Shown here piece by piece: positions 1 to 64,000 of a DNA stretch of 64,000 bases (positions are counted from its first letter, which is position 1; the number at the start of each line of letters is the position of its first letter). The stretch covers positions 1 to 64,000 of the forward strand of contig JAXDQU010000011.1 in the NCBI GenBank assembly GCA_034667685.1, written 5' to 3'. The notes under the pieces are model-generated. The model had not been told where the DNA came from. It did not search any database and saw only the letters and a list, made by a program, of their open reading frames with translations. This DNA is from Thermoplasmata archaeon (GTDB taxonomy: Archaea; Thermoplasmatota; SW-10-69-26; JACQPN01; JAJPHT01). Position numbers and translations under genes: made by a program.

Positions 1-2030
1 CCGGCGGGGCGCTGCGCCATCGCGTCCTCGCCCGTGAGCAGCCGCCGCGCCTTCTCGACCTGCTCGCGCGAGCCCAGGATGCCCAGGATGTCGCCCGGCT
101 CGATCATGAGGTCCGCGGGCGGGTTGAGGACGCTGCGCCCCGCGCGCTCGTGCGTGACGATGGCGGCGCCCGTCTTCTGCGGGAGCTGCAGGTCGCGGAT
201 GCGCTTGCTCGCGGCGCGCGCGCCGGGCGACACGATGAGGCTCTGCGCGTGCATGTCCCACGGGCTCTGCGCGCGGATGAGCGCGAGGAGCTTGTCGCGC
301 GTGCCGGGCGCCTCCTCGTCGCCTTCGAGCACGACGTCGAGCGCCTGGCTGATCTGGCGGTCGAGGCGGCGGATCGCGCCGCGCAGGATGAGCAGCGCGA
401 ACGCCACGAGGACGAGGGCGCCCGCGAGGAGCGGGAGCGGCGGCACGAAGGCGGCGCCCGCGGCGAAGAGGACGGCGCCGGTGAGCAAGGCGAGGAAGAC
501 GTAGAGCGTCCGGCGCAGCACCGCCGCGGCCGCCGCGCCCGCCCCGCTGGCCTGCTCGGGCGGGATGATCGCCTCGGAGAGGTGGCGGACCAGCGTGCGC
601 GCGGCGCGGGCGAGCCCCACGAGCATCACGACGCCCAGGAGCGCGAAGGCGGCGATCGACGCGATGCGCCAGGCGTACGCCACGCCCCCGGCGGCGAGGC
701 GGCCGTCCATGAATGCCGCGGCGATGCCCGTGAACGCGAGCAGCAGCACGAAGACCGCGGCGCGGGCGACGTCGGCGCGGCGCAGGCCGCCCTCGAACGC
801 CTCGCGGCCGCCCCGGCGCCGGCGCGCGCGCTGCGCCCACGCCGAGTACGTCGCCGCGAAGTCGCGCACCCCCGCGGGCGCCGCGCGCGAGGCGCCCCGG
901 ATGATGACGTCGCTGCGGCGCACGAGGAACGGCGTCGCCAGCGTCGTGAGCGCCGAGACGCCCACGGCGATCGGCAGGAGGAACGCGGGCGAGGTCTGCG
1001 CCGCGATGACGAAGCTGAACTCGCCGATCATCGCCATGCCGATGCCCACGCGCAGGGCCTCGGTGGCCGGATAGCCGGCGATGAACGTCGCGCCCGAGAC
1101 GGCGACGACCTTGCCCACCAGCGTGACCCCGGCGAGGAGCACGACGAGCTGCCAGTGGGCCAGCAGCGTCGCCGGATCGAGCAGGATGCCGGTGGAGACG
1201 AAGAAGACCGCCGTGAACACGTCGCGCAGCGGCGCGATGCGGTGCTCGACCGCGGCGGCGGCGCGCGACTCCGCGACGATGGCGCCCGCGATGAACGCGC
1301 CCAGCGCCACCGAGAGCCCGAGCGCGACCGCGCTCATGGAGACGGCGAACGCGATGCCCACCACGAGCAGCACGAGGATCGCCTCCACGCGCATGGTGGC
1401 GACCTTGTCCACGACGCGCGGGACCACGGCGAGGCCCAGCACGAGCGCGACCGCGGCGAAGAGCGCGATCTTCAGCGCGACGCTCCCGACGGCCGCCACG
1501 CCCAGCGGCGTCGTCGCCGTGGGCAGCATCGCCAGGAGCACGATCGCCACGAGGTCCTCCACGAGCAGGATGCCGAAGATGACCTCGCTCGATCCGTGCC
1601 CCGCGCGGCCGAGGTCCTGGAGCGTCTTGACGACGAGCGTCGTGGACGAGATGGCGAGGATCGCGCCCAGCACGAACGCGCTCCCCAGGCTCCAGCCCAG
1701 CGCGCGGCCCACGACGAAGCCGACGCCCACCATGAGCGCGGTCTCCAGCGTGCCGGCGGTCAACGCGAGCCCGCCGACGCGCCGGAGCCTCCCCAGGTGG
1801 AAGTCGAGCCCGAGGCCGAAGAGCAGGAAGACGATGCCAAGCTGCGCCAGCGCGCTGATGTCCGCCGCGTTGCCGATGAGCGGCACGGGCGAGGCGTGCG
1901 CGACGAGGACGCCGGCCACGAGATAGCCCAGGATCGCGGGGAGCCTGAGCAGGTGGAAGCCCAACGCGACGATGCCCGCCGTGACGAGGACGACAGCGAG
2001 GTCCTTCACCAGCGTGAGGTCCTCGGCCAT
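1..2030 (-). CDS. CPA2 cation:proton antiporter (KefC-like) with C-terminal TrkA-C domain; runs off the window start
   Basis: Manual minus-strand translation from ATG 2030: MAEDLTLVKDLAVVLVTAG..LPAILGYLVAG..LGIVFLLFGLGLDFH..ISSTTLVVK..GILLVED; C-terminal IRDLQLPQKTGAAIV..NPPADLMIEPGD. Absent from the ORF track because no stop lies inside the window. Confidence 0.88.
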   Translation of the reverse strand, partial: MAEDLTLVKDLAVVLVTAGIVALGFHLLRLPAILGYLVAGVLVAHASPVPLIGNAADISALAQLGIVFLLFGLGLDFHLGRLRRVGGLALTAGTLETALMVGVGFVVGRALGWSLGSAFVLGAILAISSTTLVVKTLQDLGRAGHGSSEVIFGILLVEDLVAIVLLAMLPTATTPLGVAAVGSVALKIALFAAVALVLGLAVVPRVVDKVATMRVEAILVLLVVGIAFAVSMSAVALGLSVALGAFIAGAIVAESRAAAAVEHRIAPLRDVFTAVFFVSTGILLDPATLLAHWQLVVLLAGVTLVGKVVAVSGATFIAGYPATEALRVGIGMAMIGEFSFVIAAQTSPAFLLPIAVGVSALTTLATPFLVRRSDVIIRGASRAAPAGVRDFAATYSAWAQRARRRRGGREAFEGGLRRADVARAAVFVLLLAFTGIAAAFMDGRLAAGGVAYAWRIASIAAFALLGVVMLVGLARAARTLVRHLSEAIIPPEQASGAGAAAAAVLRRTLYVFLALLTGAVLFAAGAAFVPPLPLLAGALVLVAFALLILRGAIRRLDRQISQALDVVLEGDEEAPGTRDKLLALIRAQSPWDMHAQSLIVSPGARAASKRIRDLQLPQKTGAAIVTHERAGRSVLNPPADLMIEPGDILGILGSREQVEKARRLLTGEDAMAQRPA

Positions 2031-2096
2031 CGCGCCCGATCAGGCGGGGAAGGCGCAAAACGGTGTCGTCACGTGGCGTGCGACCTCACAAGAAGG

Positions 2097-2272
2097 CGGC
2101 CGGAGCCTCCGAAGCCGTGTTGGGATCGTGGGCGCGCTCCGCGCGAGAGCATCCCGAATCACGAAGACCCGAATCACGCCTTTTCTCGTCGTGATTCGGG
2201 TCTTCGGGATTCGGGTGATCCCCGCCGGAGGCGGCCCAAACCGACATCAGGGAGCGTCGGAGGCTTCGGCCG
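2097..2272. repeat. Nested inverted-repeat element (REP/MITE-like hairpin)
   Basis: Outer arms 2097-2112/2257-2272 (15/16 complementary); inner arms 2153-2178/2190-2215 (25/26). Confidence 0.8.
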
Positions 2273-2298
2273 GCGGCCTTCGTGTGGGAGCGTGCGTT

Positions 2299-5076
2299 TC
2301 AACCCAGCAGCTTGCGCAGCTTCTCCACGGCCTGCTTCGCGTCGCCTACGCCGAAGTCCGGGATGCTGCCCTGCGCGAGGTTGTCCTTGCCACCGGCGCG
2401 GCCTGCCGCGAGCTTCTTCGCGATGGCGACTGCGTTGGTGCCGGCGACCACGAAATGACCGTGGGGGTTGGCCACAACGATGGCGTGGCCAGGCATCTGC
2501 TTGGCGTACTCCATCGCCAACGTTCGGAGGGTTCCGGCGTCAACGGGCTTGATGGCTGCGACCACCTTCGTCCCCTCCGTGTGCGTGTCGAAGTCGGGCG
2601 CGAAGCTCTTGGACTCCAGCTCCGCGAGGCGCGCCTTGAGCGACTCGATCTCCTTGCGCTGCTGCTTCCACTCCTCGAAGAAGCGCTGCGTCGTCTTCGG
2701 CAGCTCCTCGGGCTGGACGGAGAGCGTCTCGGCCGCGGCCTTGAGCAGCTCGTCCTTCTTCTGCATCTGGCGGATCGCGGCGAGGCCGGCGCTGAACTCG
2801 ATGCGCTCCAGGCCGTCCTGCACGCGCTCGCTGCGGAGGATCTTGATCGGGCCAATCTCGGTGGTCGTGGCCACGTGCGTGCCGCCGCAGCACTCGACGT
2901 CATAGTCCTGGACGGTCACGACGCGCACGTCGTGCCCCTTGGGGATGCCGCCCTGGTAGAGCTGCATGCCGAACTTCTTCTCGGCCTGGTCGCGCGGCAT
3001 CCAGACCTTGTCGACCTTGCGGTCGTCGAGCACCGCCTTGTTGGCGAGCTCCTCGATGGCGCGCAGCTGGTCGTCCGTGATGCGGTTGTAGTGCTGGATG
3101 TCGACGCGGCTGCGCTCGTACCCCTTCTGCGCGCCGCCCTGCCAGGTGTGGAAGCCGAGCACCTGCTTGGCGCTCGCGAGGATCAGGTGCGTCGCGGTGT
3201 GGTGGCGCGTGTGGCCGGTGCGCCGGTCCCAGTCCACGTGGCCGTGGACCTTGTCGCCCTTGCGGAACGTGGCGCCGCGCACCTTGTGCACGACGACGTT
3301 GCCGTTCGGGGTCGCGTACTTCTGCACGTCGATGATATCAGCGACCGGGCCCTTCTCGTGACCGTGGTCGCCCACATGGATGTGCCCGACGTCGTGCGGC
3401 TGGCCGCCGCCCTCGGGGTAGAAGCACGTCTGGTCGAGGACCACGAGATCGCCCTCGGCCCACACGACGTTCGCGTGGAAGTCGCGCACCGTGCTGTCCT
3501 CGTAGTAGATGGCGCGCGTCGGCGGGAGCGCGTCGAAGCGCTTGTCCTCCTTCGCCGCGTCGTAGTCCTCCGACTCGCCGGCCTTCGCCTTGGCGTGCTT
3601 GTTAGCGACCGCGCTGTAGAAGTCGTCGGGCACGTCGACCTTGACGCCGAGGGGCTCCGCGGTGGCCTTCACGATCTCGGGATTCAAGCCCTGCGTGTCG
3701 TAGAGGTCGATGAGCTTCTCCAGCGGGAACTCCTTGCCCTTGAACGCCTTGGCCTCGCGCTCCACGAGGCGCTTGCCCTTCTCCAGCGTCTCGTGATAGC
3801 GCGCGGTCTCCAGCTCCAAGACCGTGTGGATGTACTCGCGGTGCGCGAACAGCTCGGGGAAGTCCGTCGCGAACGCCTGGAGCTGGCGGTTCACGATATC
3901 AAAGAGCGAGAGCTTGAGGCCCAGCTCGTCCATCAGGCGCAGGCTCCGGCGGATGACCATGCGCATCAGGTAGCCGGCCTTGACGTTGGAGGGGACGATG
4001 CCGTCGCCCAGCATGAACGCCAGGCAGCGCGCATGGTCCGTGAGCGCGTAGATCTTCTCGAGGGGCTCCCAGATACGGAGGAGATCCTCGAAGGGGACGT
4101 CATCTCCCTTCTCGCGCAGCGCGGCGTGCACCTTGCGGCGAAGCTCCAGCACCTTCGTGCCGGTGTCCACCGACATGATGCTGGAGGCGCGCGCCGTGTC
4201 CGCCAACATGCGCTGGATGCGCGGGTCGCGCACCGTCTGCCCGAGGTTCGTCTCGTCGAGCAGGAAGCGCACGGCGTCCGGGAAGAGGGAGTCGTAGATG
4301 GTGGGCGCGCCGTTGCTCATCCAGACGAGGCGCTCCAGGCCATAGCCCGTGTCCACGATCTTGAGCGGCATGTCGCGGTACTTCTCGCCCTTCACGTCGA
4401 TGGGGCCGTTGGGGTCCGCGACCCACATCATGAAGACGAGCGTGGCGACCTCCAGGCCGCGGATCATGACCTCGATGGCCGGGCCCGCGTTGCCGCCGCC
4501 GGCCCACGGGTTCTCCTTGTACGTGATCTCCGCACCGGGCATGCCAAGCTCCTTCGTGAGGAACTCGTGGCAAAGCTCGACGGTGCGGTCCTTGAAATAG
4601 AAGTGCTCCTCGGGCGTGTTGAACACGTGGTGCGCCATCATCTCGAACGTCGTGAGGTGGCGGCCCGACTTGCCCACGGAGTCCAGGTCGTTGAGCCGGA
4701 TGCACGGCTGCGAGATCGTGAGCGGGTTGGCGGGCGGCGCGACCTCGCCGCTGGTCACGTGCGGCTGGAAGTCCGCGATGCTGGCGATCGTCAGGTAGAT
4801 GTCGTCCCTCCAGCGGGCGACGACGGGATAGCGCGCCACGCGGTGGTGCCCCTTCCGCTCGAAGAAGCCCAGGAACGCCTCGCGCATCTCGTGGAGCGTG
4901 TACGGGCGCTTCGTCGCGGGGTTCCCGATGAACGAGTACTGCACGCAGGGCGGGTCGCCGCAAAGCTCGCGCTTGGCGTCCAGCGTCCAGAAGGGTCCCT
5001 TGCACGAGGGGCAGATCCTCCGGTGGAACCCGTTCTGCTTGAAGAAGTCGAGCTGGTACTCCTGCTCCATCGACAT
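2299..5076 (-). CDS. alaS: Alanine--tRNA ligase, archaeal type
   Basis: N-terminal CxxC..CGDPPC, ASIADFQP, SQPCIR, VDTGYGLER, editing-domain HTATH and CCGGTH motifs; start trimmed to MSMEQEY. Confidence 0.97.
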   Translation of the reverse strand: MSMEQEYQLDFFKQNGFHRRICPSCKGPFWTLDAKRELCGDPPCVQYSFIGNPATKRPYTLHEMREAFLGFFERKGHHRVARYPVVARWRDDIYLTIASIADFQPHVTSGEVAPPANPLTISQPCIRLNDLDSVGKSGRHLTTFEMMAHHVFNTPEEHFYFKDRTVELCHEFLTKELGMPGAEITYKENPWAGGGNAGPAIEVMIRGLEVATLVFMMWVADPNGPIDVKGEKYRDMPLKIVDTGYGLERLVWMSNGAPTIYDSLFPDAVRFLLDETNLGQTVRDPRIQRMLADTARASSIMSVDTGTKVLELRRKVHAALREKGDDVPFEDLLRIWEPLEKIYALTDHARCLAFMLGDGIVPSNVKAGYLMRMVIRRSLRLMDELGLKLSLFDIVNRQLQAFATDFPELFAHREYIHTVLELETARYHETLEKGKRLVEREAKAFKGKEFPLEKLIDLYDTQGLNPEIVKATAEPLGVKVDVPDDFYSAVANKHAKAKAGESEDYDAAKEDKRFDALPPTRAIYYEDSTVRDFHANVVWAEGDLVVLDQTCFYPEGGGQPHDVGHIHVGDHGHEKGPVADIIDVQKYATPNGNVVVHKVRGATFRKGDKVHGHVDWDRRTGHTRHHTATHLILASAKQVLGFHTWQGGAQKGYERSRVDIQHYNRITDDQLRAIEELANKAVLDDRKVDKVWMPRDQAEKKFGMQLYQGGIPKGHDVRVVTVQDYDVECCGGTHVATTTEIGPIKILRSERVQDGLERIEFSAGLAAIRQMQKKDELLKAAAETLSVQPEELPKTTQRFFEEWKQQRKEIESLKARLAELESKSFAPDFDTHTEGTKVVAAIKPVDAGTLRTLAMEYAKQMPGHAIVVANPHGHFVVAGTNAVAIAKKLAAGRAGGKDNLAQGSIPDFGVGDAKQAVEKLRKLLG

Positions 5077-5216
5077 GTCCGGAACCCCGAATGGGCCGGC
5101 GAGCCGTGCGCTCCGCCATAAGCATGCGCCCCCCTCCGAGCAGCCAAAAACAGTCAAATACCCCCTGTGGGTTAGGCGCGCCGTGCCCCCGCCCCACCGG
5201 GGAGCGCTTCACATCA

Positions 5217-5290
5217 GGGCCTGTGGGGTAGTCTGGATAACCTGAAAGCTTGCGGAGCTTTTGCCCCGAGTTCAAATCTCGGCAGGCCCA
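5217..5290 (+). tRNA. tRNA-Arg(GCG)
   Basis: Acceptor stem GGGCCTG/CAGGCCC, anticodon arm AAAGC-TT-GCG-GA-GCTTT, T-loop GTTCAAATC; no encoded CCA. Confidence 0.93.
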
Positions 5291-5558
5291 TACCCAAGAA
5301 TCGAGTTCCTGGGACCGGGAACGATGTCCCAAGCCCGCCTCCGGGGCTGGCGCCGGAGACCCGGTTCGGTCGCTGTCTTCTCTTCGTTGCTGATCGTTTC
5401 GCTGGCTTCCGCGAAGGCCGACAGGGCGGTGCTGCAATTCGCGAGACTTGAATCGGGTCGATCCGCAATTCACAAAACTGCCCGAATCGTTAATCAGAGG
5501 GCGCGCGTATTCACATCTGGCGCCGAGACGTTAAGAAGCGCCGAGCGGGCACGCGGAC

Positions 5559-6707
5559 ATGGACCCAAGCAGCTTCCAACACAGCAAGGGAACGCTTGGG
5601 ACTGCTACTCATGAAGGCGTAGAGTACGCGTACTTCGTGCCTCCCCCGCCGCCCGTGTCTCTTGCGTATGACGACGAGCTGGCGAGCCTGCTTGCCGAAG
5701 CGCGCGGCCGCCTTGGCGAGCTCAACGTCCTCGCCGAGAAGGAGCTTCCCGACGCGCGCCTGTTCATGCGTCCGTACTTGCGGCGCGAGGCGGTGCTCAG
5801 CAGCCGCATCGAGGGAACGATCGCGACGCTCGCAGACGTCTACGCAGAGGAGACAGGCGAAGTCCGCAAGGATGCCAGCGAAGTCCTTTCGTACGTCCGC
5901 GCGCAGGACGAAGGCATCCAGGCCCTCCGTGCGGGCCGGCGGCTCGACCTGCCCTTGCTGCGCGAGCTGCACGAGACGCTCCTTCGATCGAGCCGCGGCC
6001 ACGACAAGAGCCCGGGGCAATTCCGCGAAGCACAGGTCTGGCTTGGCGGCACCGGTGGGCCTCGGAACGCCACCTACGTCCCGCCCAGGCCGGGCGAACC
6101 CATGGAGGGCGCGCTGCGCGACTTCGAATCGTATCTGCGCGATCCGCCCAAGACGCATCCCCTCGTCCAAGCCGCGCTGGCGCACTACCAGTTCGAGGCG
6201 ATCCATCCCTTCGTTGACGGGAACGGCCGCATCGGGCGCCTCATGATCACGCTCTTCCTTCTCGAGCGCACGACGCTTCGGGAGCCCCTGCTCTATCTCA
6301 GCGCGTTCTTCGAGAAGAACCGCCAGAGCTACTACGACCACCTGCGGCACGTCAGCGAGACCAGCGAATACCACGGCTGGATCCAGTTCTTCCTCGAAGG
6401 CGTCATCGCCCAGACCGGGGACGCTCTCGAACGCGGGGATCGGCTGCTCGCGCTTCGCGACGATTACAGGGCAAGGCTCGAAGCCCACGGCGCGCGAGAC
6501 ACCGCGAAGCGCGTCCTCGATTTCGCTTTCGAGCGCCCGTTCTTCACGATCGGGGACGCCGCTGTGGCTTCGAAGGTGGCCTTCCCGACCGCCCAGCGAA
6601 TCATCGAGGACCACCTCGTCCCGATCGGAGTCCTCCGGGAGGTCACCGGGAAGCAGCGCCATCGCCGTTTCCTCGCGGACGAGATCCTCGCGACGCTCGA
6701 AGCTTGA
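5559..6707 (+). CDS. Fic family protein (N-terminal inhibitory helix, C-terminal HTH)
   Basis: HPFVDGNGRIGR Fic motif; SSRIEG inhibitory (S/T)xxxE(G/N) motif. Confidence 0.92.
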   Translation: MDPSSFQHSKGTLGTATHEGVEYAYFVPPPPPVSLAYDDELASLLAEARGRLGELNVLAEKELPDARLFMRPYLRREAVLSSRIEGTIATLADVYAEETGEVRKDASEVLSYVRAQDEGIQALRAGRRLDLPLLRELHETLLRSSRGHDKSPGQFREAQVWLGGTGGPRNATYVPPRPGEPMEGALRDFESYLRDPPKTHPLVQAALAHYQFEAIHPFVDGNGRIGRLMITLFLLERTTLREPLLYLSAFFEKNRQSYYDHLRHVSETSEYHGWIQFFLEGVIAQTGDALERGDRLLALRDDYRARLEAHGARDTAKRVLDFAFERPFFTIGDAAVASKVAFPTAQRIIEDHLVPIGVLREVTGKQRHRRFLADEILATLEA

Positions 6708-6759
6708 CCCTGGCGCGCGACACGGATCACTTCTTGAGGCGCGTGCCACCTCTCCGCGC

Positions 6760-7212
6760 ATGGACCGCCCGCACGTCACGATCCGGTACCGGCGCGACGT
6801 CCCGCACCCCATCGAGCCCGCCTTCGCCTGGCTCACCGACTACCAAGACGACGACCCCGCGTTGACGACGGCCCTCGTCCGGGAGCGGCGTGTCGTGGCG
6901 CGCAAGAGCGACGAGGTCCACTTCGAGGGCGCGCTCCACACGTTGGGCCGCCTCATGCCGGGGACGGGCAGCGTCAAGCTGTACCCCGAGGAGCACCGCT
7001 GGGTGGCGACGCTGGGGCGCCACTGGATGGTCAACGAGTACCGGCTGACGTCCACGGCGGCCGGCTGCCGGCTCGACGTCGAGTATCGGATCTACCCGCG
7101 CAAGTGGACGCGCCGCCTCGCCGTGTGGCTCGCCAAGCCGAGGCTGAAGCGCGAGATTGGCACGATGTGGGACGGCTTCTTCGCGCAGATGGACAAGGAC
7201 CTGGGAAGGTGA
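6760..7212 (+). CDS. SRPBCC/polyketide cyclase-like protein
   Basis: 150 aa, PxExAFxWLTDY N-terminal pattern and C-terminal helix. Confidence 0.55.
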   Translation: MDRPHVTIRYRRDVPHPIEPAFAWLTDYQDDDPALTTALVRERRVVARKSDEVHFEGALHTLGRLMPGTGSVKLYPEEHRWVATLGRHWMVNEYRLTSTAAGCRLDVEYRIYPRKWTRRLAVWLAKPRLKREIGTMWDGFFAQMDKDLGR

Positions 7213-7412
7213 CCCGCCCGACTGCGTTCCGTCTCATCGGCCGAGGCCTTGGCGGAGGGGGGTGCGACGGGCGGGGATTGACCCACGCGTCAGCGTCCCG
7301 TGTCATCGTCTCCACCCGCGCGGTTGAGGCGCGGGCGTCGATCTCGCGGGGTGCGTAGCAACGCGCGGGGAACACCGATGCCGCGGCCAGCGCCTTCAGC
7401 CTTCCGGGCGCC

Positions 7413-7856
7413 CTACGCTTCCAGCTCGTACGCGAGCACCTCGACGCCATCCTCGGCGCGCCACGGCTCGCCCGCGCGCGCGAAGCCGGCCTTCTCCAGC
7501 ACGCGGCGGGAGGCCCGGTTGTGCGCCGCGACGACCGCGCGCAGCGGGCGCTCGGCGTGCTCCGTGAGGAAAGTGCGGACGGCGGCGGTGGCCAGACCAC
7601 GTCCCCAGTGTGCCCGGTCGATCCAGTAGCCCAGCTCGCGGTGACCGTCACGCGTGAAGACGACGAGGTAGCCCACGATGACGCCCCCTTTGACGATGAC
7701 GCGCTTCACCACCGTGGGGTCCGGCAGGATCTTCGCCCAGTGCGCCTCGAACCCGGCGCGATCACGGCTGGGCACGGCGGCCATCGAGGCGGAGACCGGA
7801 TCGCCTTGCATCGCGAAGATGGCGTCGAGATCCTCGCGCCGGACTTCGCGCAGCAT
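7413..7856 (-). CDS. GNAT N-acetyltransferase (RimJ/RimL-like)
   Basis: ELGYWIDRAHWGRGLAT, NRASRRVLEKAGF; ATG overlaps the ilvE stop. Confidence 0.88.
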   Translation of the reverse strand: MLREVRREDLDAIFAMQGDPVSASMAAVPSRDRAGFEAHWAKILPDPTVVKRVIVKGGVIVGYLVVFTRDGHRELGYWIDRAHWGRGLATAAVRTFLTEHAERPLRAVVAAHNRASRRVLEKAGFARAGEPWRAEDGVEVLAYELEA

Positions 7857-8812
7857 CAGAGCGGCGTCAGCGGGATCGGGCACTCCGCGGGCACGGGCGT
7901 GAGCAGGTGCGCGTACTGCGGGATCTTGCCGCGGACGCTGCTCTGGAAGCGCGCCTGGATCTGCTTCGTGATGGGGCCGACGTCGTTCTCGTTGAGGACG
8001 ACGTGGTCCACCTTGCCGATGGGGCTGATCTCGACGCCGGTGCCGCAGAAGAACAGCTCGTCCGCGGTGTAGAGCTCGGCGCGGGCGATCGTGCGCACTT
8101 CGACGGGGATGCCGAGGTCCTTGGCGAGGCGCATGACGTGCGTGCGCGTCACGCCGTCGAGGATGTCGTTGCTGTAGCCGGGCGTGATGAGGTGGCCGTC
8201 CTTCACGACGAAGATGTTGGCGCCCGAGCCCTCGCTCACGTAGCCGTTGCGGTTGAGCATGATGGCGTCGTCGAAGCCCGCGTCGCGCGCCTCCTTGGCC
8301 GCGAGGTAGCTGTTCGCGTAGCCGCCGTTGACCTTGGCGAGCGGCGGGATGACGTTGCCCGGGATGCGGACCCACGAGCTGACCTTGACCGAGAGCGTGG
8401 GCTTGCCGAAGTACGAGCCCATCGGGACGGCCATGATGAGCGTCTTCTGGGCCTGCGTCTTGGGGAAGATGCCGATGCCGCCCTCGCCGTAGTAGATGAC
8501 AGGGCGCAGGTAGACGTCGCCGCTGAACTCGTTGCACGAGAGCGCGTAGAGCTGCCACTCGCGCAGCGTCTTCCAGTCGGGCGTCTGCGAGAAGCCCATC
8601 ATCTTGGCGTTGCGCTCCAGGCGCTTGCTGTGGGCGTCGAGCTCGAAGACGTTGAGCCGGCGCGACTCCTCGTTCCAGTAGGCGCGGACGCCCTCGAAGA
8701 CGGCGGTGCCGTAGAGGAAGCCGTGGGTGGAGACGTGGATCGTGGCCTTCTCCCAGGGCACGAGCTTGCCGTCCATGATCACGCGCGGGTTCGCAGGAGC
8801 GCCGGCGGACAT
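7856..8812 (-). CDS. ilvE: Branched-chain amino acid aminotransferase
   Basis: YGTAVFEGVRAY, AKVNGGY, EGSGANIF, ILDGVTR, DELFFCGTG. Confidence 0.93.
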   Translation of the reverse strand: MSAGAPANPRVIMDGKLVPWEKATIHVSTHGFLYGTAVFEGVRAYWNEESRRLNVFELDAHSKRLERNAKMMGFSQTPDWKTLREWQLYALSCNEFSGDVYLRPVIYYGEGGIGIFPKTQAQKTLIMAVPMGSYFGKPTLSVKVSSWVRIPGNVIPPLAKVNGGYANSYLAAKEARDAGFDDAIMLNRNGYVSEGSGANIFVVKDGHLITPGYSNDILDGVTRTHVMRLAKDLGIPVEVRTIARAELYTADELFFCGTGVEISPIGKVDHVVLNENDVGPITKQIQARFQSSVRGKIPQYAHLLTPVPAECPIPLTPL

Positions 8813-8874
8813 GCTGGCGCAGCACGCGGGCTCCGTTAAGAAGCTTTCCCGGACGCCGCCCGACAGATGTCCGG

Positions 8875-9150
8875 TCAGGAGAGCTTGTACCCGGCTTTCT
8901 CCAGGTATTCGCGCACCTCGCGGCGATGGTCGCCCTGGAGCTCGATGGTGCCGTCGCGGACCGTGCCGCCCGTGCCCATCGCCTGCTTGAGCTGCTTGCC
9001 GAGCATGGCGATGTCGACGGTGGGGTCGAACCCATCGAGGACCGTGACGCTCTTGCCGTACCGACGCGTGTCGAGGCGCACGTTCACGAGGCTGCTGTCG
9101 ATGGCGAGGGCGTCTTCGAGGCCGAGGGCCTCTTCCAGATCCTTCCGCAT
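8875..9150 (-). CDS. sui1: Translation initiation factor SUI1/aIF1
   Basis: RRYGKSVTV..LKQAMGTGGTVRDGTIELQGDHR. Confidence 0.9.
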   Translation of the reverse strand: MRKDLEEALGLEDALAIDSSLVNVRLDTRRYGKSVTVLDGFDPTVDIAMLGKQLKQAMGTGGTVRDGTIELQGDHRREVREYLEKAGYKLS

Positions 9151-9522
9151 GGGTGAGGCACCATCGGCGCGCCCAGAGCTTAAGCCTACTCGGGCTCCGC
9201 CGTTCCAAAGAGCCTGAGCGCCTCGCGCCACGCCTTGTCGGTGTCGAGGAGCGCGCATCGCGACGTGGGTAAGGCGCTTGTCCGACTCGCCGCCCGCGCG
9301 GGAGAGCGCTTCGAGCATCTCGTCCGCGATCGTCGCGCGCCGCGCCCGCGATGCGCCACGTCCGCAACGGCCAGCGCGCGCTTGCCCACGTAGTGGAAGA
9401 GGAGGAGCGCGCTGCCGAGCAACACCGCGCCGGCGCGGACGACGTCGAGCGGGGACGCGCCGAACCCGCGCTCGGGGAGAAGCCGGTCGGAGCGTAGGAA
9501 GACCCACGCGACGAGCAGCGCC

Positions 9523-9708
9523 ATGAGCGCGGAGACCGCGGTCGCCAAGCTCCGCGAGCGCGCCTATGACGCGCTCCTGGCCGACTGCTCCATGGCGTGG
9601 AGGGACAGCATCGAGCTGCTGGAGGCCGCGCGGCGCGCGGAGATCCACGGCTTCGTCCAGAAGCCGGTCTCCGCCGAGAAGCTGAAGGCCGTTCTCGACG
9701 GGCTTTAA
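9523..9708 (+). pseudogene. Degenerate response-regulator receiver fragment
   Basis: YDALLADCSM..DSIELL..FVQKP resembles CheY-like DxxM and KP motifs, but only 61 aa. Confidence 0.4.
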
Positions 9709-9732
9709 TCCGCGCGGCCCGCTGCGCCTCGC

Positions 9733-11220
9733 ATGCGCTCCGCGTACGACGACCTCGTCCACCGTCTCCATCGCCTCTCGGGCCTGGGCGAGTCGGCCGC
9801 GCTCCTGCAGTGGGACATGGAGACGTACATGCCTCCGGGCGGCGCGGAGGCGCGCGCGATGCAGCTTGCGACGTTGAGCGCCCTCTCCCACGAGATGTTC
9901 ACGTCGCCCGAGCTGGGCCGCGCGCTCGCCATCGCCGAGAAGGAGGAGACGGACCCCAAGCACCGCGCCTTGCTCCGCGAGGTGCGGTTCGCGTACGACC
10001 GCGCCACGAAGGTCTCGACCGACCTCGTGGAGAAGATGAGCCACGCGACGGCGCGCGCGCTGCCGATCTGGACGAAGGCGCGGCAGGCCTCCGACTTCGC
10101 GGCGTTCCGGCCCGTACTGGAGGAGATCGTGGACCTCAAGCGCCAGTACGCGGCGGCCATCGACGCGAGCGCGCCTGCCTACGAGGTGCTCTTCCGCGAC
10201 TACGAGCCGTGGGTGTCGCTCGACGAGACGCGGCGCAACCTCGCGCGCCTCCGGGACGGGCTCAAGCCGCTCATCCAGAAGGCGGCAAGGCAGCCGCGAC
10301 CGCGCGACGTGTTCCAGGGCAAGTGGCCGCAGGCGGACCAGGCGGCGTTCTCCGTCGCGGTGCTGCGCGAGCTTGGCTACGACTTCGAGCGCGGCCGGCT
10401 TGATATCAGCGCGCACCCGTTCAGCACGGGCAACGTCTTCGACTCGCGCATTACAACGCGCTACGACGAGCAGAGCCCTCTGGGCGCGCTGCTCGGCACG
10501 ATCCACGAGTTCGGCCACTCGCTCTACACGCAGGGGCTCCCTCGCGAGGGCCACGGCACGCCGCTGGGCGAGGCGCGCGACATGGCGGTCCACGAGTCGC
10601 AGAGCCGCCTCTGGGAGAACCACGTCGGCCGCAGCCGCGCATTCTGGGAGCGCTGGATCGGCCCGATGCAGAAGGCGTTCCCGCACAACCTGAAGGGCGC
10701 GACGGCGGAGGACGCCTGGCGCGCCGTCAACGTCGTGGAGCCCAGCTTCATCCGCACCGAGGCGGACGAGCTGACGTACCACATGCACGTCACGCTCCGC
10801 TTCGAGATCGAGGAGGCCGTGATCGCCGGCAAGGCGCAGGTGCGCGACGTCCCCGCGATGTGGAACGAGCGCATGCAAAGCTATCTCGGCGTCACGCCGC
10901 CGGACGACAGGCAGGGTTGCCTCCAGGACATCCACTGGTCGCACGGCAGCTTTGGCTACTTCCCCACGTACAGCCTGGGCTCCATCCTTTCGGCGCAGCT
11001 CTTCGCGGCGTTCGAGCGCGAGCGCGGGCCCGCGGCGCCCTCGATCCGCGCCGGCGAGCACGCGCCGCTGCGCGCCTGGCTGCGCGAGAAGGTGCACCGG
11101 CACGGCAAGCGTTACGAGACCGGCGAGCTGGTCGAGCGCGCGACGGGCAAGGCGCTCGCGCCGGACGACTTCCTGGCCTACGCCAGGACCAAATATGGAG
11201 AACTCTGGAGCGCCCCATAG
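9733..11220 (+). CDS. Carboxypeptidase M32 family
   Basis: HPF, HEFGH, HESQ, IRTEADE, QDIHW, GYFPTY motifs. Confidence 0.95.
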   Translation: MRSAYDDLVHRLHRLSGLGESAALLQWDMETYMPPGGAEARAMQLATLSALSHEMFTSPELGRALAIAEKEETDPKHRALLREVRFAYDRATKVSTDLVEKMSHATARALPIWTKARQASDFAAFRPVLEEIVDLKRQYAAAIDASAPAYEVLFRDYEPWVSLDETRRNLARLRDGLKPLIQKAARQPRPRDVFQGKWPQADQAAFSVAVLRELGYDFERGRLDISAHPFSTGNVFDSRITTRYDEQSPLGALLGTIHEFGHSLYTQGLPREGHGTPLGEARDMAVHESQSRLWENHVGRSRAFWERWIGPMQKAFPHNLKGATAEDAWRAVNVVEPSFIRTEADELTYHMHVTLRFEIEEAVIAGKAQVRDVPAMWNERMQSYLGVTPPDDRQGCLQDIHWSHGSFGYFPTYSLGSILSAQLFAAFERERGPAAPSIRAGEHAPLRAWLREKVHRHGKRYETGELVERATGKALAPDDFLAYARTKYGELWSAP

Positions 11221-11274
11221 CTTCCAGAGGAAACGGCCTAACCCGCCGGGTGCCAGTGGGATTCTGGAGTCCCC

Positions 11275-11958
11275 ATGAAGCTCAAGGACTGGCTCGTCCC
11301 GCGCGAGGAGCGTTTCTTCGACGTCATGAAGGAGCAGAGCGCCCTCGTGCAGGAAGGGGCCGAGGCCCTGGTCGAGATGCTGGAGCGCTACGACGCCGCC
11401 GTGAAGGCCGGCACGGGCGACGCGACGACCACGGGCGCTGCGCCCAAGACCGTGCGCGACCACAAGCGCAAGATCAAGGAGATCGAGCACCGCGGCGACA
11501 TGAAGACGCACGAGCTCTACACCGCGCTCAACGCGACGTTCATCACGCCGCTGGACCGCGAGGACATCGGCAACCTCGCCAGCGCGCTCGACGACATCCT
11601 CGACTTCACCTACGCGACGGCGAACCACCTGCACCTCTACGACGTGCGCAAGGTGCCCAAGGAGCTTCTCGAGGTCGCCATGCTCCTGCGCGATCAGACC
11701 GTCCACCTGCGCGACGTGCTCACCTGGCTCTCGGACCCCGGGCGCCGCGAAGATATCAAAGCCAAGCTCGTCGAGATCCACAGCCTGGAGAACCAGGCCG
11801 ACGACCTCACCAACCGCGCGAAGGCCGAGCTGTTCGCCCAGGACGACGTCAAGCACATCATCAAGATGAAGGACATCCTCGAGTACCTCGAGACGGCCAC
11901 CGACAAGTGCGAGGACGCGGCCGACGTCGTCCGCGACATCCTCGTGAAGCACCAGTGA
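11275..11958 (+). CDS. DUF47 phosphate transport regulator
   Basis: IEHRGD, TFITPLDREDI, LENQADD; directly upstream of pit. Confidence 0.9.
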   Translation: MKLKDWLVPREERFFDVMKEQSALVQEGAEALVEMLERYDAAVKAGTGDATTTGAAPKTVRDHKRKIKEIEHRGDMKTHELYTALNATFITPLDREDIGNLASALDDILDFTYATANHLHLYDVRKVPKELLEVAMLLRDQTVHLRDVLTWLSDPGRREDIKAKLVEIHSLENQADDLTNRAKAELFAQDDVKHIIKMKDILEYLETATDKCEDAADVVRDILVKHQ

Positions 11959-11967
11959 GGCCTCGCC

Positions 11968-13407
11968 ATGCTGGACTTCCTCGCCGGCGCCTGGGCCTTC
12001 GTCGCCGCGCACCCGTTCATCAGCGGCACGATCCTCGTCGCGCTCGCGTTCGACTTCGTGAACGGCTTCCACGACTCCGCCAACGCGATCGCCACCGTGA
12101 TCGCGACGAAGGTCATGACGCCCGGCCAGGCCCTCGTGATGGCGGCGCTCTTCAACTTCCTCGGACCCTTCCTCTTCGGCACCGCCGTCGCGGGCGCCGT
12201 GGGCGCGGGCATCATCGACGTCTCCGCGTTCGGCGCGATTGCGCTCCCCAACGTCATCTTCGCGGCCCTCGTGGGCGCCATCGTCTGGAACCTCATCACG
12301 TGGTACATCGGCCTGCCCAGCTCGTCCTCGCACGCGCTCGTGGGCGGGCTCGTGGGCGCGGCGCTCGCGGCGTTGGGCCCGGCCGGCGTCATCCTGCCTC
12401 AGTGGAAGGAGGCCGAGGACATCGGCCGCTACGCGCTCTACGGCGCCGCGGCGGGGCTCGCGGCCGGCCTCGCGGCGCTGGCGCTCTCGCGCGCCCGCCT
12501 GCCCCGGCCCGCGTTCGCGCCGATGACGGTCGTGGGCGCGCTCGTCCTGGGCGGCCTCTTCTTCCGCGCCAACGCGCTGCCCGCGATCGCCGTGGCGGCC
12601 CTCGCGCAGTACGCGCTCCACGTGGCGATCGCGGTGCTCATCGGCGCGTTCCTCGGCGCCATCCTCTGGATGATCACGCAGCACAAGATGGGCGCGGACC
12701 TCGTGGTCTCCGTCGTCGGGTTCGGCGCCGTGGTGAGCATCGGGCTGGGCGTGCTCACGAAGGGGCTCGTGCTCCGCAAGCTCACCGCGACGATCCTCTT
12801 CATGGTCCTCTCGCCGCTCCTGGGCTTCCTCGCCGGCTTCCTGCTGATGGCCGTCGTCGCGTGGCTCGCCCTGGGCGCGGACCCGGCGAGGGCCTCGACG
12901 ACCTCGAAGCGCCTCCAGCTCGTCTCGGCGGCCTTCTACTCGCTCACGCACGGCACGAACGACGCGCAGAAGACGATGGGCGTCATCGCCGTGCTGCTCT
13001 TGGCCGCGGGCGCGACCGCGGGCGGCGTGAGCACGGGCAGCCTGCCGGTCCCGACGTGGGTCATCCTCGCGAGCGCGACCGCGATGGGCCTGGGCACGCT
13101 CTTCGGAGGCCAGCGCATCATCCACACGATGGCGACGCGGATCACGCACCTGACGCCCGCGCAGGGCTTCGCCGCCTCCGCCGCGGGCGGCGTCGTGCTC
13201 GCGGGCATGGCGGAGGCGGGCATCCCCGTCTCCACCACGCACGCGATCAGCGGCAGCATCATGGGCGTGGGCGCCACGCGCGGCGCGAGCGCGGTCCGCT
13301 GGGGCGTCGGCCGCCGCATCGTGGGCGCGTGGATCTTCACGATCCCCGCCGCGGCCTTCGTGGCGTTCCTCGCGTTCAAGGCGCTCGCGATGCTGCACGG
13401 GTCCTGA
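11968..13407 (+). CDS. pit: Inorganic phosphate transporter (PiT family)
   Basis: NGFHDSANAIAT, GLPSSSSHA, HGTNDAQKTMG, GIPVSTTH. Confidence 0.93.
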   Translation: MLDFLAGAWAFVAAHPFISGTILVALAFDFVNGFHDSANAIATVIATKVMTPGQALVMAALFNFLGPFLFGTAVAGAVGAGIIDVSAFGAIALPNVIFAALVGAIVWNLITWYIGLPSSSSHALVGGLVGAALAALGPAGVILPQWKEAEDIGRYALYGAAAGLAAGLAALALSRARLPRPAFAPMTVVGALVLGGLFFRANALPAIAVAALAQYALHVAIAVLIGAFLGAILWMITQHKMGADLVVSVVGFGAVVSIGLGVLTKGLVLRKLTATILFMVLSPLLGFLAGFLLMAVVAWLALGADPARASTTSKRLQLVSAAFYSLTHGTNDAQKTMGVIAVLLLAAGATAGGVSTGSLPVPTWVILASATAMGLGTLFGGQRIIHTMATRITHLTPAQGFAASAAGGVVLAGMAEAGIPVSTTHAISGSIMGVGATRGASAVRWGVGRRIVGAWIFTIPAAAFVAFLAFKALAMLHGS

Positions 13408-13411
13408 GGGC

Positions 13412-13756
13412 CTATCCTAGACGCGCCTTCGTGATCGCCACGAGGCGTGTGTAGCCGATCTCCCTGTCATCGACCACGACGACGAGGACGACGCGTCCCT
13501 CTTTGTCGACCGTGTAGATCGCGCGGTAGTCTCCCACCCTCAGCCGGTAGAGGTCATCGTCCCCGCCGACATCCTCGAGCTTCAGGACGTCGACGCCGGG
13601 GCGCGGGCGGAACGGATCGTGCTGAAGCTCGTCGATCCCGGCCTCCATCCTTTCCTGGATGGCGTCGGGCAGCGCTTCGAACTCGTCGAGCGCCTTCTCG
13701 TGGAGCTTGACTGCGTACTTGGGAGGGCCCCGGTTTCCAAGAGGATGGGACTTCAT
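13412..13756 (-). CDS. RelE/ParE family toxin
   Basis: YRLRVGDYRAIY motif; downstream of a small antitoxin-like gene. Confidence 0.85.
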   Translation of the reverse strand: MKSHPLGNRGPPKYAVKLHEKALDEFEALPDAIQERMEAGIDELQHDPFRPRPGVDVLKLEDVGGDDDLYRLRVGDYRAIYTVDKEGRVVLVVVVDDREIGYTRLVAITKARLG

Positions 13757-13761
13757 CCGGG

Positions 13762-13998
13762 TCACTTGCGCGGACTGCGCGAGGCGCGCCTCGCTTTCGC
13801 GTCGTCCCACGAGACGGCCTTGGCGCGACCTTGACGAAGCTCGGCGAGGCGGCGCTCGGCCTCTTCGATCGCGGCGTCACGAGGGAAGTGCGCGGCCATC
13901 TCCTTCAGAAGCTCGTCCCACGAGCGGTCGCCCTTGAGCAGGGCAAGCTCGCGCTTCGTCGCGTTGCTGATGGTGATGGTCGTCTGGGATTCTGTCAT
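13762..13998 (-). CDS. Antitoxin (RHH-like N-terminus)
   Basis: TTITISNATKRELALLKGDRSWDELL..AVSWDD; co-oriented just upstream of the toxin. Confidence 0.7.
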   Translation of the reverse strand: MTESQTTITISNATKRELALLKGDRSWDELLKEMAAHFPRDAAIEEAERRLAELRQGRAKAVSWDDAKARRASRSPRK

Positions 13999-14033
13999 GG
14001 AACAGTCTCCGACATTCTGTCAGCGCGCGTTCC

Positions 14034-14435
14034 TTAGCCCCGTCTGGAGCCTCGGTCGTGCGCGAGGTTCCAATTATGCAATTGGATGATTGGACAATTA
14101 AGCCTTCCGCCCTTCAGCCCCATCTGCAGCGCCTCAGCGAGGTGCAGCGGTCGCCGCCCGGTCGCGTGCTCGGTCTGCGTGCGGCACGAGAAGCCGTCCG
14201 CGAGGAGCAGCGTCGCCGCGTCCGCCGCGCGCGCCTTGGGCAGGATGCCCAGCTCGCCCACCTGCGGCGAGACGGCGTAGCGCGTCCGCTCGAAGCCGAA
14301 CCCGCCCGCCATCCTGCAGCAGAGCGGCTTCGCGGGGATGCGCACCCGGAAGCCCGCGGCCTCCAGCACGTCGACGACGGCCCAGCGCATCTCGGGGTGG
14401 AAGTGGTCGTTGAACGTGTCGGGCCGCAGGAGCAC
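14034..14435 (-). pseudogene. Internally deleted C-terminal remnant of an FAD/(Fe-S) CCG-domain oxidoreductase
   Basis: DTFNDHFHP..VLEAAGF..LCC joined directly to xMAGGFGFE..ADGFSCRTQ..HLAE; N-terminal domains and the inter-CCG region are missing. Confidence 0.7.
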
Positions 14436-14530
14436 CTCGCGCTCGCCGTCGGCAATCCGACTTGCACCCCTTGCAGCGAGGCAGAGGTCGTGCGTCCTTC
14501 ACCCCTGTTGAATCGTGAGCGGTTTGGACG

Positions 14531-15649
14531 TCAGGGGGCTCCGTCCCCTGAAACCCCCTTGGCCGTCCAGTCGAGGACCTTCTTGATGACCTGCGGGCCA
14601 TCGAGCTTGTAGGCGACCTCGACTTCCTGGGGCGCGAAGACGTGCGTGACGATGCGCTCCGTCTCGTGGGGCCAGCGCGCCCGGAACTCGGCGAGCCTGC
14701 GCATGGCGACCTCGAAGTGCCTGCGGCCGCTGTTGACGCTGCCGAACATCGCCTGGTTCTGGAGCACCATCTGCCGCATGATGTCGTCGCCGGGCACCGC
14801 GAAGGGAGGCCTCTCTTCCGGAACGCCCAGCATCGCCATGACGCCGTTCCCCGCGAGCGTCTGCACGCAGTCGAACGCCACCTCCGGGACGCCCGTCGCC
14901 TCGATGACGAGGTCGAAGCCGCCCACCTCCCGCGCGAGGTCGGCCACCTTCGTCTCGCGCGCGTCGACGTGCTTCACGCCCAGCGATGATAGCAGCTTGG
15001 CCGGCGCGGAGTCCTCGGGCTCGCGGTCCATCGCCCAGACGTCCATGCCCTCGGAGCGCAGCAGGAAGCAGCCCACGGTGCCCAGGCTTCCGGTGCCCGC
15101 GAGGAGCGCGCGCTTGCCTCGGAACTCGTCCTCCTGCTCGAACCACGGGATGCGCCGCTGGATGCGCCGCGCCTCCTCGTACGCCTTCACGACGATGGAG
15201 AGCGGCTCGGTGAGCACGGCGAGGCTGCCGATGCCGGCGGGCGCCTTCACGAGCGTGGCGGGGTCGTCGGCCCACAGGTCGCGGTAGAAGCCGTCGAGCC
15301 CCTTGATGCCGTGCTCCCGATATCCCTCGGTGGGGCAGAAGTCGGCGTGGCGCAGGCACGCGACGCACTGGCCGCAGCCGTGGCGCACCAGCGGCACGAC
15401 GCGGTCGCCCGGCGCGAGGCCCGATCCCTCCGGCGCCTCGACGACCTCGCCCAGGCACTCGTGGCCCAGCACCAGCTCGTCCCGGCCTTCGGGGAACGCG
15501 CCGTGCGCGCCTGATAGCACCTCGTCGTCCGTGCCGTCGAGCCCGGCGTAGAGCGTGCGCGCGAGCGCCTGCACCTCCCGCCGCGCGGGCTCGGGGCGCT
15601 CCACGAGGCGCGGCGCGTGCTCCCCCTTGCGCAGGACGATCGCGCGCAT
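14531..15649 (-). CDS. gdh: Zn-dependent glucose 1-dehydrogenase (MDR family)
   Basis: GLDGTD, LGHE, four-Cys structural Zn motif, EPLSIVVK, GTGSLG, FGSVNS. Confidence 0.85.
   Translation of the reverse strand: MRAIVLRKGEHAPRLVERPEPARREVQALARTLYAGLDGTDDEVLSGAHGAFPEGRDELVLGHECLGEVVEAPEGSGLAPGDRVVPLVRHGCGQCVACLRHADFCPTEGYREHGIKGLDGFYRDLWADDPATLVKAPAGIGSLAVLTEPLSIVVKAYEEARRIQRRIPWFEQEDEFRGKRALLAGTGSLGTVGCFLLRSEGMDVWAMDREPEDSAPAKLLSSLGVKHVDARETKVADLAREVGGFDLVIEATGVPEVAFDCVQTLAGNGVMAMLGVPEERPPFAVPGDDIMRQMVLQNQAMFGSVNSGRRHFEVAMRRLAEFRARWPHETERIVTHVFAPQEVEVAYKLDGPQVIKKVLDWTAKGVSGDGAP
14532..14558 (-). repeat. Dispersed G/C hairpin motif copy
   Basis: Reverse complement gggggtttcaggggacggagccccctg; related copies at 51678, 51752, 60066. 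Confidence 0.55.
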
Positions 15650-17326
15650 TCAGGCCACCTCCATCCGCCGGCGCCGCTCGGCCGGCTCGTGCGCGCCGCG
15701 CTCGCGCGTGGAGGAGGGATCGACGAGCTGCCAGGCCGCGCTCACCAGCGCCGCGTGCGTGAACGCCTGCGGGAAGTTGCCCAGGTGGCGCTTGGCGACC
15801 GGGTCATACTCCTCGGCGTAGAGCCCGAGCGGCGAGGCGAGCGCCGCGAGCCGGTCGAACGCCTCCTGCGCCTCGTCGCGCCGGCCCGCGAGCGCCAGCG
15901 CCTCCACGAGCCAGAACGAGCACGCCAGGAACGCGCCCTCCTTGCCTTCGAGCCCGTCGGCCTTCGCGTACCGCAGCAGGAAGCCGCCCTGCGAGAGCTG
16001 CTCGCGCGCCTCGCGCAACGTCGCCTGATAGCGCGCGTCGTCGGGGCGCACGAACCCGACGATCGCGAGGCGCAGGTTCGATGCGTCGGCCGCGCGGTCG
16101 CCGTACGCCTGCGTGAACGCGCCGGTCTCCGGGTCGACGCCCTGCTCCATCACGTCGCGCCGGATCTCCCCGCGCGTCGCGTCCCACCGCGCCAAGGGCG
16201 CCGGCAGCCCGTAGTCCTCCGCGGTCCTGATCGCGCGGTCCACCGCGACCCACGCCATGACCTTGGAGTACGTGAGCTGCCGCTTGCCGTGGGGAAGCTC
16301 CCAGATGCCGTGGTCCGGCTCGCGCCAGCGCGCGCAGCAGCGCTCCACCAGCTCGACGACGTGCGGCCACAGGTGGCGCCGCTCCGGCCTGCGCAGGCCT
16401 TGCCAGAGGTGCAGGCACTCCATGACGTGGCCGTAGGCGTCGAGCTGGAACTGGTCGACGGCGTCGTTGCCGAAGCGCACCGGCCGCGAGTCCGCGTAGC
16501 CGGGCAGGTCCGCGTGCGTCTCGCGCGGCGCGGGCGCCCCCTCGACCGTGTAGAGCACGCGCAGGTCCTTCGCCGGCGCGGCGGCCACGGTGCGCAGCAG
16601 CCAGCCGGCGAGCGCGCGCGCCTCGTCGCGGTAGCCCGACGAGACGAACGCATCCATGCAGAAGCCCGTGTCGCGCAGCCACGCGAACCGGTAGTCCCAG
16701 TTGCGCACGCCGCCGAGCGTCTCGGGGAGGCTCGTGGTGGGCGCGGCGACCATCGCCCCCGTCGGCGCGTAGCGCATGGCCTTGAGCGCGAGCAGGCTGC
16801 GCACGACGAGGTCGCGGTGCGCGCCGTCGTACTCGCAGCGCTCGGCCCAGCCGCGCCACGCCCGCAACGTCGCGTCCAGCGCGGCGCGCGCCTCGCCCGC
16901 ATCCGGCGCCGCGGGCCCGCCCTCGCTCCACGCGAAGGCCGCGGCCTCGCCCGCGCGCAGCCGGACCTCGCGGCGCCATCCGCCCGGCATCGTGGCCTCG
17001 ATCGTCGCCTCGCCATCCAGGCACTCGGCGAGCCGGACGACGCTCGTGCGCTCGGCGGGATAGGGCATGAAGTCGTGGACGCGCGCCGCGCCGGCCGCCC
17101 CGCGCCACGCGGTCACGAGGACGTTGGTCTGCGCCGCGTAGCCGAACGACGTGACCTGGGCGTCACGCATCGCGAGCGACATCTCGTGGGGACCGCCCAG
17201 GATGGCATCGCAGGCCGGCATGCTATCAAAGCGCGGCGCGCACCACCACACGACGCGGCCGCCGGGCGCCACGAGCGCGGCGCTCAGGCAGTCGCCGATC
17301 AGGCCGTGGTCCTCGATGGGCCTCAC
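15650..17326 (-). CDS. Glycoside hydrolase family 15 (glucoamylase/trehalase-like)
   Basis: IEDHGLIGD, AAPTTSLPE..RNWDYRFAWLRD, PDHGIWE, LGNFPQAFTH; GTG start overlaps the upstream stop. Confidence 0.92.
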   Translation of the reverse strand: MRPIEDHGLIGDCLSAALVAPGGRVVWWCAPRFDSMPACDAILGGPHEMSLAMRDAQVTSFGYAAQTNVLVTAWRGAAGAARVHDFMPYPAERTSVVRLAECLDGEATIEATMPGGWRREVRLRAGEAAAFAWSEGGPAAPDAGEARAALDATLRAWRGWAERCEYDGAHRDLVVRSLLALKAMRYAPTGAMVAAPTTSLPETLGGVRNWDYRFAWLRDTGFCMDAFVSSGYRDEARALAGWLLRTVAAAPAKDLRVLYTVEGAPAPRETHADLPGYADSRPVRFGNDAVDQFQLDAYGHVMECLHLWQGLRRPERRHLWPHVVELVERCCARWREPDHGIWELPHGKRQLTYSKVMAWVAVDRAIRTAEDYGLPAPLARWDATRGEIRRDVMEQGVDPETGAFTQAYGDRAADASNLRLAIVGFVRPDDARYQATLREAREQLSQGGFLLRYAKADGLEGKEGAFLACSFWLVEALALAGRRDEAQEAFDRLAALASPLGLYAEEYDPVAKRHLGNFPQAFTHAALVSAAWQLVDPSSTRERGAHEPAERRRRMEVA

Positions 17327-18030
17327 GCGCGCCTCACGGGCTCCTGCGGCGCCGCCCGCGCGGCCCAGCGGACCATCTGCGCGACGAACGCCACGTAGGC
17401 TGTGCCCATCTCCTCGCCCTCGGGGCCCGGCACCGCGGACTCGCCCCAGTCGGTGAGCCCGCCGCTCCAGTGCGGCGCGAGGTCGCCCGCGTACGCGACG
17501 ACGCGCCCCTCGCCCACGCCGCCCGCCACGAGCAGCGGCGCGCCGCGCACGTTCACGCGCGGGCCCTCGGGCGTGAGCGCGGCCTCGCGCGCCTCCAGCA
17601 CGACGTGCGCCGCGGGCTTCGGCGTCAGCTGGTTGTGGCCGCAGAGCACGGGCGGGCGCGACCAGTCGAGCGCGCCGAGGATCGCGTGCGGGCCGATGGG
17701 CACCGGGTAACAGCCGGCCACGCTGGCGTGCCTGTCGTCGCCGTCGAGCATCGTGACCGGCAGCGCCTCCGCGAGCGGGCTGCGCGCGTAGCCGCCGCGG
17801 CCGAACGAGCGCCAGCCCCCGACCATGACGAGGCCAAGGCCCGACGCGACGTCGCGGACCAGGGCGCGCGCCGCGTCGACGCCGAGCCGCTCCGCCCCGT
17901 AGTCCGAGAGCATCACCGCATCGCAGCCGCGCCAGCGGGGCTCGGGCTCGACCTCGATGCCGGCAGCGGCGAACGCGCCGAGCAGGTACTTCGTGGAGCA
18001 CTTGTCCCCTTCGAGATAGCAAATCCTCAA
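17323..18030 (-). CDS. Class I glutamine amidotransferase-like protein
   Basis: DAVMLSD, GLGLVMVGGWRSFGRGGY..PLAEALPV, GEGRVVAY..PHW. Confidence 0.7.
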   Translation of the reverse strand: MRICYLEGDKCSTKYLLGAFAAAGIEVEPEPRWRGCDAVMLSDYGAERLGVDAARALVRDVASGLGLVMVGGWRSFGRGGYARSPLAEALPVTMLDGDDRHASVAGCYPVPIGPHAILGALDWSRPPVLCGHNQLTPKPAAHVVLEAREAALTPEGPRVNVRGAPLLVAGGVGEGRVVAYAGDLAPHWSGGLTDWGESAVPGPEGEEMGTAYVAFVAQMVRWAARAAPQEPVRRA

Positions 18031-18371
18031 GCGTGGATGCCTCCGGCGTCGAGCTTCGCGATGCCGCGGATCACGAGGAAGACGTCGCTGCGCTCGCGGA
18101 TCCGCGCGGCGAAGGCCGCGACGGCGGCGCCGATGACGTCCTCGATCTCCTCGGCCGCCATACGGCGGATCTCGTCGAGCGGCAGGCCGCAGAGCGCCTG
18201 ACAGCTGGGGTGACCCACGTGGCCGATGCCGATGCGCGCGTCGCCCGGCATCCCGCCGCCCGTCTCGCCGAGGTGGACGAGCTCGTCGCGCGGCGCGAGG
18301 ATCGCGGCGTCGTCGGGCACGTCGAGGGGCGCGCCCTCAGCGCCGTCGTACGTCTCGAACCTGATCCTCAT
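18027..18371 (-). CDS. Hypothetical protein
   Basis: 114-aa ORF translationally coupled within the operon. Confidence 0.55.
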   Translation of the reverse strand: MRIRFETYDGAEGAPLDVPDDAAILAPRDELVHLGETGGGMPGDARIGIGHVGHPSCQALCGLPLDEIRRMAAEEIEDVIGAAVAAFAARIRERSDVFLVIRGIAKLDAGGIHA

Positions 18372-20127
18372 GCTGCTCTCCGAAAAGATCGTCCATCTTG
18401 TCGCGGAAGATGGTGAGCGCGATGCGGCTCGCGTTGGGCTGCCCGCGCGCCAGCGCCTCGGCGAAATGCATCGCCTGGCCCGCCTTGATGCGCGGCGGCA
18501 TGGGCGGCTCGTTGGGGTCGACGACGGCCTCCAGGAGCGCGGGCCCCTCGTGCGCGAGGAACTGGTCGAGCGCCGCGCCGACGTCCTGCGCGCGGTCCAC
18601 GTGGAAGCCCTTGACGCCGAGCGCCTCGGCCATCGCGGCGATGTCCACGTCGGGCAGCTCGACCCCGAAGGAGGGGTTGCCGAGGAACACCATCTGCTCC
18701 CACTTGATCATGCCAAGCACGTTGTTCTTGATCACGACGACCTTCACCGGGAGCTTGTGCTGCGCGGCGGTCGCCAATTCGCTCCCGAGCATGAGGAGCC
18801 CGCCGTCGCCCACGAACGCGACGACCTGACGCTCCGGGTAGGCGATCTGCGCGCCGATGGCGTAGGGCAGGCCGGGCGCCATCGTGGCGAGCGTGCCGCT
18901 GAGGCTGAAGCGTTGGCGGCCGCGGATCTTGATGAAGCGCGCGGCCCACGCGGCGATGGTGCCCGAGTCGCACGTGACGATGGCGTCCTCCGCGAGGCGG
19001 CGGCCCAGCTCCCACGCGACGACCTGCGGCTTCATCGGCATGTCGGGGCGCGTGGCGTGCTGCTCCATCTGCTGCCACCAGCCGCGCATCTCGCCCTGGA
19101 GGCCCGAGAGCCAGTCGCTCGTGGCGCGCGTCTCGATCAGGGGAAGGAGCTCGGACAGCGTCCATTTGCTATCGCCGACGAGCCCGACCTCGACGGGGTA
19201 GCGGATGCCGATGCGCGAGGGCTCGAGGTCGATCTGCACGGCGCGCGCCTGGCCCGGCTTGGGCAGGTAGTCCATGTAGGGGAACGACGTGCCGATCATC
19301 AGCAGCCCGTCGCATTGCTCCAGCGCGCTCTGCGAGGGAGCCGTCCCCAGGAGGCCGAGGCCGCCCAGGCAGAGCGGATGCTCGTCGGGCACGACGTCCT
19401 TCCCCAGGAGCGGCTTGATGATGGGCGCCTGGAGCGCGGTCGCGATGGCGATGATCTCGTGCCCCGCGCCGCGCGCGCCGCTGCCCGCGAGGATGGCGAC
19501 GCGCTTCGCCTTGTTGAGGAGCGCGGCGGCCTCGCGCAGCGCGTGCTCGGGCGGACGGATGCCGAGGTCCGCGGGGCGGTGGCTCGTGGAGCCGGGCACC
19601 TTCGCGCGGCTGTAGTCGCCCTTGAGCGCAGCCTCCTGCACGTCGATGGGGACGTTCAGGTGCGCCACGCAGCGGTGCGCGAGCGCGACGCGGCACGCGT
19701 TGTCCGTCGCCATGCGCGCGTGCTCGGCGCTGTTCACCTGCACGTTGTACTCGGCGACGTCGGTGAAGAGCGAGAGCATGTTCACCTCCTGCTGGTAGTG
19801 CGACCCGATGAGGTCGGAGTACGTCTGCCCCGTGATGGCGACGACGGGCGTCTGGTCGAGCTTCGCGTCGTAGAGACCGTTGAGCAGGTGGATGCCGCCC
19901 GGGCCGGAGGTCGCGATGCACGCGCCCAGCTTCCCGGTGAACTTGCTGTACGCGGCGGCGGCGAACGCGGCGGCCTCCTCGTGGCGCACGAGCACGAACC
20001 GGATCTTCCCCTCGCGCTGGCGCAAGGCCTCCATCAGGCCGTTGATGCCGTCGCCGGGCAGGCCGAAGATCACCTCGACGCCCCAGCGCTCCAGGGTGTC
20101 CATCATGACGTCGGAGGTGTTGACCAT
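18337..20127 (-). CDS. Thiamine pyrophosphate-dependent pyruvate oxidase/dehydrogenase (PoxB-like)
   Basis: FGLPGDGING, RHEE, TSGPGGIHLLNGLYDA, GDGG..NN TPP motif. Confidence 0.9.
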   Translation of the reverse strand: MVNTSDVMMDTLERWGVEVIFGLPGDGINGLMEALRQREGKIRFVLVRHEEAAAFAAAAYSKFTGKLGACIATSGPGGIHLLNGLYDAKLDQTPVVAITGQTYSDLIGSHYQQEVNMLSLFTDVAEYNVQVNSAEHARMATDNACRVALAHRCVAHLNVPIDVQEAALKGDYSRAKVPGSTSHRPADLGIRPPEHALREAAALLNKAKRVAILAGSGARGAGHEIIAIATALQAPIIKPLLGKDVVPDEHPLCLGGLGLLGTAPSQSALEQCDGLLMIGTSFPYMDYLPKPGQARAVQIDLEPSRIGIRYPVEVGLVGDSKWTLSELLPLIETRATSDWLSGLQGEMRGWWQQMEQHATRPDMPMKPQVVAWELGRRLAEDAIVTCDSGTIAAWAARFIKIRGRQRFSLSGTLATMAPGLPYAIGAQIAYPERQVVAFVGDGGLLMLGSELATAAQHKLPVKVVVIKNNVLGMIKWEQMVFLGNPSFGVELPDVDIAAMAEALGVKGFHVDRAQDVGAALDQFLAHEGPALLEAVVDPNEPPMPPRIKAGQAMHFAEALARGQPNASRIALTIFRDKMDDLFGEQHEDQVRDVRRR

Positions 20128-20313
20128 GACGATCCGCACCGTCTTGCGTCGGGCAAAGACTTGGCGTCAACGACCGCCGGACCGCGTGGCGCTGCCCGCG
20201 TGCCCGAGCCCTCGTTCGGGCCCCACCCGAGATCGACGCGTTCGGCGAGACGATCGGGCCACCGACATGGCGTTCGTCGTGACCACAGACTGAGCTTCTT
20301 CTTGTCTTCCCCG

Positions 20314-22404
20314 TCATTGCGGCCACGTGAATGCCTGGCTGACGACCTGCGCGCCGTCGGCGCCAGTGGCGCGGAACTCGACCTGCGAGCCCGTCGGCGC
20401 GTGATAGCTCGCCGTCCAGTCGCCGTAGCTCTGGAGCGCGAGCGGCTGCCACGCGCCCCCGCTGATCCGCGCGTCGACGGCCTTCACGGTCTCGCTCGCG
20501 GCGACGTGGACCTGGATCCACCACTCGTTGCCGTTGCGCGGCGTGAACGTCGCGGTCATGTTGCCGGAGGGTGGGGGAGAGGGCGAAGGCGAGGGTGAGG
20601 GCGGGGGGGTGCCGCCGCTGCACGTGGTGGCCGTCGCGCCGGTCCAGAGATAGCATCCCGAGACGGCCGTGGCGCCCGTCGTGTCGGTCGCGGTGAACTG
20701 GAGCACCGTGCCGCTGGGCGCGTGGATCGACTTCGCCCACGTGCCCCACGAGTCCTTCGGGAGGTCCACGGGCGCGCCGCCGTTCAGGCTCGCGCTCACC
20801 GACGCGATGGTGTGGCCGCTGGCGGAGGCGCTCGTCTCGACCCACCACTCGTTGCCCTTCGGGCCGAACGTCGCGGTGAAGTTGCCGCCGCTGGGCGGGG
20901 GCGGAGGCGGCGGCGTGGTCGTGCCGTTGCCGGCGAGCGCGACCTTCTCGTGCGGCGGGCTGATGGCGCCCCAGCCCGGGAACATGGCGTTGAAGCCCTG
21001 CGCGCCGGTCCAGACCTGCACCTGGCCGCCGCCCGACGAGACGCCGACGGCCATGGCGAGCTTGCCGTCGCCGAAGAGGCTCGCGGCCTCGGCGGTGCTG
21101 CGCGTGGGGGTAGGCGTCGCGAGGAAGCCCTTCGTCGCGCCGGTGGCGAGGTCGAAGAGCCATAGGCCCGTCTGCCCGCTGCTGGCGCCCGCGGCGACGA
21201 CCTGCTGGGTGCCGTCGCCCACGACGTCAGCCACCATGATATCCTTGTCCGAGACCTGCGCGTTGAGGTCGCGGTGCCACTTCTCGTGGCCCGTCGCGTC
21301 GAAGAGCGCCACGTGGCCCGGGCCCACCTGCTCGAAGTTGCCCGGCTTGTGGCCGATGGTGTTCCAGTCGCCCACGAGCACGGCCTTCGCGCCGTTGACC
21401 GAGACGACGACGGGGCGCGTGTGCGAGAGCGGCGCGGCCCACGTGGGCTGCGCGCGCCAGAGCAGGTGCCCCCACGAGTCGAGCGCGAACCACATCGCAT
21501 GGTCGTTGCCGAACGTCGTGCTATCGTGCGCATCGCGCGCCGCGAAGAGCACGTCGGGGTGGCCGTCGCCGTTGACGTCGGAGAGCGTGGGCTGCATCGG
21601 GATGCTGGCGGGCCACACGTAGCCCGCGGCGTTGAACGTCCACTTCGTGCCGCCCGTCGCGCCGTTGAGCGCGTAGACGGTGCCCGCGTCGTTGGCCATC
21701 ACGACCTCGGGCTTGCCGTCGCCGTCGAGGTCGCCCACGCTGGGGGTCGCGTGGCCGCTCGGCAGCGCCTGGGCCCAGAGCGTGGAGCCGTCGGGGCGCA
21801 CGGCGAAGATGCCCGTCTCCTCGGTCGCCACCACGACGTCCAGCTTGCCGTCGCCGTTCAAGTCCGCGACCGTCGGGCTCGCGTCCATCGTCGTGAACGA
21901 CTGGTACTGGTTGTAGCGGTGCTCCCAGAGCTTGGTGAAGACGAGCTGCGAGGCGCTGCTCGCCGCGGGGTCGATCTCGAAGCGCGCGACGACCGCGGCG
22001 GTGTCCGCCAGGACGACGTCGAGCTTCCCGTTGCCGTCCAGGTCCGTCACGACGGGCGCGTTGATCGGTCCGCTCACGCCCTCGAAGCTGTAGCACGTCG
22101 AGGCGCACCCGGCGTTTCCCGGGGCGAACCTGGCGAGCGTCGCGCCGGTCGCCGGGTCGAGGACGTAGACGTTGCCGTCGTCGCTCTGCGCCACGACCTC
22201 CAGCTTGCCGTCCCCGCGGAAGTCGGCGAGCGCCATCTGCAGGCCGTTGAACGGCGCGGCCCCCGGCGCGATCGTCCGCGTGAGCGTGGCGATGGCGGCG
22301 GCGACGGGCGCGAGCAGGAGGATGGCGACGAGGATGGGAGCCAGGCGGCCGGCTTGCACGGAGGCGCGGTCGGTCGCCACGCGCGAAGGCGGTTCTGGCC
22401 GCAT
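20314..22404 (-). CDS. Secreted FG-GAP repeat protein with two C-terminal NEWW-motif domains
   Basis: Signal peptide; repeated DLxGDGKLxVV motifs; Pro-rich linkers; two GNxTATFxP..GNEWW..WxxSxHAPxG repeats. Confidence 0.8.
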   Translation of the reverse strand: MRPEPPSRVATDRASVQAGRLAPILVAILLLAPVAAAIATLTRTIAPGAAPFNGLQMALADFRGDGKLEVVAQSDDGNVYVLDPATGATLARFAPGNAGCASTCYSFEGVSGPINAPVVTDLDGNGKLDVVLADTAAVVARFEIDPAASSASQLVFTKLWEHRYNQYQSFTTMDASPTVADLNGDGKLDVVVATEETGIFAVRPDGSTLWAQALPSGHATPSVGDLDGDGKPEVVMANDAGTVYALNGATGGTKWTFNAAGYVWPASIPMQPTLSDVNGDGHPDVLFAARDAHDSTTFGNDHAMWFALDSWGHLLWRAQPTWAAPLSHTRPVVVSVNGAKAVLVGDWNTIGHKPGNFEQVGPGHVALFDATGHEKWHRDLNAQVSDKDIMVADVVGDGTQQVVAAGASSGQTGLWLFDLATGATKGFLATPTPTRSTAEAASLFGDGKLAMAVGVSSGGGQVQVWTGAQGFNAMFPGWGAISPPHEKVALAGNGTTTPPPPPPPSGGNFTATFGPKGNEWWVETSASASGHTIASVSASLNGGAPVDLPKDSWGTWAKSIHAPSGTVLQFTATDTTGATAVSGCYLWTGATATTCSGGTPPPSPSPSPSPPPSGNMTATFTPRNGNEWWIQVHVAASETVKAVDARISGGAWQPLALQSYGDWTASYHAPTGSQVEFRATGADGAQVVSQAFTWPQ

Positions 22405-22416
22405 CGCCGTTCGCCG

Positions 22417-22839
22417 CTAGGTCGATGCGGCGAGCTCGCGGGCGTGCCCCTCAAGGTCGAGCCTCAGCAGGCGGCGCGCGAGGGGGCGCGCGATCGGTTC
22501 GCCCACGCGCCAGAGGCCCCGCAGCCGGATCGTGGCGCGCAGGGCGATGCGCGTGCCGCCGCACTCGGAGGAGAAGGCGTACGACCCGCGGAAGCGCGAG
22601 AAGGTGTTGACGCCCTCGAAGACCACGGCATCGCCCTCGCGCCGCGCCGTGACCCGCTCGCGGAAGAGGGGCGCGCGATCCTCCATCGTGGTCGCGTCGG
22701 CCGAGCGCGCGAGGATGCGCCGGCGGACGCGCAGGCCGAGGAAGGCGTGGTCGCCCGCGCCCTCGCGGAAGTCGAGCCACCACGCCAACGCGTCGGCCGG
22801 GGCGACGGGCGCCCAAGCTGAGAAGCCAACTTCAAACAC
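22417..22839 (-). CDS. SRPBCC-like protein
   Basis: Similar size and pattern to 6760-7212 (AxAWxxD(F/Y), RRxxAR). Confidence 0.45.
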   Translation of the reverse strand: MFEVGFSAWAPVAPADALAWWLDFREGAGDHAFLGLRVRRRILARSADATTMEDRAPLFRERVTARREGDAVVFEGVNTFSRFRGSYAFSSECGGTRIALRATIRLRGLWRVGEPIARPLARRLLRLDLEGHARELAAST

Positions 22840-22875
22840 GAGAAAACGAAAGGCGCCGCGCGCCCTTGGAATTGT

Positions 22876-23154
22876 CTAGAGAAGCTCGCGCCGCGGCTGG
22901 TGGATGAAGTGCAGCGCGTTCTTCAGGTCGGCTTCCTGGCCGACGCCTTCGACGGCCGCCTTGCTGAGCGCCTCGCCCAGGAGGAAGATCGCCATCTGGT
23001 GCGCGCGGCGGTCACGGTGCAGGGAAACGGGGGTCACGCCGAGCTTGTCGTAGGCCGTGAAGTAGTCGATCCCGTGGCTGATCCCCGTCGCTTCGAAGGT
23101 TCGCCGCATCTGAAAAAGGAGAGCGTGCAACCTGATCATGTCTTCTTTCCGCAT
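22876..23154 (-). CDS. UPF0058 family protein
   Basis: MRKEDMIRLHALL..YDKLGVTPVSLHR..HQMAIFLLG. Confidence 0.8.
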   Translation of the reverse strand: MRKEDMIRLHALLFQMRRTFEATGISHGIDYFTAYDKLGVTPVSLHRDRRAHQMAIFLLGEALSKAAVEGVGQEADLKNALHFIHQPRRELL

Positions 23155-23364
23155 GTGCATCCCATCCCGCCGGAGCGGTGCCGTCATAAAGCAAGCGGCC
23201 AGGCATATAGTTGCCGAAGCGACCACTGCGGGCGTTACTTCCGCTGCATCGCGTAGCCGATCCCTCCGCTGTCGGTTTTCCGAACCGGCGGGTTGCCACG
23301 TCGGCGGAAGTGCGAATCCGCCCCTTCGCCAAGGTTAGGAGCCTGAGCAAATCCACCCGCCCCG

Positions 23365-23958
23365 TTGCGCGCGCGAACGCTGCTCCTCCCGGCGATGCTG
23401 ACGGCGATCCTCACCGCGGGTGCGCTGGGCACGCCGTTCCACCGCGACGAGGTCCCCTTCGAAGTCGTCGCCCGCGACCACTTCGACGCGCTGGCCGTGA
23501 GCCCCCAGACCGGCGCCCCGACCCGCGCGCCCCTCGACCTGCACCTCGACGTCGAGGGCGACGGCGCGGACGCGGACCTGAGCGGCGCGTTCGCGTGGCT
23601 CGCCCAGCACGCCGGCGTGCGCGTCGTCCGCGACCCGGCCGGCGCGCCCCTCTTCCTGACGCAGGGCGACCTCTCCGCAACGAGCGGCCGGGCGACGCTG
23701 GGCGCGACCGTCAGCAGCGGCATCGCGGCCGAGGTGGGCGACGGGCGCATCAAGGACTGCGTCGTCGCGCACGAGATCCTCCACCTCCTGGGCCTGGGCC
23801 ACGTCGAGGACCCGGACAACATCATGTTCCCGCACTGCACGCCCGGCATGCTGGAGCGCGCGAAGCTCGAGCCGTGGCAGCTCGTGAAGATCGAATCGCT
23901 GGATGGGCTGCAGGCGACGACCCCGCATGGCGTCGAGCAGTGGGTCACGCGCGGGTGA
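23365..23958 (+). CDS. Secreted matrixin-like zinc metalloprotease
   Basis: Signal peptide, HEILHLLGLGH and Met-turn NIMFP. Confidence 0.8.
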   Translation: MRARTLLLPAMLTAILTAGALGTPFHRDEVPFEVVARDHFDALAVSPQTGAPTRAPLDLHLDVEGDGADADLSGAFAWLAQHAGVRVVRDPAGAPLFLTQGDLSATSGRATLGATVSSGIAAEVGDGRIKDCVVAHEILHLLGLGHVEDPDNIMFPHCTPGMLERAKLEPWQLVKIESLDGLQATTPHGVEQWVTRG

Positions 23959-24439
23959 CGACACAGGAAGGGGAAAGAGGGGGCGATGGGGCGACCTCGG
24001 GACAAAGCTCACGTCCCGGACGCCCACCCTGAGTCGTGACGGGCGATTGCCGAAGCACGATCGGCGAGATCCTCGACGCGTCGATCCGGGTCCAGCGGAT
24101 CCTGGGCCGTGGGCTCTACGAGCATCCCTATCGCGATGCCCTCAGCCACGAGCTTGTGAAGCGCGGGCACCAGGTGGAGCGCGAGGTCGCGTTCTCGGCC
24201 TTCTATGAGGACTTGATCCTACATCGGGCATTTCGGGCTGACCTTCTCGTTGACGGTCGAGTCATCGTCGAGCTGAAAGCGGTTGACCGGCTCGCCCCCA
24301 TCCACTTCGCGCAAGCTCGCACCTACCTCCGTTTCAGCGGATGCGCGGCGGTCGTTCTCGTCAACTTCCACGCGCCCCGGATCATCGATGGCTTCTTTCC
24401 AATCCACTCCGATTCGCTCTTTCCCCTTCCTGTGCCGTC
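23957..24439. repeat. 23-bp inverted repeats flanking the GxxExxY gene
   Basis: gacgacacaggaaggggaaagag (23957-23979) vs ctctttccccttcctgtgccgtc (24417-24439), 22/23 complementary. Confidence 0.85.
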
Positions 24440-24494
24440 GGCTTCCCCGGGCGTGACCGAAGAAGCATCGGTCGAATCATCTCGCAAAGGCTAA
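24036..24494 (+). CDS. GxxExxY family protein (PD-(D/E)xK-like)
   Basis: LGRGLYEHPY, FRADLLVD, IVELKAV, QARTYL, LVNF. Confidence 0.88.
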   Translation: MTGDCRSTIGEILDASIRVQRILGRGLYEHPYRDALSHELVKRGHQVEREVAFSAFYEDLILHRAFRADLLVDGRVIVELKAVDRLAPIHFAQARTYLRFSGCAAVVLVNFHAPRIIDGFFPIHSDSLFPLPVPSASPGVTEEASVESSRKG

Positions 24495-24526
24495 GCCTGC
24501 CTGACACGCAGACACCCCTGGCCAAT

Positions 24527-25579
24527 ATGGCGACCCCCGCGCCGCGTGACGCGACGAGGTGGGGCGCCCCGTCGATCGCGGATGGCCTCTCCTTCACGGA
24601 CTCCCGCGCGGTCCACGTCATCACGCGCGGCAACGTGGACGGCATCGTCTCGTCCTCGTTCTGCTTCGCGGTGCACCCCGACGCGCGCGTGAGCTACGTG
24701 CCCAGCGCGACCAGCGCCGTCGAGCTCCTCAGGAAGGACCTCAGCGCGCGGCACTTCTACCTCATCGACGTGGGCCTGACGCCCAAGCTCATCAAGACGC
24801 TCAACGCGAAGGCCAAGTCCGGCGCGCGCGTCACGCTCATCGACCACCACCAGACGAGCCTCATCCACGCGCACGAGCTTTCGACCGAGGTCGAGGTCGT
24901 GCTGGGCGACGCGGGCAGCGCGGCCGGCGCGGCGCTGGACCACTTCATCGCGCGCGGGATGCTCGCGCCCACCGCGGAGCTGACGCGCCTGGCCGCGATC
25001 GCCGACATCGTGGAGTACGGCACCTCCAACCACCTCGACGCGGCGATGCACGCGCACGGCTTCGAGCGGCTGGAGGAGGAGGCCGAGCACCTCGACTTCG
25101 CGTGGCGCCTCGAGATCGAGGACGACCGCTTCCGCGCGAACACGAGCCGCCGGCTGGCGAAGGGGCTCTGGCCCAGCGAGGTCAGCGACGTCAAGTCGCG
25201 CTACCTCACCATGCTCAACGAGAACCGCTGGCTCAAGGCGCAGGAGCGCGTCCGCAGCCGGCTCGTCGTGCGCAACGAGGTCGCGCTGCTCCACTTCGGC
25301 AAGCGCAAGCCCAGCCTGCTCGGGTTCGGCACGCGCGCCCTCACCAGCGTCGCGCGCGAGGAAGGCGCCAAGGTCGCGGTGCTCGTCAACCGGCGCGGAA
25401 ACCTCGCCTCGGTGGCGCTGCGCGCGACGGGCGACACGCGCATGAACCTCGGCCTCTTCGTCGAGGAGTTCACGCGCGAGCATGGCATCGTCGGAGGCGG
25501 CCATCCGACCTCCGCGGGGGCGAAGATCAACTCGCGCTCGCTGCCGCTGTTCCTCGACGAGATCTTCCTGAGCGCCTAG
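24527..25579 (+). CDS. DHH/DHHA1 family phosphoesterase
   Basis: NVDG, IDHH, GGGHPTSAG. Confidence 0.8.
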   Translation: MATPAPRDATRWGAPSIADGLSFTDSRAVHVITRGNVDGIVSSSFCFAVHPDARVSYVPSATSAVELLRKDLSARHFYLIDVGLTPKLIKTLNAKAKSGARVTLIDHHQTSLIHAHELSTEVEVVLGDAGSAAGAALDHFIARGMLAPTAELTRLAAIADIVEYGTSNHLDAAMHAHGFERLEEEAEHLDFAWRLEIEDDRFRANTSRRLAKGLWPSEVSDVKSRYLTMLNENRWLKAQERVRSRLVVRNEVALLHFGKRKPSLLGFGTRALTSVAREEGAKVAVLVNRRGNLASVALRATGDTRMNLGLFVEEFTREHGIVGGGHPTSAGAKINSRSLPLFLDEIFLSA

Positions 25580-25633
25580 CGTGCGCATTCGTTCGGCCGG
25601 GGCGCCAGCACGGTTAACACCCTGGCGCCGCGA

Positions 25634-26539
25634 GTGCCCCGCGTGCCCGATCCCGAGCGGCTTCCGACGCGCGACCTGCTGCTCGTGCTGGCCGTCGTCG
25701 CGCTCTGGGGGTTCAACTTCGTGCCCATCCGCTGGGCGCTCGACGAGGTGCCGCCGCTGGCGCTGGCCTCGCTGCGCTTCCTCCTCGCCGCCGTGCCGCT
25801 CGTCTTCCTGGTGAAGCGTCCCGCCGCGCCGGCCTGGAGCGTCGTCGCGTACGGACTCGCGATCGGCGTCGGGCAGTTCGGGCTCCTCTTCCTGGGCATC
25901 GCGGTGGGCATGCCCGCGGGGCTCGCGTCGCTCGTCGCGCAGGCGCAGGTGTTCCTGACGATCGGCCTGGCCGCGTGGCTCCTGCGCGACCGCGTCGCGC
26001 CCAGGCAAGCGCTCGGCGCGCTCGTCGCCGCGTCCGGGCTCGCGCTGCTCGTGGGCGCGAAGCTCGCCTCCGGGGCGCGGGCCACCGCGCTCGGGCTCGC
26101 GCTCTGCCTGCTGGCCGCGCTCTCGTGGGCCATCGGCAACGTCGTCGCCAAGCACGCCGCGCGCGCCCGCGCTGCCGATGCGCCGCCGCTCGACATGTTC
26201 GCGCTCGTCGTCTGGTCGAGCCTCGTCGCGCCCGTCCCGCTCGCCGTCCTGTCGTTCCTCTTCGAGGGCGGCCTCGCGCCGCTCCACGCGATCGCGTCGA
26301 TGAGCCCGCGCGCCTGGGCGAGCACGCTCTTCATGGCGTGGGGCGCGACGCTCTTCGGCTTCGCGGCGTGGAACCGCCTGCTGCACCGCCACCCGACGGG
26401 ACGCATCGCGCCCTTCGCGCTGCTCATTCCGATCGCGGGCCTCACGAGCGCGTGGCTCGTGCTGGGCGAGGCGCTTTCGTGGCTCGATGCCGGCGCGGGC
26501 GCGCTCGTGCTCGCGGGGCTGGCGCTCACGGTCCTCTGA
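25634..26539 (+). CDS. EamA/DMT family transporter
   Basis: LWGFNFV, PPLALASLRF, AGLASLVAQ; ~10 hydrophobic helices. Confidence 0.9.
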   Translation: MPRVPDPERLPTRDLLLVLAVVALWGFNFVPIRWALDEVPPLALASLRFLLAAVPLVFLVKRPAAPAWSVVAYGLAIGVGQFGLLFLGIAVGMPAGLASLVAQAQVFLTIGLAAWLLRDRVAPRQALGALVAASGLALLVGAKLASGARATALGLALCLLAALSWAIGNVVAKHAARARAADAPPLDMFALVVWSSLVAPVPLAVLSFLFEGGLAPLHAIASMSPRAWASTLFMAWGATLFGFAAWNRLLHRHPTGRIAPFALLIPIAGLTSAWLVLGEALSWLDAGAGALVLAGLALTVL

Positions 26540-26573
26540 CATCTTCAAGCAGGCCCGGCGCGTTCGCGCGGCG

Positions 26574-27188
26574 ATGCCGTCCTACTTCACGAAGGACACG
26601 CTCGCGTTCCTCAAGGAGCTGGAGAAGCACAACAACAAGGCGTGGTTCGAGAAGAACAAGCCGCGCTACGAGGAGCACGTGAAGGAGCCCAGCGCGCGCT
26701 TCGCGGCGGCCGTCGGGACGAAGCTCAAGCTGGAGCCCAACGTCATGCGCATCTACCGCGACACGCGCTTCTCGCGCGACAAGTCGCCCTACAAGACCAA
26801 CGTCGGCATCGGCTTCGGCCACGGCAAGGCGGTCACGGCGCCCGGCTACTTCCTGCACGCGGGCCCGGGCGAGAGCGCCATCCACGCCGGCATCTGGCAC
26901 CCCGAGCCGCCGGTGCTATCACGCATCCGCGAAGGGATCGTCGCCAAGCCCGCGGCGTGGAAGAAGGCGCGCGCCGTCGGGCTCTCCGAGGACGAGGAGA
27001 AGCTCAAGCGCCCGCCACGCGGCGTCCCGCTCGACCACCCGTACGCCGAGGACCTGAAACGCAAGTCCTTCACCGCCGGCATCGCGTTCAAGGACGCTGA
27101 TATCACCGCGCCCGACTTTGACAAGACGTTCCTCGCCGCGGCGAAGAAGCTCGCGCCCCTCAACGACTTCCTCTCGAAGGTGGTCTGA
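26574..27188 (+). CDS. DUF2461 family protein
   Basis: FLKELEKHNNKAWF, RIYRDTRFSRDKSPYK. Confidence 0.88.
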   Translation: MPSYFTKDTLAFLKELEKHNNKAWFEKNKPRYEEHVKEPSARFAAAVGTKLKLEPNVMRIYRDTRFSRDKSPYKTNVGIGFGHGKAVTAPGYFLHAGPGESAIHAGIWHPEPPVLSRIREGIVAKPAAWKKARAVGLSEDEEKLKRPPRGVPLDHPYAEDLKRKSFTAGIAFKDADITAPDFDKTFLAAAKKLAPLNDFLSKVV

Positions 27189-27923
27189 GTGCTGCGCTGG
27201 GACGACCTGACGATGGCCGACTTCAAGGAGAAGGTCGGCTCGCGCACCGTCGCCATCTGGCCCATCGGGATCCTGGAGGCGCACGGCCCGCACCTGCCGC
27301 TCGCGACCGACGCCATCCAGGCCGAGTGGGGCTGCGAGAAGCTCGCGCAGCGCGAGGGCACGCTGCTGCTGTCACCGATGCGCTTCGGCAACGGCGTCGC
27401 CACCGCGCCCTACGCCGGCACGATCTCGCTCAAGTTCGACACGATCCGCGCGCTGGCCTACGACGTGATGGACGAGATGGGGCGCCAGGGCGTGACGCGG
27501 GCGATGGTGGTGTCCGGCCATTTGGGCGCCGACCACGTGCGCGCGCTCCGCCTCGCGGCCGAGGACGTCGTCGCCAAGCGCCCCGCGATGAAGCTCGCGG
27601 TGCTCTCCGACTGGGAGATCGTCTACGAGCTGCGCGGCAAGCCGGGATGGGAGGAGATCCCGCTGGAGGACGGGCACGCCGGCACGCTGGAGACCTCGCG
27701 CATGCTGGCGATCGCGCCCGAGCTTTGCAGGATGGAGCGCGCGCCGCCGTTCATCCCGAAGGCGCCGATCCCCGAGTTCCTCGTGACGACGGGCCTGGAG
27801 AAGCACTACCCCGAGGCGGTGCTGGGCGGCGACGCGCGCAAGGCGACTGCGGCGTTGGGGCACCGGGTCAACGAGCACGTGCTGCGGCGGATGAACGGAA
27901 TCCTGGATTCCCTGACGCGGTGA
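27189..27923 (+). CDS. Creatininase family amidohydrolase
   Basis: PIGILEAHGPHLPLATD, SGH, HAGTLETS. Confidence 0.9.
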   Translation: MLRWDDLTMADFKEKVGSRTVAIWPIGILEAHGPHLPLATDAIQAEWGCEKLAQREGTLLLSPMRFGNGVATAPYAGTISLKFDTIRALAYDVMDEMGRQGVTRAMVVSGHLGADHVRALRLAAEDVVAKRPAMKLAVLSDWEIVYELRGKPGWEEIPLEDGHAGTLETSRMLAIAPELCRMERAPPFIPKAPIPEFLVTTGLEKHYPEAVLGGDARKATAALGHRVNEHVLRRMNGILDSLTR

Positions 27924-27945
27924 GTCGAGCGCGGGGCAAACCAGA

Positions 27946-28066
27946 GCCGGGGACGTGACCCCTGAAAGAAAACGAGAACGCCCGCCAACCCGAGAACCCG
28001 AGTTGGGCCAGCGGGTTCGCGGGTTTTCGGGTCCTCGGGTTTCGGATGGGGTCACGCTTTCCCGGC
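27946..28066. repeat. Intergenic hairpin with 8-nt periodic arms
   Basis: Outer arms 27946-27962/28048-28066; cgggt at 28012, 28020, 28028, 28036 facing aacccg at 27987, 27995. Confidence 0.75.
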
Positions 28067-28150
28067 ATGACTTCCGGCGATTCGGCCCGCTCCGGTCCTT
28101 CGGCTACCACCCGACAGACGCTTCATGTAGCCCCTGCGGATTCAACGGTC

Positions 28151-28426
28151 GTGGTCATCCGCGCGATCAAGCGTCTCTTCGGCGGCTCCGAAGGCCCGGC
28201 GGGCATGTCGCCCGAGCAGGCCGAGATCCGCCTCAAGGGGCTCAAGGCCCAGCTCACCAAGAACAAGTCCGAGGCCAAGCGCCTCAGCAGCGAGAGCAAC
28301 CTCGCCAAGAACCTCAGCGCGGAGAAGAAGGCCGCCAACAAGGCGCGCCTCAAGGAGCTGGAGTCCGAGCGCAAGGACGTCCTGCGCGAGATGAAGGCGC
28401 TCCAGAAGCGCCTCCCGAAAAAGTAG
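28151..28426 (+). CDS. Small basic coiled-coil hypothetical protein
   Basis: K/E-rich ORF with high-GC3 codons; probable GTG start. Confidence 0.6.
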   Translation: MVIRAIKRLFGGSEGPAGMSPEQAEIRLKGLKAQLTKNKSEAKRLSSESNLAKNLSAEKKAANKARLKELESERKDVLREMKALQKRLPKK

Positions 28427-28476
28427 CGGCGATTCCCGGACAACGCTCAAGTATCGGCGGCGCGCATCGCGGGAGC

Positions 28477-28701
28477 ATGCGCCTCTCCGCCGTGATCCGG
28501 AAAGAAGGCGACCTGTTCTCGGCCTGGTGTCCCGAGCTCGACGTGGCGAGCCAAGGCGCCAGCGAATCCGAAGCCCTTGCGAACCTGAAGGAGGCCGTCG
28601 AGCTCTACCTTGAGGACGACGACGCGGTCGCCCCCGCTCAGGCGCGGCTGACCACCTTCGAGGTCAACCATGGCGACGCGCCGGGTCGTGTCCGCGCGTG
28701 A
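28477..28701 (+). CDS. hicB: HicB family antitoxin
   Basis: AWCPELDVASQGxSxxEALANLKEAVELYL. Confidence 0.88.
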   Translation: MRLSAVIRKEGDLFSAWCPELDVASQGASESEALANLKEAVELYLEDDDAVAPAQARLTTFEVNHGDAPGRVRA

Positions 28702-28900
28702 GCTGCTGCGCGTCCTGCGCTCCTTGGGATTCGAGGTCGTCGGCCGCAAGGGAAGCCACATCCGGCTGAAGCGCCGCGATCCTTCGCCCACGCGCGTCGT
28801 CGTGATGCCAGATCACGCGGAGATCGCGCCCGGCACGCTCGCATCCATCCTGCGCCAGGCAGGGCTCACGCGCGAAGATCTCGACGAGCGCCTGCGTTGA
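28670..28900 (+). CDS. hicA: HicA family toxin
   Basis: LGFEVVGRKGSHIRL..PDH..GTLASILRQAGL. Confidence 0.9.
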   Translation: MATRRVVSARELLRVLRSLGFEVVGRKGSHIRLKRRDPSPTRVVVMPDHAEIAPGTLASILRQAGLTREDLDERLR

Positions 28901-28951
28901 CGTGCTGCGACCTCCGGATAACGCTCAAGCCTGGCACGCCCACCCCCGGGC

Positions 28952-29542
28952 GTGCGCGCGCCCCTCCATCCTGACCTCGCCGTCGTCCTCGCGGCTTCGG
29001 TCGCCGTCGTTGTTCTCCTCGCCGTCTCGCTCGGGACCGCGCCGGCCGCCATCGCCGCGAAGGACGCGCCGCTCCACGATGGTCAGCGCGTGCGCCTCGA
29101 CGCGCGCGTGCTCGCCGCCAGCGGATCGGCGCGCGGGCTGCGGCTCGTGGTCGCCGACGACACGGCCCGCCTCACCGTGCTCGGGCAGGCGGGCCTCGCG
29201 CAGCCGCAGCCGGGCGACCGCGTGCGCCTCGTGGGGCTCGTGGCGCAGCTCAGCGACGGGCTTGGGCTCTCCGCCGAGACGATCACGGTGACGCAGCGCG
29301 CCGCCACGCAGCCGATCGACCCCGCGCAGGTGGCCCGGCAGCCGCAGCTCTACGAGGGCGCGCGCGTGCTGCTCCGCGGCGAGGCGCGGGACGGCGCGTT
29401 GGCGGGCGGCGGCGCGCGCATGCTGCTATCAGGCCTCGCGCCTCCCGCGCCGGGAAGCTGGCTCGCGGCGGGGACGGTCTTCTATGACACGGCGCACGCG
29501 GCGTACGAGCTGCGGGTGGACGCGTGGAGCCGGCCCTCCTGA
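28952..29542 (+). CDS. Membrane-anchored OB-fold protein
   Basis: N-terminal TM helix; G.RV....V..DDT..GDRVRLVG OB-fold pattern. Confidence 0.6.
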   Translation: MRAPLHPDLAVVLAASVAVVVLLAVSLGTAPAAIAAKDAPLHDGQRVRLDARVLAASGSARGLRLVVADDTARLTVLGQAGLAQPQPGDRVRLVGLVAQLSDGLGLSAETITVTQRAATQPIDPAQVARQPQLYEGARVLLRGEARDGALAGGGARMLLSGLAPPAPGSWLAAGTVFYDTAHAAYELRVDAWSRPS

Positions 29543-30813
29543 TCGCGGCGCTGGCGGGCGCGCTCGCCGGCCTCGCCGCCTCCGCGATCCCCGGCCTGCA
29601 CGTGAACGGCCTCGCGGCGCTGGCCCTCGCGCTCGCGTCCTCCGCCGGCGCGCCCGGCCAGGCGTTCCTCGTGGCGGCCTTCGCGGCGAGCCCGTTCGGC
29701 GGCGCGCTGCCCGGCACGTTCGTGGGCGCCAGCGGCGAGGAGGGCGCGCTCGCCTCGCTCCCCGCGCACGCGCTGGCCCGCGAAGGGCGCGGCGTCGAGG
29801 CCGTCGCGCTCCAGGCGTGGGGCGCGTTCGCGGGCATCCTCGTCGCGTTGCCCCTCGCCCTCGCCGCGCTTCCGCTCTTCGCGTGGCTCGGGCCGAAGCT
29901 CGGCACGGGGGCCCCGTGGCTCGCGATCGCCATCCTCGCGCTGCTCGTCGCCATCGAGCCCGCGCGCCCGAAGGTCCATCGCCGCGCGCTGCCCACGCCG
30001 CTGCGCGAGCGGGGCCGGCTCGTCACGCACGAGCGCGTCGAAGGCCCGCTCTCGCCCTGGGCCGGCCGCGCGCTGGCCCTCCTGGTCGTCGTGCTAGCAG
30101 GCGCGCTGGGCTGGGCCGCGCTGCGCCTGGGCGCCGCCTCCCCGCTCGGCCTTCCCGCGACCCCGCTCCTTCCGCTCCTCGCGGGCCTCTTCGCCGCGCC
30201 CGAGCTGCTCGCCGCCGCGCGGGCCCGCAAGCCCGGCCCCCGCGCGGCCCTGCGCGCCCTCCCGCCGCGCGGCCTGCTGCGCAACGCGATTCCCGGCGCC
30301 GCCGCCTCGTGCGTCGAAGGGCTCGTGCCCGCCGTCTCGCCCTCCATGGCGGCGATGCTCACGCCGCGCGCTGGCACGACCGAAGGCCGGCTCGTGCGCC
30401 TCGCGGCGGTGAACGGGGGCGGCGTCGTGTTCACGCTCCTGGCGTGGCACGCCTTCGGCCGCGCGCGGAGCGGCGCCCTCGTCGCGGCGCAGGCGATGGG
30501 CCCCGCGCCGAGCGACCTCGCGGCAGAGGCGCTCCGGGTCGTGCTGGCCGCAGCGATCGCGTGCCTGCTCGTCCGCGCGCTCTCGATGCCGGTCGCCCGC
30601 GCCTGCGCGCGCGTGGGCATCGCGCGCTGGGCGGTCGGCGGCCTCGCGCTGGTGGCGCTCTCCACGCTCGCCTTCGCGGGGTGGCTGGGGGCGCTCGACC
30701 TCGCGGCCGCGACGATCGTGGGGCTCGTGCCGCGCCGCCTTGGCGTGCGCAGGACGCTCGGCATGGCCGCGCTGCTCGTGCCGATCGCCCTGCGGGGGTT
30801 CGGCGTGGGATAG
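29524..30813 (+). CDS. TctA/DUF112-like membrane protein
   Basis: IPGLHVN, SLPAH..GRG, RARSG motifs; hydrophobic. Confidence 0.7.
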   Translation: MEPALLIAALAGALAGLAASAIPGLHVNGLAALALALASSAGAPGQAFLVAAFAASPFGGALPGTFVGASGEEGALASLPAHALAREGRGVEAVALQAWGAFAGILVALPLALAALPLFAWLGPKLGTGAPWLAIAILALLVAIEPARPKVHRRALPTPLRERGRLVTHERVEGPLSPWAGRALALLVVVLAGALGWAALRLGAASPLGLPATPLLPLLAGLFAAPELLAAARARKPGPRAALRALPPRGLLRNAIPGAAASCVEGLVPAVSPSMAAMLTPRAGTTEGRLVRLAAVNGGGVVFTLLAWHAFGRARSGALVAAQAMGPAPSDLAAEALRVVLAAAIACLLVRALSMPVARACARVGIARWAVGGLALVALSTLAFAGWLGALDLAAATIVGLVPRRLGVRRTLGMAALLVPIALRGFGVG

Positions 30814-30825
30814 GAAGGAGACTTT

Positions 30826-31107
30826 ATGGATACGAATGACATACGGATGCATTGTCTCCATGCGAACGGCAAGCTCGTGGACATCAGCAAGCACGCGGCG
30901 AACGCCATGCAGAACGAGCGCCCGCCCCTCACGCCCTTCGACGTGGTCGACGCGCTGGAGCAGCCCGACCTCGTCGCCGTCGACGGCCCGCGCCGCGCGG
31001 CGTGGAAGCGCGTCGGCGGGAGATCGCTGATCGTCCGCTACCTGGAGACCCAGGAGGAATATGATGTCCGAACCGTCTCGTGCACCCGCGCGCGGCCTCC
31101 GCTGTAA
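30826..31107 (+). CDS. DUF4258-like putative toxin
   Basis: SKHAxxxMxxxR..VxxxLxxPD..LIVRY..VRTV. Confidence 0.55.
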   Translation: MDTNDIRMHCLHANGKLVDISKHAANAMQNERPPLTPFDVVDALEQPDLVAVDGPRRAAWKRVGGRSLIVRYLETQEEYDVRTVSCTRARPPL

Positions 31108-31465
31108 CCTCCACGACGCGCCCGTCCCGATGGAGGACGCCATCGTCACGCTGCAGTTCCCGGGCGGCACGCTTCCCGTCCGCGGCGGGCGCTGCCCGAT
31201 CGACGGCGACGAGAAGATCCGCGGCGAGGACCTCGTCGATGCCCAGGCGCTCGCGCACGAGCTTGGCCTCTACGGCCTCGAGGGCGCGGTGGAGCGCAAG
31301 ATCGGCACCACCGGCACGAGCGCGTCGGTGACGCTCCCGCCCGACCTCCTGGCGCGCCTCGGCCTCAAGCCCGGCTCCGTCGTCGAGATCGGCGCGGCGG
31401 GCGAGGCGCTCGTGATCCGGAAGGCGCGCCCTCAGAAGCCCAAGAGGCGCCGCACGTCGCGATAG
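31061..31465 (+). CDS. Putative antitoxin: zinc-ribbon-like domain plus AbrB/MazE DNA-binding domain
   Basis: CxxH..CPxDG(D)E followed by RKIGxxGxSxxVTLPxDLLxxLGLKPG. Confidence 0.7.
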   Translation: MMSEPSRAPARGLRCNLHDAPVPMEDAIVTLQFPGGTLPVRGGRCPIDGDEKIRGEDLVDAQALAHELGLYGLEGAVERKIGTTGTSASVTLPPDLLARLGLKPGSVVEIGAAGEALVIRKARPQKPKRRRTSR

Positions 31466-32220
31466 CTTTTCGCGACGGCATCCGGCGGGTGCTCGTCGGC
31501 CGCCGTGTCGGGGACGTCGCGCCCCTCGCAGAAGAGGATCGTGCGGAACCCGACGGCCTTGGCCGGCATGTCGAAGACGCGCGCGTCGCCCACCATCACG
31601 CAACGCTCGGGCGCCACGCCGGCGGACCGCGCCGCGGCCAGGAAGATCGACGGATCGGGCTTCGCGGCGCCGAACTCGCCCGAGACGAAGACGCGCGGCT
31701 CCTCGAAGAACTCGCGGTAGCCGATCGCCTCCAGCTTGGGGCGCTGGACCTTCGTGGGGCCGTTGGTGATGACGCCCAGCGTCCGCGCCTTGCGCAGGTC
31801 GGCGAGCAGCTCCCGCGCGCCGGGGTAGATCGCGGCGCGCCACTGCTGCGCGCGCGTGCGGTCGAACTCGGTCGTGATCCGCTCGACGAGGAGATCGTGC
31901 GGGTCGGCGCCGCCAGGTGCCGATAGGCCGGACCGGAGTCCGGCCGTGTCGAGGCCAAGGTTGGCGAGCGCGCCGGCCCACATCGTGCGGCGGAAGAGGT
32001 CCGGGTCGCGGTTGATCAGCTCGCGCTTCGCGTGCTCGCCCATGCCGTGGTAGTGCGACCAGTACGCCTCGGCGAGCGCGTCGAGGGTGTGCCGCGCGAA
32101 GACGTCGCGGAACGTGGCGTGCAGGTGGGCGAACGCGAGCGCCATGCTGCGGTCGAAGTCGTAGAGCGTGTCGTCCACGTCGAAGAAGATCGCGTCCGCG
32201 TCCGCGAGCCCGGGGGCCAC
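31432..32220 (-). CDS. HAD superfamily hydrolase
   Basis: FDVDDTL, ITNG, KPDPSIF, MVGD. Confidence 0.9.
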   Translation of the reverse strand: MAPGLADADAIFFDVDDTLYDFDRSMALAFAHLHATFRDVFARHTLDALAEAYWSHYHGMGEHAKRELINRDPDLFRRTMWAGALANLGLDTAGLRSGLSAPGGADPHDLLVERITTEFDRTRAQQWRAAIYPGARELLADLRKARTLGVITNGPTKVQRPKLEAIGYREFFEEPRVFVSGEFGAAKPDPSIFLAAARSAGVAPERCVMVGDARVFDMPAKAVGFRTILFCEGRDVPDTAADEHPPDAVAKSYRDVRRLLGF

Positions 32221-32402
32221 GCGGGGCGATGGGCCCCTCCGCCCGAAAAAGGGTTCGCCAGCCGGCCGACGACCAGGCCCGGGCGCGCCGACGCGCGACG
32301 GCGCGACAACCCTCCACCCGCCAGACCTCCCACCCCAGGAAATTCACAAGAATCATCTAATACCCAGAAGGCCACCGCAGCCTGGGATCGGAGGCATTGG
32401 AC

Positions 32403-32525
32403 ATGCTGGAGTCGATCGTCCTGGGCATCGTGGTGGTCATGGCTGTCGCGGCCCTCGCGCTCGCCATCTTCGTCCTCGTCCTGGCGCGCCACATCCTGCG
32501 CGAGGAGACGGGCGTCCGGCGTTAG
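32403..32525 (+). CDS. 40-aa single-TM microprotein
   Basis: MLESIVLGIVVVMAVAALALAIFVLVLARHILREETGVRR; GGAGG upstream; below the ORF-track cutoff. Confidence 0.55.
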   Translation: MLESIVLGIVVVMAVAALALAIFVLVLARHILREETGVRR

Positions 32526-32526
32526 C

Positions 32527-33186
32527 TCACGCCGCGCGGTGCCCGTGCCGGTCGAAGCCGGGCGGAGCGCCCGCGATCTCGGTCGCCCGCTTGCTGCGCG
32601 ACTCCTCGCCCGCGAAGCGCCACGCGACCGCCGCGCGGAACGCGGCGCTCTGGGCGGTCTCCTTCCATTCCTGCTCGCCGCTGCCCACGCGGAAGTTGAG
32701 CATGGCGAAGAGCTCCTCGTAGAGCTGCGCGGCCTTGACGTGGTGCTGCTTGGCCTGCTCGGGGGCGATCGCCTTGTTGCGCGTCGCGGCGATGAGGTTG
32801 CTGTGGCAGAGCGCGGCGAGGATCGCGTCGGGGACGAGCGCGGGCTTCTCCGCCTGCCCGATCCAGAGCGCGTCGAACGCCGCGAGGAACGCCTCGGCGC
32901 GCGCGGGCGTCGGGTCCTCGAAGAGCGCCTCGCGCGGCGCCTCCAGCCTGGCGAGCAGCGCCCGCTCGGTGTCGTCGAGATCCTCCTCCGCCTGCACGAG
33001 CCCCTCGGCGGCGCGCATGGCCTCGGCGGCCTTCCCTTCGAGCGCCTCGTACGCGCGCATGAGGCCGCGGAAGACGGCGAGCCGGTCGGGCGCCTCGGGG
33101 ACGTCGGCGAGGTCCCCGTACAGGTCCGCGGCCCACTCGTAGCCGCCGAAGAGATCGGACTCCAGCGTCCGTATCAAATCCGCCAC
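32527..33186 (-). CDS. Hypothetical alpha-helical protein
   Basis: Ala/Glu-rich 3' part of the long ORF; GTG start downstream of a TATA-like AT patch. Confidence 0.6.
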   Translation of the reverse strand: MADLIRTLESDLFGGYEWAADLYGDLADVPEAPDRLAVFRGLMRAYEALEGKAAEAMRAAEGLVQAEEDLDDTERALLARLEAPREALFEDPTPARAEAFLAAFDALWIGQAEKPALVPDAILAALCHSNLIAATRNKAIAPEQAKQHHVKAAQLYEELFAMLNFRVGSGEQEWKETAQSAAFRAAVAWRFAGEESRSKRATEIAGAPPGFDRHGHRAA

Positions 33187-33261
33187 GGTTCGTCCAGGAA
33201 CGGGTTCTGCAATATGCTTATCTAACGGCCCCCCGTGGGCACGTTTCGCGGGGAGAACCTC

Positions 33262-35460
33262 ATGCAAACCTTCGCCAAGCCGCTCCTGACGCTCGCGCTC
33301 GTCGGCCTCGTCGCCGCAGCCTTCGCCGGCTGCCTCAGCAACGCGCCCAAGACCAGCGGCGAGACCGCCATCAGCCGCGTCTACACGCTCGACACGGACA
33401 GCAAGACGCTCTCGTCGGTGGGCGGCAGCAAGTCGCCGGCCGACGCCATGCGCCAGCTCCTCAAGACCGACCTCGTCGTGCGCGTGGCTGACGCGGGGGC
33501 CTACACGCTCTCGTACACCGACGCCCAAGGAGTCGCGCGCACGGCGCCGCTCGCCGACCTCGTCCCCGGCACGCCCCACGTCGTCTCCGGCGCGGACCCG
33601 ATGGCGCCCGCGACGCTGAAGAACGCGGCGGGCGACGTCAAGGCGACCCGCGGCCCGCTCAACGCCACCTGGTGGCACGCGGGCGACGTCCCGCTGGGCT
33701 TCACGCTGGCGCCGGGCGCCTCGGCAAGCTACGCCACGACCTCCCTTCTCCACGAGGGCGTTACGCTCACCAACGTCAAGGCCGAGAACAACGTCACGCT
33801 CGACACCGCGCGCCTCGCGTTCACGCTCCCCGTCGAGGGCTCGTTCGCCTACACGCTGGGCGCGCCTGGCGCCGACGGAGCGCCGCTCGCCTCGACGCTC
33901 GACCTGCACGTGCCCGCCAACGCCGCCGACCTGCTCCTCGTGGACGCCACGGGCAGCATGGACGGCAAGCCCGGCACCGCGGGCGTCGACGTCTCCGCCG
34001 CCACGGCCCAGGTCAACCTCGGCGCGACGACCTGGTGGGACGACGGCGGCCCCACCGCGACGCGCTTCGACGGCGGCCACGCCACGTTCCAGCCCAGCGT
34101 CACCGCGTGGGTCACCGGCGGCTTCGTGCCCCAGGACGGCGCGGACGCCTCGAACTGCATCGGCAAGAGCCGCGCCGACAACTGCCACCCGGAGCAGCTC
34201 AATGGCACCACGCAGGACTGGCCCGCCGGCGAGAAGCAGGCCATCGCGGCCTCGGACCTCCCGCGGTCGACGACGTCGGAGTCGCGCGACGTGACGACCT
34301 TCCTCAAGGCGCTCTTCGCGCTCGACATGCAGCCCGGCGACGCGCTGCGCGTCAGCATGCGCGACAGCAGCCGCGAGGGAAGCAACGTCTACGACGTGCT
34401 GGAGACCTCGTCGCTGGAGGTCGTGGACCAGGAGAAGGTCACCGTCCCCGCGGGCACCTTCGACGCCCTCAAGGTCGTCCAGGAGGCGCGCATCGTCACG
34501 AACGTCGACCGCCTCTCCGACGGCTCGTCCGCCGGCCCCTCGATCGAGAACCTGCGCCTCAACGAGACCGTCGCGCGCTCGACCTACTGGTTCGACGCCA
34601 AGACCTACCAGCCCGTGAAGATGGAGACCTCGCTGCCCTTCGACGTCGACGCGGCCGCGAAGGCCATCATCCGCGCGGTGCAGCCGGGCGCGTGGAAGAC
34701 CGCCTCGCTGGAGACGCTCTCGCCCGACCAGGTGAAGCTGGAGCTCACGGCGACCGCGACGCTCCAGGCCACGAAGCTCGCCGACGCGCCCACGCTCGTC
34801 TCGCCCGTCGTCGCGCTGGGCCTCGCGCAGACGCTCGCCGCCGGCGCCGCCTACGCGCCCGTCGGGTTCGCGGCCTCCAGCGCGGGCCTCTCACCCGCCG
34901 CGCTGATGCCCAACAGCGGCCCGCCCCCGGAGATCGAGATGATACCGACGCCCGCGCCGTATCCGTACCCGACGCCGACGCCCCCGACGTCGTCCCCGAA
35001 CATCCACTGGCACGCCCTCTTCGACGTGTACGTGAACGGCGAGCGCATGCAGATCAGCCCGTCCACGGCGATCGCGCTCTTCTACGAGGGCGGCGCGCGC
35101 TTCCTCCCCGCGCACCTCCACCAGTGCAACCCGCGCCTCCTGCACAACGAGGGCGACGCCGAGAGCGGCTCGCTCGCGGCGCTGTTCAACGTGAACTGGG
35201 GGAGCCAGGGTGGCGCGCTCAAGCCCGACGACCTGACGATCCCCGAGGGCGCGACGCTCGCGGGCGACTACGCGGTCGACGAGACGCACGCCCTTCGGCT
35301 CTTCGAGAGCGACGACAACGGCCCCTGGCAGGAGGTCGACGTGACTGCGCCGATCACGGACCACGCGCGCTACGTCCTCGTGTACGGCGACGAGACGCCC
35401 GACCAGGTCGCGGCGTACGAGGCCGCGATGCCGGAGTTCACGACCGGCGCCGTGTGCTAG
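33262..35460 (+). CDS. Large lipoprotein with C-terminal His-motif domain
   Basis: Lipobox-like FAGC; VTVPAGTFDA motif; Pro linker; HWH..HLH..HNE. Confidence 0.75.
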   Translation: MQTFAKPLLTLALVGLVAAAFAGCLSNAPKTSGETAISRVYTLDTDSKTLSSVGGSKSPADAMRQLLKTDLVVRVADAGAYTLSYTDAQGVARTAPLADLVPGTPHVVSGADPMAPATLKNAAGDVKATRGPLNATWWHAGDVPLGFTLAPGASASYATTSLLHEGVTLTNVKAENNVTLDTARLAFTLPVEGSFAYTLGAPGADGAPLASTLDLHVPANAADLLLVDATGSMDGKPGTAGVDVSAATAQVNLGATTWWDDGGPTATRFDGGHATFQPSVTAWVTGGFVPQDGADASNCIGKSRADNCHPEQLNGTTQDWPAGEKQAIAASDLPRSTTSESRDVTTFLKALFALDMQPGDALRVSMRDSSREGSNVYDVLETSSLEVVDQEKVTVPAGTFDALKVVQEARIVTNVDRLSDGSSAGPSIENLRLNETVARSTYWFDAKTYQPVKMETSLPFDVDAAAKAIIRAVQPGAWKTASLETLSPDQVKLELTATATLQATKLADAPTLVSPVVALGLAQTLAAGAAYAPVGFAASSAGLSPAALMPNSGPPPEIEMIPTPAPYPYPTPTPPTSSPNIHWHALFDVYVNGERMQISPSTAIALFYEGGARFLPAHLHQCNPRLLHNEGDAESGSLAALFNVNWGSQGGALKPDDLTIPEGATLAGDYAVDETHALRLFESDDNGPWQEVDVTAPITDHARYVLVYGDETPDQVAAYEAAMPEFTTGAVC

Positions 35461-36719
35461 GGCGATCCGAGCGCGTCGCGGATGGGCTGACGGCGCAGCC
35501 GCGCCAGGGCCCACCGCGACGCGCCCACGCCCGCCGCCACCGCCAGCGCCAGGATCGCCAGCGCCACGAGCCACGAGGGGGCGGGCGGAGGGACCTTGAG
35601 CGCCGCGGCGCGGAACGCGAGCGCCAGGAGCCATGATAGCAGCGTGGCGAACGCCACGCCCACGACCCCGCCCGCCAGGCCCAGCCACAGGCCGAGGCCC
35701 TGGTAGACGCGGCCGAACGCCTGGTCGGGGATGCCGATGGCGCGCAGCGTGGCGAGCGTCGCGCGGTCCTCGCGCACCTGCCGCGCGAGGGTGTGCGCGA
35801 TCCACGCGCCGGTCATGAGCGTGAGCGACGCGACGACGATCCACGCCGTGACGCGCACGCTGTCGAACACCGGCCCGAGATAGCTTTCCCGGAACGGCCC
35901 GGACGCGATCGCCACGAAGCCGCGCTGCTGCGCCGAGGCCACGAGCGCGTGCTGGTCGCCCGCCGCGAGCACGACGTTGGCCGGCGGGTTCGTGGCGAAG
36001 TAGCCCAGGAGGCGCGCCACGTCGCCGCGCGGCGCGTAGACGACGAGCCGGTCGATCATGCGGAACCCCGTCGCGTACGTGCCCACGAGCAGGCCGTGCG
36101 CGGAGACGAGCTGGTTGTTCTCGACGTGGCCGGCCGTCAAGTTGTAGATGCTGCTCCAGGCGAAGGAGCCGTCGTACACGGTGAGGTTCGCGCTGTGCAC
36201 GAAGTCCTCGCCCGCGAAGATCGGCACGACGGGCTCGCCGTCGGGCAGCGTGGGCAACGCGCCCTGACGCCCGAGCATGACGCCCCGCGAGACGTAGGCG
36301 TCGAGGTCGACGACCTGCGCGTCGGCGTCCGGGTCGATGCCCACGAGGATCGCCGCCGAGCGCGTCGCGTTCGCCGCGCCCGCCGCCGTCGTGAAGTCCG
36401 CGCCGTGGAGGAAGATCCCCTCCGATTCGAGCCGGGGCGCGAAGCGCGCTGAAGGATTGTCATAGCGCAGCCCGGTGAGCACGTCCTGGAGGTCGGTCAT
36501 CGGCTCGCCGTCGCCCACGCCCGTCCGGGCGCGCGCGATGCGCACGTCGCCGCCCAGCGTCGTCGAGATCTCGCGCCCCACGCCGCCTTCGAGGCCGTCG
36601 ACCGAGGCGAGGACGAGGAAGTAGGTCGCGGACGTGGCCGCGAGCAGGATCGCCAGCGCGACGTACGTGCGCTTCCGGTTCGCCCACTCGGCGCGCATGA
36701 GATCGCGGGCGACGGTCAT
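35457..36719 (-). CDS. FtsX/LolE-like ABC permease
   Basis: N-terminal TM, large extracellular loop, ATLRAIG motif plus three TM helices. Confidence 0.8.
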   Translation of the reverse strand: MTVARDLMRAEWANRKRTYVALAILLAATSATYFLVLASVDGLEGGVGREISTTLGGDVRIARARTGVGDGEPMTDLQDVLTGLRYDNPSARFAPRLESEGIFLHGADFTTAAGAANATRSAAILVGIDPDADAQVVDLDAYVSRGVMLGRQGALPTLPDGEPVVPIFAGEDFVHSANLTVYDGSFAWSSIYNLTAGHVENNQLVSAHGLLVGTYATGFRMIDRLVVYAPRGDVARLLGYFATNPPANVVLAAGDQHALVASAQQRGFVAIASGPFRESYLGPVFDSVRVTAWIVVASLTLMTGAWIAHTLARQVREDRATLATLRAIGIPDQAFGRVYQGLGLWLGLAGGVVGVAFATLLSWLLALAFRAAALKVPPPAPSWLVALAILALAVAAGVGASRWALARLRRQPIRDALGSP

Positions 36720-37390
36720 GCGAGCCTTCCTCCCTCGATGCGCACCTGGCGCGCGCCGGGCGGCGCGAGACCCGGGTCGTGCGTGACGAGCATCAGCGCG
36801 GCCTCCGACTGCGCGCACGCCTCGTCGAGCGCGTCCATCACGCGGCGCGCGCTCTCGGGGTCGAGCTCGCCCGTGGGCTCGTCGGCCAGCACGAGGTAGG
36901 GCCGGTTCGCCAGCGCCCGCGCGACGGCGACGACCTGCTGCTGGCCGCCGGAAAGCTGGTGCGGCAGGTGGCCCGCACGCTCCGCGAGGCCCATGCGCGA
37001 GAGAAGCTCCGCGGCCCGGGCGCCGGCGTCCGTCGCTCCGGCAGCCTTCATCGGCAGCGCGACGTTCTCCTGCGCGCTCAGGCGCGGCAGCAGGTGGAAG
37101 TGCTGGAAGACGAAGCCGATGCCCGTCAGGCGCTCCCGCGCGCGCTCGGCGTCGGTGGCGCGCCAGAGGTCGCGCCCCTTGTGCAGCACCGTCCCGGCGT
37201 CGGGCGCGTCGAGCAGACCCGCCACCGCGAGGAGCGTCGTCTTGCCGCTGCCGCTGCGGCCGCGCACCACGACGCGCTCGCCCGCGGCGACGTCCAACGC
37301 GACGCCTTCGAGCGGCGTGACCACGTGCCCCGCGGCGCGGTAGGCGCGTCGCACGCCACGCAGCGCGAGGACCGGGGGCTCCACGCGCAT
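36716..37390 (-). CDS. ABC transporter ATPase (LolD/MacB-like)
   Basis: GRSGSGKTT, LSGGQQQ, LADEPTGELD, VTHD. Confidence 0.92.
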   Translation of the reverse strand: MRVEPPVLALRGVRRAYRAAGHVVTPLEGVALDVAAGERVVVRGRSGSGKTTLLAVAGLLDAPDAGTVLHKGRDLWRATDAERARERLTGIGFVFQHFHLLPRLSAQENVALPMKAAGATDAGARAAELLSRMGLAERAGHLPHQLSGGQQQVVAVARALANRPYLVLADEPTGELDPESARRVMDALDEACAQSEAALMLVTHDPGLAPPGARQVRIEGGRLA

Positions 37391-37435
37391 CGAGCAAGCG
37401 CAGCCTACAAGACCGTTGCCTAGCGTCGCGCCGCC

Positions 37436-38800
37436 GTGGACCTTCCGAACGCGAAGCGCGCGCAGGTGCTCGTCGGCATCCTGTTCACGGTGATCCTCGC
37501 CGGGCTGGACAACACCATCGTGGGCACGATCATGCCCGTCGCGCGCGCCGAGCTGGGAAGCCCCGGGCTCTACGCGTGGGCCTTCGCGGCCTACATGCTC
37601 GCCACGGCCATCTCGATGCCGCTCTGGGGTCCGGGCAGCGACCGCTGGGGGCGCAAGCGCACGTACCTCGTGGGCATCGCGGTGTTCACGCTGGGCAGCG
37701 CGCTCTGCGCGGCCGCGCCCACGATGCCGCTCTTCATCGCCGCGCGCACGCTCCAGGGCCTCGGCGCGGGCGCCGTGTCGAGCCTGCCCTTCATCGTGCT
37801 GGGCGTCGTCTTCCCGCCGCAGATGCGCGGCAAGGCGCTGGGCGTCGTGTCGAGCGCGTGGGCGATCGCGAGCGTCGCGGGCCCGGCGATGGGCTCCGCC
37901 GTCACGAGCTTCACCTCGTGGCGCTGGGCGTTCCTCATCAACGTCCCCATCGCGCTCCTGGCGGGCGCGCTGATCCTCCTCGCCATGCCCGAGAGCCACG
38001 GCGACCGCGAGGGGCGCTTCGACCTCGCGGGGGCGCTGCTCGCGGGCGTGGGCGGCGGCCTCCTGGTCTGGGCGTTCGTCGACATGGGCGAGGGGACGAT
38101 CGGCACGACGGAGTACGCGCTGGCCCTGGGCGGCCTCGCGCTGCTCGCGCTCTTCGTCTGGGTCGAGTCGCGCGCCGCGAAGCCGATCCTGCCGCTCGAC
38201 CTCTTCCGCCACCGCGGATACGCCGCGTCGATGGCCGCGAGCCTGCTCCTCTTCTTCACCGCGTTCGGCATCAGCGCCTACCTTCCGCTGCGCGCGCACG
38301 ACGTCCACGGGCCCGGCGCGGTGGGCTGGGTCGTGGGCGTGTTCACCATCGGCTGGAGCGGCTGCGCGTTCACCGCGGGGCGCATCGTCCACCGCGTGGG
38401 CGAGAGATCGCTGGGCCTCGTGGGCGTCGCGGTCCACGTCGCGGGCTTCCTCGCGCTCGCGCTCTTCTTCGACCGCAGCCTCGCGGCGGCGTGCCTCGCG
38501 GCCGGCGTCTGCGGCGCGGGCATGGGCATCCTCTCGCCCGGGCTCACGGTGGTCGTCCAGAACAGCGTCGAGGTGCGGCGCATGGCGAGCGCGACCACGA
38601 GCCAGCAGTTCGTCCGCCAGATCAGCGCCGCGCTGGGCGTCTCCGCGTTCGTGCTGCTCGCCGGGCTCCGCGGGTTCGTCTGGAGCCTCTACGCCTTCGC
38701 GCTCGTGGCGGCCGTCGCGCTCGCGTTCGTGGCGCTGCTGCCGCCGCACTCGCTCTCGGCTCACGGACCGGCCGGCGCGGCGCCGGCCGGCGAGCCCTGA
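37436..38800 (+). CDS. MFS drug:H+ antiporter (DHA2-like)
   Basis: LDNTIV, SDRWGRK, ARTLQGLG, WRWAFLINVP. Confidence 0.9.
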   Translation: MDLPNAKRAQVLVGILFTVILAGLDNTIVGTIMPVARAELGSPGLYAWAFAAYMLATAISMPLWGPGSDRWGRKRTYLVGIAVFTLGSALCAAAPTMPLFIAARTLQGLGAGAVSSLPFIVLGVVFPPQMRGKALGVVSSAWAIASVAGPAMGSAVTSFTSWRWAFLINVPIALLAGALILLAMPESHGDREGRFDLAGALLAGVGGGLLVWAFVDMGEGTIGTTEYALALGGLALLALFVWVESRAAKPILPLDLFRHRGYAASMAASLLLFFTAFGISAYLPLRAHDVHGPGAVGWVVGVFTIGWSGCAFTAGRIVHRVGERSLGLVGVAVHVAGFLALALFFDRSLAAACLAAGVCGAGMGILSPGLTVVVQNSVEVRRMASATTSQQFVRQISAALGVSAFVLLAGLRGFVWSLYAFALVAAVALAFVALLPPHSLSAHGPAGAAPAGEP

Positions 38801-40377
38801 GGCCCGGCGAGGGTCGCCGCCAGGCGCAGCGACGAGCGGTAACGCCGCGGCGCCCCGCCGTCGTGCTCGACGAGGCCCAGGCCCCCGAGCCGGCGGAGGT
38901 GGTACGCGACGAGGCGCCGGGGGAGCCCGGTCCGCGCGATGATATCACCCTGGGTCAGGCCCTCCGGCGCGGCGCCCACGACCTCGGCGAGACGGCGGCG
39001 CGTGCCGGACTTGAGCTGCGCCTTCGCGCGCAACGTCTCCGGGTCGAGGGAGCGCCGGGCAGGCAGGTAGAGCAGGCGCCCCTCCACGCGACGCGAGACG
39101 ATGAGCCGCTGCGCCTCCAGGACCGCGAGATGGTGGCGCACGACGACGCGGGCGATGCCGGTCGCGCGCGAGACGTCCGCGGGACATTGGCCCGGCGAGT
39201 CGGAAAGAAGCGCGTGGATGCGGGCGCGGTTCGCGTTCGCCAGCGCGTCGGCCGGCGCGATGCGCGAGTAGAGCGGCACGAGCAGCGCGCGCGCCAGGAG
39301 CACGAGCGCCGCGAGGATCGCGCCGCCCAGGCCGATGCGCGCCGCGAGGGCCGCGGACGAGGCGGACGCGCCGGCCGCCGCGCGCGTCTCGTGATCGCCC
39401 ACGCGCACGAGGGTCGCGTCGCCGCGCACGCCCGAGGCGAGGGGCGCGCCCCCCAGCGCGTCGGTGGCCGGGGCGCCGGCGGAGGGAGAGCGCGTCGCGT
39501 CGAGGAGCAAGGCGCCTTCGAGGCGGATCGGCTGGTGGCGGAACGAGGTCTGGTTGCCGGCGTAGTCCAGCGTGCCGCTGGCGTCGGGCGAGGCGAGCGC
39601 GCCCTGGAGGTCGAGCTCCGCCTTCTCGGCGAGCAGCTCGGCGGGGCCGCTCCCCTGGAGCACGGACGCTCCGGTCAGGTTGAGCCAGGCGTGGCGGTCG
39701 ACGCCCTGGTAGACGACGGGTGGGAGCGGCGCGACGGCGGGGTCGCGGCTCGTCGTCGCGTCGAGCGACTCGTTGCCGCGCGCGGTCTCGACGATGGCGG
39801 AGGCGCCCTTCAGGAAGAGGGTCACGCGGCCCGAGGCGAGAAGATGCGGCGACCCACCCAGGAGAGCCGGTCCCGCAACGAGCGCGCCGGTGGGCTCGTC
39901 GCGCCTGAAGGCGTCTTCGCCCGTGCATTCACGGCTGCAAAAACGCTCGCCAAGCGGGAGCGTGGCGAGGCGGCCCGACGCGTTCCCCTCGAGGCCGAGG
40001 CGGCCTCCCCCCGAGACGACGAGGATGACGCGGCAATCCTCCTGGCACGCGAAGCTTCGGATCGTCGCGTTGGAGGTCTGGATGGGGTCGTCGGCCGGGC
40101 CGCTCTGGGGTCCTTCCTCCACGGGCCCTGCTTGGGCTCCGACGATGCTGCGCGTGATCCGGTGCCCGTCCACGAGGCTCGCGTGCAGCGCGAGCGGCGC
40201 CCCGGCGCGCACGAAGGGGGTCAGGTTGAGCACGCCATCGGCCGTCGACAACACGACGTGGCCCGAGAGATCGATGCCGATCGCGGGATCGAGCGAGCCC
40301 CGGATCGGCGAGGCGCCCGCGAAGGCCGCCACGAGAAGCGTCGTGGCGAGCGCGGCGTAGACGCCTCCGCGGAGCAT
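38761..40377 (-). CDS. Receptor-like membrane-anchored tandem wHTH regulator, copy 1
   Basis: Signal peptide, ectodomain with CQEDC, TM helix, LYSRI, ARVVVRHHL, RRLVAYHL. Confidence 0.8.
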   Translation of the reverse strand: MLRGGVYAALATTLLVAAFAGASPIRGSLDPAIGIDLSGHVVLSTADGVLNLTPFVRAGAPLALHASLVDGHRITRSIVGAQAGPVEEGPQSGPADDPIQTSNATIRSFACQEDCRVILVVSGGGRLGLEGNASGRLATLPLGERFCSRECTGEDAFRRDEPTGALVAGPALLGGSPHLLASGRVTLFLKGASAIVETARGNESLDATTSRDPAVAPLPPVVYQGVDRHAWLNLTGASVLQGSGPAELLAEKAELDLQGALASPDASGTLDYAGNQTSFRHQPIRLEGALLLDATRSPSAGAPATDALGGAPLASGVRGDATLVRVGDHETRAAAGASASSAALAARIGLGGAILAALVLLARALLVPLYSRIAPADALANANRARIHALLSDSPGQCPADVSRATGIARVVVRHHLAVLEAQRLIVSRRVEGRLLYLPARRSLDPETLRAKAQLKSGTRRRLAEVVGAAPEGLTQGDIIARTGLPRRLVAYHLRRLGGLGLVEHDGGAPRRYRSSLRLAATLAGPQGSPAGAAPAGP

Positions 40378-40447
40378 GCGGGGCGGAGTGCGCCCGCGAG
40401 GACTTGAGCGTTCGCGTGCGCGCTGCCCCGCCGGGTACAACATGCGA

Positions 40448-40461
40448 CTACGCACCTTATG
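40448..40461 (+). promoter_or_regulatory. Shared CTAC-N3-CCTTATG motif (TATA-like)
   Basis: Ends 25 nt before ATG 40487; same motif at 44000-44013. Confidence 0.55.
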
Positions 40462-40486
40462 TTGTGGCCCGCGCACACCCGCCCCG

Positions 40487-40879
40487 ATGGGCACCTTCCG
40501 TTTGGGCCTCGCCCTCGTCCTGACCCTCGCGCTCGCCGCCCCCCTGGCGAGCGCCATTCCCCTCTACCCCGGCAATCCCCCCTTCGTGGTCGGGGGTCCG
40601 CTGGGTCGGCTCCTGAGCCAGGATCCCGTGGGCCACATCGCCAAAGTGAACGCCCCCTGCGCCCAGGACGCGCAGGCGTGCCTGATCAACGAGCTCCTGG
40701 AGTACTGCGTGTACCACCCCGACGCGCCCGTCTGCGTCCAGACGGCGGAGGAAGTCGCATGGATGATCGTGTGCCTGACGCCGGACCAGGGCGTCGGGCT
40801 CAACCTCGAGGGACCGGGAAGCGGATGCATGCCACTCACGAGCTACGTCCCGCCGCCCCCCTCCGGCCTACCGCCGTGA
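40487..40879 (+). CDS. Small secreted Cys/Pro-rich protein, partner of copy 1
   Basis: Signal peptide ending ASA; 6 Cys; 130 aa; divergent from the regulator. Confidence 0.7.
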   Translation: MGTFRLGLALVLTLALAAPLASAIPLYPGNPPFVVGGPLGRLLSQDPVGHIAKVNAPCAQDAQACLINELLEYCVYHPDAPVCVQTAEEVAWMIVCLTPDQGVGLNLEGPGSGCMPLTSYVPPPPSGLPP

Positions 40880-41635
40880 GCGCGCCTTGAGCATCGCCCG
40901 CGCCGCGGCGTGGGGCGCCACCGCGTTCGCCGCGCGGCCGATCGCGCCCACCAGCGAAAGATCGACCTCGGGCGTGCGGCGCTTCGCGGCGCGGACGAGC
41001 GCCTTCGCGACGTGCTCCACGCTCTGGCTTCCGGGCACCTTGGCGCGGGCTCCTGGCGCGCCGGGCGCGGCGAGCCGCCGGTCCGCGAAGCCGGTGTCCA
41101 CGCCGCCGGGCGACAGCAACGTCAGGCCCACGCCGTCGGCCTCCAGCTCGGGGCGCGCGCTGCGCGTCCAGCCCGTGAGGGCCCACTTGCTCGCCGCGTA
41201 GACGGACGAGAGCGGCACGGGCGCCTTGCCCGCCTGCGAGCCCACCACGACGACGTGCCCCTTGGCGGCGCGCAGCGCGGGGCCGAACGCATGGACGGTC
41301 CGCAGCACGCCCACGAGGTTCGTGTCGAGCACGCGCGTGACGTCCTCCATCGGCATGTCGAGGAACGCGCCGTACTGGCCCACGCCCGCGTTCGCCACGA
41401 GGACGTCCACCGCGGGACCGCACGACGCGGCGAACGCGCGCACGTCGGCCTCGCTCGTGACGTCGCACGCGCGCCACACGGCCTCGGGCGCGCCGAGCCC
41501 CTTGGCGACCTCGGCCACCTCGCGCAGCGCGGGCCCGTGGCGCGCGCAGAGCGCGAGGCGCGCCCCCTCGCGCGCGAAGGCGAGCGCGGCGGCCTTGCCG
41601 ATGCCGCTGGAGGCGCCGGTGATGACGACGAGCAT
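40868..41635 (-). CDS. Short-chain dehydrogenase/reductase
   Basis: TGASSGIG, ANAG, YAASK. Confidence 0.92.
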   Translation of the reverse strand: MLVVITGASSGIGKAAALAFAREGARLALCARHGPALREVAEVAKGLGAPEAVWRACDVTSEADVRAFAASCGPAVDVLVANAGVGQYGAFLDMPMEDVTRVLDTNLVGVLRTVHAFGPALRAAKGHVVVVGSQAGKAPVPLSSVYAASKWALTGWTRSARPELEADGVGLTLLSPGGVDTGFADRRLAAPGAPGARAKVPGSQSVEHVAKALVRAAKRRTPEVDLSLVGAIGRAANAVAPHAAARAMLKARSRR

Positions 41636-41639
41636 GGTC

Positions 41640-42293
41640 TCACTTCGCCGGGATCATCTTCAGCGCGTGCGTCCACTTGCCCGTGCGGAAGCCGTGCACG
41701 ATCCAGACGAGCGCGATCGCCTCGAGCAGGCGCGCGGCCTCGATCCCGCCCAGGTCGATGATATCACGCCAGCCCAGCTCGCGCAGCAGCTCCTCGGCGC
41801 GCCGCTTCGCCGCCTCGTCGTCGCCCGCGACGAACATGGTCGGATCGCCGAACGCGCCCGGGTCGTCCATCTGCGCATGGCTCACGACGTTGAGCGTCTT
41901 GACGACCTTCGCGCCCGGCGCCCAGCGCTGCACGCGCTCGCCCGCGCTGTCGTTCCCCGAGACGGCCAGGAGGGGAGGAAGGCCACCCTCGCGGTACGTC
42001 AACGGGTTCGTCACGTCGATGAGGAGCTTGCCGCGCAGCCGCTCCGGCCCCGCCAGGCGCACCGCGTTCTCCGTGCCCGACCAGTCGGTCGCCAGCACGA
42101 CGACCTCGCCGAACGTCGCGGCCTCGGCGTTGGTGCCCGCCTTCGCCCCGGTCTCCTTCGTCCACGCCACGACATCCTCGCGCCCCGGCTCGCGCGTCCC
42201 CATCGTCACCGGATGGCCGAGCTTCGCGAACGCGCCCGCGAGCTGCTTGCCCACATCGCCCGAGCCGATCACGCCGATCTTGAGCTTCGACAT
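41640..42293 (-). CDS. NADPH-dependent F420 reductase-like dinucleotide-binding protein
   Basis: GVIGSGDVG, IDVTNP, VVKTLN, AGDD, DLGG. Confidence 0.85.
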   Translation of the reverse strand: MSKLKIGVIGSGDVGKQLAGAFAKLGHPVTMGTREPGREDVVAWTKETGAKAGTNAEAATFGEVVVLATDWSGTENAVRLAGPERLRGKLLIDVTNPLTYREGGLPPLLAVSGNDSAGERVQRWAPGAKVVKTLNVVSHAQMDDPGAFGDPTMFVAGDDEAAKRRAEELLRELGWRDIIDLGGIEAARLLEAIALVWIVHGFRTGKWTHALKMIPAK

Positions 42294-42328
42294 GGCCTGG
42301 CATCGGGCGATCCCCGGATGAACCCGGC

Positions 42329-43921
42329 CTAGGATGCCGCAGGCGTGGTCTGCAGCGCGGGCCCCGCGACGTAGCGCTGCGGCATGCCCGGCTCCCGGCG
42401 GACCAGGCCCGCCGACTCCATGCGCTGGAGGTGGTGCGCCACCAGGCGGCGCGACAGGCCGGTCAGGCCCGCGAGCTGCATCTGCGTCTGCGGCGCGGGC
42501 GCGCTTGCGAGCGCCTGCGCGATCCGCGCGCGCGACGCATCGCGCAGGAGCCAGCCCGCGTCCGTCGCCGCGCCCTCGTTGACGCGCTCCGGCGGCGCGA
42601 ACGCCACGCTGCGCCCGTGCGGCCGCGCCACGAGCATCTTGTGCACCACGAGCATCCGCAGGTGGTGCTGCGCCACGACGCGCGCCAGCCCCGCCTCGCG
42701 CGCCACCTCCGTGGCGGTGAGCCCCGGACGCGCCGAAAGGAGCGCGAGGATGCGCTGCCGGTTCTCGTTCGCGAGCACGGTCGCATGGTTGATGCGGCTG
42801 TAGAAGGGCGCCGCGAGGGCGTGGCGGGCGAGGAAGATCGCCAGCGCGGCGAACGCGAGCAGCGAGATCCCCGCCGCGGCCTGGGCCGGCGTCGTCGGCT
42901 CAGGGCGAAGCGGGATCGCCACCCCTCCGACGCTGGCGACGCGCGCCTGGCCCGAGAAGGTCCCGGCGACGGCATTGAGCGCGCCCGCTTCCTTCAGCGA
43001 TTCTGGGGGATCCGGCCGCCGGGGATCGAACGTCAGCGTGCCCTCCAGCTTGAGCGCATCCTTGTCCAGGACGTACCGGTGGCCATCCACCTCCATCCAG
43101 CCGCTGGTCGAGGGCGCGGCGAGGGCGCCGTCGAGCGCGACGCGCAGCGTGGGCGCCAGGAGGGAGCCCGCCGCGTTGGGGACCTGGACGTCCGAGCCGT
43201 CGAGGTCGAGCACGAGGAAACGCTCCGTCTCCTTCTGGGCCAGCGTCTGGGTCCCGGCTGGTCCGAGCACGGGCGTGGTGAACCGCCCCGTGTCAAAGCT
43301 TGCCTCGCCGCCGGTGTCGTTGCGGAGCGTGACTTGGACGCCGTAGGCCATGACCTCGATCTGGCCGGTCGCGCGGGCGGTGGCCGAGGAGAGGCCCGGC
43401 CCGGCGGCCGCGCCGAACGGGACAAGGTAGCTGCCCGCGGGAGCCTCGTAGTAGTAGTTGTCGGGCGTCCCCTCCTGGAGCGCGTTCACGGCGAAGACGA
43501 GCGGGAGCGCGGTCAACGCGGGGAGCCGCGCGGACGCGCCCGAAACCGACAGGGCGCCGTGGCCTTCCGGGTAGACGACGAGCTCGCATCCGTCGCGGCA
43601 GCCCGAGAACGTGACGTTGCCGGAGAGGAGCGAGACGGTGTCGTTCTCGGGCACGTCCTGGCTTGCGGGGCCCTGGGCAACACGGGTGCGGGAGGTCGTG
43701 ACCACGTAGCCGTGGGCCGCCCGCGCGTGGGCCACGAGCGTCCCGCCTAGCCGAAGGGAGGGCGCAAGGTCCAGGAGGCCCGCGTCCGCGCTCGTCACGG
43801 CGTGGCCGGTGGCCGAGCCGCCATGGCCGAAGACGAGGTCGCCGCGGACCGCCGAGGTCGCCAGCGCGGCAGGCGTCAGGAGCAGGACCAGCGTCGCGAT
43901 CGTGATGAGCGAAGCGCGCAT
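42329..43921 (-). CDS. Receptor-like membrane-anchored tandem wHTH regulator, copy 2
   Basis: Signal peptide, CRDGC, TM helix, FYSRI, ARVVAQHHL, RRLVAHHL. Confidence 0.8.
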   Translation of the reverse strand: MRASLITIATLVLLLTPAALATSAVRGDLVFGHGGSATGHAVTSADAGLLDLAPSLRLGGTLVAHARAAHGYVVTTSRTRVAQGPASQDVPENDTVSLLSGNVTFSGCRDGCELVVYPEGHGALSVSGASARLPALTALPLVFAVNALQEGTPDNYYYEAPAGSYLVPFGAAAGPGLSSATARATGQIEVMAYGVQVTLRNDTGGEASFDTGRFTTPVLGPAGTQTLAQKETERFLVLDLDGSDVQVPNAAGSLLAPTLRVALDGALAAPSTSGWMEVDGHRYVLDKDALKLEGTLTFDPRRPDPPESLKEAGALNAVAGTFSGQARVASVGGVAIPLRPEPTTPAQAAAGISLLAFAALAIFLARHALAAPFYSRINHATVLANENRQRILALLSARPGLTATEVAREAGLARVVAQHHLRMLVVHKMLVARPHGRSVAFAPPERVNEGAATDAGWLLRDASRARIAQALASAPAPQTQMQLAGLTGLSRRLVAHHLQRMESAGLVRREPGMPQRYVAGPALQTTPAAS

Positions 43922-43999
43922 CGAAGCCTCCGGAGCGCACGAGGCGATCCACGGAGAAAAGCCCACCGCCGGGGTCCACGAGGGCTGGAAACCGAACGC

Positions 44000-44013
44000 C
44001 TACTAGCCTTATG
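44000..44013 (+). promoter_or_regulatory. Shared CTAC-N3-CCTTATG motif (TATA-like)
   Basis: Ends 24 nt before ATG 44038. Confidence 0.55.
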
Positions 44014-44037
44014 ATGGCCCGGCTCCACTACGCGCGC

Positions 44038-44289
44038 ATGAGGCTGTTCCTGTTAGGGCTTCTTCTCATGCTTCTCGTCGTCGTGGCTTCTCCTGCGTTG
44101 GCGACGCCGCCGCTTCCCGTTCCGGACAACCCCCTGGGGCCGCTCCCCCCGAGCCCCGATCTGGCGTGCGTCACGCCCGGCGACCCCCTGCACCACCCGC
44201 CGTACCTGTGCCACGTCGACAGGCTCTTCTCGCCGCTGCTGACGGAAATCCTGTGCTCCCCGGGCAACGTGCCCGGCTGTTACTCCTGA
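44038..44289 (+). CDS. Small secreted Cys/Pro-rich protein, partner of copy 2
   Basis: Signal peptide ending ALA; 4 Cys; 83 aa; divergent from the regulator. Confidence 0.7.
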   Translation: MRLFLLGLLLMLLVVVASPALATPPLPVPDNPLGPLPPSPDLACVTPGDPLHHPPYLCHVDRLFSPLLTEILCSPGNVPGCYS

Positions 44290-44343
44290 GCCGGTCGCGG
44301 CCCGCGCGGGCAAAACGCCCGCGCGGGCGAGAGGATCCGGACC

Positions 44344-45699
<1,356 letters not shown>

Positions 45700-45923
45700 G
45701 GAATGCACACCTTCGGCCACGCGGGGCCGCTGGCCCATCGAGTGGGATCGCGTACTTATGGGTTTCCGAAAAACAGAGCGACGCCCGCACGGCCAGTGGG
45801 CCATTTCACGTACGTTTGCACACCATTTCCGATGGAGCTTGATCCGTCTGGCCGGAACGATCGGAAGAAGCTGGGCGGCGCGGCGCGCAATCCCGCACAC
45901 CTGTCGGGCCAGGCGCGCCCCGC

Positions 45924-47459
45924 TCAGCCGCTCGCCGCGTCGGCGGAGAGCGCCGGCGCGAGCGGGCTCGCGCGATAGCGGCGCGGCGACGCTCCGTCGT
46001 GCGGCTCCAGGAAGCCGGCCTGCTCCAGCCGGCCCAGGTGGTACGACACGAGCCGCTGCGAGAAGCCGGTGCGCTCCACCAGATCGCGCTGCGTGAGGCC
46101 GGCCGGCGCGCCGGCGACCAGCGCCGCGATGGCGCGCCGCGTCGGATCGCGCACGCTCGCCGAGCGCTCGACCTCGCGCGGAGCGACCTCGCCCACGACG
46201 TGATAGCACCGGATCGCGCCGTGCCGCTGGCTCGCGACGTGGCCGCTGTTCTCCAGCATCCGCAGGTGGTGCCGCACGACGATGCGGTGCGCGCCGGTCC
46301 AGCGCACGAGGTCGGCCGTCGTGGCCGCCGGCCGCTCCAGGAGCAGCGCGTGGATGCGCTGGCGCATGGGGTGCTTGAGCGCGCGCGAGGGCGCGATGCG
46401 CGTGTAGAGCGCGAGCGCGCCCGCGACCGCGAGCAGGCCCAGGATGGTGACGCCGCCCGCGACGGCGGCCTTCTGGGCGCTCAGGCCTCCGAGAAGATCC
46501 ACGCCGGCGGCGGACGCCCGCGTGGCGGTGCCCACGAGGCTGATCCTCATCGGCTCCGGGGCCGGCGCGAGCAGGCCGCTGGCCTGGCGCGACCCCGAGA
46601 CCGCGACCTGCAGCGCGCCTTCCAGCGCGAGCGTCCCCCCGCCCAGCGAGTGGGGGATCCAGCCCACGGTGATGTCGCCCGCCGCGCTCCCGGCGGCGAG
46701 GCGGCCCTGCACGTCCACGGCGTCCGTGGTCCCCTCCAGCGTGAAGGGCGAGAGCCCCTCGATGCGCGGGTCGACGAGATCGAGCCACACCCACCGCGTG
46801 TGGGCCTGGGTGAGGAGCGGCTGGCCGGGCGCGTCGCTGCGCGGCTCCTCCCGCTCGAACGTGTCGATCTCGCCCGCGCTCGTGTGGAGCGTCGCGTTGA
46901 GCAGGACGAGGTGGACGTGCGAGGGGAGGACGGGGGTGCCGGCGGCGCCGGTGGCCTCCAGCGTTCCGGCCGGCTCGGTCACGACGTACTCGGAGTCCGG
47001 CCCGCTGCCGGCGGTCGAGGTCCGGAAGGTCCGGGGGCGGTCGAGCTCGTGCAACGCGAGCTGGTCCGTCTCGACGCCGAGCGGATCGCTCGATGCGAGC
47101 ACGAGGAAGCAGCTCTCCTTGCACGTGATGGTGGCGCCCTGCGTCGCGCCGAGCGAGAGCGCGCTCCGGGTCCCGTTGGGCGTGCCGTAGCCTGGCGAGT
47201 GCGGCCAGATCGGCAGGCCGGTGTGGACGAGCTGGTGATAGCGGTCGATCTGCTCGCCCCGGGCCGAGGCGAAGGAGAGGGAGATCGGATGCCCCGGCGC
47301 CGCCGAGAGGTCGAGGAGCCCGTCCGTCGCCCGCGCCGAGATCGCGCCTTGAAGGCCCACGCCGCCCACGAGCGTCGCCTGGGCGTGGACCGGAGCGCCC
47401 GCGCTGGCCCCGGCGGCGGGGAGGAGGACGAGGAGCGCGACGAGCAGGGCGGCTCGCAT
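45924..47459 (-). CDS. Receptor-like membrane-anchored tandem wHTH regulator, copy 3
   Basis: Signal peptide, CKESC, TM helix, LYTRI, HRIVVRHHL, QRLVSYHL. Confidence 0.8.
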   Translation of the reverse strand: MRAALLVALLVLLPAAGASAGAPVHAQATLVGGVGLQGAISARATDGLLDLSAAPGHPISLSFASARGEQIDRYHQLVHTGLPIWPHSPGYGTPNGTRSALSLGATQGATITCKESCFLVLASSDPLGVETDQLALHELDRPRTFRTSTAGSGPDSEYVVTEPAGTLEATGAAGTPVLPSHVHLVLLNATLHTSAGEIDTFEREEPRSDAPGQPLLTQAHTRWVWLDLVDPRIEGLSPFTLEGTTDAVDVQGRLAAGSAAGDITVGWIPHSLGGGTLALEGALQVAVSGSRQASGLLAPAPEPMRISLVGTATRASAAGVDLLGGLSAQKAAVAGGVTILGLLAVAGALALYTRIAPSRALKHPMRQRIHALLLERPAATTADLVRWTGAHRIVVRHHLRMLENSGHVASQRHGAIRCYHVVGEVAPREVERSASVRDPTRRAIAALVAGAPAGLTQRDLVERTGFSQRLVSYHLGRLEQAGFLEPHDGASPRRYRASPLAPALSADAASG

Positions 47460-47468
47460 CGCATCACC

Positions 47469-47834
47469 TCAGGGGAGCATGGGCAGGCGCGGGATCTGCG
47501 CCGGAGGGAGCGCGACGAGCGGGGGCGGGCTCGGGATCGTGCTGACCGAGTCGACCGTGCAGGTCATGGGGTCGATCTGCTGCGGGTCGGGCTGCGTGTT
47601 GAGCACGCACGTGATCTCGTACTGGACCCAGACCTCGCTGTCGTAGACGTACACCAGGAAGTGGACCACGTTGCCCTCGTACGACGCGCTCGCACCCAGG
47701 CCCAGCCGCGGCATGGTGCATTGGCCATCGTCCGAGATGGGGGGCGATCCCTGCGGGTCGATGCAGGGGTCGGCGGATCCTGTGGGGATCCACGTGGTCG
47801 CAAGGAGGACCAAGACAACGAGAACGCTCTTCAT
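47469..47834 (-). CDS. Small secreted Cys/Pro-rich protein, partner of copy 3
   Basis: Signal peptide; 4 Cys; 121 aa; co-oriented 9 nt upstream of the regulator. Confidence 0.7.
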   Translation of the reverse strand: MKSVLVVLVLLATTWIPTGSADPCIDPQGSPPISDDGQCTMPRLGLGASASYEGNVVHFLVYVYDSEVWVQYEITCVLNTQPDPQQIDPMTCTVDSVSTIPSPPPLVALPPAQIPRLPMLP

Positions 47835-47928
47835 GACAGCAAGTCTCCCGGCGCCCGAGGCCTCTTGCGACGTCATAAACATAGGTAGCCAGCTTGTTTC
47901 TGAGGGCTGCCCGTCCGGAGATGGCCTT

Positions 47929-47986
47929 CAGGATTGGACGAATGACCGATTCTTTCACCGAAGCCCTTTTCATTTGGCCAATCCTG
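47929..47986. promoter_or_regulatory. 17-bp imperfect inverted repeat upstream of the Lrp gene
   Basis: caggattggacgaatga / tcatttggccaatcctg, 15/17 complementary. Confidence 0.5.
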
Positions 47987-48037
47987 CCCCGATCCGTGGA
48001 GCCAACCGAGGGCGCGGACCTGGCCGTTCGCCGGAAG

Positions 48038-48544
48038 ATGGGATTCCTCCTGGAGCAGCCGGTGCGCACGCGCGCCAAGCCCGGCCCGAAGCCGCAGGAG
48101 GGGCTCGACGACGTGGACGTGGGCATCATGCGCGCGCTCAACCAGGACGCCCGCAAGAGCTACCGCGACCTCGCGAAGGAGCTCCAGCTCGCCCTCTCGA
48201 CGGTGAGCGCGCGCGTCAAGCGCCTGGAGGCGCAGGGCTACATCACGGGCTACGTCCCGGTCATCGACGCGCAGAAGCTCGGCTTCGACCTCGTGGTGGT
48301 CGTGGGCGTGAAGATCGCGCACGGCAAGCTCCTGGAGGCGCAGCAGAAGATCGCCAAGCTCGCCCGCGTCTTCGCCGTCTACGACGTGACGGGCGACTGG
48401 GACAGCATCATCATCGCGCGCTTCCGCGACCGCGAGGAGCTCAACGACTTCGTGAAGGACCTGCTCGCGATGCCACACGTGGAGCGCACGGGCACCCAGC
48501 TCGTCCTAAACACGGTGAAAGAGGAGCGGCGCGTCCTCTTCTGA
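48038..48544 (+). CDS. Lrp/AsnC family regulator
   Basis: LDDVD..DARKSYRDLAKEL..RVKRLE..VYDVTGDWD. Confidence 0.92.
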   Translation: MGFLLEQPVRTRAKPGPKPQEGLDDVDVGIMRALNQDARKSYRDLAKELQLALSTVSARVKRLEAQGYITGYVPVIDAQKLGFDLVVVVGVKIAHGKLLEAQQKIAKLARVFAVYDVTGDWDSIIIARFRDREELNDFVKDLLAMPHVERTGTQLVLNTVKEERRVLF

Positions 48545-48583
48545 GCGTCAGGGATTTGCACGATGCGGCGCGAAGAGGCGCGC

Positions 48584-48694
48584 ATGGTCGAGGTCGTCGG
48601 GCCCTGCCCGCTCTGCGGCCAGCCGATCGCCGCCTTCGCGCCGAACGTCGTGACGGCCCACGGGCCCGGCGTCTGCACGCCCGCTCAGTCCTGA
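48584..48694 (+). CDS. CPxCG zinc-finger microprotein (36 aa)
   Basis: MVEVVGPCPLCGQPIAAFAPNVVTAHGPGVCTPAQS. Confidence 0.45.
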   Translation: MVEVVGPCPLCGQPIAAFAPNVVTAHGPGVCTPAQS

Positions 48695-49086
48695 TCGAGG
48701 TGGAGGCGGACCTCGTACCCGTCGAGGTCGTGGAAGGCGACGCCCCAGCCCTGCTTGCCGCGGCGCAGGCCCGAGTGCAGCACGTTCTCGGTGTCGAGGT
48801 GCGCGAGCCAGGCGTCCATCGCATGGCCGTCGGGGAGCGTGAAGCCCACGAGGTTCGCGCCCGCGAGCGCCGCCGCGCGCTGCGGATCCGCCACGAGCGC
48901 GAGCAGCAGGCCCGTCGGCGCGTGGCGCAGCGTGACCTGGCCGGGCTCCGCGAGCGCGGGCTCCGGCGCGAAGCCCATGACGCGCGCGTACCACGCCGCG
49001 GCGCCGCGCGGGTCGCGCGAGAACAGTTTCAGCGTGTGGACGCCGGCGAGCGCGGGGGCGTCGAGCGCGACGAGGCGGGCGGTCAT
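48685..49086 (-). CDS. VOC/glyoxalase family protein
   Basis: D..AAAWYARVMGF..FHDLDGYEV. Confidence 0.75.
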   Translation of the reverse strand: MTARLVALDAPALAGVHTLKLFSRDPRGAAAWYARVMGFAPEPALAEPGQVTLRHAPTGLLLALVADPQRAAALAGANLVGFTLPDGHAMDAWLAHLDTENVLHSGLRRGKQGWGVAFHDLDGYEVRLHLDQD

Positions 49087-49170
49087 GCGCGGTACGCCGC
49101 TCCTTGCCACAAAGGCGTTGCGAATCCGTTCTGGGCTAAGGCTAAGGCGGAGGCTGAGGCTCGGGGCGCG

Positions 49171-50070
49171 ATGCTCTTCGCCGAAGAGGTCGTCGCGCAG
49201 CACTTCGTCCCGACGTGGCGCGGGCTGCTCGCGCGCCGGCTCCACGAGCTGGGCCTCCCGCAGGTCGAGATCGCGGCGGCGCTCTCCGTCACGCAGTCGG
49301 CGGTCTCGAAGCACCTGCAGGGCAAGCTCGCGCTGGAGCCGCGCCTGGCGGGCGACGCGCGGGTGCGCGAGGCCGTCGAGCGCGTGGCGCAAGGCATCAT
49401 GGCGAAGCGGCTCTCCGCGTTCGAGGCGCTCCTGGAGGCCGAGGCGCTGGTGCGCGCGCTGGAGGACCGCGGCCCGATCTGCGCGATCCACGAGGAGGAG
49501 ATGCCGGCGCTCGCGGGGCTGGGCTGCGACATCTGCATCCGCGCGGGCGGCTCGATGCTGCGCGCCGAGCAGGCCGCCCTGATGGACCTGCGCGCCGCGG
49601 TCCGCATCCTGGAAGCGACGCCTGGCCTCGCGGCGCACCTGCCGCACGTGGGCACCAACGTCGCCCGCGCGGTGCCGGGCGCGACGGACGTCTCGGAGGT
49701 CGCCGCGATCCCGGGCGGGCTCTTCGAGACGCGCGGCGTCGTCAAGGTCGCGGCGCCCCCGGAACTTGGCGTGTCGCGCCACGTCGCGGAGGTGCTGCTC
49801 GCGGTGCTCCGCGCCGACCCCGCGCGCCTCGCGTGCCTGAACCTCGCGCCCGCGCCCGCGCTCCTGGCCGGGGCGCGCGCCGCGGGGCTGCGCGTCGAGG
49901 AGGTGGCGCCGGAGGTCGAGCGCGCGCCCGGCCGGCTCCGCTTTGCGGGCGCGGTGCCCGACGTCTTCCACCACGCGGGCGCCTTCGGCGTCGAGCCCCA
50001 GGCGTACCTCACCGGACCGGACGCCACCACGCTCGCTTTACAAGTCCGGCGGATCCTGGACATGTCATGA
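49171..50070 (+). CDS. HTH plus ThiN-domain regulator (ThiR-like)
   Basis: EEVV..QVEIAAALSVTQSAVSKH; PHVGTNVA, VAAIPG, PELGVSRHVA, GAFGVEP. Confidence 0.82.
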   Translation: MLFAEEVVAQHFVPTWRGLLARRLHELGLPQVEIAAALSVTQSAVSKHLQGKLALEPRLAGDARVREAVERVAQGIMAKRLSAFEALLEAEALVRALEDRGPICAIHEEEMPALAGLGCDICIRAGGSMLRAEQAALMDLRAAVRILEATPGLAAHLPHVGTNVARAVPGATDVSEVAAIPGGLFETRGVVKVAAPPELGVSRHVAEVLLAVLRADPARLACLNLAPAPALLAGARAAGLRVEEVAPEVERAPGRLRFAGAVPDVFHHAGAFGVEPQAYLTGPDATTLALQVRRILDMS

Positions 50071-50145
50071 GGTTCGAGTCAGGAATCCTTATGCGCCAGC
50101 GCCTCCTCGGCAAATCCGGACCCCCCGTCCGGTGACTTCCGAGCC

Positions 50146-51516
50146 ATGGGACCGAGCCTTGCGCTGATCCGCTCCGTTCCGGCGGCCGGCACCCTCCTCC
50201 TCTGGACGATCATCTTCGTGGTCCTGATCGCGCTCTCCGCGTTCATGAGCGGCAGCGAGACCGCGCTCATCGGCTTCTCCCGCCTGCGCCGCCGCCAGCT
50301 CGTCGAGGAAGCGCACCCGCGCATCGACGCCGTCGAGGCGCTGATGGGCAACACCGAGCGCTTCCTGATCACCGTGCTCCTGCTGAACACGGTCATCAAC
50401 ATCGGCGCCGCGGCGATCGTGACCTCGTTCGCGGACGAGGTGTTCGACAACTACGTCGTGGCGATCTCCACGGGCGTCGTCACGTTCTTCATGCTCACCT
50501 TCGGCGAGATCATCCCGAAGGCGTTCGCCGCCAACAACGCCGAGGGGTGGGCGCTGCGCGTCGCGCCCGCCTTCCTCGCGATCCAGAAGGTCGTCTCGCC
50601 CATCGTGTGGGTCTACGAGAAGATGATGCACGCGCTCCTGCGCGACCGGGCCAAGCGCGCCACCTTCCGCTCGGAAGAGGAGATCAAGACGCTCATCAGC
50701 GTGGGCACCGAAGAGGGCGTCCTCGAAGAGAAGGAAGAGGACATGCTGCACTCGGTCATCGAGTTCGGCGAGACCACCGCGCGCGAGATCATGGTGCCGC
50801 GCATCGACATGACCGCCGTCCCCGCCGACGCCACGGTCGACCACATCAAGGCGTTCGTCCTGGAGAGCGGCTTCAGCCGCATCCCCGTCTACCAGGGCAC
50901 GGTGGACAACGTCGTGGGCCTCCTCTACGTCAAGGACCTGCTGCTCCACCTCATCGAGAAGAAGGCCGGCACGGCCGTGGCGCAGCGAGGCGCGGACGGA
51001 GCCGCAGCCGCGTCCAGCGTCCCGCTGCGCGACCTGATGCGCGAGGCCTACTTCGTCCCCGAGTCGAAGAAGCTCGACGACCTCCTGGGCGAGATGCGCG
51101 AGAAGCGCATGCACATGGCGATCGTCATCGACGAGTTCGGCGGCACCGCGGGCCTCGTCACCCTGGAAGACATCGTCGAGGAGGTCGTGGGCGACATCTT
51201 CGACGAGTACGACCTGCGCACCGATCCCATCCGCAAGCTCGACGAGAACACCGCGGTCGTCGACGCCAAGACCCACGTCGCGGACGTCAACGACGCGCTG
51301 GAGATCGGCATCCCCGAGGAAGAAGGGTACGACACCGTGGCCGGCTACGTCTACCACGCGCTGGGCCGCCTGGGCAAGGAAGGCGAGGTCGTCCACGGCC
51401 CCGGCTTCGACCTCGTCGTCGAGAAGGTCACCAACCGCCGCATCCTGCGCGTGCGCGTCGTGACGCACAAGGCCGAGATGGCCGAAGGCGCGGAAGGCGA
51501 AGCGAGCGCGCACTGA
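50146..51516 (+). CDS. HlyC/CorC (CNNM) family membrane protein with CBS pair
   Basis: SAFMSGSETA, FGEIIPK, IMVPR, FSRIPVY, DEFGGTAGLVTLEDIVEE. Confidence 0.92.
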   Translation: MGPSLALIRSVPAAGTLLLWTIIFVVLIALSAFMSGSETALIGFSRLRRRQLVEEAHPRIDAVEALMGNTERFLITVLLLNTVINIGAAAIVTSFADEVFDNYVVAISTGVVTFFMLTFGEIIPKAFAANNAEGWALRVAPAFLAIQKVVSPIVWVYEKMMHALLRDRAKRATFRSEEEIKTLISVGTEEGVLEEKEEDMLHSVIEFGETTAREIMVPRIDMTAVPADATVDHIKAFVLESGFSRIPVYQGTVDNVVGLLYVKDLLLHLIEKKAGTAVAQRGADGAAAASSVPLRDLMREAYFVPESKKLDDLLGEMREKRMHMAIVIDEFGGTAGLVTLEDIVEEVVGDIFDEYDLRTDPIRKLDENTAVVDAKTHVADVNDALEIGIPEEEGYDTVAGYVYHALGRLGKEGEVVHGPGFDLVVEKVTNRRILRVRVVTHKAEMAEGAEGEASAH

Positions 51517-51558
51517 CCATCCGGGAGGCGTGGACACGCCTGCGCGGCCTGGGGCGTG

Positions 51559-51782
51559 GGTCAGGTGACTAGACACCTTGTCGCGGGACGGCAGGTCAGG
51601 TGACTAGACAGGTGACGCAGCGCCCGTTCTCAAGGTGTCTAGTTCTGACCTTGCCAAGCCCATCATGGTGAACGCCAGGGGGTCCAGGGGGCCGCAGCCC
51701 GCCGCGCAAGGGCGCGGCGAGGCCGAACCGGAGTTCGGCCGGACCTGGCGCGGGGGTGCAGGGGGGCGCGCAGCCCCCCTGC
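51559..51782. repeat. Cluster of REP-like palindromic repeats
   Basis: ggtcaggtgactagaca twice (51559, 51594) plus an inverted variant at 51631-51650; hairpin 51721-51740; G/C hairpin motifs at 51678 and 51752. Confidence 0.8.
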
Positions 51783-51942
51783 CACGAAGTCGCGCGAGCC
51801 GTGCGACGAAGTGTGAGAAACGGCGGAGGCGTGCCGGCGGCAGCGGCGCACCACAGTGCCCGGGCCGCCTGGCACCCACGCGCCTCCGCGGTTCGGTCAG
51901 GTCGCTCCGCGGGGGCGATGCGGTGCGCGGAGGATGAATGCG

Positions 51943-52809
51943 TTATGGCGCATTCTTCGAATTCGTGACCTTCCGGATGACGAGCTGCAACGGATCGAAG
52001 TAGCGGTCCGCGACGCGCTCCTTCATCGGGATGATGCCGTTGTCCGTGATGTGGATGTGCTCGGGGCACACCTCGGTGCAGCACTTCGTGATGTTGCACA
52101 GGCCGACGCCTGCTTCACGGCGCAGGAGCGGCACGCGGTCCGCGGCGTCCGCGGGGTGCATCTCCAGGCTGGCGATGCGGATGGTGAACCGAGGGCCGTA
52201 GAAGCCGCCGTCCTTCGTGGGGTCGGTGCCCTTGCCCTGGTCGCGCAGCACGTGGCAGACGTCCTGGCAGAGGAAGCACTCGATGCACTTCCGGAACTCC
52301 TGGACGCGGTCCACGTCGATCTGCTTCATGTTGAACTCGCCCTTGGCGGCCTCTTCGGCCGTCCGCGCGCGGGGCGTGAAGGGCTGGATGTTCTGGTTGA
52401 CGCGGTAGTTCCACGAGACGTCGGTGACGAGGTCCTTCTTGCGCGGGAACGTCTTGACGGGCTCGACGGTGACGGGGCCTTCGGGCAGCTCCTCGACGCG
52501 CGTCATGCACATCAGGCGCGGGACGCCGTTGATCTCGGCGCTGCACGATCCGCACTTGCCGGCCTTGCAGTTCCAGCGGCACGCGAGCGTCGGGTCCTCG
52601 GTCGCCTGGATGCGGTGGACGGCGTCGAGGACGACGTTGCCTTCCTCGACTTGGAGGTGGAAGTCCTGCCACTGGCTCTCGCCGGTGGCGCCCTCGCCCC
52701 GGCGCACGCGCAGGTGGAGCGGGTACTTCTTCGACTCCTGGATCTTGACGGGGCCCTTCTGGGCCGTGAGCTGCTGGACCGTGATATCAACCTTCGGCGC
52801 GTCGGTCAC
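51943..52809 (-). CDS. sdhB: Succinate dehydrogenase iron-sulfur subunit
   Basis: CKAGKCGSC, CIECFLC..C, CNITKCC..CP. Confidence 0.93.
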   Translation of the reverse strand: MTDAPKVDITVQQLTAQKGPVKIQESKKYPLHLRVRRGEGATGESQWQDFHLQVEEGNVVLDAVHRIQATEDPTLACRWNCKAGKCGSCSAEINGVPRLMCMTRVEELPEGPVTVEPVKTFPRKKDLVTDVSWNYRVNQNIQPFTPRARTAEEAAKGEFNMKQIDVDRVQEFRKCIECFLCQDVCHVLRDQGKGTDPTKDGGFYGPRFTIRIASLEMHPADAADRVPLLRREAGVGLCNITKCCTEVCPEHIHITDNGIIPMKERVADRYFDPLQLVIRKVTNSKNAP

Positions 52810-54666
52810 TCACGCCACCCCCTTCGTGCTGATGTCCTCGGCCTTGCTATCAAGGATCTGCTTGAGCTCGGCCGGGATCGCCGGGATCGGCTCGACGGCG
52901 ATCTCCATCTTGCCGTTGACGTTGCGGGCGACGATGTTGCGGCCGCCCCAGTTCTTCTCGTCGCTCTCGATGAAGTCGCCGCGCGTGTGCCCGCCGCGCG
53001 ACTCCTCGCGGGTCAGCGCGCTACGGCACGAGGCCTCGCACGCGATGACCATGAACTGCAGGTCCATGGCGACGTGCCAGCCCGGGTTGAACGCGGTGGT
53101 GCCGGGCGCCTTGACGGCGGCGGCGCGCTTCTTGATCGTCTGCAGCTCCTCGATGGCTTCGAGCAGGTCGTCCTTGAAGCGGACCATGCCGGCCTTGTTC
53201 TGCATGACGACCTGCAGGTCCTCCCACACCTTGTAGGGCGACTCGCCCGCGCCTGAGCCGACGAACGACAGGTAATGATCGACCGCGGCCTCGACCTCGC
53301 GGTCGTCGACGCGGCCCGGCGGCGCGGTCTTGGCGAACTTCGCCGCGTGCTCGCCGGCGCGCGCGCCGAACACGAGCAGGTCGGTGAGCGAGTTGCCGCC
53401 CAGGCGGTTGGAGCCGTGCAGCCCGGCCGCCGCCTCGCCCGCGGCGTAAAGCCCCTGGACCTTGGGCGTCTGCTGCGTCTCGGGGTCCACGCGGATGCCG
53501 CCCATCGTGTAGTGCATCGTGGGGCCGACCTCCATCGGGACCTTGGTGATGTCGACGTTCGCCAATTCCTTGAACTGGTGGTACATCGAGGGGAGCTTCC
53601 GCTTCACGTACTCGGGGTCGCGCCAGCTGATATCAAGATAGACGCCGCCGCGCGGGGTGCCGCGGCCGCTCTTGACCTCGGCCATGATGGCGCGCGCCAC
53701 GATGTCGCGGGGAAGGAGCTCGGGCGGGCGGCGCGCGGTGCTCTGGCCCGCGGTGATGCTGCCGTCCTTGAGCTGGCCCTGCTGCTCGACCCACGTGTTG
53801 GCCTCGGCCTCGGTCTCCGCGAACTCGCCCTTGTAGAGGTCGGGCACGTAGCGGAACATGAAGCGCTCGCCGTTCGTGTTCGTCAGGCGGCCGCCCTCGC
53901 CGCGCACGCCCTCGGTGACGAGGATGCCGCGCACGCTCGGGGGCCAGACCATGCCGGTGGGGTGGAACTGGATGAACTCCATGTCCTGGAGGTCCGCGCC
54001 GGCGAGCCACGCGAGCGCGTAGCCGTCGCCCGTGTATTCCCATGAGTTGCTGGTGACCTGGAACGCCTTGCCGAAGCCGCCCGTCGCAAGGACGAACGCC
54101 TTGGCCTTGAAGAGGTGGAACGCGCCCGTGTCGCGCTCGTAGGCAAGGGCCGCGACGACTCGGTTGCCGTCCTTGAACAGGCGGACCACGGTGGTCTCCA
54201 TGAAGACGTCGAGCCCGCTGTGGACGCCCTTGTCCTGGAGCGTGCGGATGATCTCCAAGCCGGTCCTGTCGCCGACGTGCGCGAGGCGCGGGTACGTGTG
54301 GCCGCCGAATGCGCGCTGGCTGATCCAGCCGTCCTTCGTGCGGTCGAACACTGCGCCCCACTCCTCCAGCTCGCGCACGCGCTGCGGCGCCTCCTTGGCG
54401 TGCAGCTCGGCCATGCGCCAGGAGTTGAGGTAGCGGCCGCCCTTCATCGTGTCGCGGAAGTGGACCTTCCAGTTGTCGCGGCCGTCGACGTTGCCCATCG
54501 CAGCCGCCGCGCCGCCCTCCGCCATCACGGTGTGGGCCTTGCCCAGGAGCGACTTGCAGAGCACGGCGGTCTTCTGGCCCTGCCGGGCGGACTCGATCGC
54601 GGCGCGGAGGCCCGCGCCGCCCGCGCCGATGACAACGACGTCGAACTCGTGGCTGGCGAACTTCAC
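52810..54666 (-). CDS. sdhA: Succinate dehydrogenase flavoprotein subunit
   Basis: GAGGAG, KAHTVMAEGG, QFHPTG, TEGVRGEGG, HYTMGG, HGSNRLGGNSL; GTG start. Confidence 0.95.
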   Translation of the reverse strand: MKFASHEFDVVVIGAGGAGLRAAIESARQGQKTAVLCKSLLGKAHTVMAEGGAAAAMGNVDGRDNWKVHFRDTMKGGRYLNSWRMAELHAKEAPQRVRELEEWGAVFDRTKDGWISQRAFGGHTYPRLAHVGDRTGLEIIRTLQDKGVHSGLDVFMETTVVRLFKDGNRVVAALAYERDTGAFHLFKAKAFVLATGGFGKAFQVTSNSWEYTGDGYALAWLAGADLQDMEFIQFHPTGMVWPPSVRGILVTEGVRGEGGRLTNTNGERFMFRYVPDLYKGEFAETEAEANTWVEQQGQLKDGSITAGQSTARRPPELLPRDIVARAIMAEVKSGRGTPRGGVYLDISWRDPEYVKRKLPSMYHQFKELANVDITKVPMEVGPTMHYTMGGIRVDPETQQTPKVQGLYAAGEAAAGLHGSNRLGGNSLTDLLVFGARAGEHAAKFAKTAPPGRVDDREVEAAVDHYLSFVGSGAGESPYKVWEDLQVVMQNKAGMVRFKDDLLEAIEELQTIKKRAAAVKAPGTTAFNPGWHVAMDLQFMVIACEASCRSALTREESRGGHTRGDFIESDEKNWGGRNIVARNVNGKMEIAVEPIPAIPAELKQILDSKAEDISTKGVA

Positions 54667-55508
54667 AGCGGCACCCCCGCGGACTTGAGCGCCGCCGCGA
54701 TGCCCAGCGGGTCGCTCATGACGACGTAGCGGATGTAGAGGTCCACGCCCGCGACGGTGAAGAGCGAGAGCCAGGCCCAGAGCGCGTGGCGGTCGTTGAG
54801 CACCGTGACCTTCGTCCAGAGCGAGTAGCGCGTCGAGGCCGCGCCGTCGCACGAGAAGCAGTCGAGCTTGCCGCCGATCAGGTGGCGGAAGCTGTGGCAG
54901 CCGAACGTGTACGCCATGAGGAAGCCGACGTTGACGAGCATCAGCGCGCTGCCCAGGCCGAAGTAAAGGCCGTTGGGCGTCACGATGCTGCGGATCGCGT
55001 CCCACGCCAGGAAGAGCGTGATGACGATGGCCGCGTAGAGGAACCACCGGTGGAGGTTCTGGAGGACGAGGATGCCACGCTCGCCCTTGTAGTCGAAGCC
55101 CTTGTTGGCCGGCACGGCGCAGCCCGCGGGGCGCGCGACGAAGGCGCGGTAGTAGGACTTGCGGTAGTAGTAGCACGTCATCCGGAAGCCCGCCGGGAAG
55201 GGCAGGATCAGGAACGCGGGGCTGCGCACGGCCTGCGCCAGGTAGGGCAGGTTGTAGAGGAAGCCGGGCACCGCCCACGTGAAGTCGGGCGTGCCGAAGG
55301 GGGACGCGTAGTGGTAGTGGCCGTTGTCCGCCAGGTAGTAGCCCGCGTAGGCCGCGTAGTTGGTGCCGGCCGCGAAGACGGGCTCGAAGACGCGGTAGGT
55401 CGCGTAGAGGATGAACGCCGAGTACACGATCACCGTGAACGCGGGGAAGACCCACCACGCGTCGCGGCGGTGGGTGAGCGGCTCGGTCGTCGCCGTGGCA
55501 GTGGCCAG
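54663..55508 (-). CDS. Sdh1-type (Rv0249c-like) membrane anchor subunit; probable CTG start
   Basis: RRDAWW, FRMTCYYYRKSYYR, QNLHR, YTFGCHSFRH, LNDRH motifs. Confidence 0.8.
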   Translation of the reverse strand: MATATATTEPLTHRRDAWWVFPAFTVIVYSAFILYATYRVFEPVFAAGTNYAAYAGYYLADNGHYHYASPFGTPDFTWAVPGFLYNLPYLAQAVRSPAFLILPFPAGFRMTCYYYRKSYYRAFVARPAGCAVPANKGFDYKGERGILVLQNLHRWFLYAAIVITLFLAWDAIRSIVTPNGLYFGLGSALMLVNVGFLMAYTFGCHSFRHLIGGKLDCFSCDGAASTRYSLWTKVTVLNDRHALWAWLSLFTVAGVDLYIRYVVMSDPLGIAAALKSAGVPL

Positions 55509-55578
55509 TCTGACTCCTCCGGAGATGCCGCGGGCAGCCGGGGGAGGCGATTTAAGATTTGTCTATGGACATCCAGGG

Positions 55579-55746
55579 TCAGCCGACGTTCTCGAACTCG
55601 GCGCCGAGGCACTTCTTCCGGTGCTTGCTGCGGAACGTGATCGCGCCGCGCAGCGTCCGGGCGAAGCTCGGTGTGCCGCACGCGATGCAGCGCTGGTGGT
55701 GGGCGGTCTCCTTTCTCCCCCGCGTGAGGACCTGAAGTTCGTGCAT
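55579..55746 (-). CDS. Small CxxC..HxxxC zinc-binding protein
   Basis: RCIACG..KHRKKC; start uncertain (55746 or 55779). Confidence 0.45.
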   Translation of the reverse strand: MHELQVLTRGRKETAHHQRCIACGTPSFARTLRGAITFRSKHRKKCLGAEFENVG

Positions 55747-55895
55747 CAGACCCCGCAACGAGCGGGTATGCATAGCCATTCACGTCCAAGAGCGCGCCAT
55801 TGGGCGATCGTTCCTAGAAACCCGAAAACAATTCTCTACAGAGAACCGGGGAGGCGAGCGCCTGGAATGTTATCTCCGGGTTACTCTGATATCAC

Positions 55896-56294
55896 TTAGG
55901 CCGGCCGGTACTTGCTTGCGCAGCCGACGCTGACGTCCGTGGCGCGAAGGCGCGTGCCGCCGGCGTCCGTGACGAGCACGCCGGTCACGACCACGTTCTT
56001 GCCCTCGATCGTGCCGCCGGCCTCCTGGTCGGGAAGGGGCTTGCGCGGGTCCCACTCGACGGGGAGCTGGGCGTGGCCGTCTTCGATCAGGAACGTGATG
56101 GGCGAGCCGGTGCGGTTGACGCTCCCCGGCACCACGCTCGCCTTGAGCTGGACCTCCTTGCCCGCGAAGGCGGCGGGGTTGGCGACGACGTCGCCCACGC
56201 CCTGGTAGCCCTCGGGCCGGCTGCCGGCGTACGCGAGCGCGCCGCCCGCGACGACCAGGAGCAGCAGGATGGCCACCTTGGCGCCCTTGTTCAC
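55896..56294 (-). CDS. ccmE: Cytochrome c maturation haem chaperone CcmE, CxxxY variant
   Basis: N-terminal TM, OB-fold (VVPGSV..F.I.D..LP..EG..VVVTG), C-terminal GCASKY. Confidence 0.75.
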   Translation of the reverse strand: MNKGAKVAILLLLVVAGGALAYAGSRPEGYQGVGDVVANPAAFAGKEVQLKASVVPGSVNRTGSPITFLIEDGHAQLPVEWDPRKPLPDQEAGGTIEGKNVVVTGVLVTDAGGTRLRATDVSVGCASKYRPA

Positions 56295-56346
56295 GGAGCC
56301 GACTCGGCCATGCGGCTTATCAGCGTTGTGGGGGTGTCGTGCACCC

Positions 56347-56586
56347 ATGCGTGCGTGGCTGCGGATCTCGTCAGGGCTGCTCCTCGCCGTGGCCGGGCTG
56401 CTCTTCGGGCTGCTCTACGTGGGCGTCGCGCTCCTCTCGGACTGCCCCGCCGCGTGCGTCGCCCGGGGTGAGCGCGCGGTTGCGTGGGCGCTCGCGGGCG
56501 CGGGTTTCCTCGTGGCGATCGGGGGCGTCGTGCTCGTCGTGCGCACGTGGCGCGCGAGGCGACGGACGCGTCCGCCCGCGTCCTGA
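56347..56586 (+). CDS. Small two-TM membrane protein
   Basis: Two hydrophobic helices around a CPAAC loop. Confidence 0.5.
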   Translation: MRAWLRISSGLLLAVAGLLFGLLYVGVALLSDCPAACVARGERAVAWALAGAGFLVAIGGVVLVVRTWRARRRTRPPAS

Positions 56587-56643
56587 GCGCGGGCGTCAAT
56601 CTTATAGAGCAGGCTCCCGCTGGCGCCGCCCGTAGGTGCGTCC

Positions 56644-58533
56644 GTGAAGCTCCTGTTCCTTCACAGCGATTTCATCGAGTTCGAGGCCAAGAAGCCGGCC
56701 CTCCGGAATCCGCCTCCGCTCGCGGACGCCGAGAAGGCGGCGCGCGTCGAGGACGCGCTCGTCATGATGTACAGCGTCGAGAAGAGCGACGAGGACAAGA
56801 TCGACGGCGCGGTGGCCGCGGCGCTCGCGAACCTCAAGGACGTCGCGGGGCAGGTCAAGGCCGAGAAGGTCGTGCTCTACCCGTACGCGCACCTGAGCAA
56901 CAGCCTCGCGGCGCCGGCGAAGGCGCAGCTCGCGGGCGAGAAGCTGAAGAAGGCCGCCGCGGAAGCGGGCTATCAGGTCACGAGCGCCCCCTTCGGCTGG
57001 TACAAGATGTTCAACGTGAAGGTCAAGGGGCACCCGCTCTCGGAGCTTTCGCGCTCGATCGGCGCCGAGGAGGTCAAGGCCGCGGCGGAGGCCAAGCCCG
57101 AGGGCGACGCGCGCGAGTCGGAGGCGCTCAAGAAGGAGAAGAAGCTCGTCTCCACGTGGTACGTGCTCACGCCCGAGGGCGTGCTGACGAAGGCGAGCGA
57201 GTTCGACTTCTCGCCCTACCCGGAGCTTGCGGCGTTCCACAAGCACGAGACGCAGGGCACGCGCGCCGCCGGCCAGGAGCCGCCGCACGTGCGCATGATG
57301 AAGGAGATGGAGCTCGTCGACTACGAGCCCGGCTCCGACCCCGGCAACTTCCGCTGGTATCCGAAGGGCTCGCTCATCAAGCGTCTCCTGGAGACGCGCG
57401 TCTCGGACATCGTCGCCGACGCGGGCGGCATGCGCGTCGAGACGCCGATCATGTACGACTACGAGCACCCGGCGCTCTCGAAGTACCTCAACCGCTTCCC
57501 GGCGCGCCAGTACGTGCTCAAGAGCGAGGACAAGGAGTTCTTCCTGAGGTTCGCGGCCTGCTTCGGCCAGTACCTCATCATGCACGACACGACGATGAGC
57601 TATCGTCACCTGCCGCTGCGCGTCTACGAGCTGACGCACTACTCCTTCAGGCGCGAGCAGACCGGCGAGCTCTCCGGCCTCCGGCGCCTGCGCACGTTCA
57701 CCATGCCCGACATGCACACCGTCGTGGCGGACATGGAGCAGGCCAAGGTCGAGTTCCTGAACCACTTCAAGCTGAGCATGCAGTGGATGGACGACATCAA
57801 CGTCCCGTTCAACGCGGGCGTGCGCTTCGTCAAGAGCTTCTTCGACGAGAACCGCGACTTCGCCGTCGGTCTCGCGAAGCTGCTCGGGCGCCCCATCCTC
57901 ATCGAGATGTGGGACGAGCGCTTCTTCTACTTCGTCATGAAGTTCGAGTTCAACGTCGTCGACACGCAGGGCAAGGCCGCCGCCCTCTCCACGGTGCAGA
58001 TCGACGTCGAGAACGGCGAGCGCTTCGACATCCAGTACGTGGACGCCGAGGGCCAGCGCAAGCACCCGCTCATCCTGCACACGAGCCTCTCGGGCAGCAT
58101 CGACCGCAACATGTACGCGCTGCTGGAGACCGAGGCGCGCCGCATCAACGCGGGGCAGAAGGGGCAGCTTCCCTTCTGGCTGAGCCCGACGCAGGTGCGC
58201 TTCCTCCCGGTGAGCGACCAGTACGCGCCCGCGTGCGTCGACATGGCGCAGAAGCTATCGTTCCTCGGCTTCCGGGCCGACGTGGACGACCGCGACCAGG
58301 GCGTGGGCCGCAAGATCCGCGATGCCGAGAAGGAGTGGGTCCCCATCACCGTGGTGTACGGCGAGAAGGAGGCCGCGGCCGGCAAGCTCCCCGCGCGCAT
58401 GCGCACGGGCGAGAGCAAGGAGGTCAGCTTCGACGAGCTGGCCCACCTCGCCCGCGACATGCAGGGGCACCGCCCCGCGGCGAAGCTGCCGGTCCCGATG
58501 CGGATGAGTCTCAGGCCCATCTTCCACGGGTAG
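56644..58533 (+). CDS. thrS: Threonine--tRNA ligase, archaeal type
   Basis: Archaeal editing domain YPYAHLS/APFGWYK/GHPLSELSR; LRFAACFGQ, FRREQ.GE, FTMPDMH. Confidence 0.97.
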   Translation: MKLLFLHSDFIEFEAKKPALRNPPPLADAEKAARVEDALVMMYSVEKSDEDKIDGAVAAALANLKDVAGQVKAEKVVLYPYAHLSNSLAAPAKAQLAGEKLKKAAAEAGYQVTSAPFGWYKMFNVKVKGHPLSELSRSIGAEEVKAAAEAKPEGDARESEALKKEKKLVSTWYVLTPEGVLTKASEFDFSPYPELAAFHKHETQGTRAAGQEPPHVRMMKEMELVDYEPGSDPGNFRWYPKGSLIKRLLETRVSDIVADAGGMRVETPIMYDYEHPALSKYLNRFPARQYVLKSEDKEFFLRFAACFGQYLIMHDTTMSYRHLPLRVYELTHYSFRREQTGELSGLRRLRTFTMPDMHTVVADMEQAKVEFLNHFKLSMQWMDDINVPFNAGVRFVKSFFDENRDFAVGLAKLLGRPILIEMWDERFFYFVMKFEFNVVDTQGKAAALSTVQIDVENGERFDIQYVDAEGQRKHPLILHTSLSGSIDRNMYALLETEARRINAGQKGQLPFWLSPTQVRFLPVSDQYAPACVDMAQKLSFLGFRADVDDRDQGVGRKIRDAEKEWVPITVVYGEKEAAAGKLPARMRTGESKEVSFDELAHLARDMQGHRPAAKLPVPMRMSLRPIFHG

Positions 58534-58534
58534 C

Positions 58535-58972
58535 TCAGTGCATGTTGCGGAGGAACTTGTTGTCCTCGTCGAAGCCGCTGTCGAAGAACTCGTTGGCGAG
58601 CTTCTTCAGCGTGGCCTCGTCGTGGACGCCCTCGACCTTCCACTCGGCAACGGTGACGACGCGCGTCTTGTTGCCCTCGGGCAGGTAGACCGAGGTGAAC
58701 CAGGTGCCCTTCATGGGGCCCTCGACCATCTCGACGCTCTGCGTGTGGGGCGGCTTCACGGTGAAGCGCCACTTGTGGTTGACGTGCGAGCGCCCGTCGT
58801 TGCCCAGCGTCACGACGTCCGCGAGGACGGAGCCGTCGGGCTGCGGCTTGCTCGCCATCGAGACGATGCTGCCGTGGATCTTGTTCTTCGGATCGTTGTG
58901 CGCCTGGATGAGCTTCCAGACCTTGTCGACGGGGCCGTCGAACGTTCCGTCGTCGCTGTAGTATCGAACCAT
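58535..58972 (-). CDS. SRPBCC-like protein
   Basis: FDGPVDKVWK..EGPMKG..C-terminal FDED helix. Confidence 0.6.
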   Translation of the reverse strand: MVRYYSDDGTFDGPVDKVWKLIQAHNDPKNKIHGSIVSMASKPQPDGSVLADVVTLGNDGRSHVNHKWRFTVKPPHTQSVEMVEGPMKGTWFTSVYLPEGNKTRVVTVAEWKVEGVHDEATLKKLANEFFDSGFDEDNKFLRNMH

Positions 58973-59038
58973 GGAGTTACCTGGGGACCCCCAGGCGCTG
59001 CGTAGGTAAGTACGCGACCCTCCGAGCGATCCGCGCGC

Positions 59039-59437
59039 TCAACGGCGGCGCTTGCCAGCTTCGCGCGACAGCACGCTCGCGATCTTCTGGATCCTCCGAA
59101 GCGTGCCGGGCACCATCGGGAACTCGGCGCGGTGCGGGCAATCCTCGTCGCGCACGAGCTTGCCGTCCTCGGTCATGACCCACGGGTAGATGCGGCACCC
59201 GACGGGGCGGTCGGCGTAGACGCTGCACCGCTCGTCCTTCAGGAAGAAGCAGGCGCCCTCCACGTTGGCGAGGTAGAGCCCGCGGTCCGCGGGATCGACG
59301 CGCGAGAAGGCGGCGCGATCGTGGCCGAGCGCGGCGAGGCGCGCGGCGTCCTCCTCCGTGATCGGCATCTCGGTATCGTGGCAGCACGCCGCGCAGCCGT
59401 GCTTGCTGCAGACGTCGTTCAGGACGGGGAGGCTCAT
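59039..59437 (-). CDS. YkgJ family cysteine-cluster protein
   Basis: C..CAACC, CFFL, CSVYADRPVGCRIYP. Confidence 0.88.
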   Translation of the reverse strand: MSLPVLNDVCSKHGCAACCHDTEMPITEEDAARLAALGHDRAAFSRVDPADRGLYLANVEGACFFLKDERCSVYADRPVGCRIYPWVMTEDGKLVRDEDCPHRAEFPMVPGTLRRIQKIASVLSREAGKRRR

Positions 59438-59922
59438 CGGTCTCTCGCCAGCGTGATGCCCGTCTGTCCCTGGTAATTCCCGCTTCGCTCGTGGTACAAT
59501 GCCAACGGCGGCGTCTCCAGGCGCTCGAAGACGAGCTGGCAGAAGCGATCGCCGATCGGGACCTCCAACGGCTGCCGCGAGGCGTTGAAGCCGCCCACGG
59601 TCAGCGTGCCCTCGAAGCCCGCCTCGACCTTGCCGAACGAGCCGAAGACGCCGCGCCGCGCGTAGCTGCTGCGCAGCCAGAGCGAGCCGCACACGTCGTT
59701 GGGCATGCGCACGCGCTCCATCGTCGAGACGAGGAACCGGGCCCCGGCGGGCACCACGGCCTTCCCCTCGCGCACCACCTCGCTCCCCTCGTCGGGCAGC
59801 AGGACCTCCGCGACCCGAAGGTCGTAGCCGTTGGGCGTCAGGCTGCGCGCCGCGAACGGCTCCAGGCCCAGGCTCCCGCGCGCCAGGAGGCGGTCGATGT
59901 CGCGGTCCGAGAGGACGCTCAT
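59434..59922 (-). CDS. dcd: dCTP deaminase
   Basis: LSDRDI, PNGYDLR, RSSYARRG, VEAGFEGTLT, YQGQ. Confidence 0.88.
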   Translation of the reverse strand: MSVLSDRDIDRLLARGSLGLEPFAARSLTPNGYDLRVAEVLLPDEGSEVVREGKAVVPAGARFLVSTMERVRMPNDVCGSLWLRSSYARRGVFGSFGKVEAGFEGTLTVGGFNASRQPLEVPIGDRFCQLVFERLETPPLALYHERSGNYQGQTGITLARDR

Positions 59923-59985
59923 GCCGCGCGCAGGCCCACGCCCCGAGATAGATTCATCTGCGCCCGCTCGATTGGCGCGGCACCG

Positions 59986-60060
59986 GGGCCTGTAGCCTAG
60001 CCCGGATAAGGCGGCAGCCTTCGGAGCTGTTTGTCTTGGGTTCGAATCCCAACAGGCCCG
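59986..60060 (+). tRNA. tRNA-Arg(TCG)
   Basis: GGGCCTG/CAGGCCC stem, GCAGC-CT-TCG-GA-GCTGT, GTTCGAATC. Confidence 0.93.
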
Positions 60061-60065
60061 CTAAT

Positions 60066-60091
60066 GGGGGGTCTGGGGGCGCAGCCCCCAG
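60066..60091 (+). repeat. G/C hairpin motif copy directly after the tRNA
   Basis: ggggggtctgggggcgcagcccccag. Confidence 0.55.
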
Positions 60092-60305
60092 CGGCAAGCT
60101 CCCCGCCAATCCCAATGATATCTTCTCCGCAACGAGGCGGCCGGCCAGCCGAGCCACCACCCCCCGGGGGTAGCAGCAGGCCGGGTGCACGCGCGAGGTG
60201 TTGATGCCTCGCCGTGTCATGGCATGGTGAGGGCGCGGGGATGGTACCCCGCTGGGTCGGTGCGGTTACGACCCGGCAAGCCATCCTCGCCCTGCCCTCT
60301 TCTTC

Positions 60306-60803
60306 TCAGGAATCGGATTCTGGCTTGGGGCCATCCTGCACGGGCACGCGGAAGGGGCGCTCGCTGTCGCGGACGGCGTCGGCCCACGCAGCCGGGCCCT
60401 CGCCGGCGCGCTGCGCGTCGCGCATGGCCTTGAGCGCGGCGGCCAGGACGCGGTCGGCCTGCTCGGCGCTCTCTGGCGCATCGACGCAGGGCACGCCCTC
60501 GAAGACGACGCAGGCGAGGCGCTCGCGCAGCGTCTCGTCGAGCAGGTAGAACCCGTAGCGACCCGGCCGGGGCTCCCACGTGATCGAGACGCAGGCCGAG
60601 CCGCACGCGGCCTCGACCCAGACGCGCACCTCGACCTCGGTCTGCGCCGTGTCGCGCTGGAGGTCGAGGAACTGGGCGCCGCGCAGCAGCACGTCGGCCT
60701 TCTCGGCGATGGCGCGCGCGTAGTCGTCCCGGGTGGTCGCGTCGAGGCTCTCGATCCAATCCAGCCGGAACGGGGCGGCGGTGCGCGCGTCGAACGCCTT
60801 CAT
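60306..60803 (-). CDS. Hypothetical protein
   Basis: 165-aa ORF with plausible composition; no family recognised. Confidence 0.55.
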   Translation of the reverse strand: MKAFDARTAAPFRLDWIESLDATTRDDYARAIAEKADVLLRGAQFLDLQRDTAQTEVEVRVWVEAACGSACVSITWEPRPGRYGFYLLDETLRERLACVVFEGVPCVDAPESAEQADRVLAAALKAMRDAQRAGEGPAAWADAVRDSERPFRVPVQDGPKPESDS

Positions 60804-60881
60804 GCCCCCACGTAGGCGCAGGGCATGCCTACCTTTGGCGCGAGGGCCGCGGCGACGGTCGCGCCAGCCTTAAGCACGAGA

Positions 60882-62030
60882 TCAGGGCCCGATCGGGGGC
60901 AGCTCGGGGTGCGCCGCGTCGTAGGCGACCACCTGGAGCTTGTACTGGACCTGCGCGTCGGAGCAGATCCCGCACTGGCCGAGCTGGCCGGAGGGGTCGC
61001 TCGTCGCGATCTGCAGGTCGAAGCGCCACTGGCTCTGCTTGTCGTACGGGCTGTCCGTCTGCTGCATCTTGACGGGCCAGCTGAACTGGAAGACGCCCTT
61101 GGCGAAGTCGCTGTGCGTGACGTTCGCGCGGCGGAAGTTGGAGCTGTCCGCCGTCTTGTAGAGGAACGAGATGTTGCGCACCTGGCCGAACTGCGCGGTG
61201 GCGTCGGTGATGGTGACGTTGGCCGTCATCCACATCGTCTCCATCGGGACGACCTTGGCCGCCTGCACGCCTTCCGGAGGCGAGTCGCCGTTGTTGGTCG
61301 CGCGGTCGACGATGGCGCTCTCGGCGCCCTGGTGGCTGCTCGTCGCCTGCCCGTCGAAGAGGACGAGCGTGTGCGCGCCGCCGAAGAGGTCGCCGTGCGC
61401 GGGCCAGAGGCTGATGTCGCGCATGCGGACGATGTCGACGCGGAAGTGCAGCGCGCCCTCGATGACGCCGCCCTGTGCGGGCATGAGCTGGAACACCCAG
61501 CGGCTCGTCTTGCTGTGCGGCATGTCCGTCATGTCGGGCGTGATCTCGAGCGGCAGCGGCGCGCCCGAGGTGAGCGGCTTGGGCTGCGACCAGTCGGAGC
61601 TGGCGGCGCTGCGGTAACGCACGGTGACGCTGGAGACCGTGGGCGAGCTCCACGTCGCGGTGATCTCCATCTTGCCCGTGCCCTCGAAGACCATCACGTT
61701 GTCGGGCGGGCGCACGGTGGTGCCGCCCACGGCCGGGTCCTGGTAGCGGAACGTGTTCGTGAACGTCTGCGCGAGCGCGTCCTGCGGCTGGATGTTGAGG
61801 TCCTGGTCGACGAGCGTGATGCGCTCCTTGCCGTTCCAGTAGTCGTGCATGTGCGCGACCTGGCCCATGTCGCCGCTCGCGTTGGCCGAGTTGCCCGTGT
61901 CGATGGCGACCTTGGACGTGTTGGTGGCGTTGATGGCCGCGGGCTTCGCGGGCGCATCCTTGCCACCGAGACATCCGGCGAGGCCTCCCGTGAGGAAGAG
62001 GGCCGCGACCAGAACGAGGGCGAGACGCAT
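60882..62030 (-). CDS. Lipoprotein of unknown function
   Basis: LAGC lipobox, HMHDYW motif, beta-rich; TATA-like cttatataaag upstream. Confidence 0.75.
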   Translation of the reverse strand: MRLALVLVAALFLTGGLAGCLGGKDAPAKPAAINATNTSKVAIDTGNSANASGDMGQVAHMHDYWNGKERITLVDQDLNIQPQDALAQTFTNTFRYQDPAVGGTTVRPPDNVMVFEGTGKMEITATWSSPTVSSVTVRYRSAASSDWSQPKPLTSGAPLPLEITPDMTDMPHSKTSRWVFQLMPAQGGVIEGALHFRVDIVRMRDISLWPAHGDLFGGAHTLVLFDGQATSSHQGAESAIVDRATNNGDSPPEGVQAAKVVPMETMWMTANVTITDATAQFGQVRNISFLYKTADSSNFRRANVTHSDFAKGVFQFSWPVKMQQTDSPYDKQSQWRFDLQIATSDPSGQLGQCGICSDAQVQYKLQVVAYDAAHPELPPIGP

Positions 62031-62142
62031 GACGATCAAGCGGCACCCTGGCTCCGGCTTATATAAAGCGTGTGGAGCCCTTGTTGTCATGCCCGGGGCG
62101 GGCGGCACGCTTTTCAGGCGGCTGCGGGCTGCGCGCATCGCG

Positions 62143-62217
62143 GGACCCGTAGCCTAGCCCGGATATGGCGCAGGCCTCCTAAGCCTGAGACCGCGAGTTC
62201 GAATCTCGCCGGGTCCG
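62143..62217 (+). tRNA. tRNA-Arg(CCT)
   Basis: GGACCCG/CGGGTCC stem, CAGGC-CT-CCT-AA-GCCTG, GTTCGAATC. Confidence 0.93.
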
Positions 62218-62286
62218 CTCGCTTCGGTCGCAGCCCCGGCTCGACCCTCGGCGCTGCGGCGCCTGCGGATCTCGCCGGGTCCACTC
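62200..62286 (+). repeat. Direct repeat of the tRNA 3' end
   Basis: 62200-62220 vs 62266-62286, 19/21 identical. Confidence 0.75.
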
Positions 62287-62289
62287 AGA

Positions 62290-62583
62290 CTATCTCCAGC
62301 CCCAGAAATGCCGCGCTGCCTGCTCGCGCGCCTGGACGCGGGTCGCCATGTGGGGGCGCGAGCGGGGCGTCCATCCCGCGGGGCCTTCCATCACGTCGCC
62401 GCGCTCGCGCAGGCGCGCCAGGGCGGGGGCGACCTCTTGCGGAGCGAGGCCCAGGCGCGCGGCTTCGTCCTCGACGTCGGGGAGGCTCGCGCGGCCGTGC
62501 CTGGCGAGGGCGAGCTGGAGCGCGATGCGCGCGAGGCGGTTGGCCCGGCCTTCGGCGAGCAGGCCCGTGGGCGCGGCGTCCAT
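62290..62583 (-). CDS. Small winged-helix-like protein
   Basis: V..EAARLGL...EV..ALARLRERGDV.E pattern. Confidence 0.5.
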   Translation of the reverse strand: MDAAPTGLLAEGRANRLARIALQLALARHGRASLPDVEDEAARLGLAPQEVAPALARLRERGDVMEGPAGWTPRSRPHMATRVQAREQAARHFWGWR

Positions 62584-62688
62584 CGGCGGCCCGCGGGCGT
62601 TTCCGTCCCAAAGTCCCTTCTGAAACGGCTCCCGGAGCGCGGACGCTGAGACACGTTCAAGCGCCGCGCCGTCGAGCGGCTTACGGCC

Positions 62689-63747
62689 ATGGCGACGGCG
62701 CCGCTCCCGGCACGCCAACCTTCGGCCCCTCTCCAGCCGGGGCCAGCACCTCCAGGGACGGTGCTGGCTCGCTGGCACTACGTGGACGATCGCCGCACGC
62801 ACGAGGTGCACGCCGGCTTCCGCCAGCAGCCCCGGCCGGAGTTCGTCGTGCGCGAGATGGTGCACGGGAGCCAGGATCCCGCGCAGGCGGTCGAGACCAT
62901 CCATCCGATCGCGGCGGCGTGGGAGGCCAAGCTGCACCACATGGAGCTGGAGGCGCGCCTCGCGATGCTGGGCACGTACTGGCGCTTCGACGCGCAGCAG
63001 CCCGCGGCCGGCTGGACGCGCGTGAAATCGCTCCTCGCCGCGGCCGACCTGCGCCCCGTGCAGGAGACGCTGGTCCCGGGCGAGATGAAGTTCTATCATT
63101 TCCACCACCGCGTGACGCGCGAGGACGCCGTGCTCCTGGAGATCGCGACCACCGGCCCGGATGGCCCGCGCACGATGCTCGCGCGCATGGACTTCCGCTG
63201 GCCCGACGCCACGCAGGGCGAGATCCGCATCCTCGCGCGCGACGCGGCCGCGCCCCTCGCCCGCAGCCTGCTCGCGCGCGAGCACCTGGCGCTGCGCTCC
63301 CGCGGCTACGAGAAGCTCCTCTTCACGCAGGACTTCCTGCGCGCGCACAGCTACGGGTGGCGCCGGGACACGCTGCAAAGCTATCAGGCGATGCTCCGCC
63401 GCATCAGCGAGGGCCGGCTCGATCGTCCCAGGCCGGGCGACCGGCCCCCGCCGCCGGTCGACAGCACCTACACGGATTTCCTGCGCTCGCTCACGGACCC
63501 GCGCGTCGTGGCGCTCCACGCCCGCTTCCTGGCGCCCGGCGAGGAGGCCGAGCTGATGCGCGAGGGCGACCTCGCCATCAAGCGCGCGATCCAGCGCAAG
63601 CGCGTGAGCGCCCTGCGCGAGGACCAGCTCATGCTCAACGTGCTCGAGGCGAGCCTCCTCGCGCGCTGGGGCCTGCGTCCGGGGCAGCGCGCCGAGGTCG
63701 ATCCGGAAGTCGCGGCGATGGTGCGGCGCTTCGCGTATTATCTCTGA
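62689..63747 (+). CDS. Hypothetical protein
   Basis: 352-aa ORF with high-GC3 codons; no family recognised. Confidence 0.65.
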   Translation: MATAPLPARQPSAPLQPGPAPPGTVLARWHYVDDRRTHEVHAGFRQQPRPEFVVREMVHGSQDPAQAVETIHPIAAAWEAKLHHMELEARLAMLGTYWRFDAQQPAAGWTRVKSLLAAADLRPVQETLVPGEMKFYHFHHRVTREDAVLLEIATTGPDGPRTMLARMDFRWPDATQGEIRILARDAAAPLARSLLAREHLALRSRGYEKLLFTQDFLRAHSYGWRRDTLQSYQAMLRRISEGRLDRPRPGDRPPPPVDSTYTDFLRSLTDPRVVALHARFLAPGEEAELMREGDLAIKRAIQRKRVSALREDQLMLNVLEASLLARWGLRPGQRAEVDPEVAAMVRRFAYYL

Positions 63748-64000
63748 CCGGCGCCCAGGCGCGCCTGCCCGTCCGCTTCGACGTTCTCCTCGCGCCCGAT
63801 GCGCTGCACGCGCGCCTTGACGCCGCGCTGCCCAAGACGCGCGAGCGCCTGCCGGCACGCCGCGCGCGCCTCGGCCGCCTCGCCGCTCATCGCGGGCCTG
63901 CGTGACGCGAGCCCCTTCGCCACGAGCGCGCTGTCGGTGCGCAGCTCCAGCGCGTCGCCTGGCGCGAGGGCGGCCTCGGCCCATGATAGCGCCTCGCGGA
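63738..64000 (-). CDS. rnhA: Ribonuclease HI-like protein, 3' part (5' end outside window)
   Basis: TDSALVA and REENVEAD motifs. Confidence 0.75.
   Translation of the reverse strand, partial: REALSWAEAALAPGDALELRTDSALVAKGLASRRPAMSGEAAEARAACRQALARLGQRGVKARVQRIGREENVEADGQARLGAGQR

Follow-up and report, generated by a model that had tools for sequence, protein, structure and literature searches.

We analyzed a window of 64,000 nt of contig JAXDQU010000011.1 (assembly GCA_034667685.1) from a Thermoplasmata archaeon, a soil organism of the Thermoplasmatota. The minus strand of this window carries three paralogous genes, whose products we call receptor-regulators A (38761-40377, 538 aa), B (42329-43921, 530 aa), and C (45924-47459, 511 aa). 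In all three, a signal peptide precedes an all-beta ectodomain of about 320 aa, a single transmembrane (TM) helix, and a pair of ArsR-like wHTH domains; their pairwise identity is 33 to 34%. In A, defined from its open reading frame (ORF) and the alignment, the beta ectodomain bears a CxxxC motif and six N-x-S/T sequons, and the TM helix (aa 348-366) is followed by LYSRI and the wHTH domains; B has the same architecture, with the TM helix at aa 346-364 and FYSRI. The parts of C, likewise on the minus strand, are a signal peptide (aa 1-21; 47397-47459), placed by alignment, hydrophobicity, and the AF2 model; an all-beta ectodomain with long strands and a CKESC motif (aa 22-332; 46464-47396); a TM helix (aa 333-351; 46407-46463), called from hydrophobicity and present as a helix in the AF2 model; and a cytoplasmic part (aa 352-511; 45927-46406) with the juxtamembrane motif LYTRI and two ArsR-like wHTH domains. 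The AF2 prediction follows this order: it opens with an N-terminal helix, is all-beta from residue 22 to 317, has a helix where the TM segment lies, and closes with two wHTH domains. AF2 models the C ectodomain with a pLDDT of 91.2 and a pTM of 0.87. Our signal-peptide and TM calls come from home-made hydrophobicity heuristics, which are permissive and flag 1233 of 3542 proteins. The first-pass annotation had described three paralogues of these lengths with collinear anchors, and the elements are indeed found at the stated coordinates, with the anchors (G-L-L-D/N-L, CxxxC, LEG, L/FY(S/T)RI, RVVxxHHL, and RLVxYHL) recognizable in the alignment. Other genes of the window encode MFS, SDR, F420-type oxidoreductase, glutamine synthetase, Lrp/AsnC, and ThiN proteins and an ABC/FtsX pair. 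Since the functions of these neighbors are unrelated, we dropped the idea of a functional link to them.

The same annotation had proposed a type I, receptor-like topology, and besides hydrophobicity and the AF2 layout, the distribution of sequons agrees with it. In a set of 16 proteins, 42 of the 64 ectodomain Asn residues lie within N-x-S/T, against 7.9 expected from shuffling, and the cytoplasmic parts of the same proteins hold a single sequon among 39 Asn. This excess supports the view that the ectodomain is probably located outside the cell.

We found no characterized family related to the ectodomain. Pfam gave zero matches within the ectodomains of A, B, and C. With the ectodomain as the query, Foldseek against the PDB found no fold match (best TM score, 0.12; probability, ≤0.33), a library of viral structures gave none either (TM score, ≤0.16), the ESM Atlas returned nothing usable, and a sequence-profile search of the PDB had 0 hits. 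A word-based homologue search with the C ectodomain recovered only C itself. An ectodomain profile, in turn, matched 651 clusters in public data at an E value of ≤1e-3, nearly all of them with the fused ectodomain-wHTH architecture; the best 150 of the 651 are mostly about 480 to 590 aa, with roughly ten shorter, fragment-like entries. In the host genome, 30 proteins consist of a signal peptide, an ectodomain, a TM helix, and two wHTH domains. The three cassettes had been presented as a candidate signaling system. They are real but not self-contained, as A, B, and C belong to an ectodomain-type subfamily of at least nine genes within these approximately 30 regulators. Related genomes of the class have at least 10 to 37 matches each (up to 36 candidates scored per genome), and this ectodomain type was found in 19 of 21 genomes of the class. 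The host genome also encodes about 15 to 18 soluble double-wHTH paralogues of the size of ordinary regulators (170 to 190 aa).

The output part of the receptors is recognizable. Pfam detects two C-terminal wHTH stretches in each receptor above the curated cutoffs (HTH_5, MarR_2, and HTH_24), with HTH_5 at 37.7 to 39.5 bits in all three against a cutoff of 22, which places the module with ArsR/SmtB by sequence. For the NCBIfam model HTH_metalloreg (NF033788; cutoff, 55), C scores above the threshold (64.4 bits) and B (53.5) and A (44.0) below it. Among solved structures, ArsR 6j05 is the nearest relative, matched by phmmer and by Foldseek with a probability of 1.0 over the C-terminal part; a full-length Foldseek query also returned RPC62 and ScpB. 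ArsR/SmtB proteins are homodimeric soluble repressors with a metal or ligand site (alpha3N/alpha5). The receptors share their HTH_5/HTH_20 matches but carry two wHTH copies per chain and are anchored in the membrane. As first noted, the receptors couple a conserved double-wHTH output to a divergent ectodomain. The recognition helices had further been called nearly invariant. The motifs are there, but they largely follow xHHLxxL, a signature general to ArsR/SmtB recognition helices, so they do not imply a shared operator. The tether from the TM helix to the first wHTH domain is very short and may therefore hinder DNA binding at the membrane. L-Y-x-R at the membrane edge is almost universal in the 30 regulators, and some soluble paralogues begin with related hydrophobic-x-R stretches, such as LYNRV.

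At the 5′ side of each receptor gene lies a gene for a small, secreted, Cys-containing protein, divergent twice and co-oriented once, just as the annotation had it. The product of sA (40487-40879, plus strand) has 130 aa and 6 Cys, with a signal peptide ending in APLASA and a Pro-rich tail ending in GLPP; sB (44011-44289, plus strand) encodes 92 aa with 4 Cys, a signal peptide ending in SPALA, and 18% Pro. Both are divergent from their receptors. The third, sC (47469-47834, minus strand), encodes 121 aa with 4 Cys, a signal peptide ending in PTGSA, and a Pro-rich tail ending in PMLP. It runs in the same direction as C and stops 9 nt before C begins, and hence the two likely form an operon. The control region shared by A and sA (40378-40486) has 109 bp, with a TATA-like ATAAG about 27 nt from the sA start, and that of B and sB (43922-44010) has 89 bp. 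GC3 of the small genes is 0.86 to 0.91, compared to 0.92 to 0.98 in neighboring genes, and the way GC is spread over their codon positions is typical of coding DNA; all three were retained by a rough, home-made gene caller, with sB scoring lowest (15.4). A homologue of sC, P0157, is 46% identical, keeps the signal peptide and all four Cys, and ends in VLP. Partner C termini seem to have a hydrophobic-L-P end. AxA-type cleavage sites are present in the partners, which lack a second hydrophobic segment. We considered and dropped signal peptides of the type IV pilin kind, as the partner N termini resemble ordinary Sec signals with AxA sites.

Is this pairing a general trait? The annotation had suggested looking for adjacent small secreted ORFs among homologues, and they are enriched. 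By our heuristic, 12 of the 30 receptor-type regulators in the host genome have such an ORF immediately upstream, compared with 328 of 3542 genes overall (Fisher p, ~6e-6) and 57 of 614 other large signal-peptide proteins (~2e-5). The downstream side shows no excess (2/30). Since only 12 of 30 pass this strict test, pairing is a trait of the subfamily rather than of the whole expansion. Within the ectodomain-type subfamily, an upstream Cys-containing ORF of ≤170 aa accompanies 9/9 members in the host genome, 7 of which pass the strict heuristic, and a small Cys-containing ORF is present upstream of 13/13 members with upstream DNA in seven related genomes. Eight of these 13 loci come from gene calls and five from a lenient scan, whose background of 90/378 was obtained in the host genome with a GC3 filter absent from the related-genome scan. 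Nearly all of these small ORFs have a signal-peptide-like start. Altogether, regulator and partner are adjacent at 22/22 loci, mostly in divergent orientation and co-directionally at sC-C and one related locus. Taken together, the soluble double-wHTH genes show no enrichment of small secreted neighbors (3/15 versus 649/3542).

The divergent pairs share compact control regions, 70 to 165 bp in the 14 that we inspected, and in 8 of these a TATA-like element lies 24 to 38 nt from the partner start. This agrees with the leaderless promoter pattern of the genome, in which AT content peaks between −35 and −26 relative to the start codon. Such features support the partner genes being real and probably co-expressed with the receptors. 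A search for a shared operator, 7-mers with one mismatch, gave no more in the 14 regions than in shuffles. By raw count, a GTTTC(C) element occurs in 8 of the 14.

Position is conserved while sequence is not. At one locus, the Lrp gene beside the receptor is 77.5% identical within the genus and the receptor only about 40%, over the wHTH module; BLAST found no ectodomain similarity there within the genus, and the partners could not be aligned. The small proteins themselves gave no tblastn matches (sA, sB, and sC against the host genome and 12 related loci), and a word-based search with sA recovered only its own record. In an all-against-all BLASTP of 31 small neighbor proteins, partners of different receptors were alike only in their signal peptides, and genuine matches were few and came from tandem or neighboring duplicates within one locus. 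Because the partners form no sequence family, "partner" is defined here by position and composition only. A complex prediction that paired mature sC with the C ectodomain (alignment of 140 rows) scored 0.00 with an uncertain partner fold, a result that bears neither way. Four soil or rhizosphere metagenome runs searched with 35400-51600 at 80% likeness returned identical or near-identical strain pieces and much cross-organism noise, from which strain-level variation of receptors or partners could not be read.

The ectodomain also exists in a split form. In seven proteins, a related ectodomain (hhalign to the fused form, 98.1%, E value of 7e-14) is followed by a TM helix and, in the cytoplasm, a TPR-like tail; 5 of the 7 genes lie ≤500 bp from a gene for a soluble double-wHTH protein. 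TPR-like repeats were found only in this tail, scoring below the Pfam cutoffs. The same ectodomain type is thus tied to soluble double-wHTH proteins as well.

We then compared the cassette with known systems. RRNPP systems (Rap-Phr and PlcR-PapR) have paralogous receptors with TPR repeats, each encoded beside its own small secreted partner; these receptors reside in the cytoplasm, where they bind peptides that have been imported. They resemble our receptors in logic alone: here the sensor is extracellular and all-beta, and TPR-like repeats occur just in the split form. Likeness of logic only also holds for anti-sigma/ECF pairs, in which a membrane protein may hold a soluble regulator as in the split form; archaea are not known to have sigma factors. 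ArnR has its HTH at the N terminus and TM helices at the C terminus, and we know of no large ectodomain or secreted partner for it. Like the receptors described here, ArnR/ArnR1 of Sulfolobus acidocaldarius is an archaeal membrane-bound one-component regulator (PMC6396743). ToxR, CadC, and TcpP are likewise single-pass proteins that join an extracytoplasmic sensor to a DNA-binding domain. The topology of ToxR/CadC is reversed in our receptors, which have a cleavable signal peptide, an N-terminal sensor outside, and a C-terminal DNA-binding part made of tandem ArsR-like wHTH domains instead of one OmpR-type domain; A, B, and C gave no Trans_reg_C hit, the domain that in ToxR/CadC-like proteins is N-terminal, followed by a TM segment and a C-terminal periplasmic sensor. 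[quoted passage not shown] It reports 4 ± 2 such regulators for archaea, versus approximately 30 per genome here, and its main text does not mention Thermoplasm* (PMC10269533).

A further parallel is with the bacterial co-component systems VtrA/VtrC and ToxR/ToxS, in which a membrane regulator works with a small extracytoplasmic partner (PMC9214523). As described there, the partner is small, fast evolving, and encoded beside the regulator, and pairs are recognized by neighborhood rather than by sequence, as in our case. The differences are several. The archaeal partner gene is usually divergent and upstream, whereas in the VtrA/VtrC type it is overlapping and downstream; its product has a cleavable-looking signal peptide in place of a membrane anchor, and it is a Cys- and Pro-rich protein with nothing that points to a lipocalin-like beta-barrel. 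The extracytoplasmic domains of the VtrA/VtrC type form an obligate heterodimer; in this archaeon, contact between partner and ectodomain is a prediction. The first-pass annotation did not recognize a described system. Indeed, our literature search found no printed description of this receptor-partner arrangement, but the co-component systems (PMC9214523) are a bacterial analogue. The receptor and its partner look like an undescribed sensing cassette, a variant of transmembrane and co-component regulators.

We favor, with about even confidence, a membrane one-component regulator with a secreted cognate partner that serves as its ligand or co-sensor. The receptor would be a single-pass type I membrane protein with its glycosylated all-beta ectodomain facing outward and the tandem ArsR-like wHTH module directly beneath the membrane, and so a one-component transcription regulator that spans the membrane. 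The partner gene, 5′ of it, would produce an exported mini-protein, disulfide bonded after cleavage of its signal peptide, which may act on the cognate ectodomain. The state of the ectodomain would then alter the action of the wHTH domains on DNA, and the simplest target would be the compact promoter region between the two divergent genes of the pair. Quorum, kin, or surface sensing, as the annotation proposed, would be candidate roles. A stronger form, in which hypervariable disulfide mini-proteins are self-produced ligands read by cognate type I receptors with a built-in transcription factor, would amount to protein-based cell-cell communication or kin recognition in this archaeal class, with many signaling channels per genome. 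This is speculative and, in our opinion, rather improbable; its logic resembles that of plant S-locus and peptide-pheromone cassettes, with tightly linked, co-diverging ligand and receptor genes.

Alternatively, the small protein might be a regulated product only: the receptor would sense another cue and activate its divergent neighbor, which could encode a mini-protein of the cell surface, of adhesion, or with antimicrobial action, without contact between the two proteins. This is a serious possibility even if we consider it unlikely to be correct. The 14 divergent pairs have the classic layout of regulator and target, and mutually unrelated partners are expected of varied cargo. The co-directional, near-abutting genes of sC-C and one related-genome pair suggest co-production instead, and between genera the pairing has persisted through full turnover of both gene sequences. 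Both features would be seen in an autoinducing loop, so a regulated product is also compatible with a ligand or co-sensor. Another possibility, which we regard as doubtful, is that regulated proteolysis frees the wHTH module after a trigger at the ectodomain, with LY(S/T)RI marking the release region. The short tether, the near-universal L-Y-x-R, and the split form, in which the same regulator type is a soluble protein of 170 to 190 aa beside the receptor gene, would fit. However, stretches like LYNRV open some soluble paralogues, so the motif may belong to the fold and have no part in cleavage; the window has no linked protease gene, and bacterial membrane regulators are described as working while tethered (PMC10269533). 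It is very improbable that these are not transcription regulators but proteins with a surface or structural role that use the wHTH tail to tie DNA or other proteins to the membrane: tandem wHTH domains do occur in nonregulators such as RPC62 and ScpB, and no operator was found, but ArsR/SmtB repressors give the best matches in both sequence and fold, and the soluble paralogues have ordinary regulator size. Finally, GC of about 72% makes long spurious ORFs common, sB has a low coding score, and sA lacks a homologue, but chance frames are hardly credible given gene-typical codon-position GC, a conserved sC homologue, TATA-like elements at the right distance, a position kept at 22/22 loci, and enrichment on the upstream side only.

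How archaea sense their exterior is poorly understood, and few membrane-bound regulators are known in them, about four per genome by the census (PMC10269533). Here, in a whole class of soil Thermoplasmatota, about 1% of the genes encode receptor-like regulators whose topology is reversed, and one ectodomain type without a known fold relative is accompanied by a secreted partner, conserved yet hypervariable, and by a split variant. If the partners are co-sensors or targets, the cassettes would represent an independent archaeal counterpart of the co-component regulators of bacteria, from which orthogonal sensor-output pairs could readily be drawn. Should they prove to be ligands, no cassette for signaling by a protein ligand would have been described in archaea before this one.

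The window carries three receptor genes on the minus strand, A (38761-40377, 538 aa), B (42329-43921, 530 aa) and C (45924-47459, 511 aa), and their proteins share 33-34% mutual identity. The host genome is 3.48 Mb, 99% complete and about 72% GC; the window lies on its contig C11, and the sequencing runs containing this DNA are labelled soil metagenome. Each protein opens with a hydrophobic signal-like segment. Next come about 320 aa that are beta-rich and poor in Asn, a single hydrophobic helix, the L/F-Y-S/T-R-I motif and a pair of winged helix-turn-helix (wHTH) domains. The latter match HTH_5, MarR_2, HTH_24 and HTH_20 above the Pfam cut-offs, and also match the NCBIfam 'ArsR/SmtB metalloregulator'. 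An AF2 model of full-length protein C (16-row alignment, pLDDT 82.3) reproduced this layout, and Foldseek found its C-terminal part to be similar to ArsR/SmtB structures with a probability of 1.0. The type I receptor-like topology proposed in the first-pass annotation is supported.

A count of paralogues, which that annotation had proposed, places the three genes in a large expansion. Using a home-made gene set for the host genome, a profile of the transmembrane (TM)-plus-wHTH module matched 61 proteins. Thirty are of the receptor type: they begin with a signal-like segment, their ectodomains span about 50 to 730 aa, and a TM helix immediately precedes the module. Both wHTH domains and the L-Y-x-R motif at the membrane edge can be aligned across all of them. 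The other 31 are without that TM helix and include 15 to 18 soluble proteins with two wHTH domains, about 150-210 aa long. Pfam searches with ten further members gave no ectodomain family for nine and Ig-like/NPCBM_assoc domains for one. The module is also found in 36 of 40 related genomes, with at least 10-37 matches per genome within the class, where scoring covered up to 36 candidates in each. Just past the window end, the same contig encodes a 687-aa TM and double-wHTH member with a different ectodomain (C11:65079-67142). By definition, the receptor-regulators are transmembrane transcription regulators. A census of such regulators reports 4 ± 2 per archaeal genome, and its main text contains no Thermoplasm* name (PMC10269533).

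The window receptors carry an ectodomain from an uncharacterised family. When a 16-sequence profile was searched against 1.84 billion representatives, it matched 651 clusters at E ≤ 1e-3, 321 at E ≤ 1e-10 and 120 at E ≤ 1e-30. The best 150 of the 651 are mostly about 480-590 aa, the same fused architecture, and roughly ten shorter ones are fragment-like; the few source names read 'predicted transcriptional regulator' or 'winged helix-turn-helix transcriptional regulator [Candidatus Thermoplasmatota archaeon]'. This ectodomain type occurs in 19 of 21 genomes of the class. AF2 with a 140-row alignment predicts an all-beta fold with strands of up to 27 residues (pLDDT 91.2, pTM 0.87). Across A, B, C and 13 homologues, 42 of 64 ectodomain Asn residues lie in N-x-S/T sequons, vs 7.9 expected, and the cytoplasmic parts of the same 16 proteins have 1 sequon among 39 Asn. 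This excess suggests selection for heavy N-glycosylation and an ectodomain that probably faces outward. In all these ectodomains (e.g., 46464-47396 in C), Asn is retained almost only within sequons.

Each receptor gene has a small partner gene at its 5′ side: sA (40487-40879, plus strand), sB (44011-44289, plus strand) and sC (47469-47834, minus strand). These are real genes. Their codon-position GC is that of coding DNA, and a simple gene caller, built on the codon usage of 871 long ORFs from the host genome, retained all three. The products have AxA-type cleavage sites at their N termini, 4-6 Cys and 15-18% Pro. In a public homologue of sC (123 aa, 46% identity), all four Cys are conserved, as are the signal peptide and the ..LP at the C terminus; this homologue also settles the start in favour of 121 aa over the 81-aa database call. 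Sequence comparison detected no relatedness among sA, sB and sC. Ends in hydrophobic-L-P or LPP are common in small secreted Cys proteins, often behind a Pro-rich tail, both here (40487-40879, 47469-47834) and elsewhere in the genome (e.g., C95:9491-9742, C122:37293-37658, C89:4901-5122). A C-terminal LP is present in 48/3542 proteins overall vs 18/365 small secreted proteins vs 6/20 listed ectodomain-type partners, a post hoc comparison.

The first-pass annotation expected homologues to be enriched for adjacent small secreted ORFs, and they are. By a strict heuristic (≤200 aa, N-terminal hydrophobic core, no later TM segment), such a gene lies immediately upstream of 12/30 regulators, vs 328/3542 for all genes and 57/614 for other large signal-peptide proteins; no downstream excess was seen (2/30). 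All nine host members with the window-type ectodomain have an upstream Cys-containing ORF of ≤170 aa. Seven of these ORFs pass the strict heuristic; the others are a 170-aa ORF with 10 Cys and an extra hydrophobic stretch (C33_1) and a 94-aa ORF whose called start probably cuts off the signal (C89_70). The comparison also covered twelve related loci from seven genomes, which represent five genera in two families of the order. There, gene calls place such a neighbour beside 8 receptors, and a lenient scan of the lower-GC loci, run without the GC3 filter that was on for its host background (90/378), adds 5 more; one more receptor, at a contig end, stands outside this count. At L043:6863-8464, L050:8127-8606 and L044:10955-11797, the receptor genes are adjoined by larger signal-peptide proteins rich in Cys (159-288 aa with 9-18 Cys), some of them tandem paralogues.

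The pairing is kept while the sequences are not. Within the genus, locus L046 (G002:C5) compares with window positions 45924-48544, and the Lrp/AsnC gene is 77.5% identical. The receptor adjoining it has only about 40% identity to C over the wHTH module, BLAST found no similarity between the ectodomains, and the partner is unrelated to sC and flipped in orientation. Beside the conserved Lrp gene, receptor and partner are replaced by forms with an unalignable ectodomain and partner.

The pairs are mostly divergent, with a spacing of 68-164 bp. In 8 of 14 divergent regions, a TATA-like ATAA(G/C/T) lies 24-38 nt from the partner start. Genome-wide, an AT-rich peak lies 35 to 26 nt before start codons. 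The words CTTAT(C/G) and CTTTTC accompany it, and GAAAC recurs near -40 (e.g., 40378-40486); this pattern implies that most mRNAs are leaderless. In 8 of 14 divergent regions, the two TATA-like boxes flank a candidate GTTTC(C)-like element, which lies about 48-93 nt before the receptor start. These regions are that of B (43922-44010), C33, and the related loci L043, L045, L049, L050, L052 and L053.

In a split form, the ectodomain and the regulator are separate genes. Seven host proteins, all encoded outside the window (C28:29616-31205, C50:68373-70220, C92:3948-5432, C42:26879-28402, C54:17840-19486, C96:102-1694 and C79:13257-14978), begin with a signal-like segment, which is followed by an ectodomain and a TM helix; their cytoplasmic tail of 110-150 aa consists of helical repeats and gives weak TPR matches below the Pfam cut-offs. 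In its membrane-proximal half, their ectodomain shows homology to that of the window receptors (hhalign 98.1%, E 6.9e-14, 174 columns). Five of the seven genes lie ≤500 bp from a double-wHTH gene; of the other two, one is at a contig end and one is ambiguous. As the split form shows, the same ectodomain and regulator types work together even as separate genes. Small signal-peptide Cys proteins also occur at several split-form loci; soluble double-wHTH genes as a group show no enrichment of such neighbours (3/15 vs 649/3542).

We found no prior description of this receptor-regulator family in open-access papers and bioRxiv. RRNPP cassettes, anti-sigma factors and the plant S-locus may serve as analogies to these cassettes. 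The window receptors differ from ToxR/CadC proteins in the type of their domains as well as in topology. In logic, they come closest to the co-component class (VtrA/VtrC and ToxR/ToxS), described as found by neighbourhood and fast evolving (PMC9214523); the window cassettes were likewise found by gene neighbourhood and evolve fast.

The observation in the first-pass annotation was confirmed and extended, and its interpretation stands in part. The topology signature, the ArsR-like output and the conserved cassette hold, as do the rapid divergence and the two forms, fused and split; an action of the partner on the ectodomain is what we infer. In the composite reading, for which we see about even chances, the disulfide-bonded partner would be exported and, as ligand or co-sensor, act on its cognate ectodomain, which would change DNA binding by the tandem wHTH, which may serve as an intramolecular pseudo-dimer. 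The regulator would act either while tethered or after release by proteolysis. Since L-Y-x-R is also present in some soluble paralogues, it may belong to the fold and not mark a cleavage site. The split form suggests a mechanism in which the regulator is held at the membrane or released from it.
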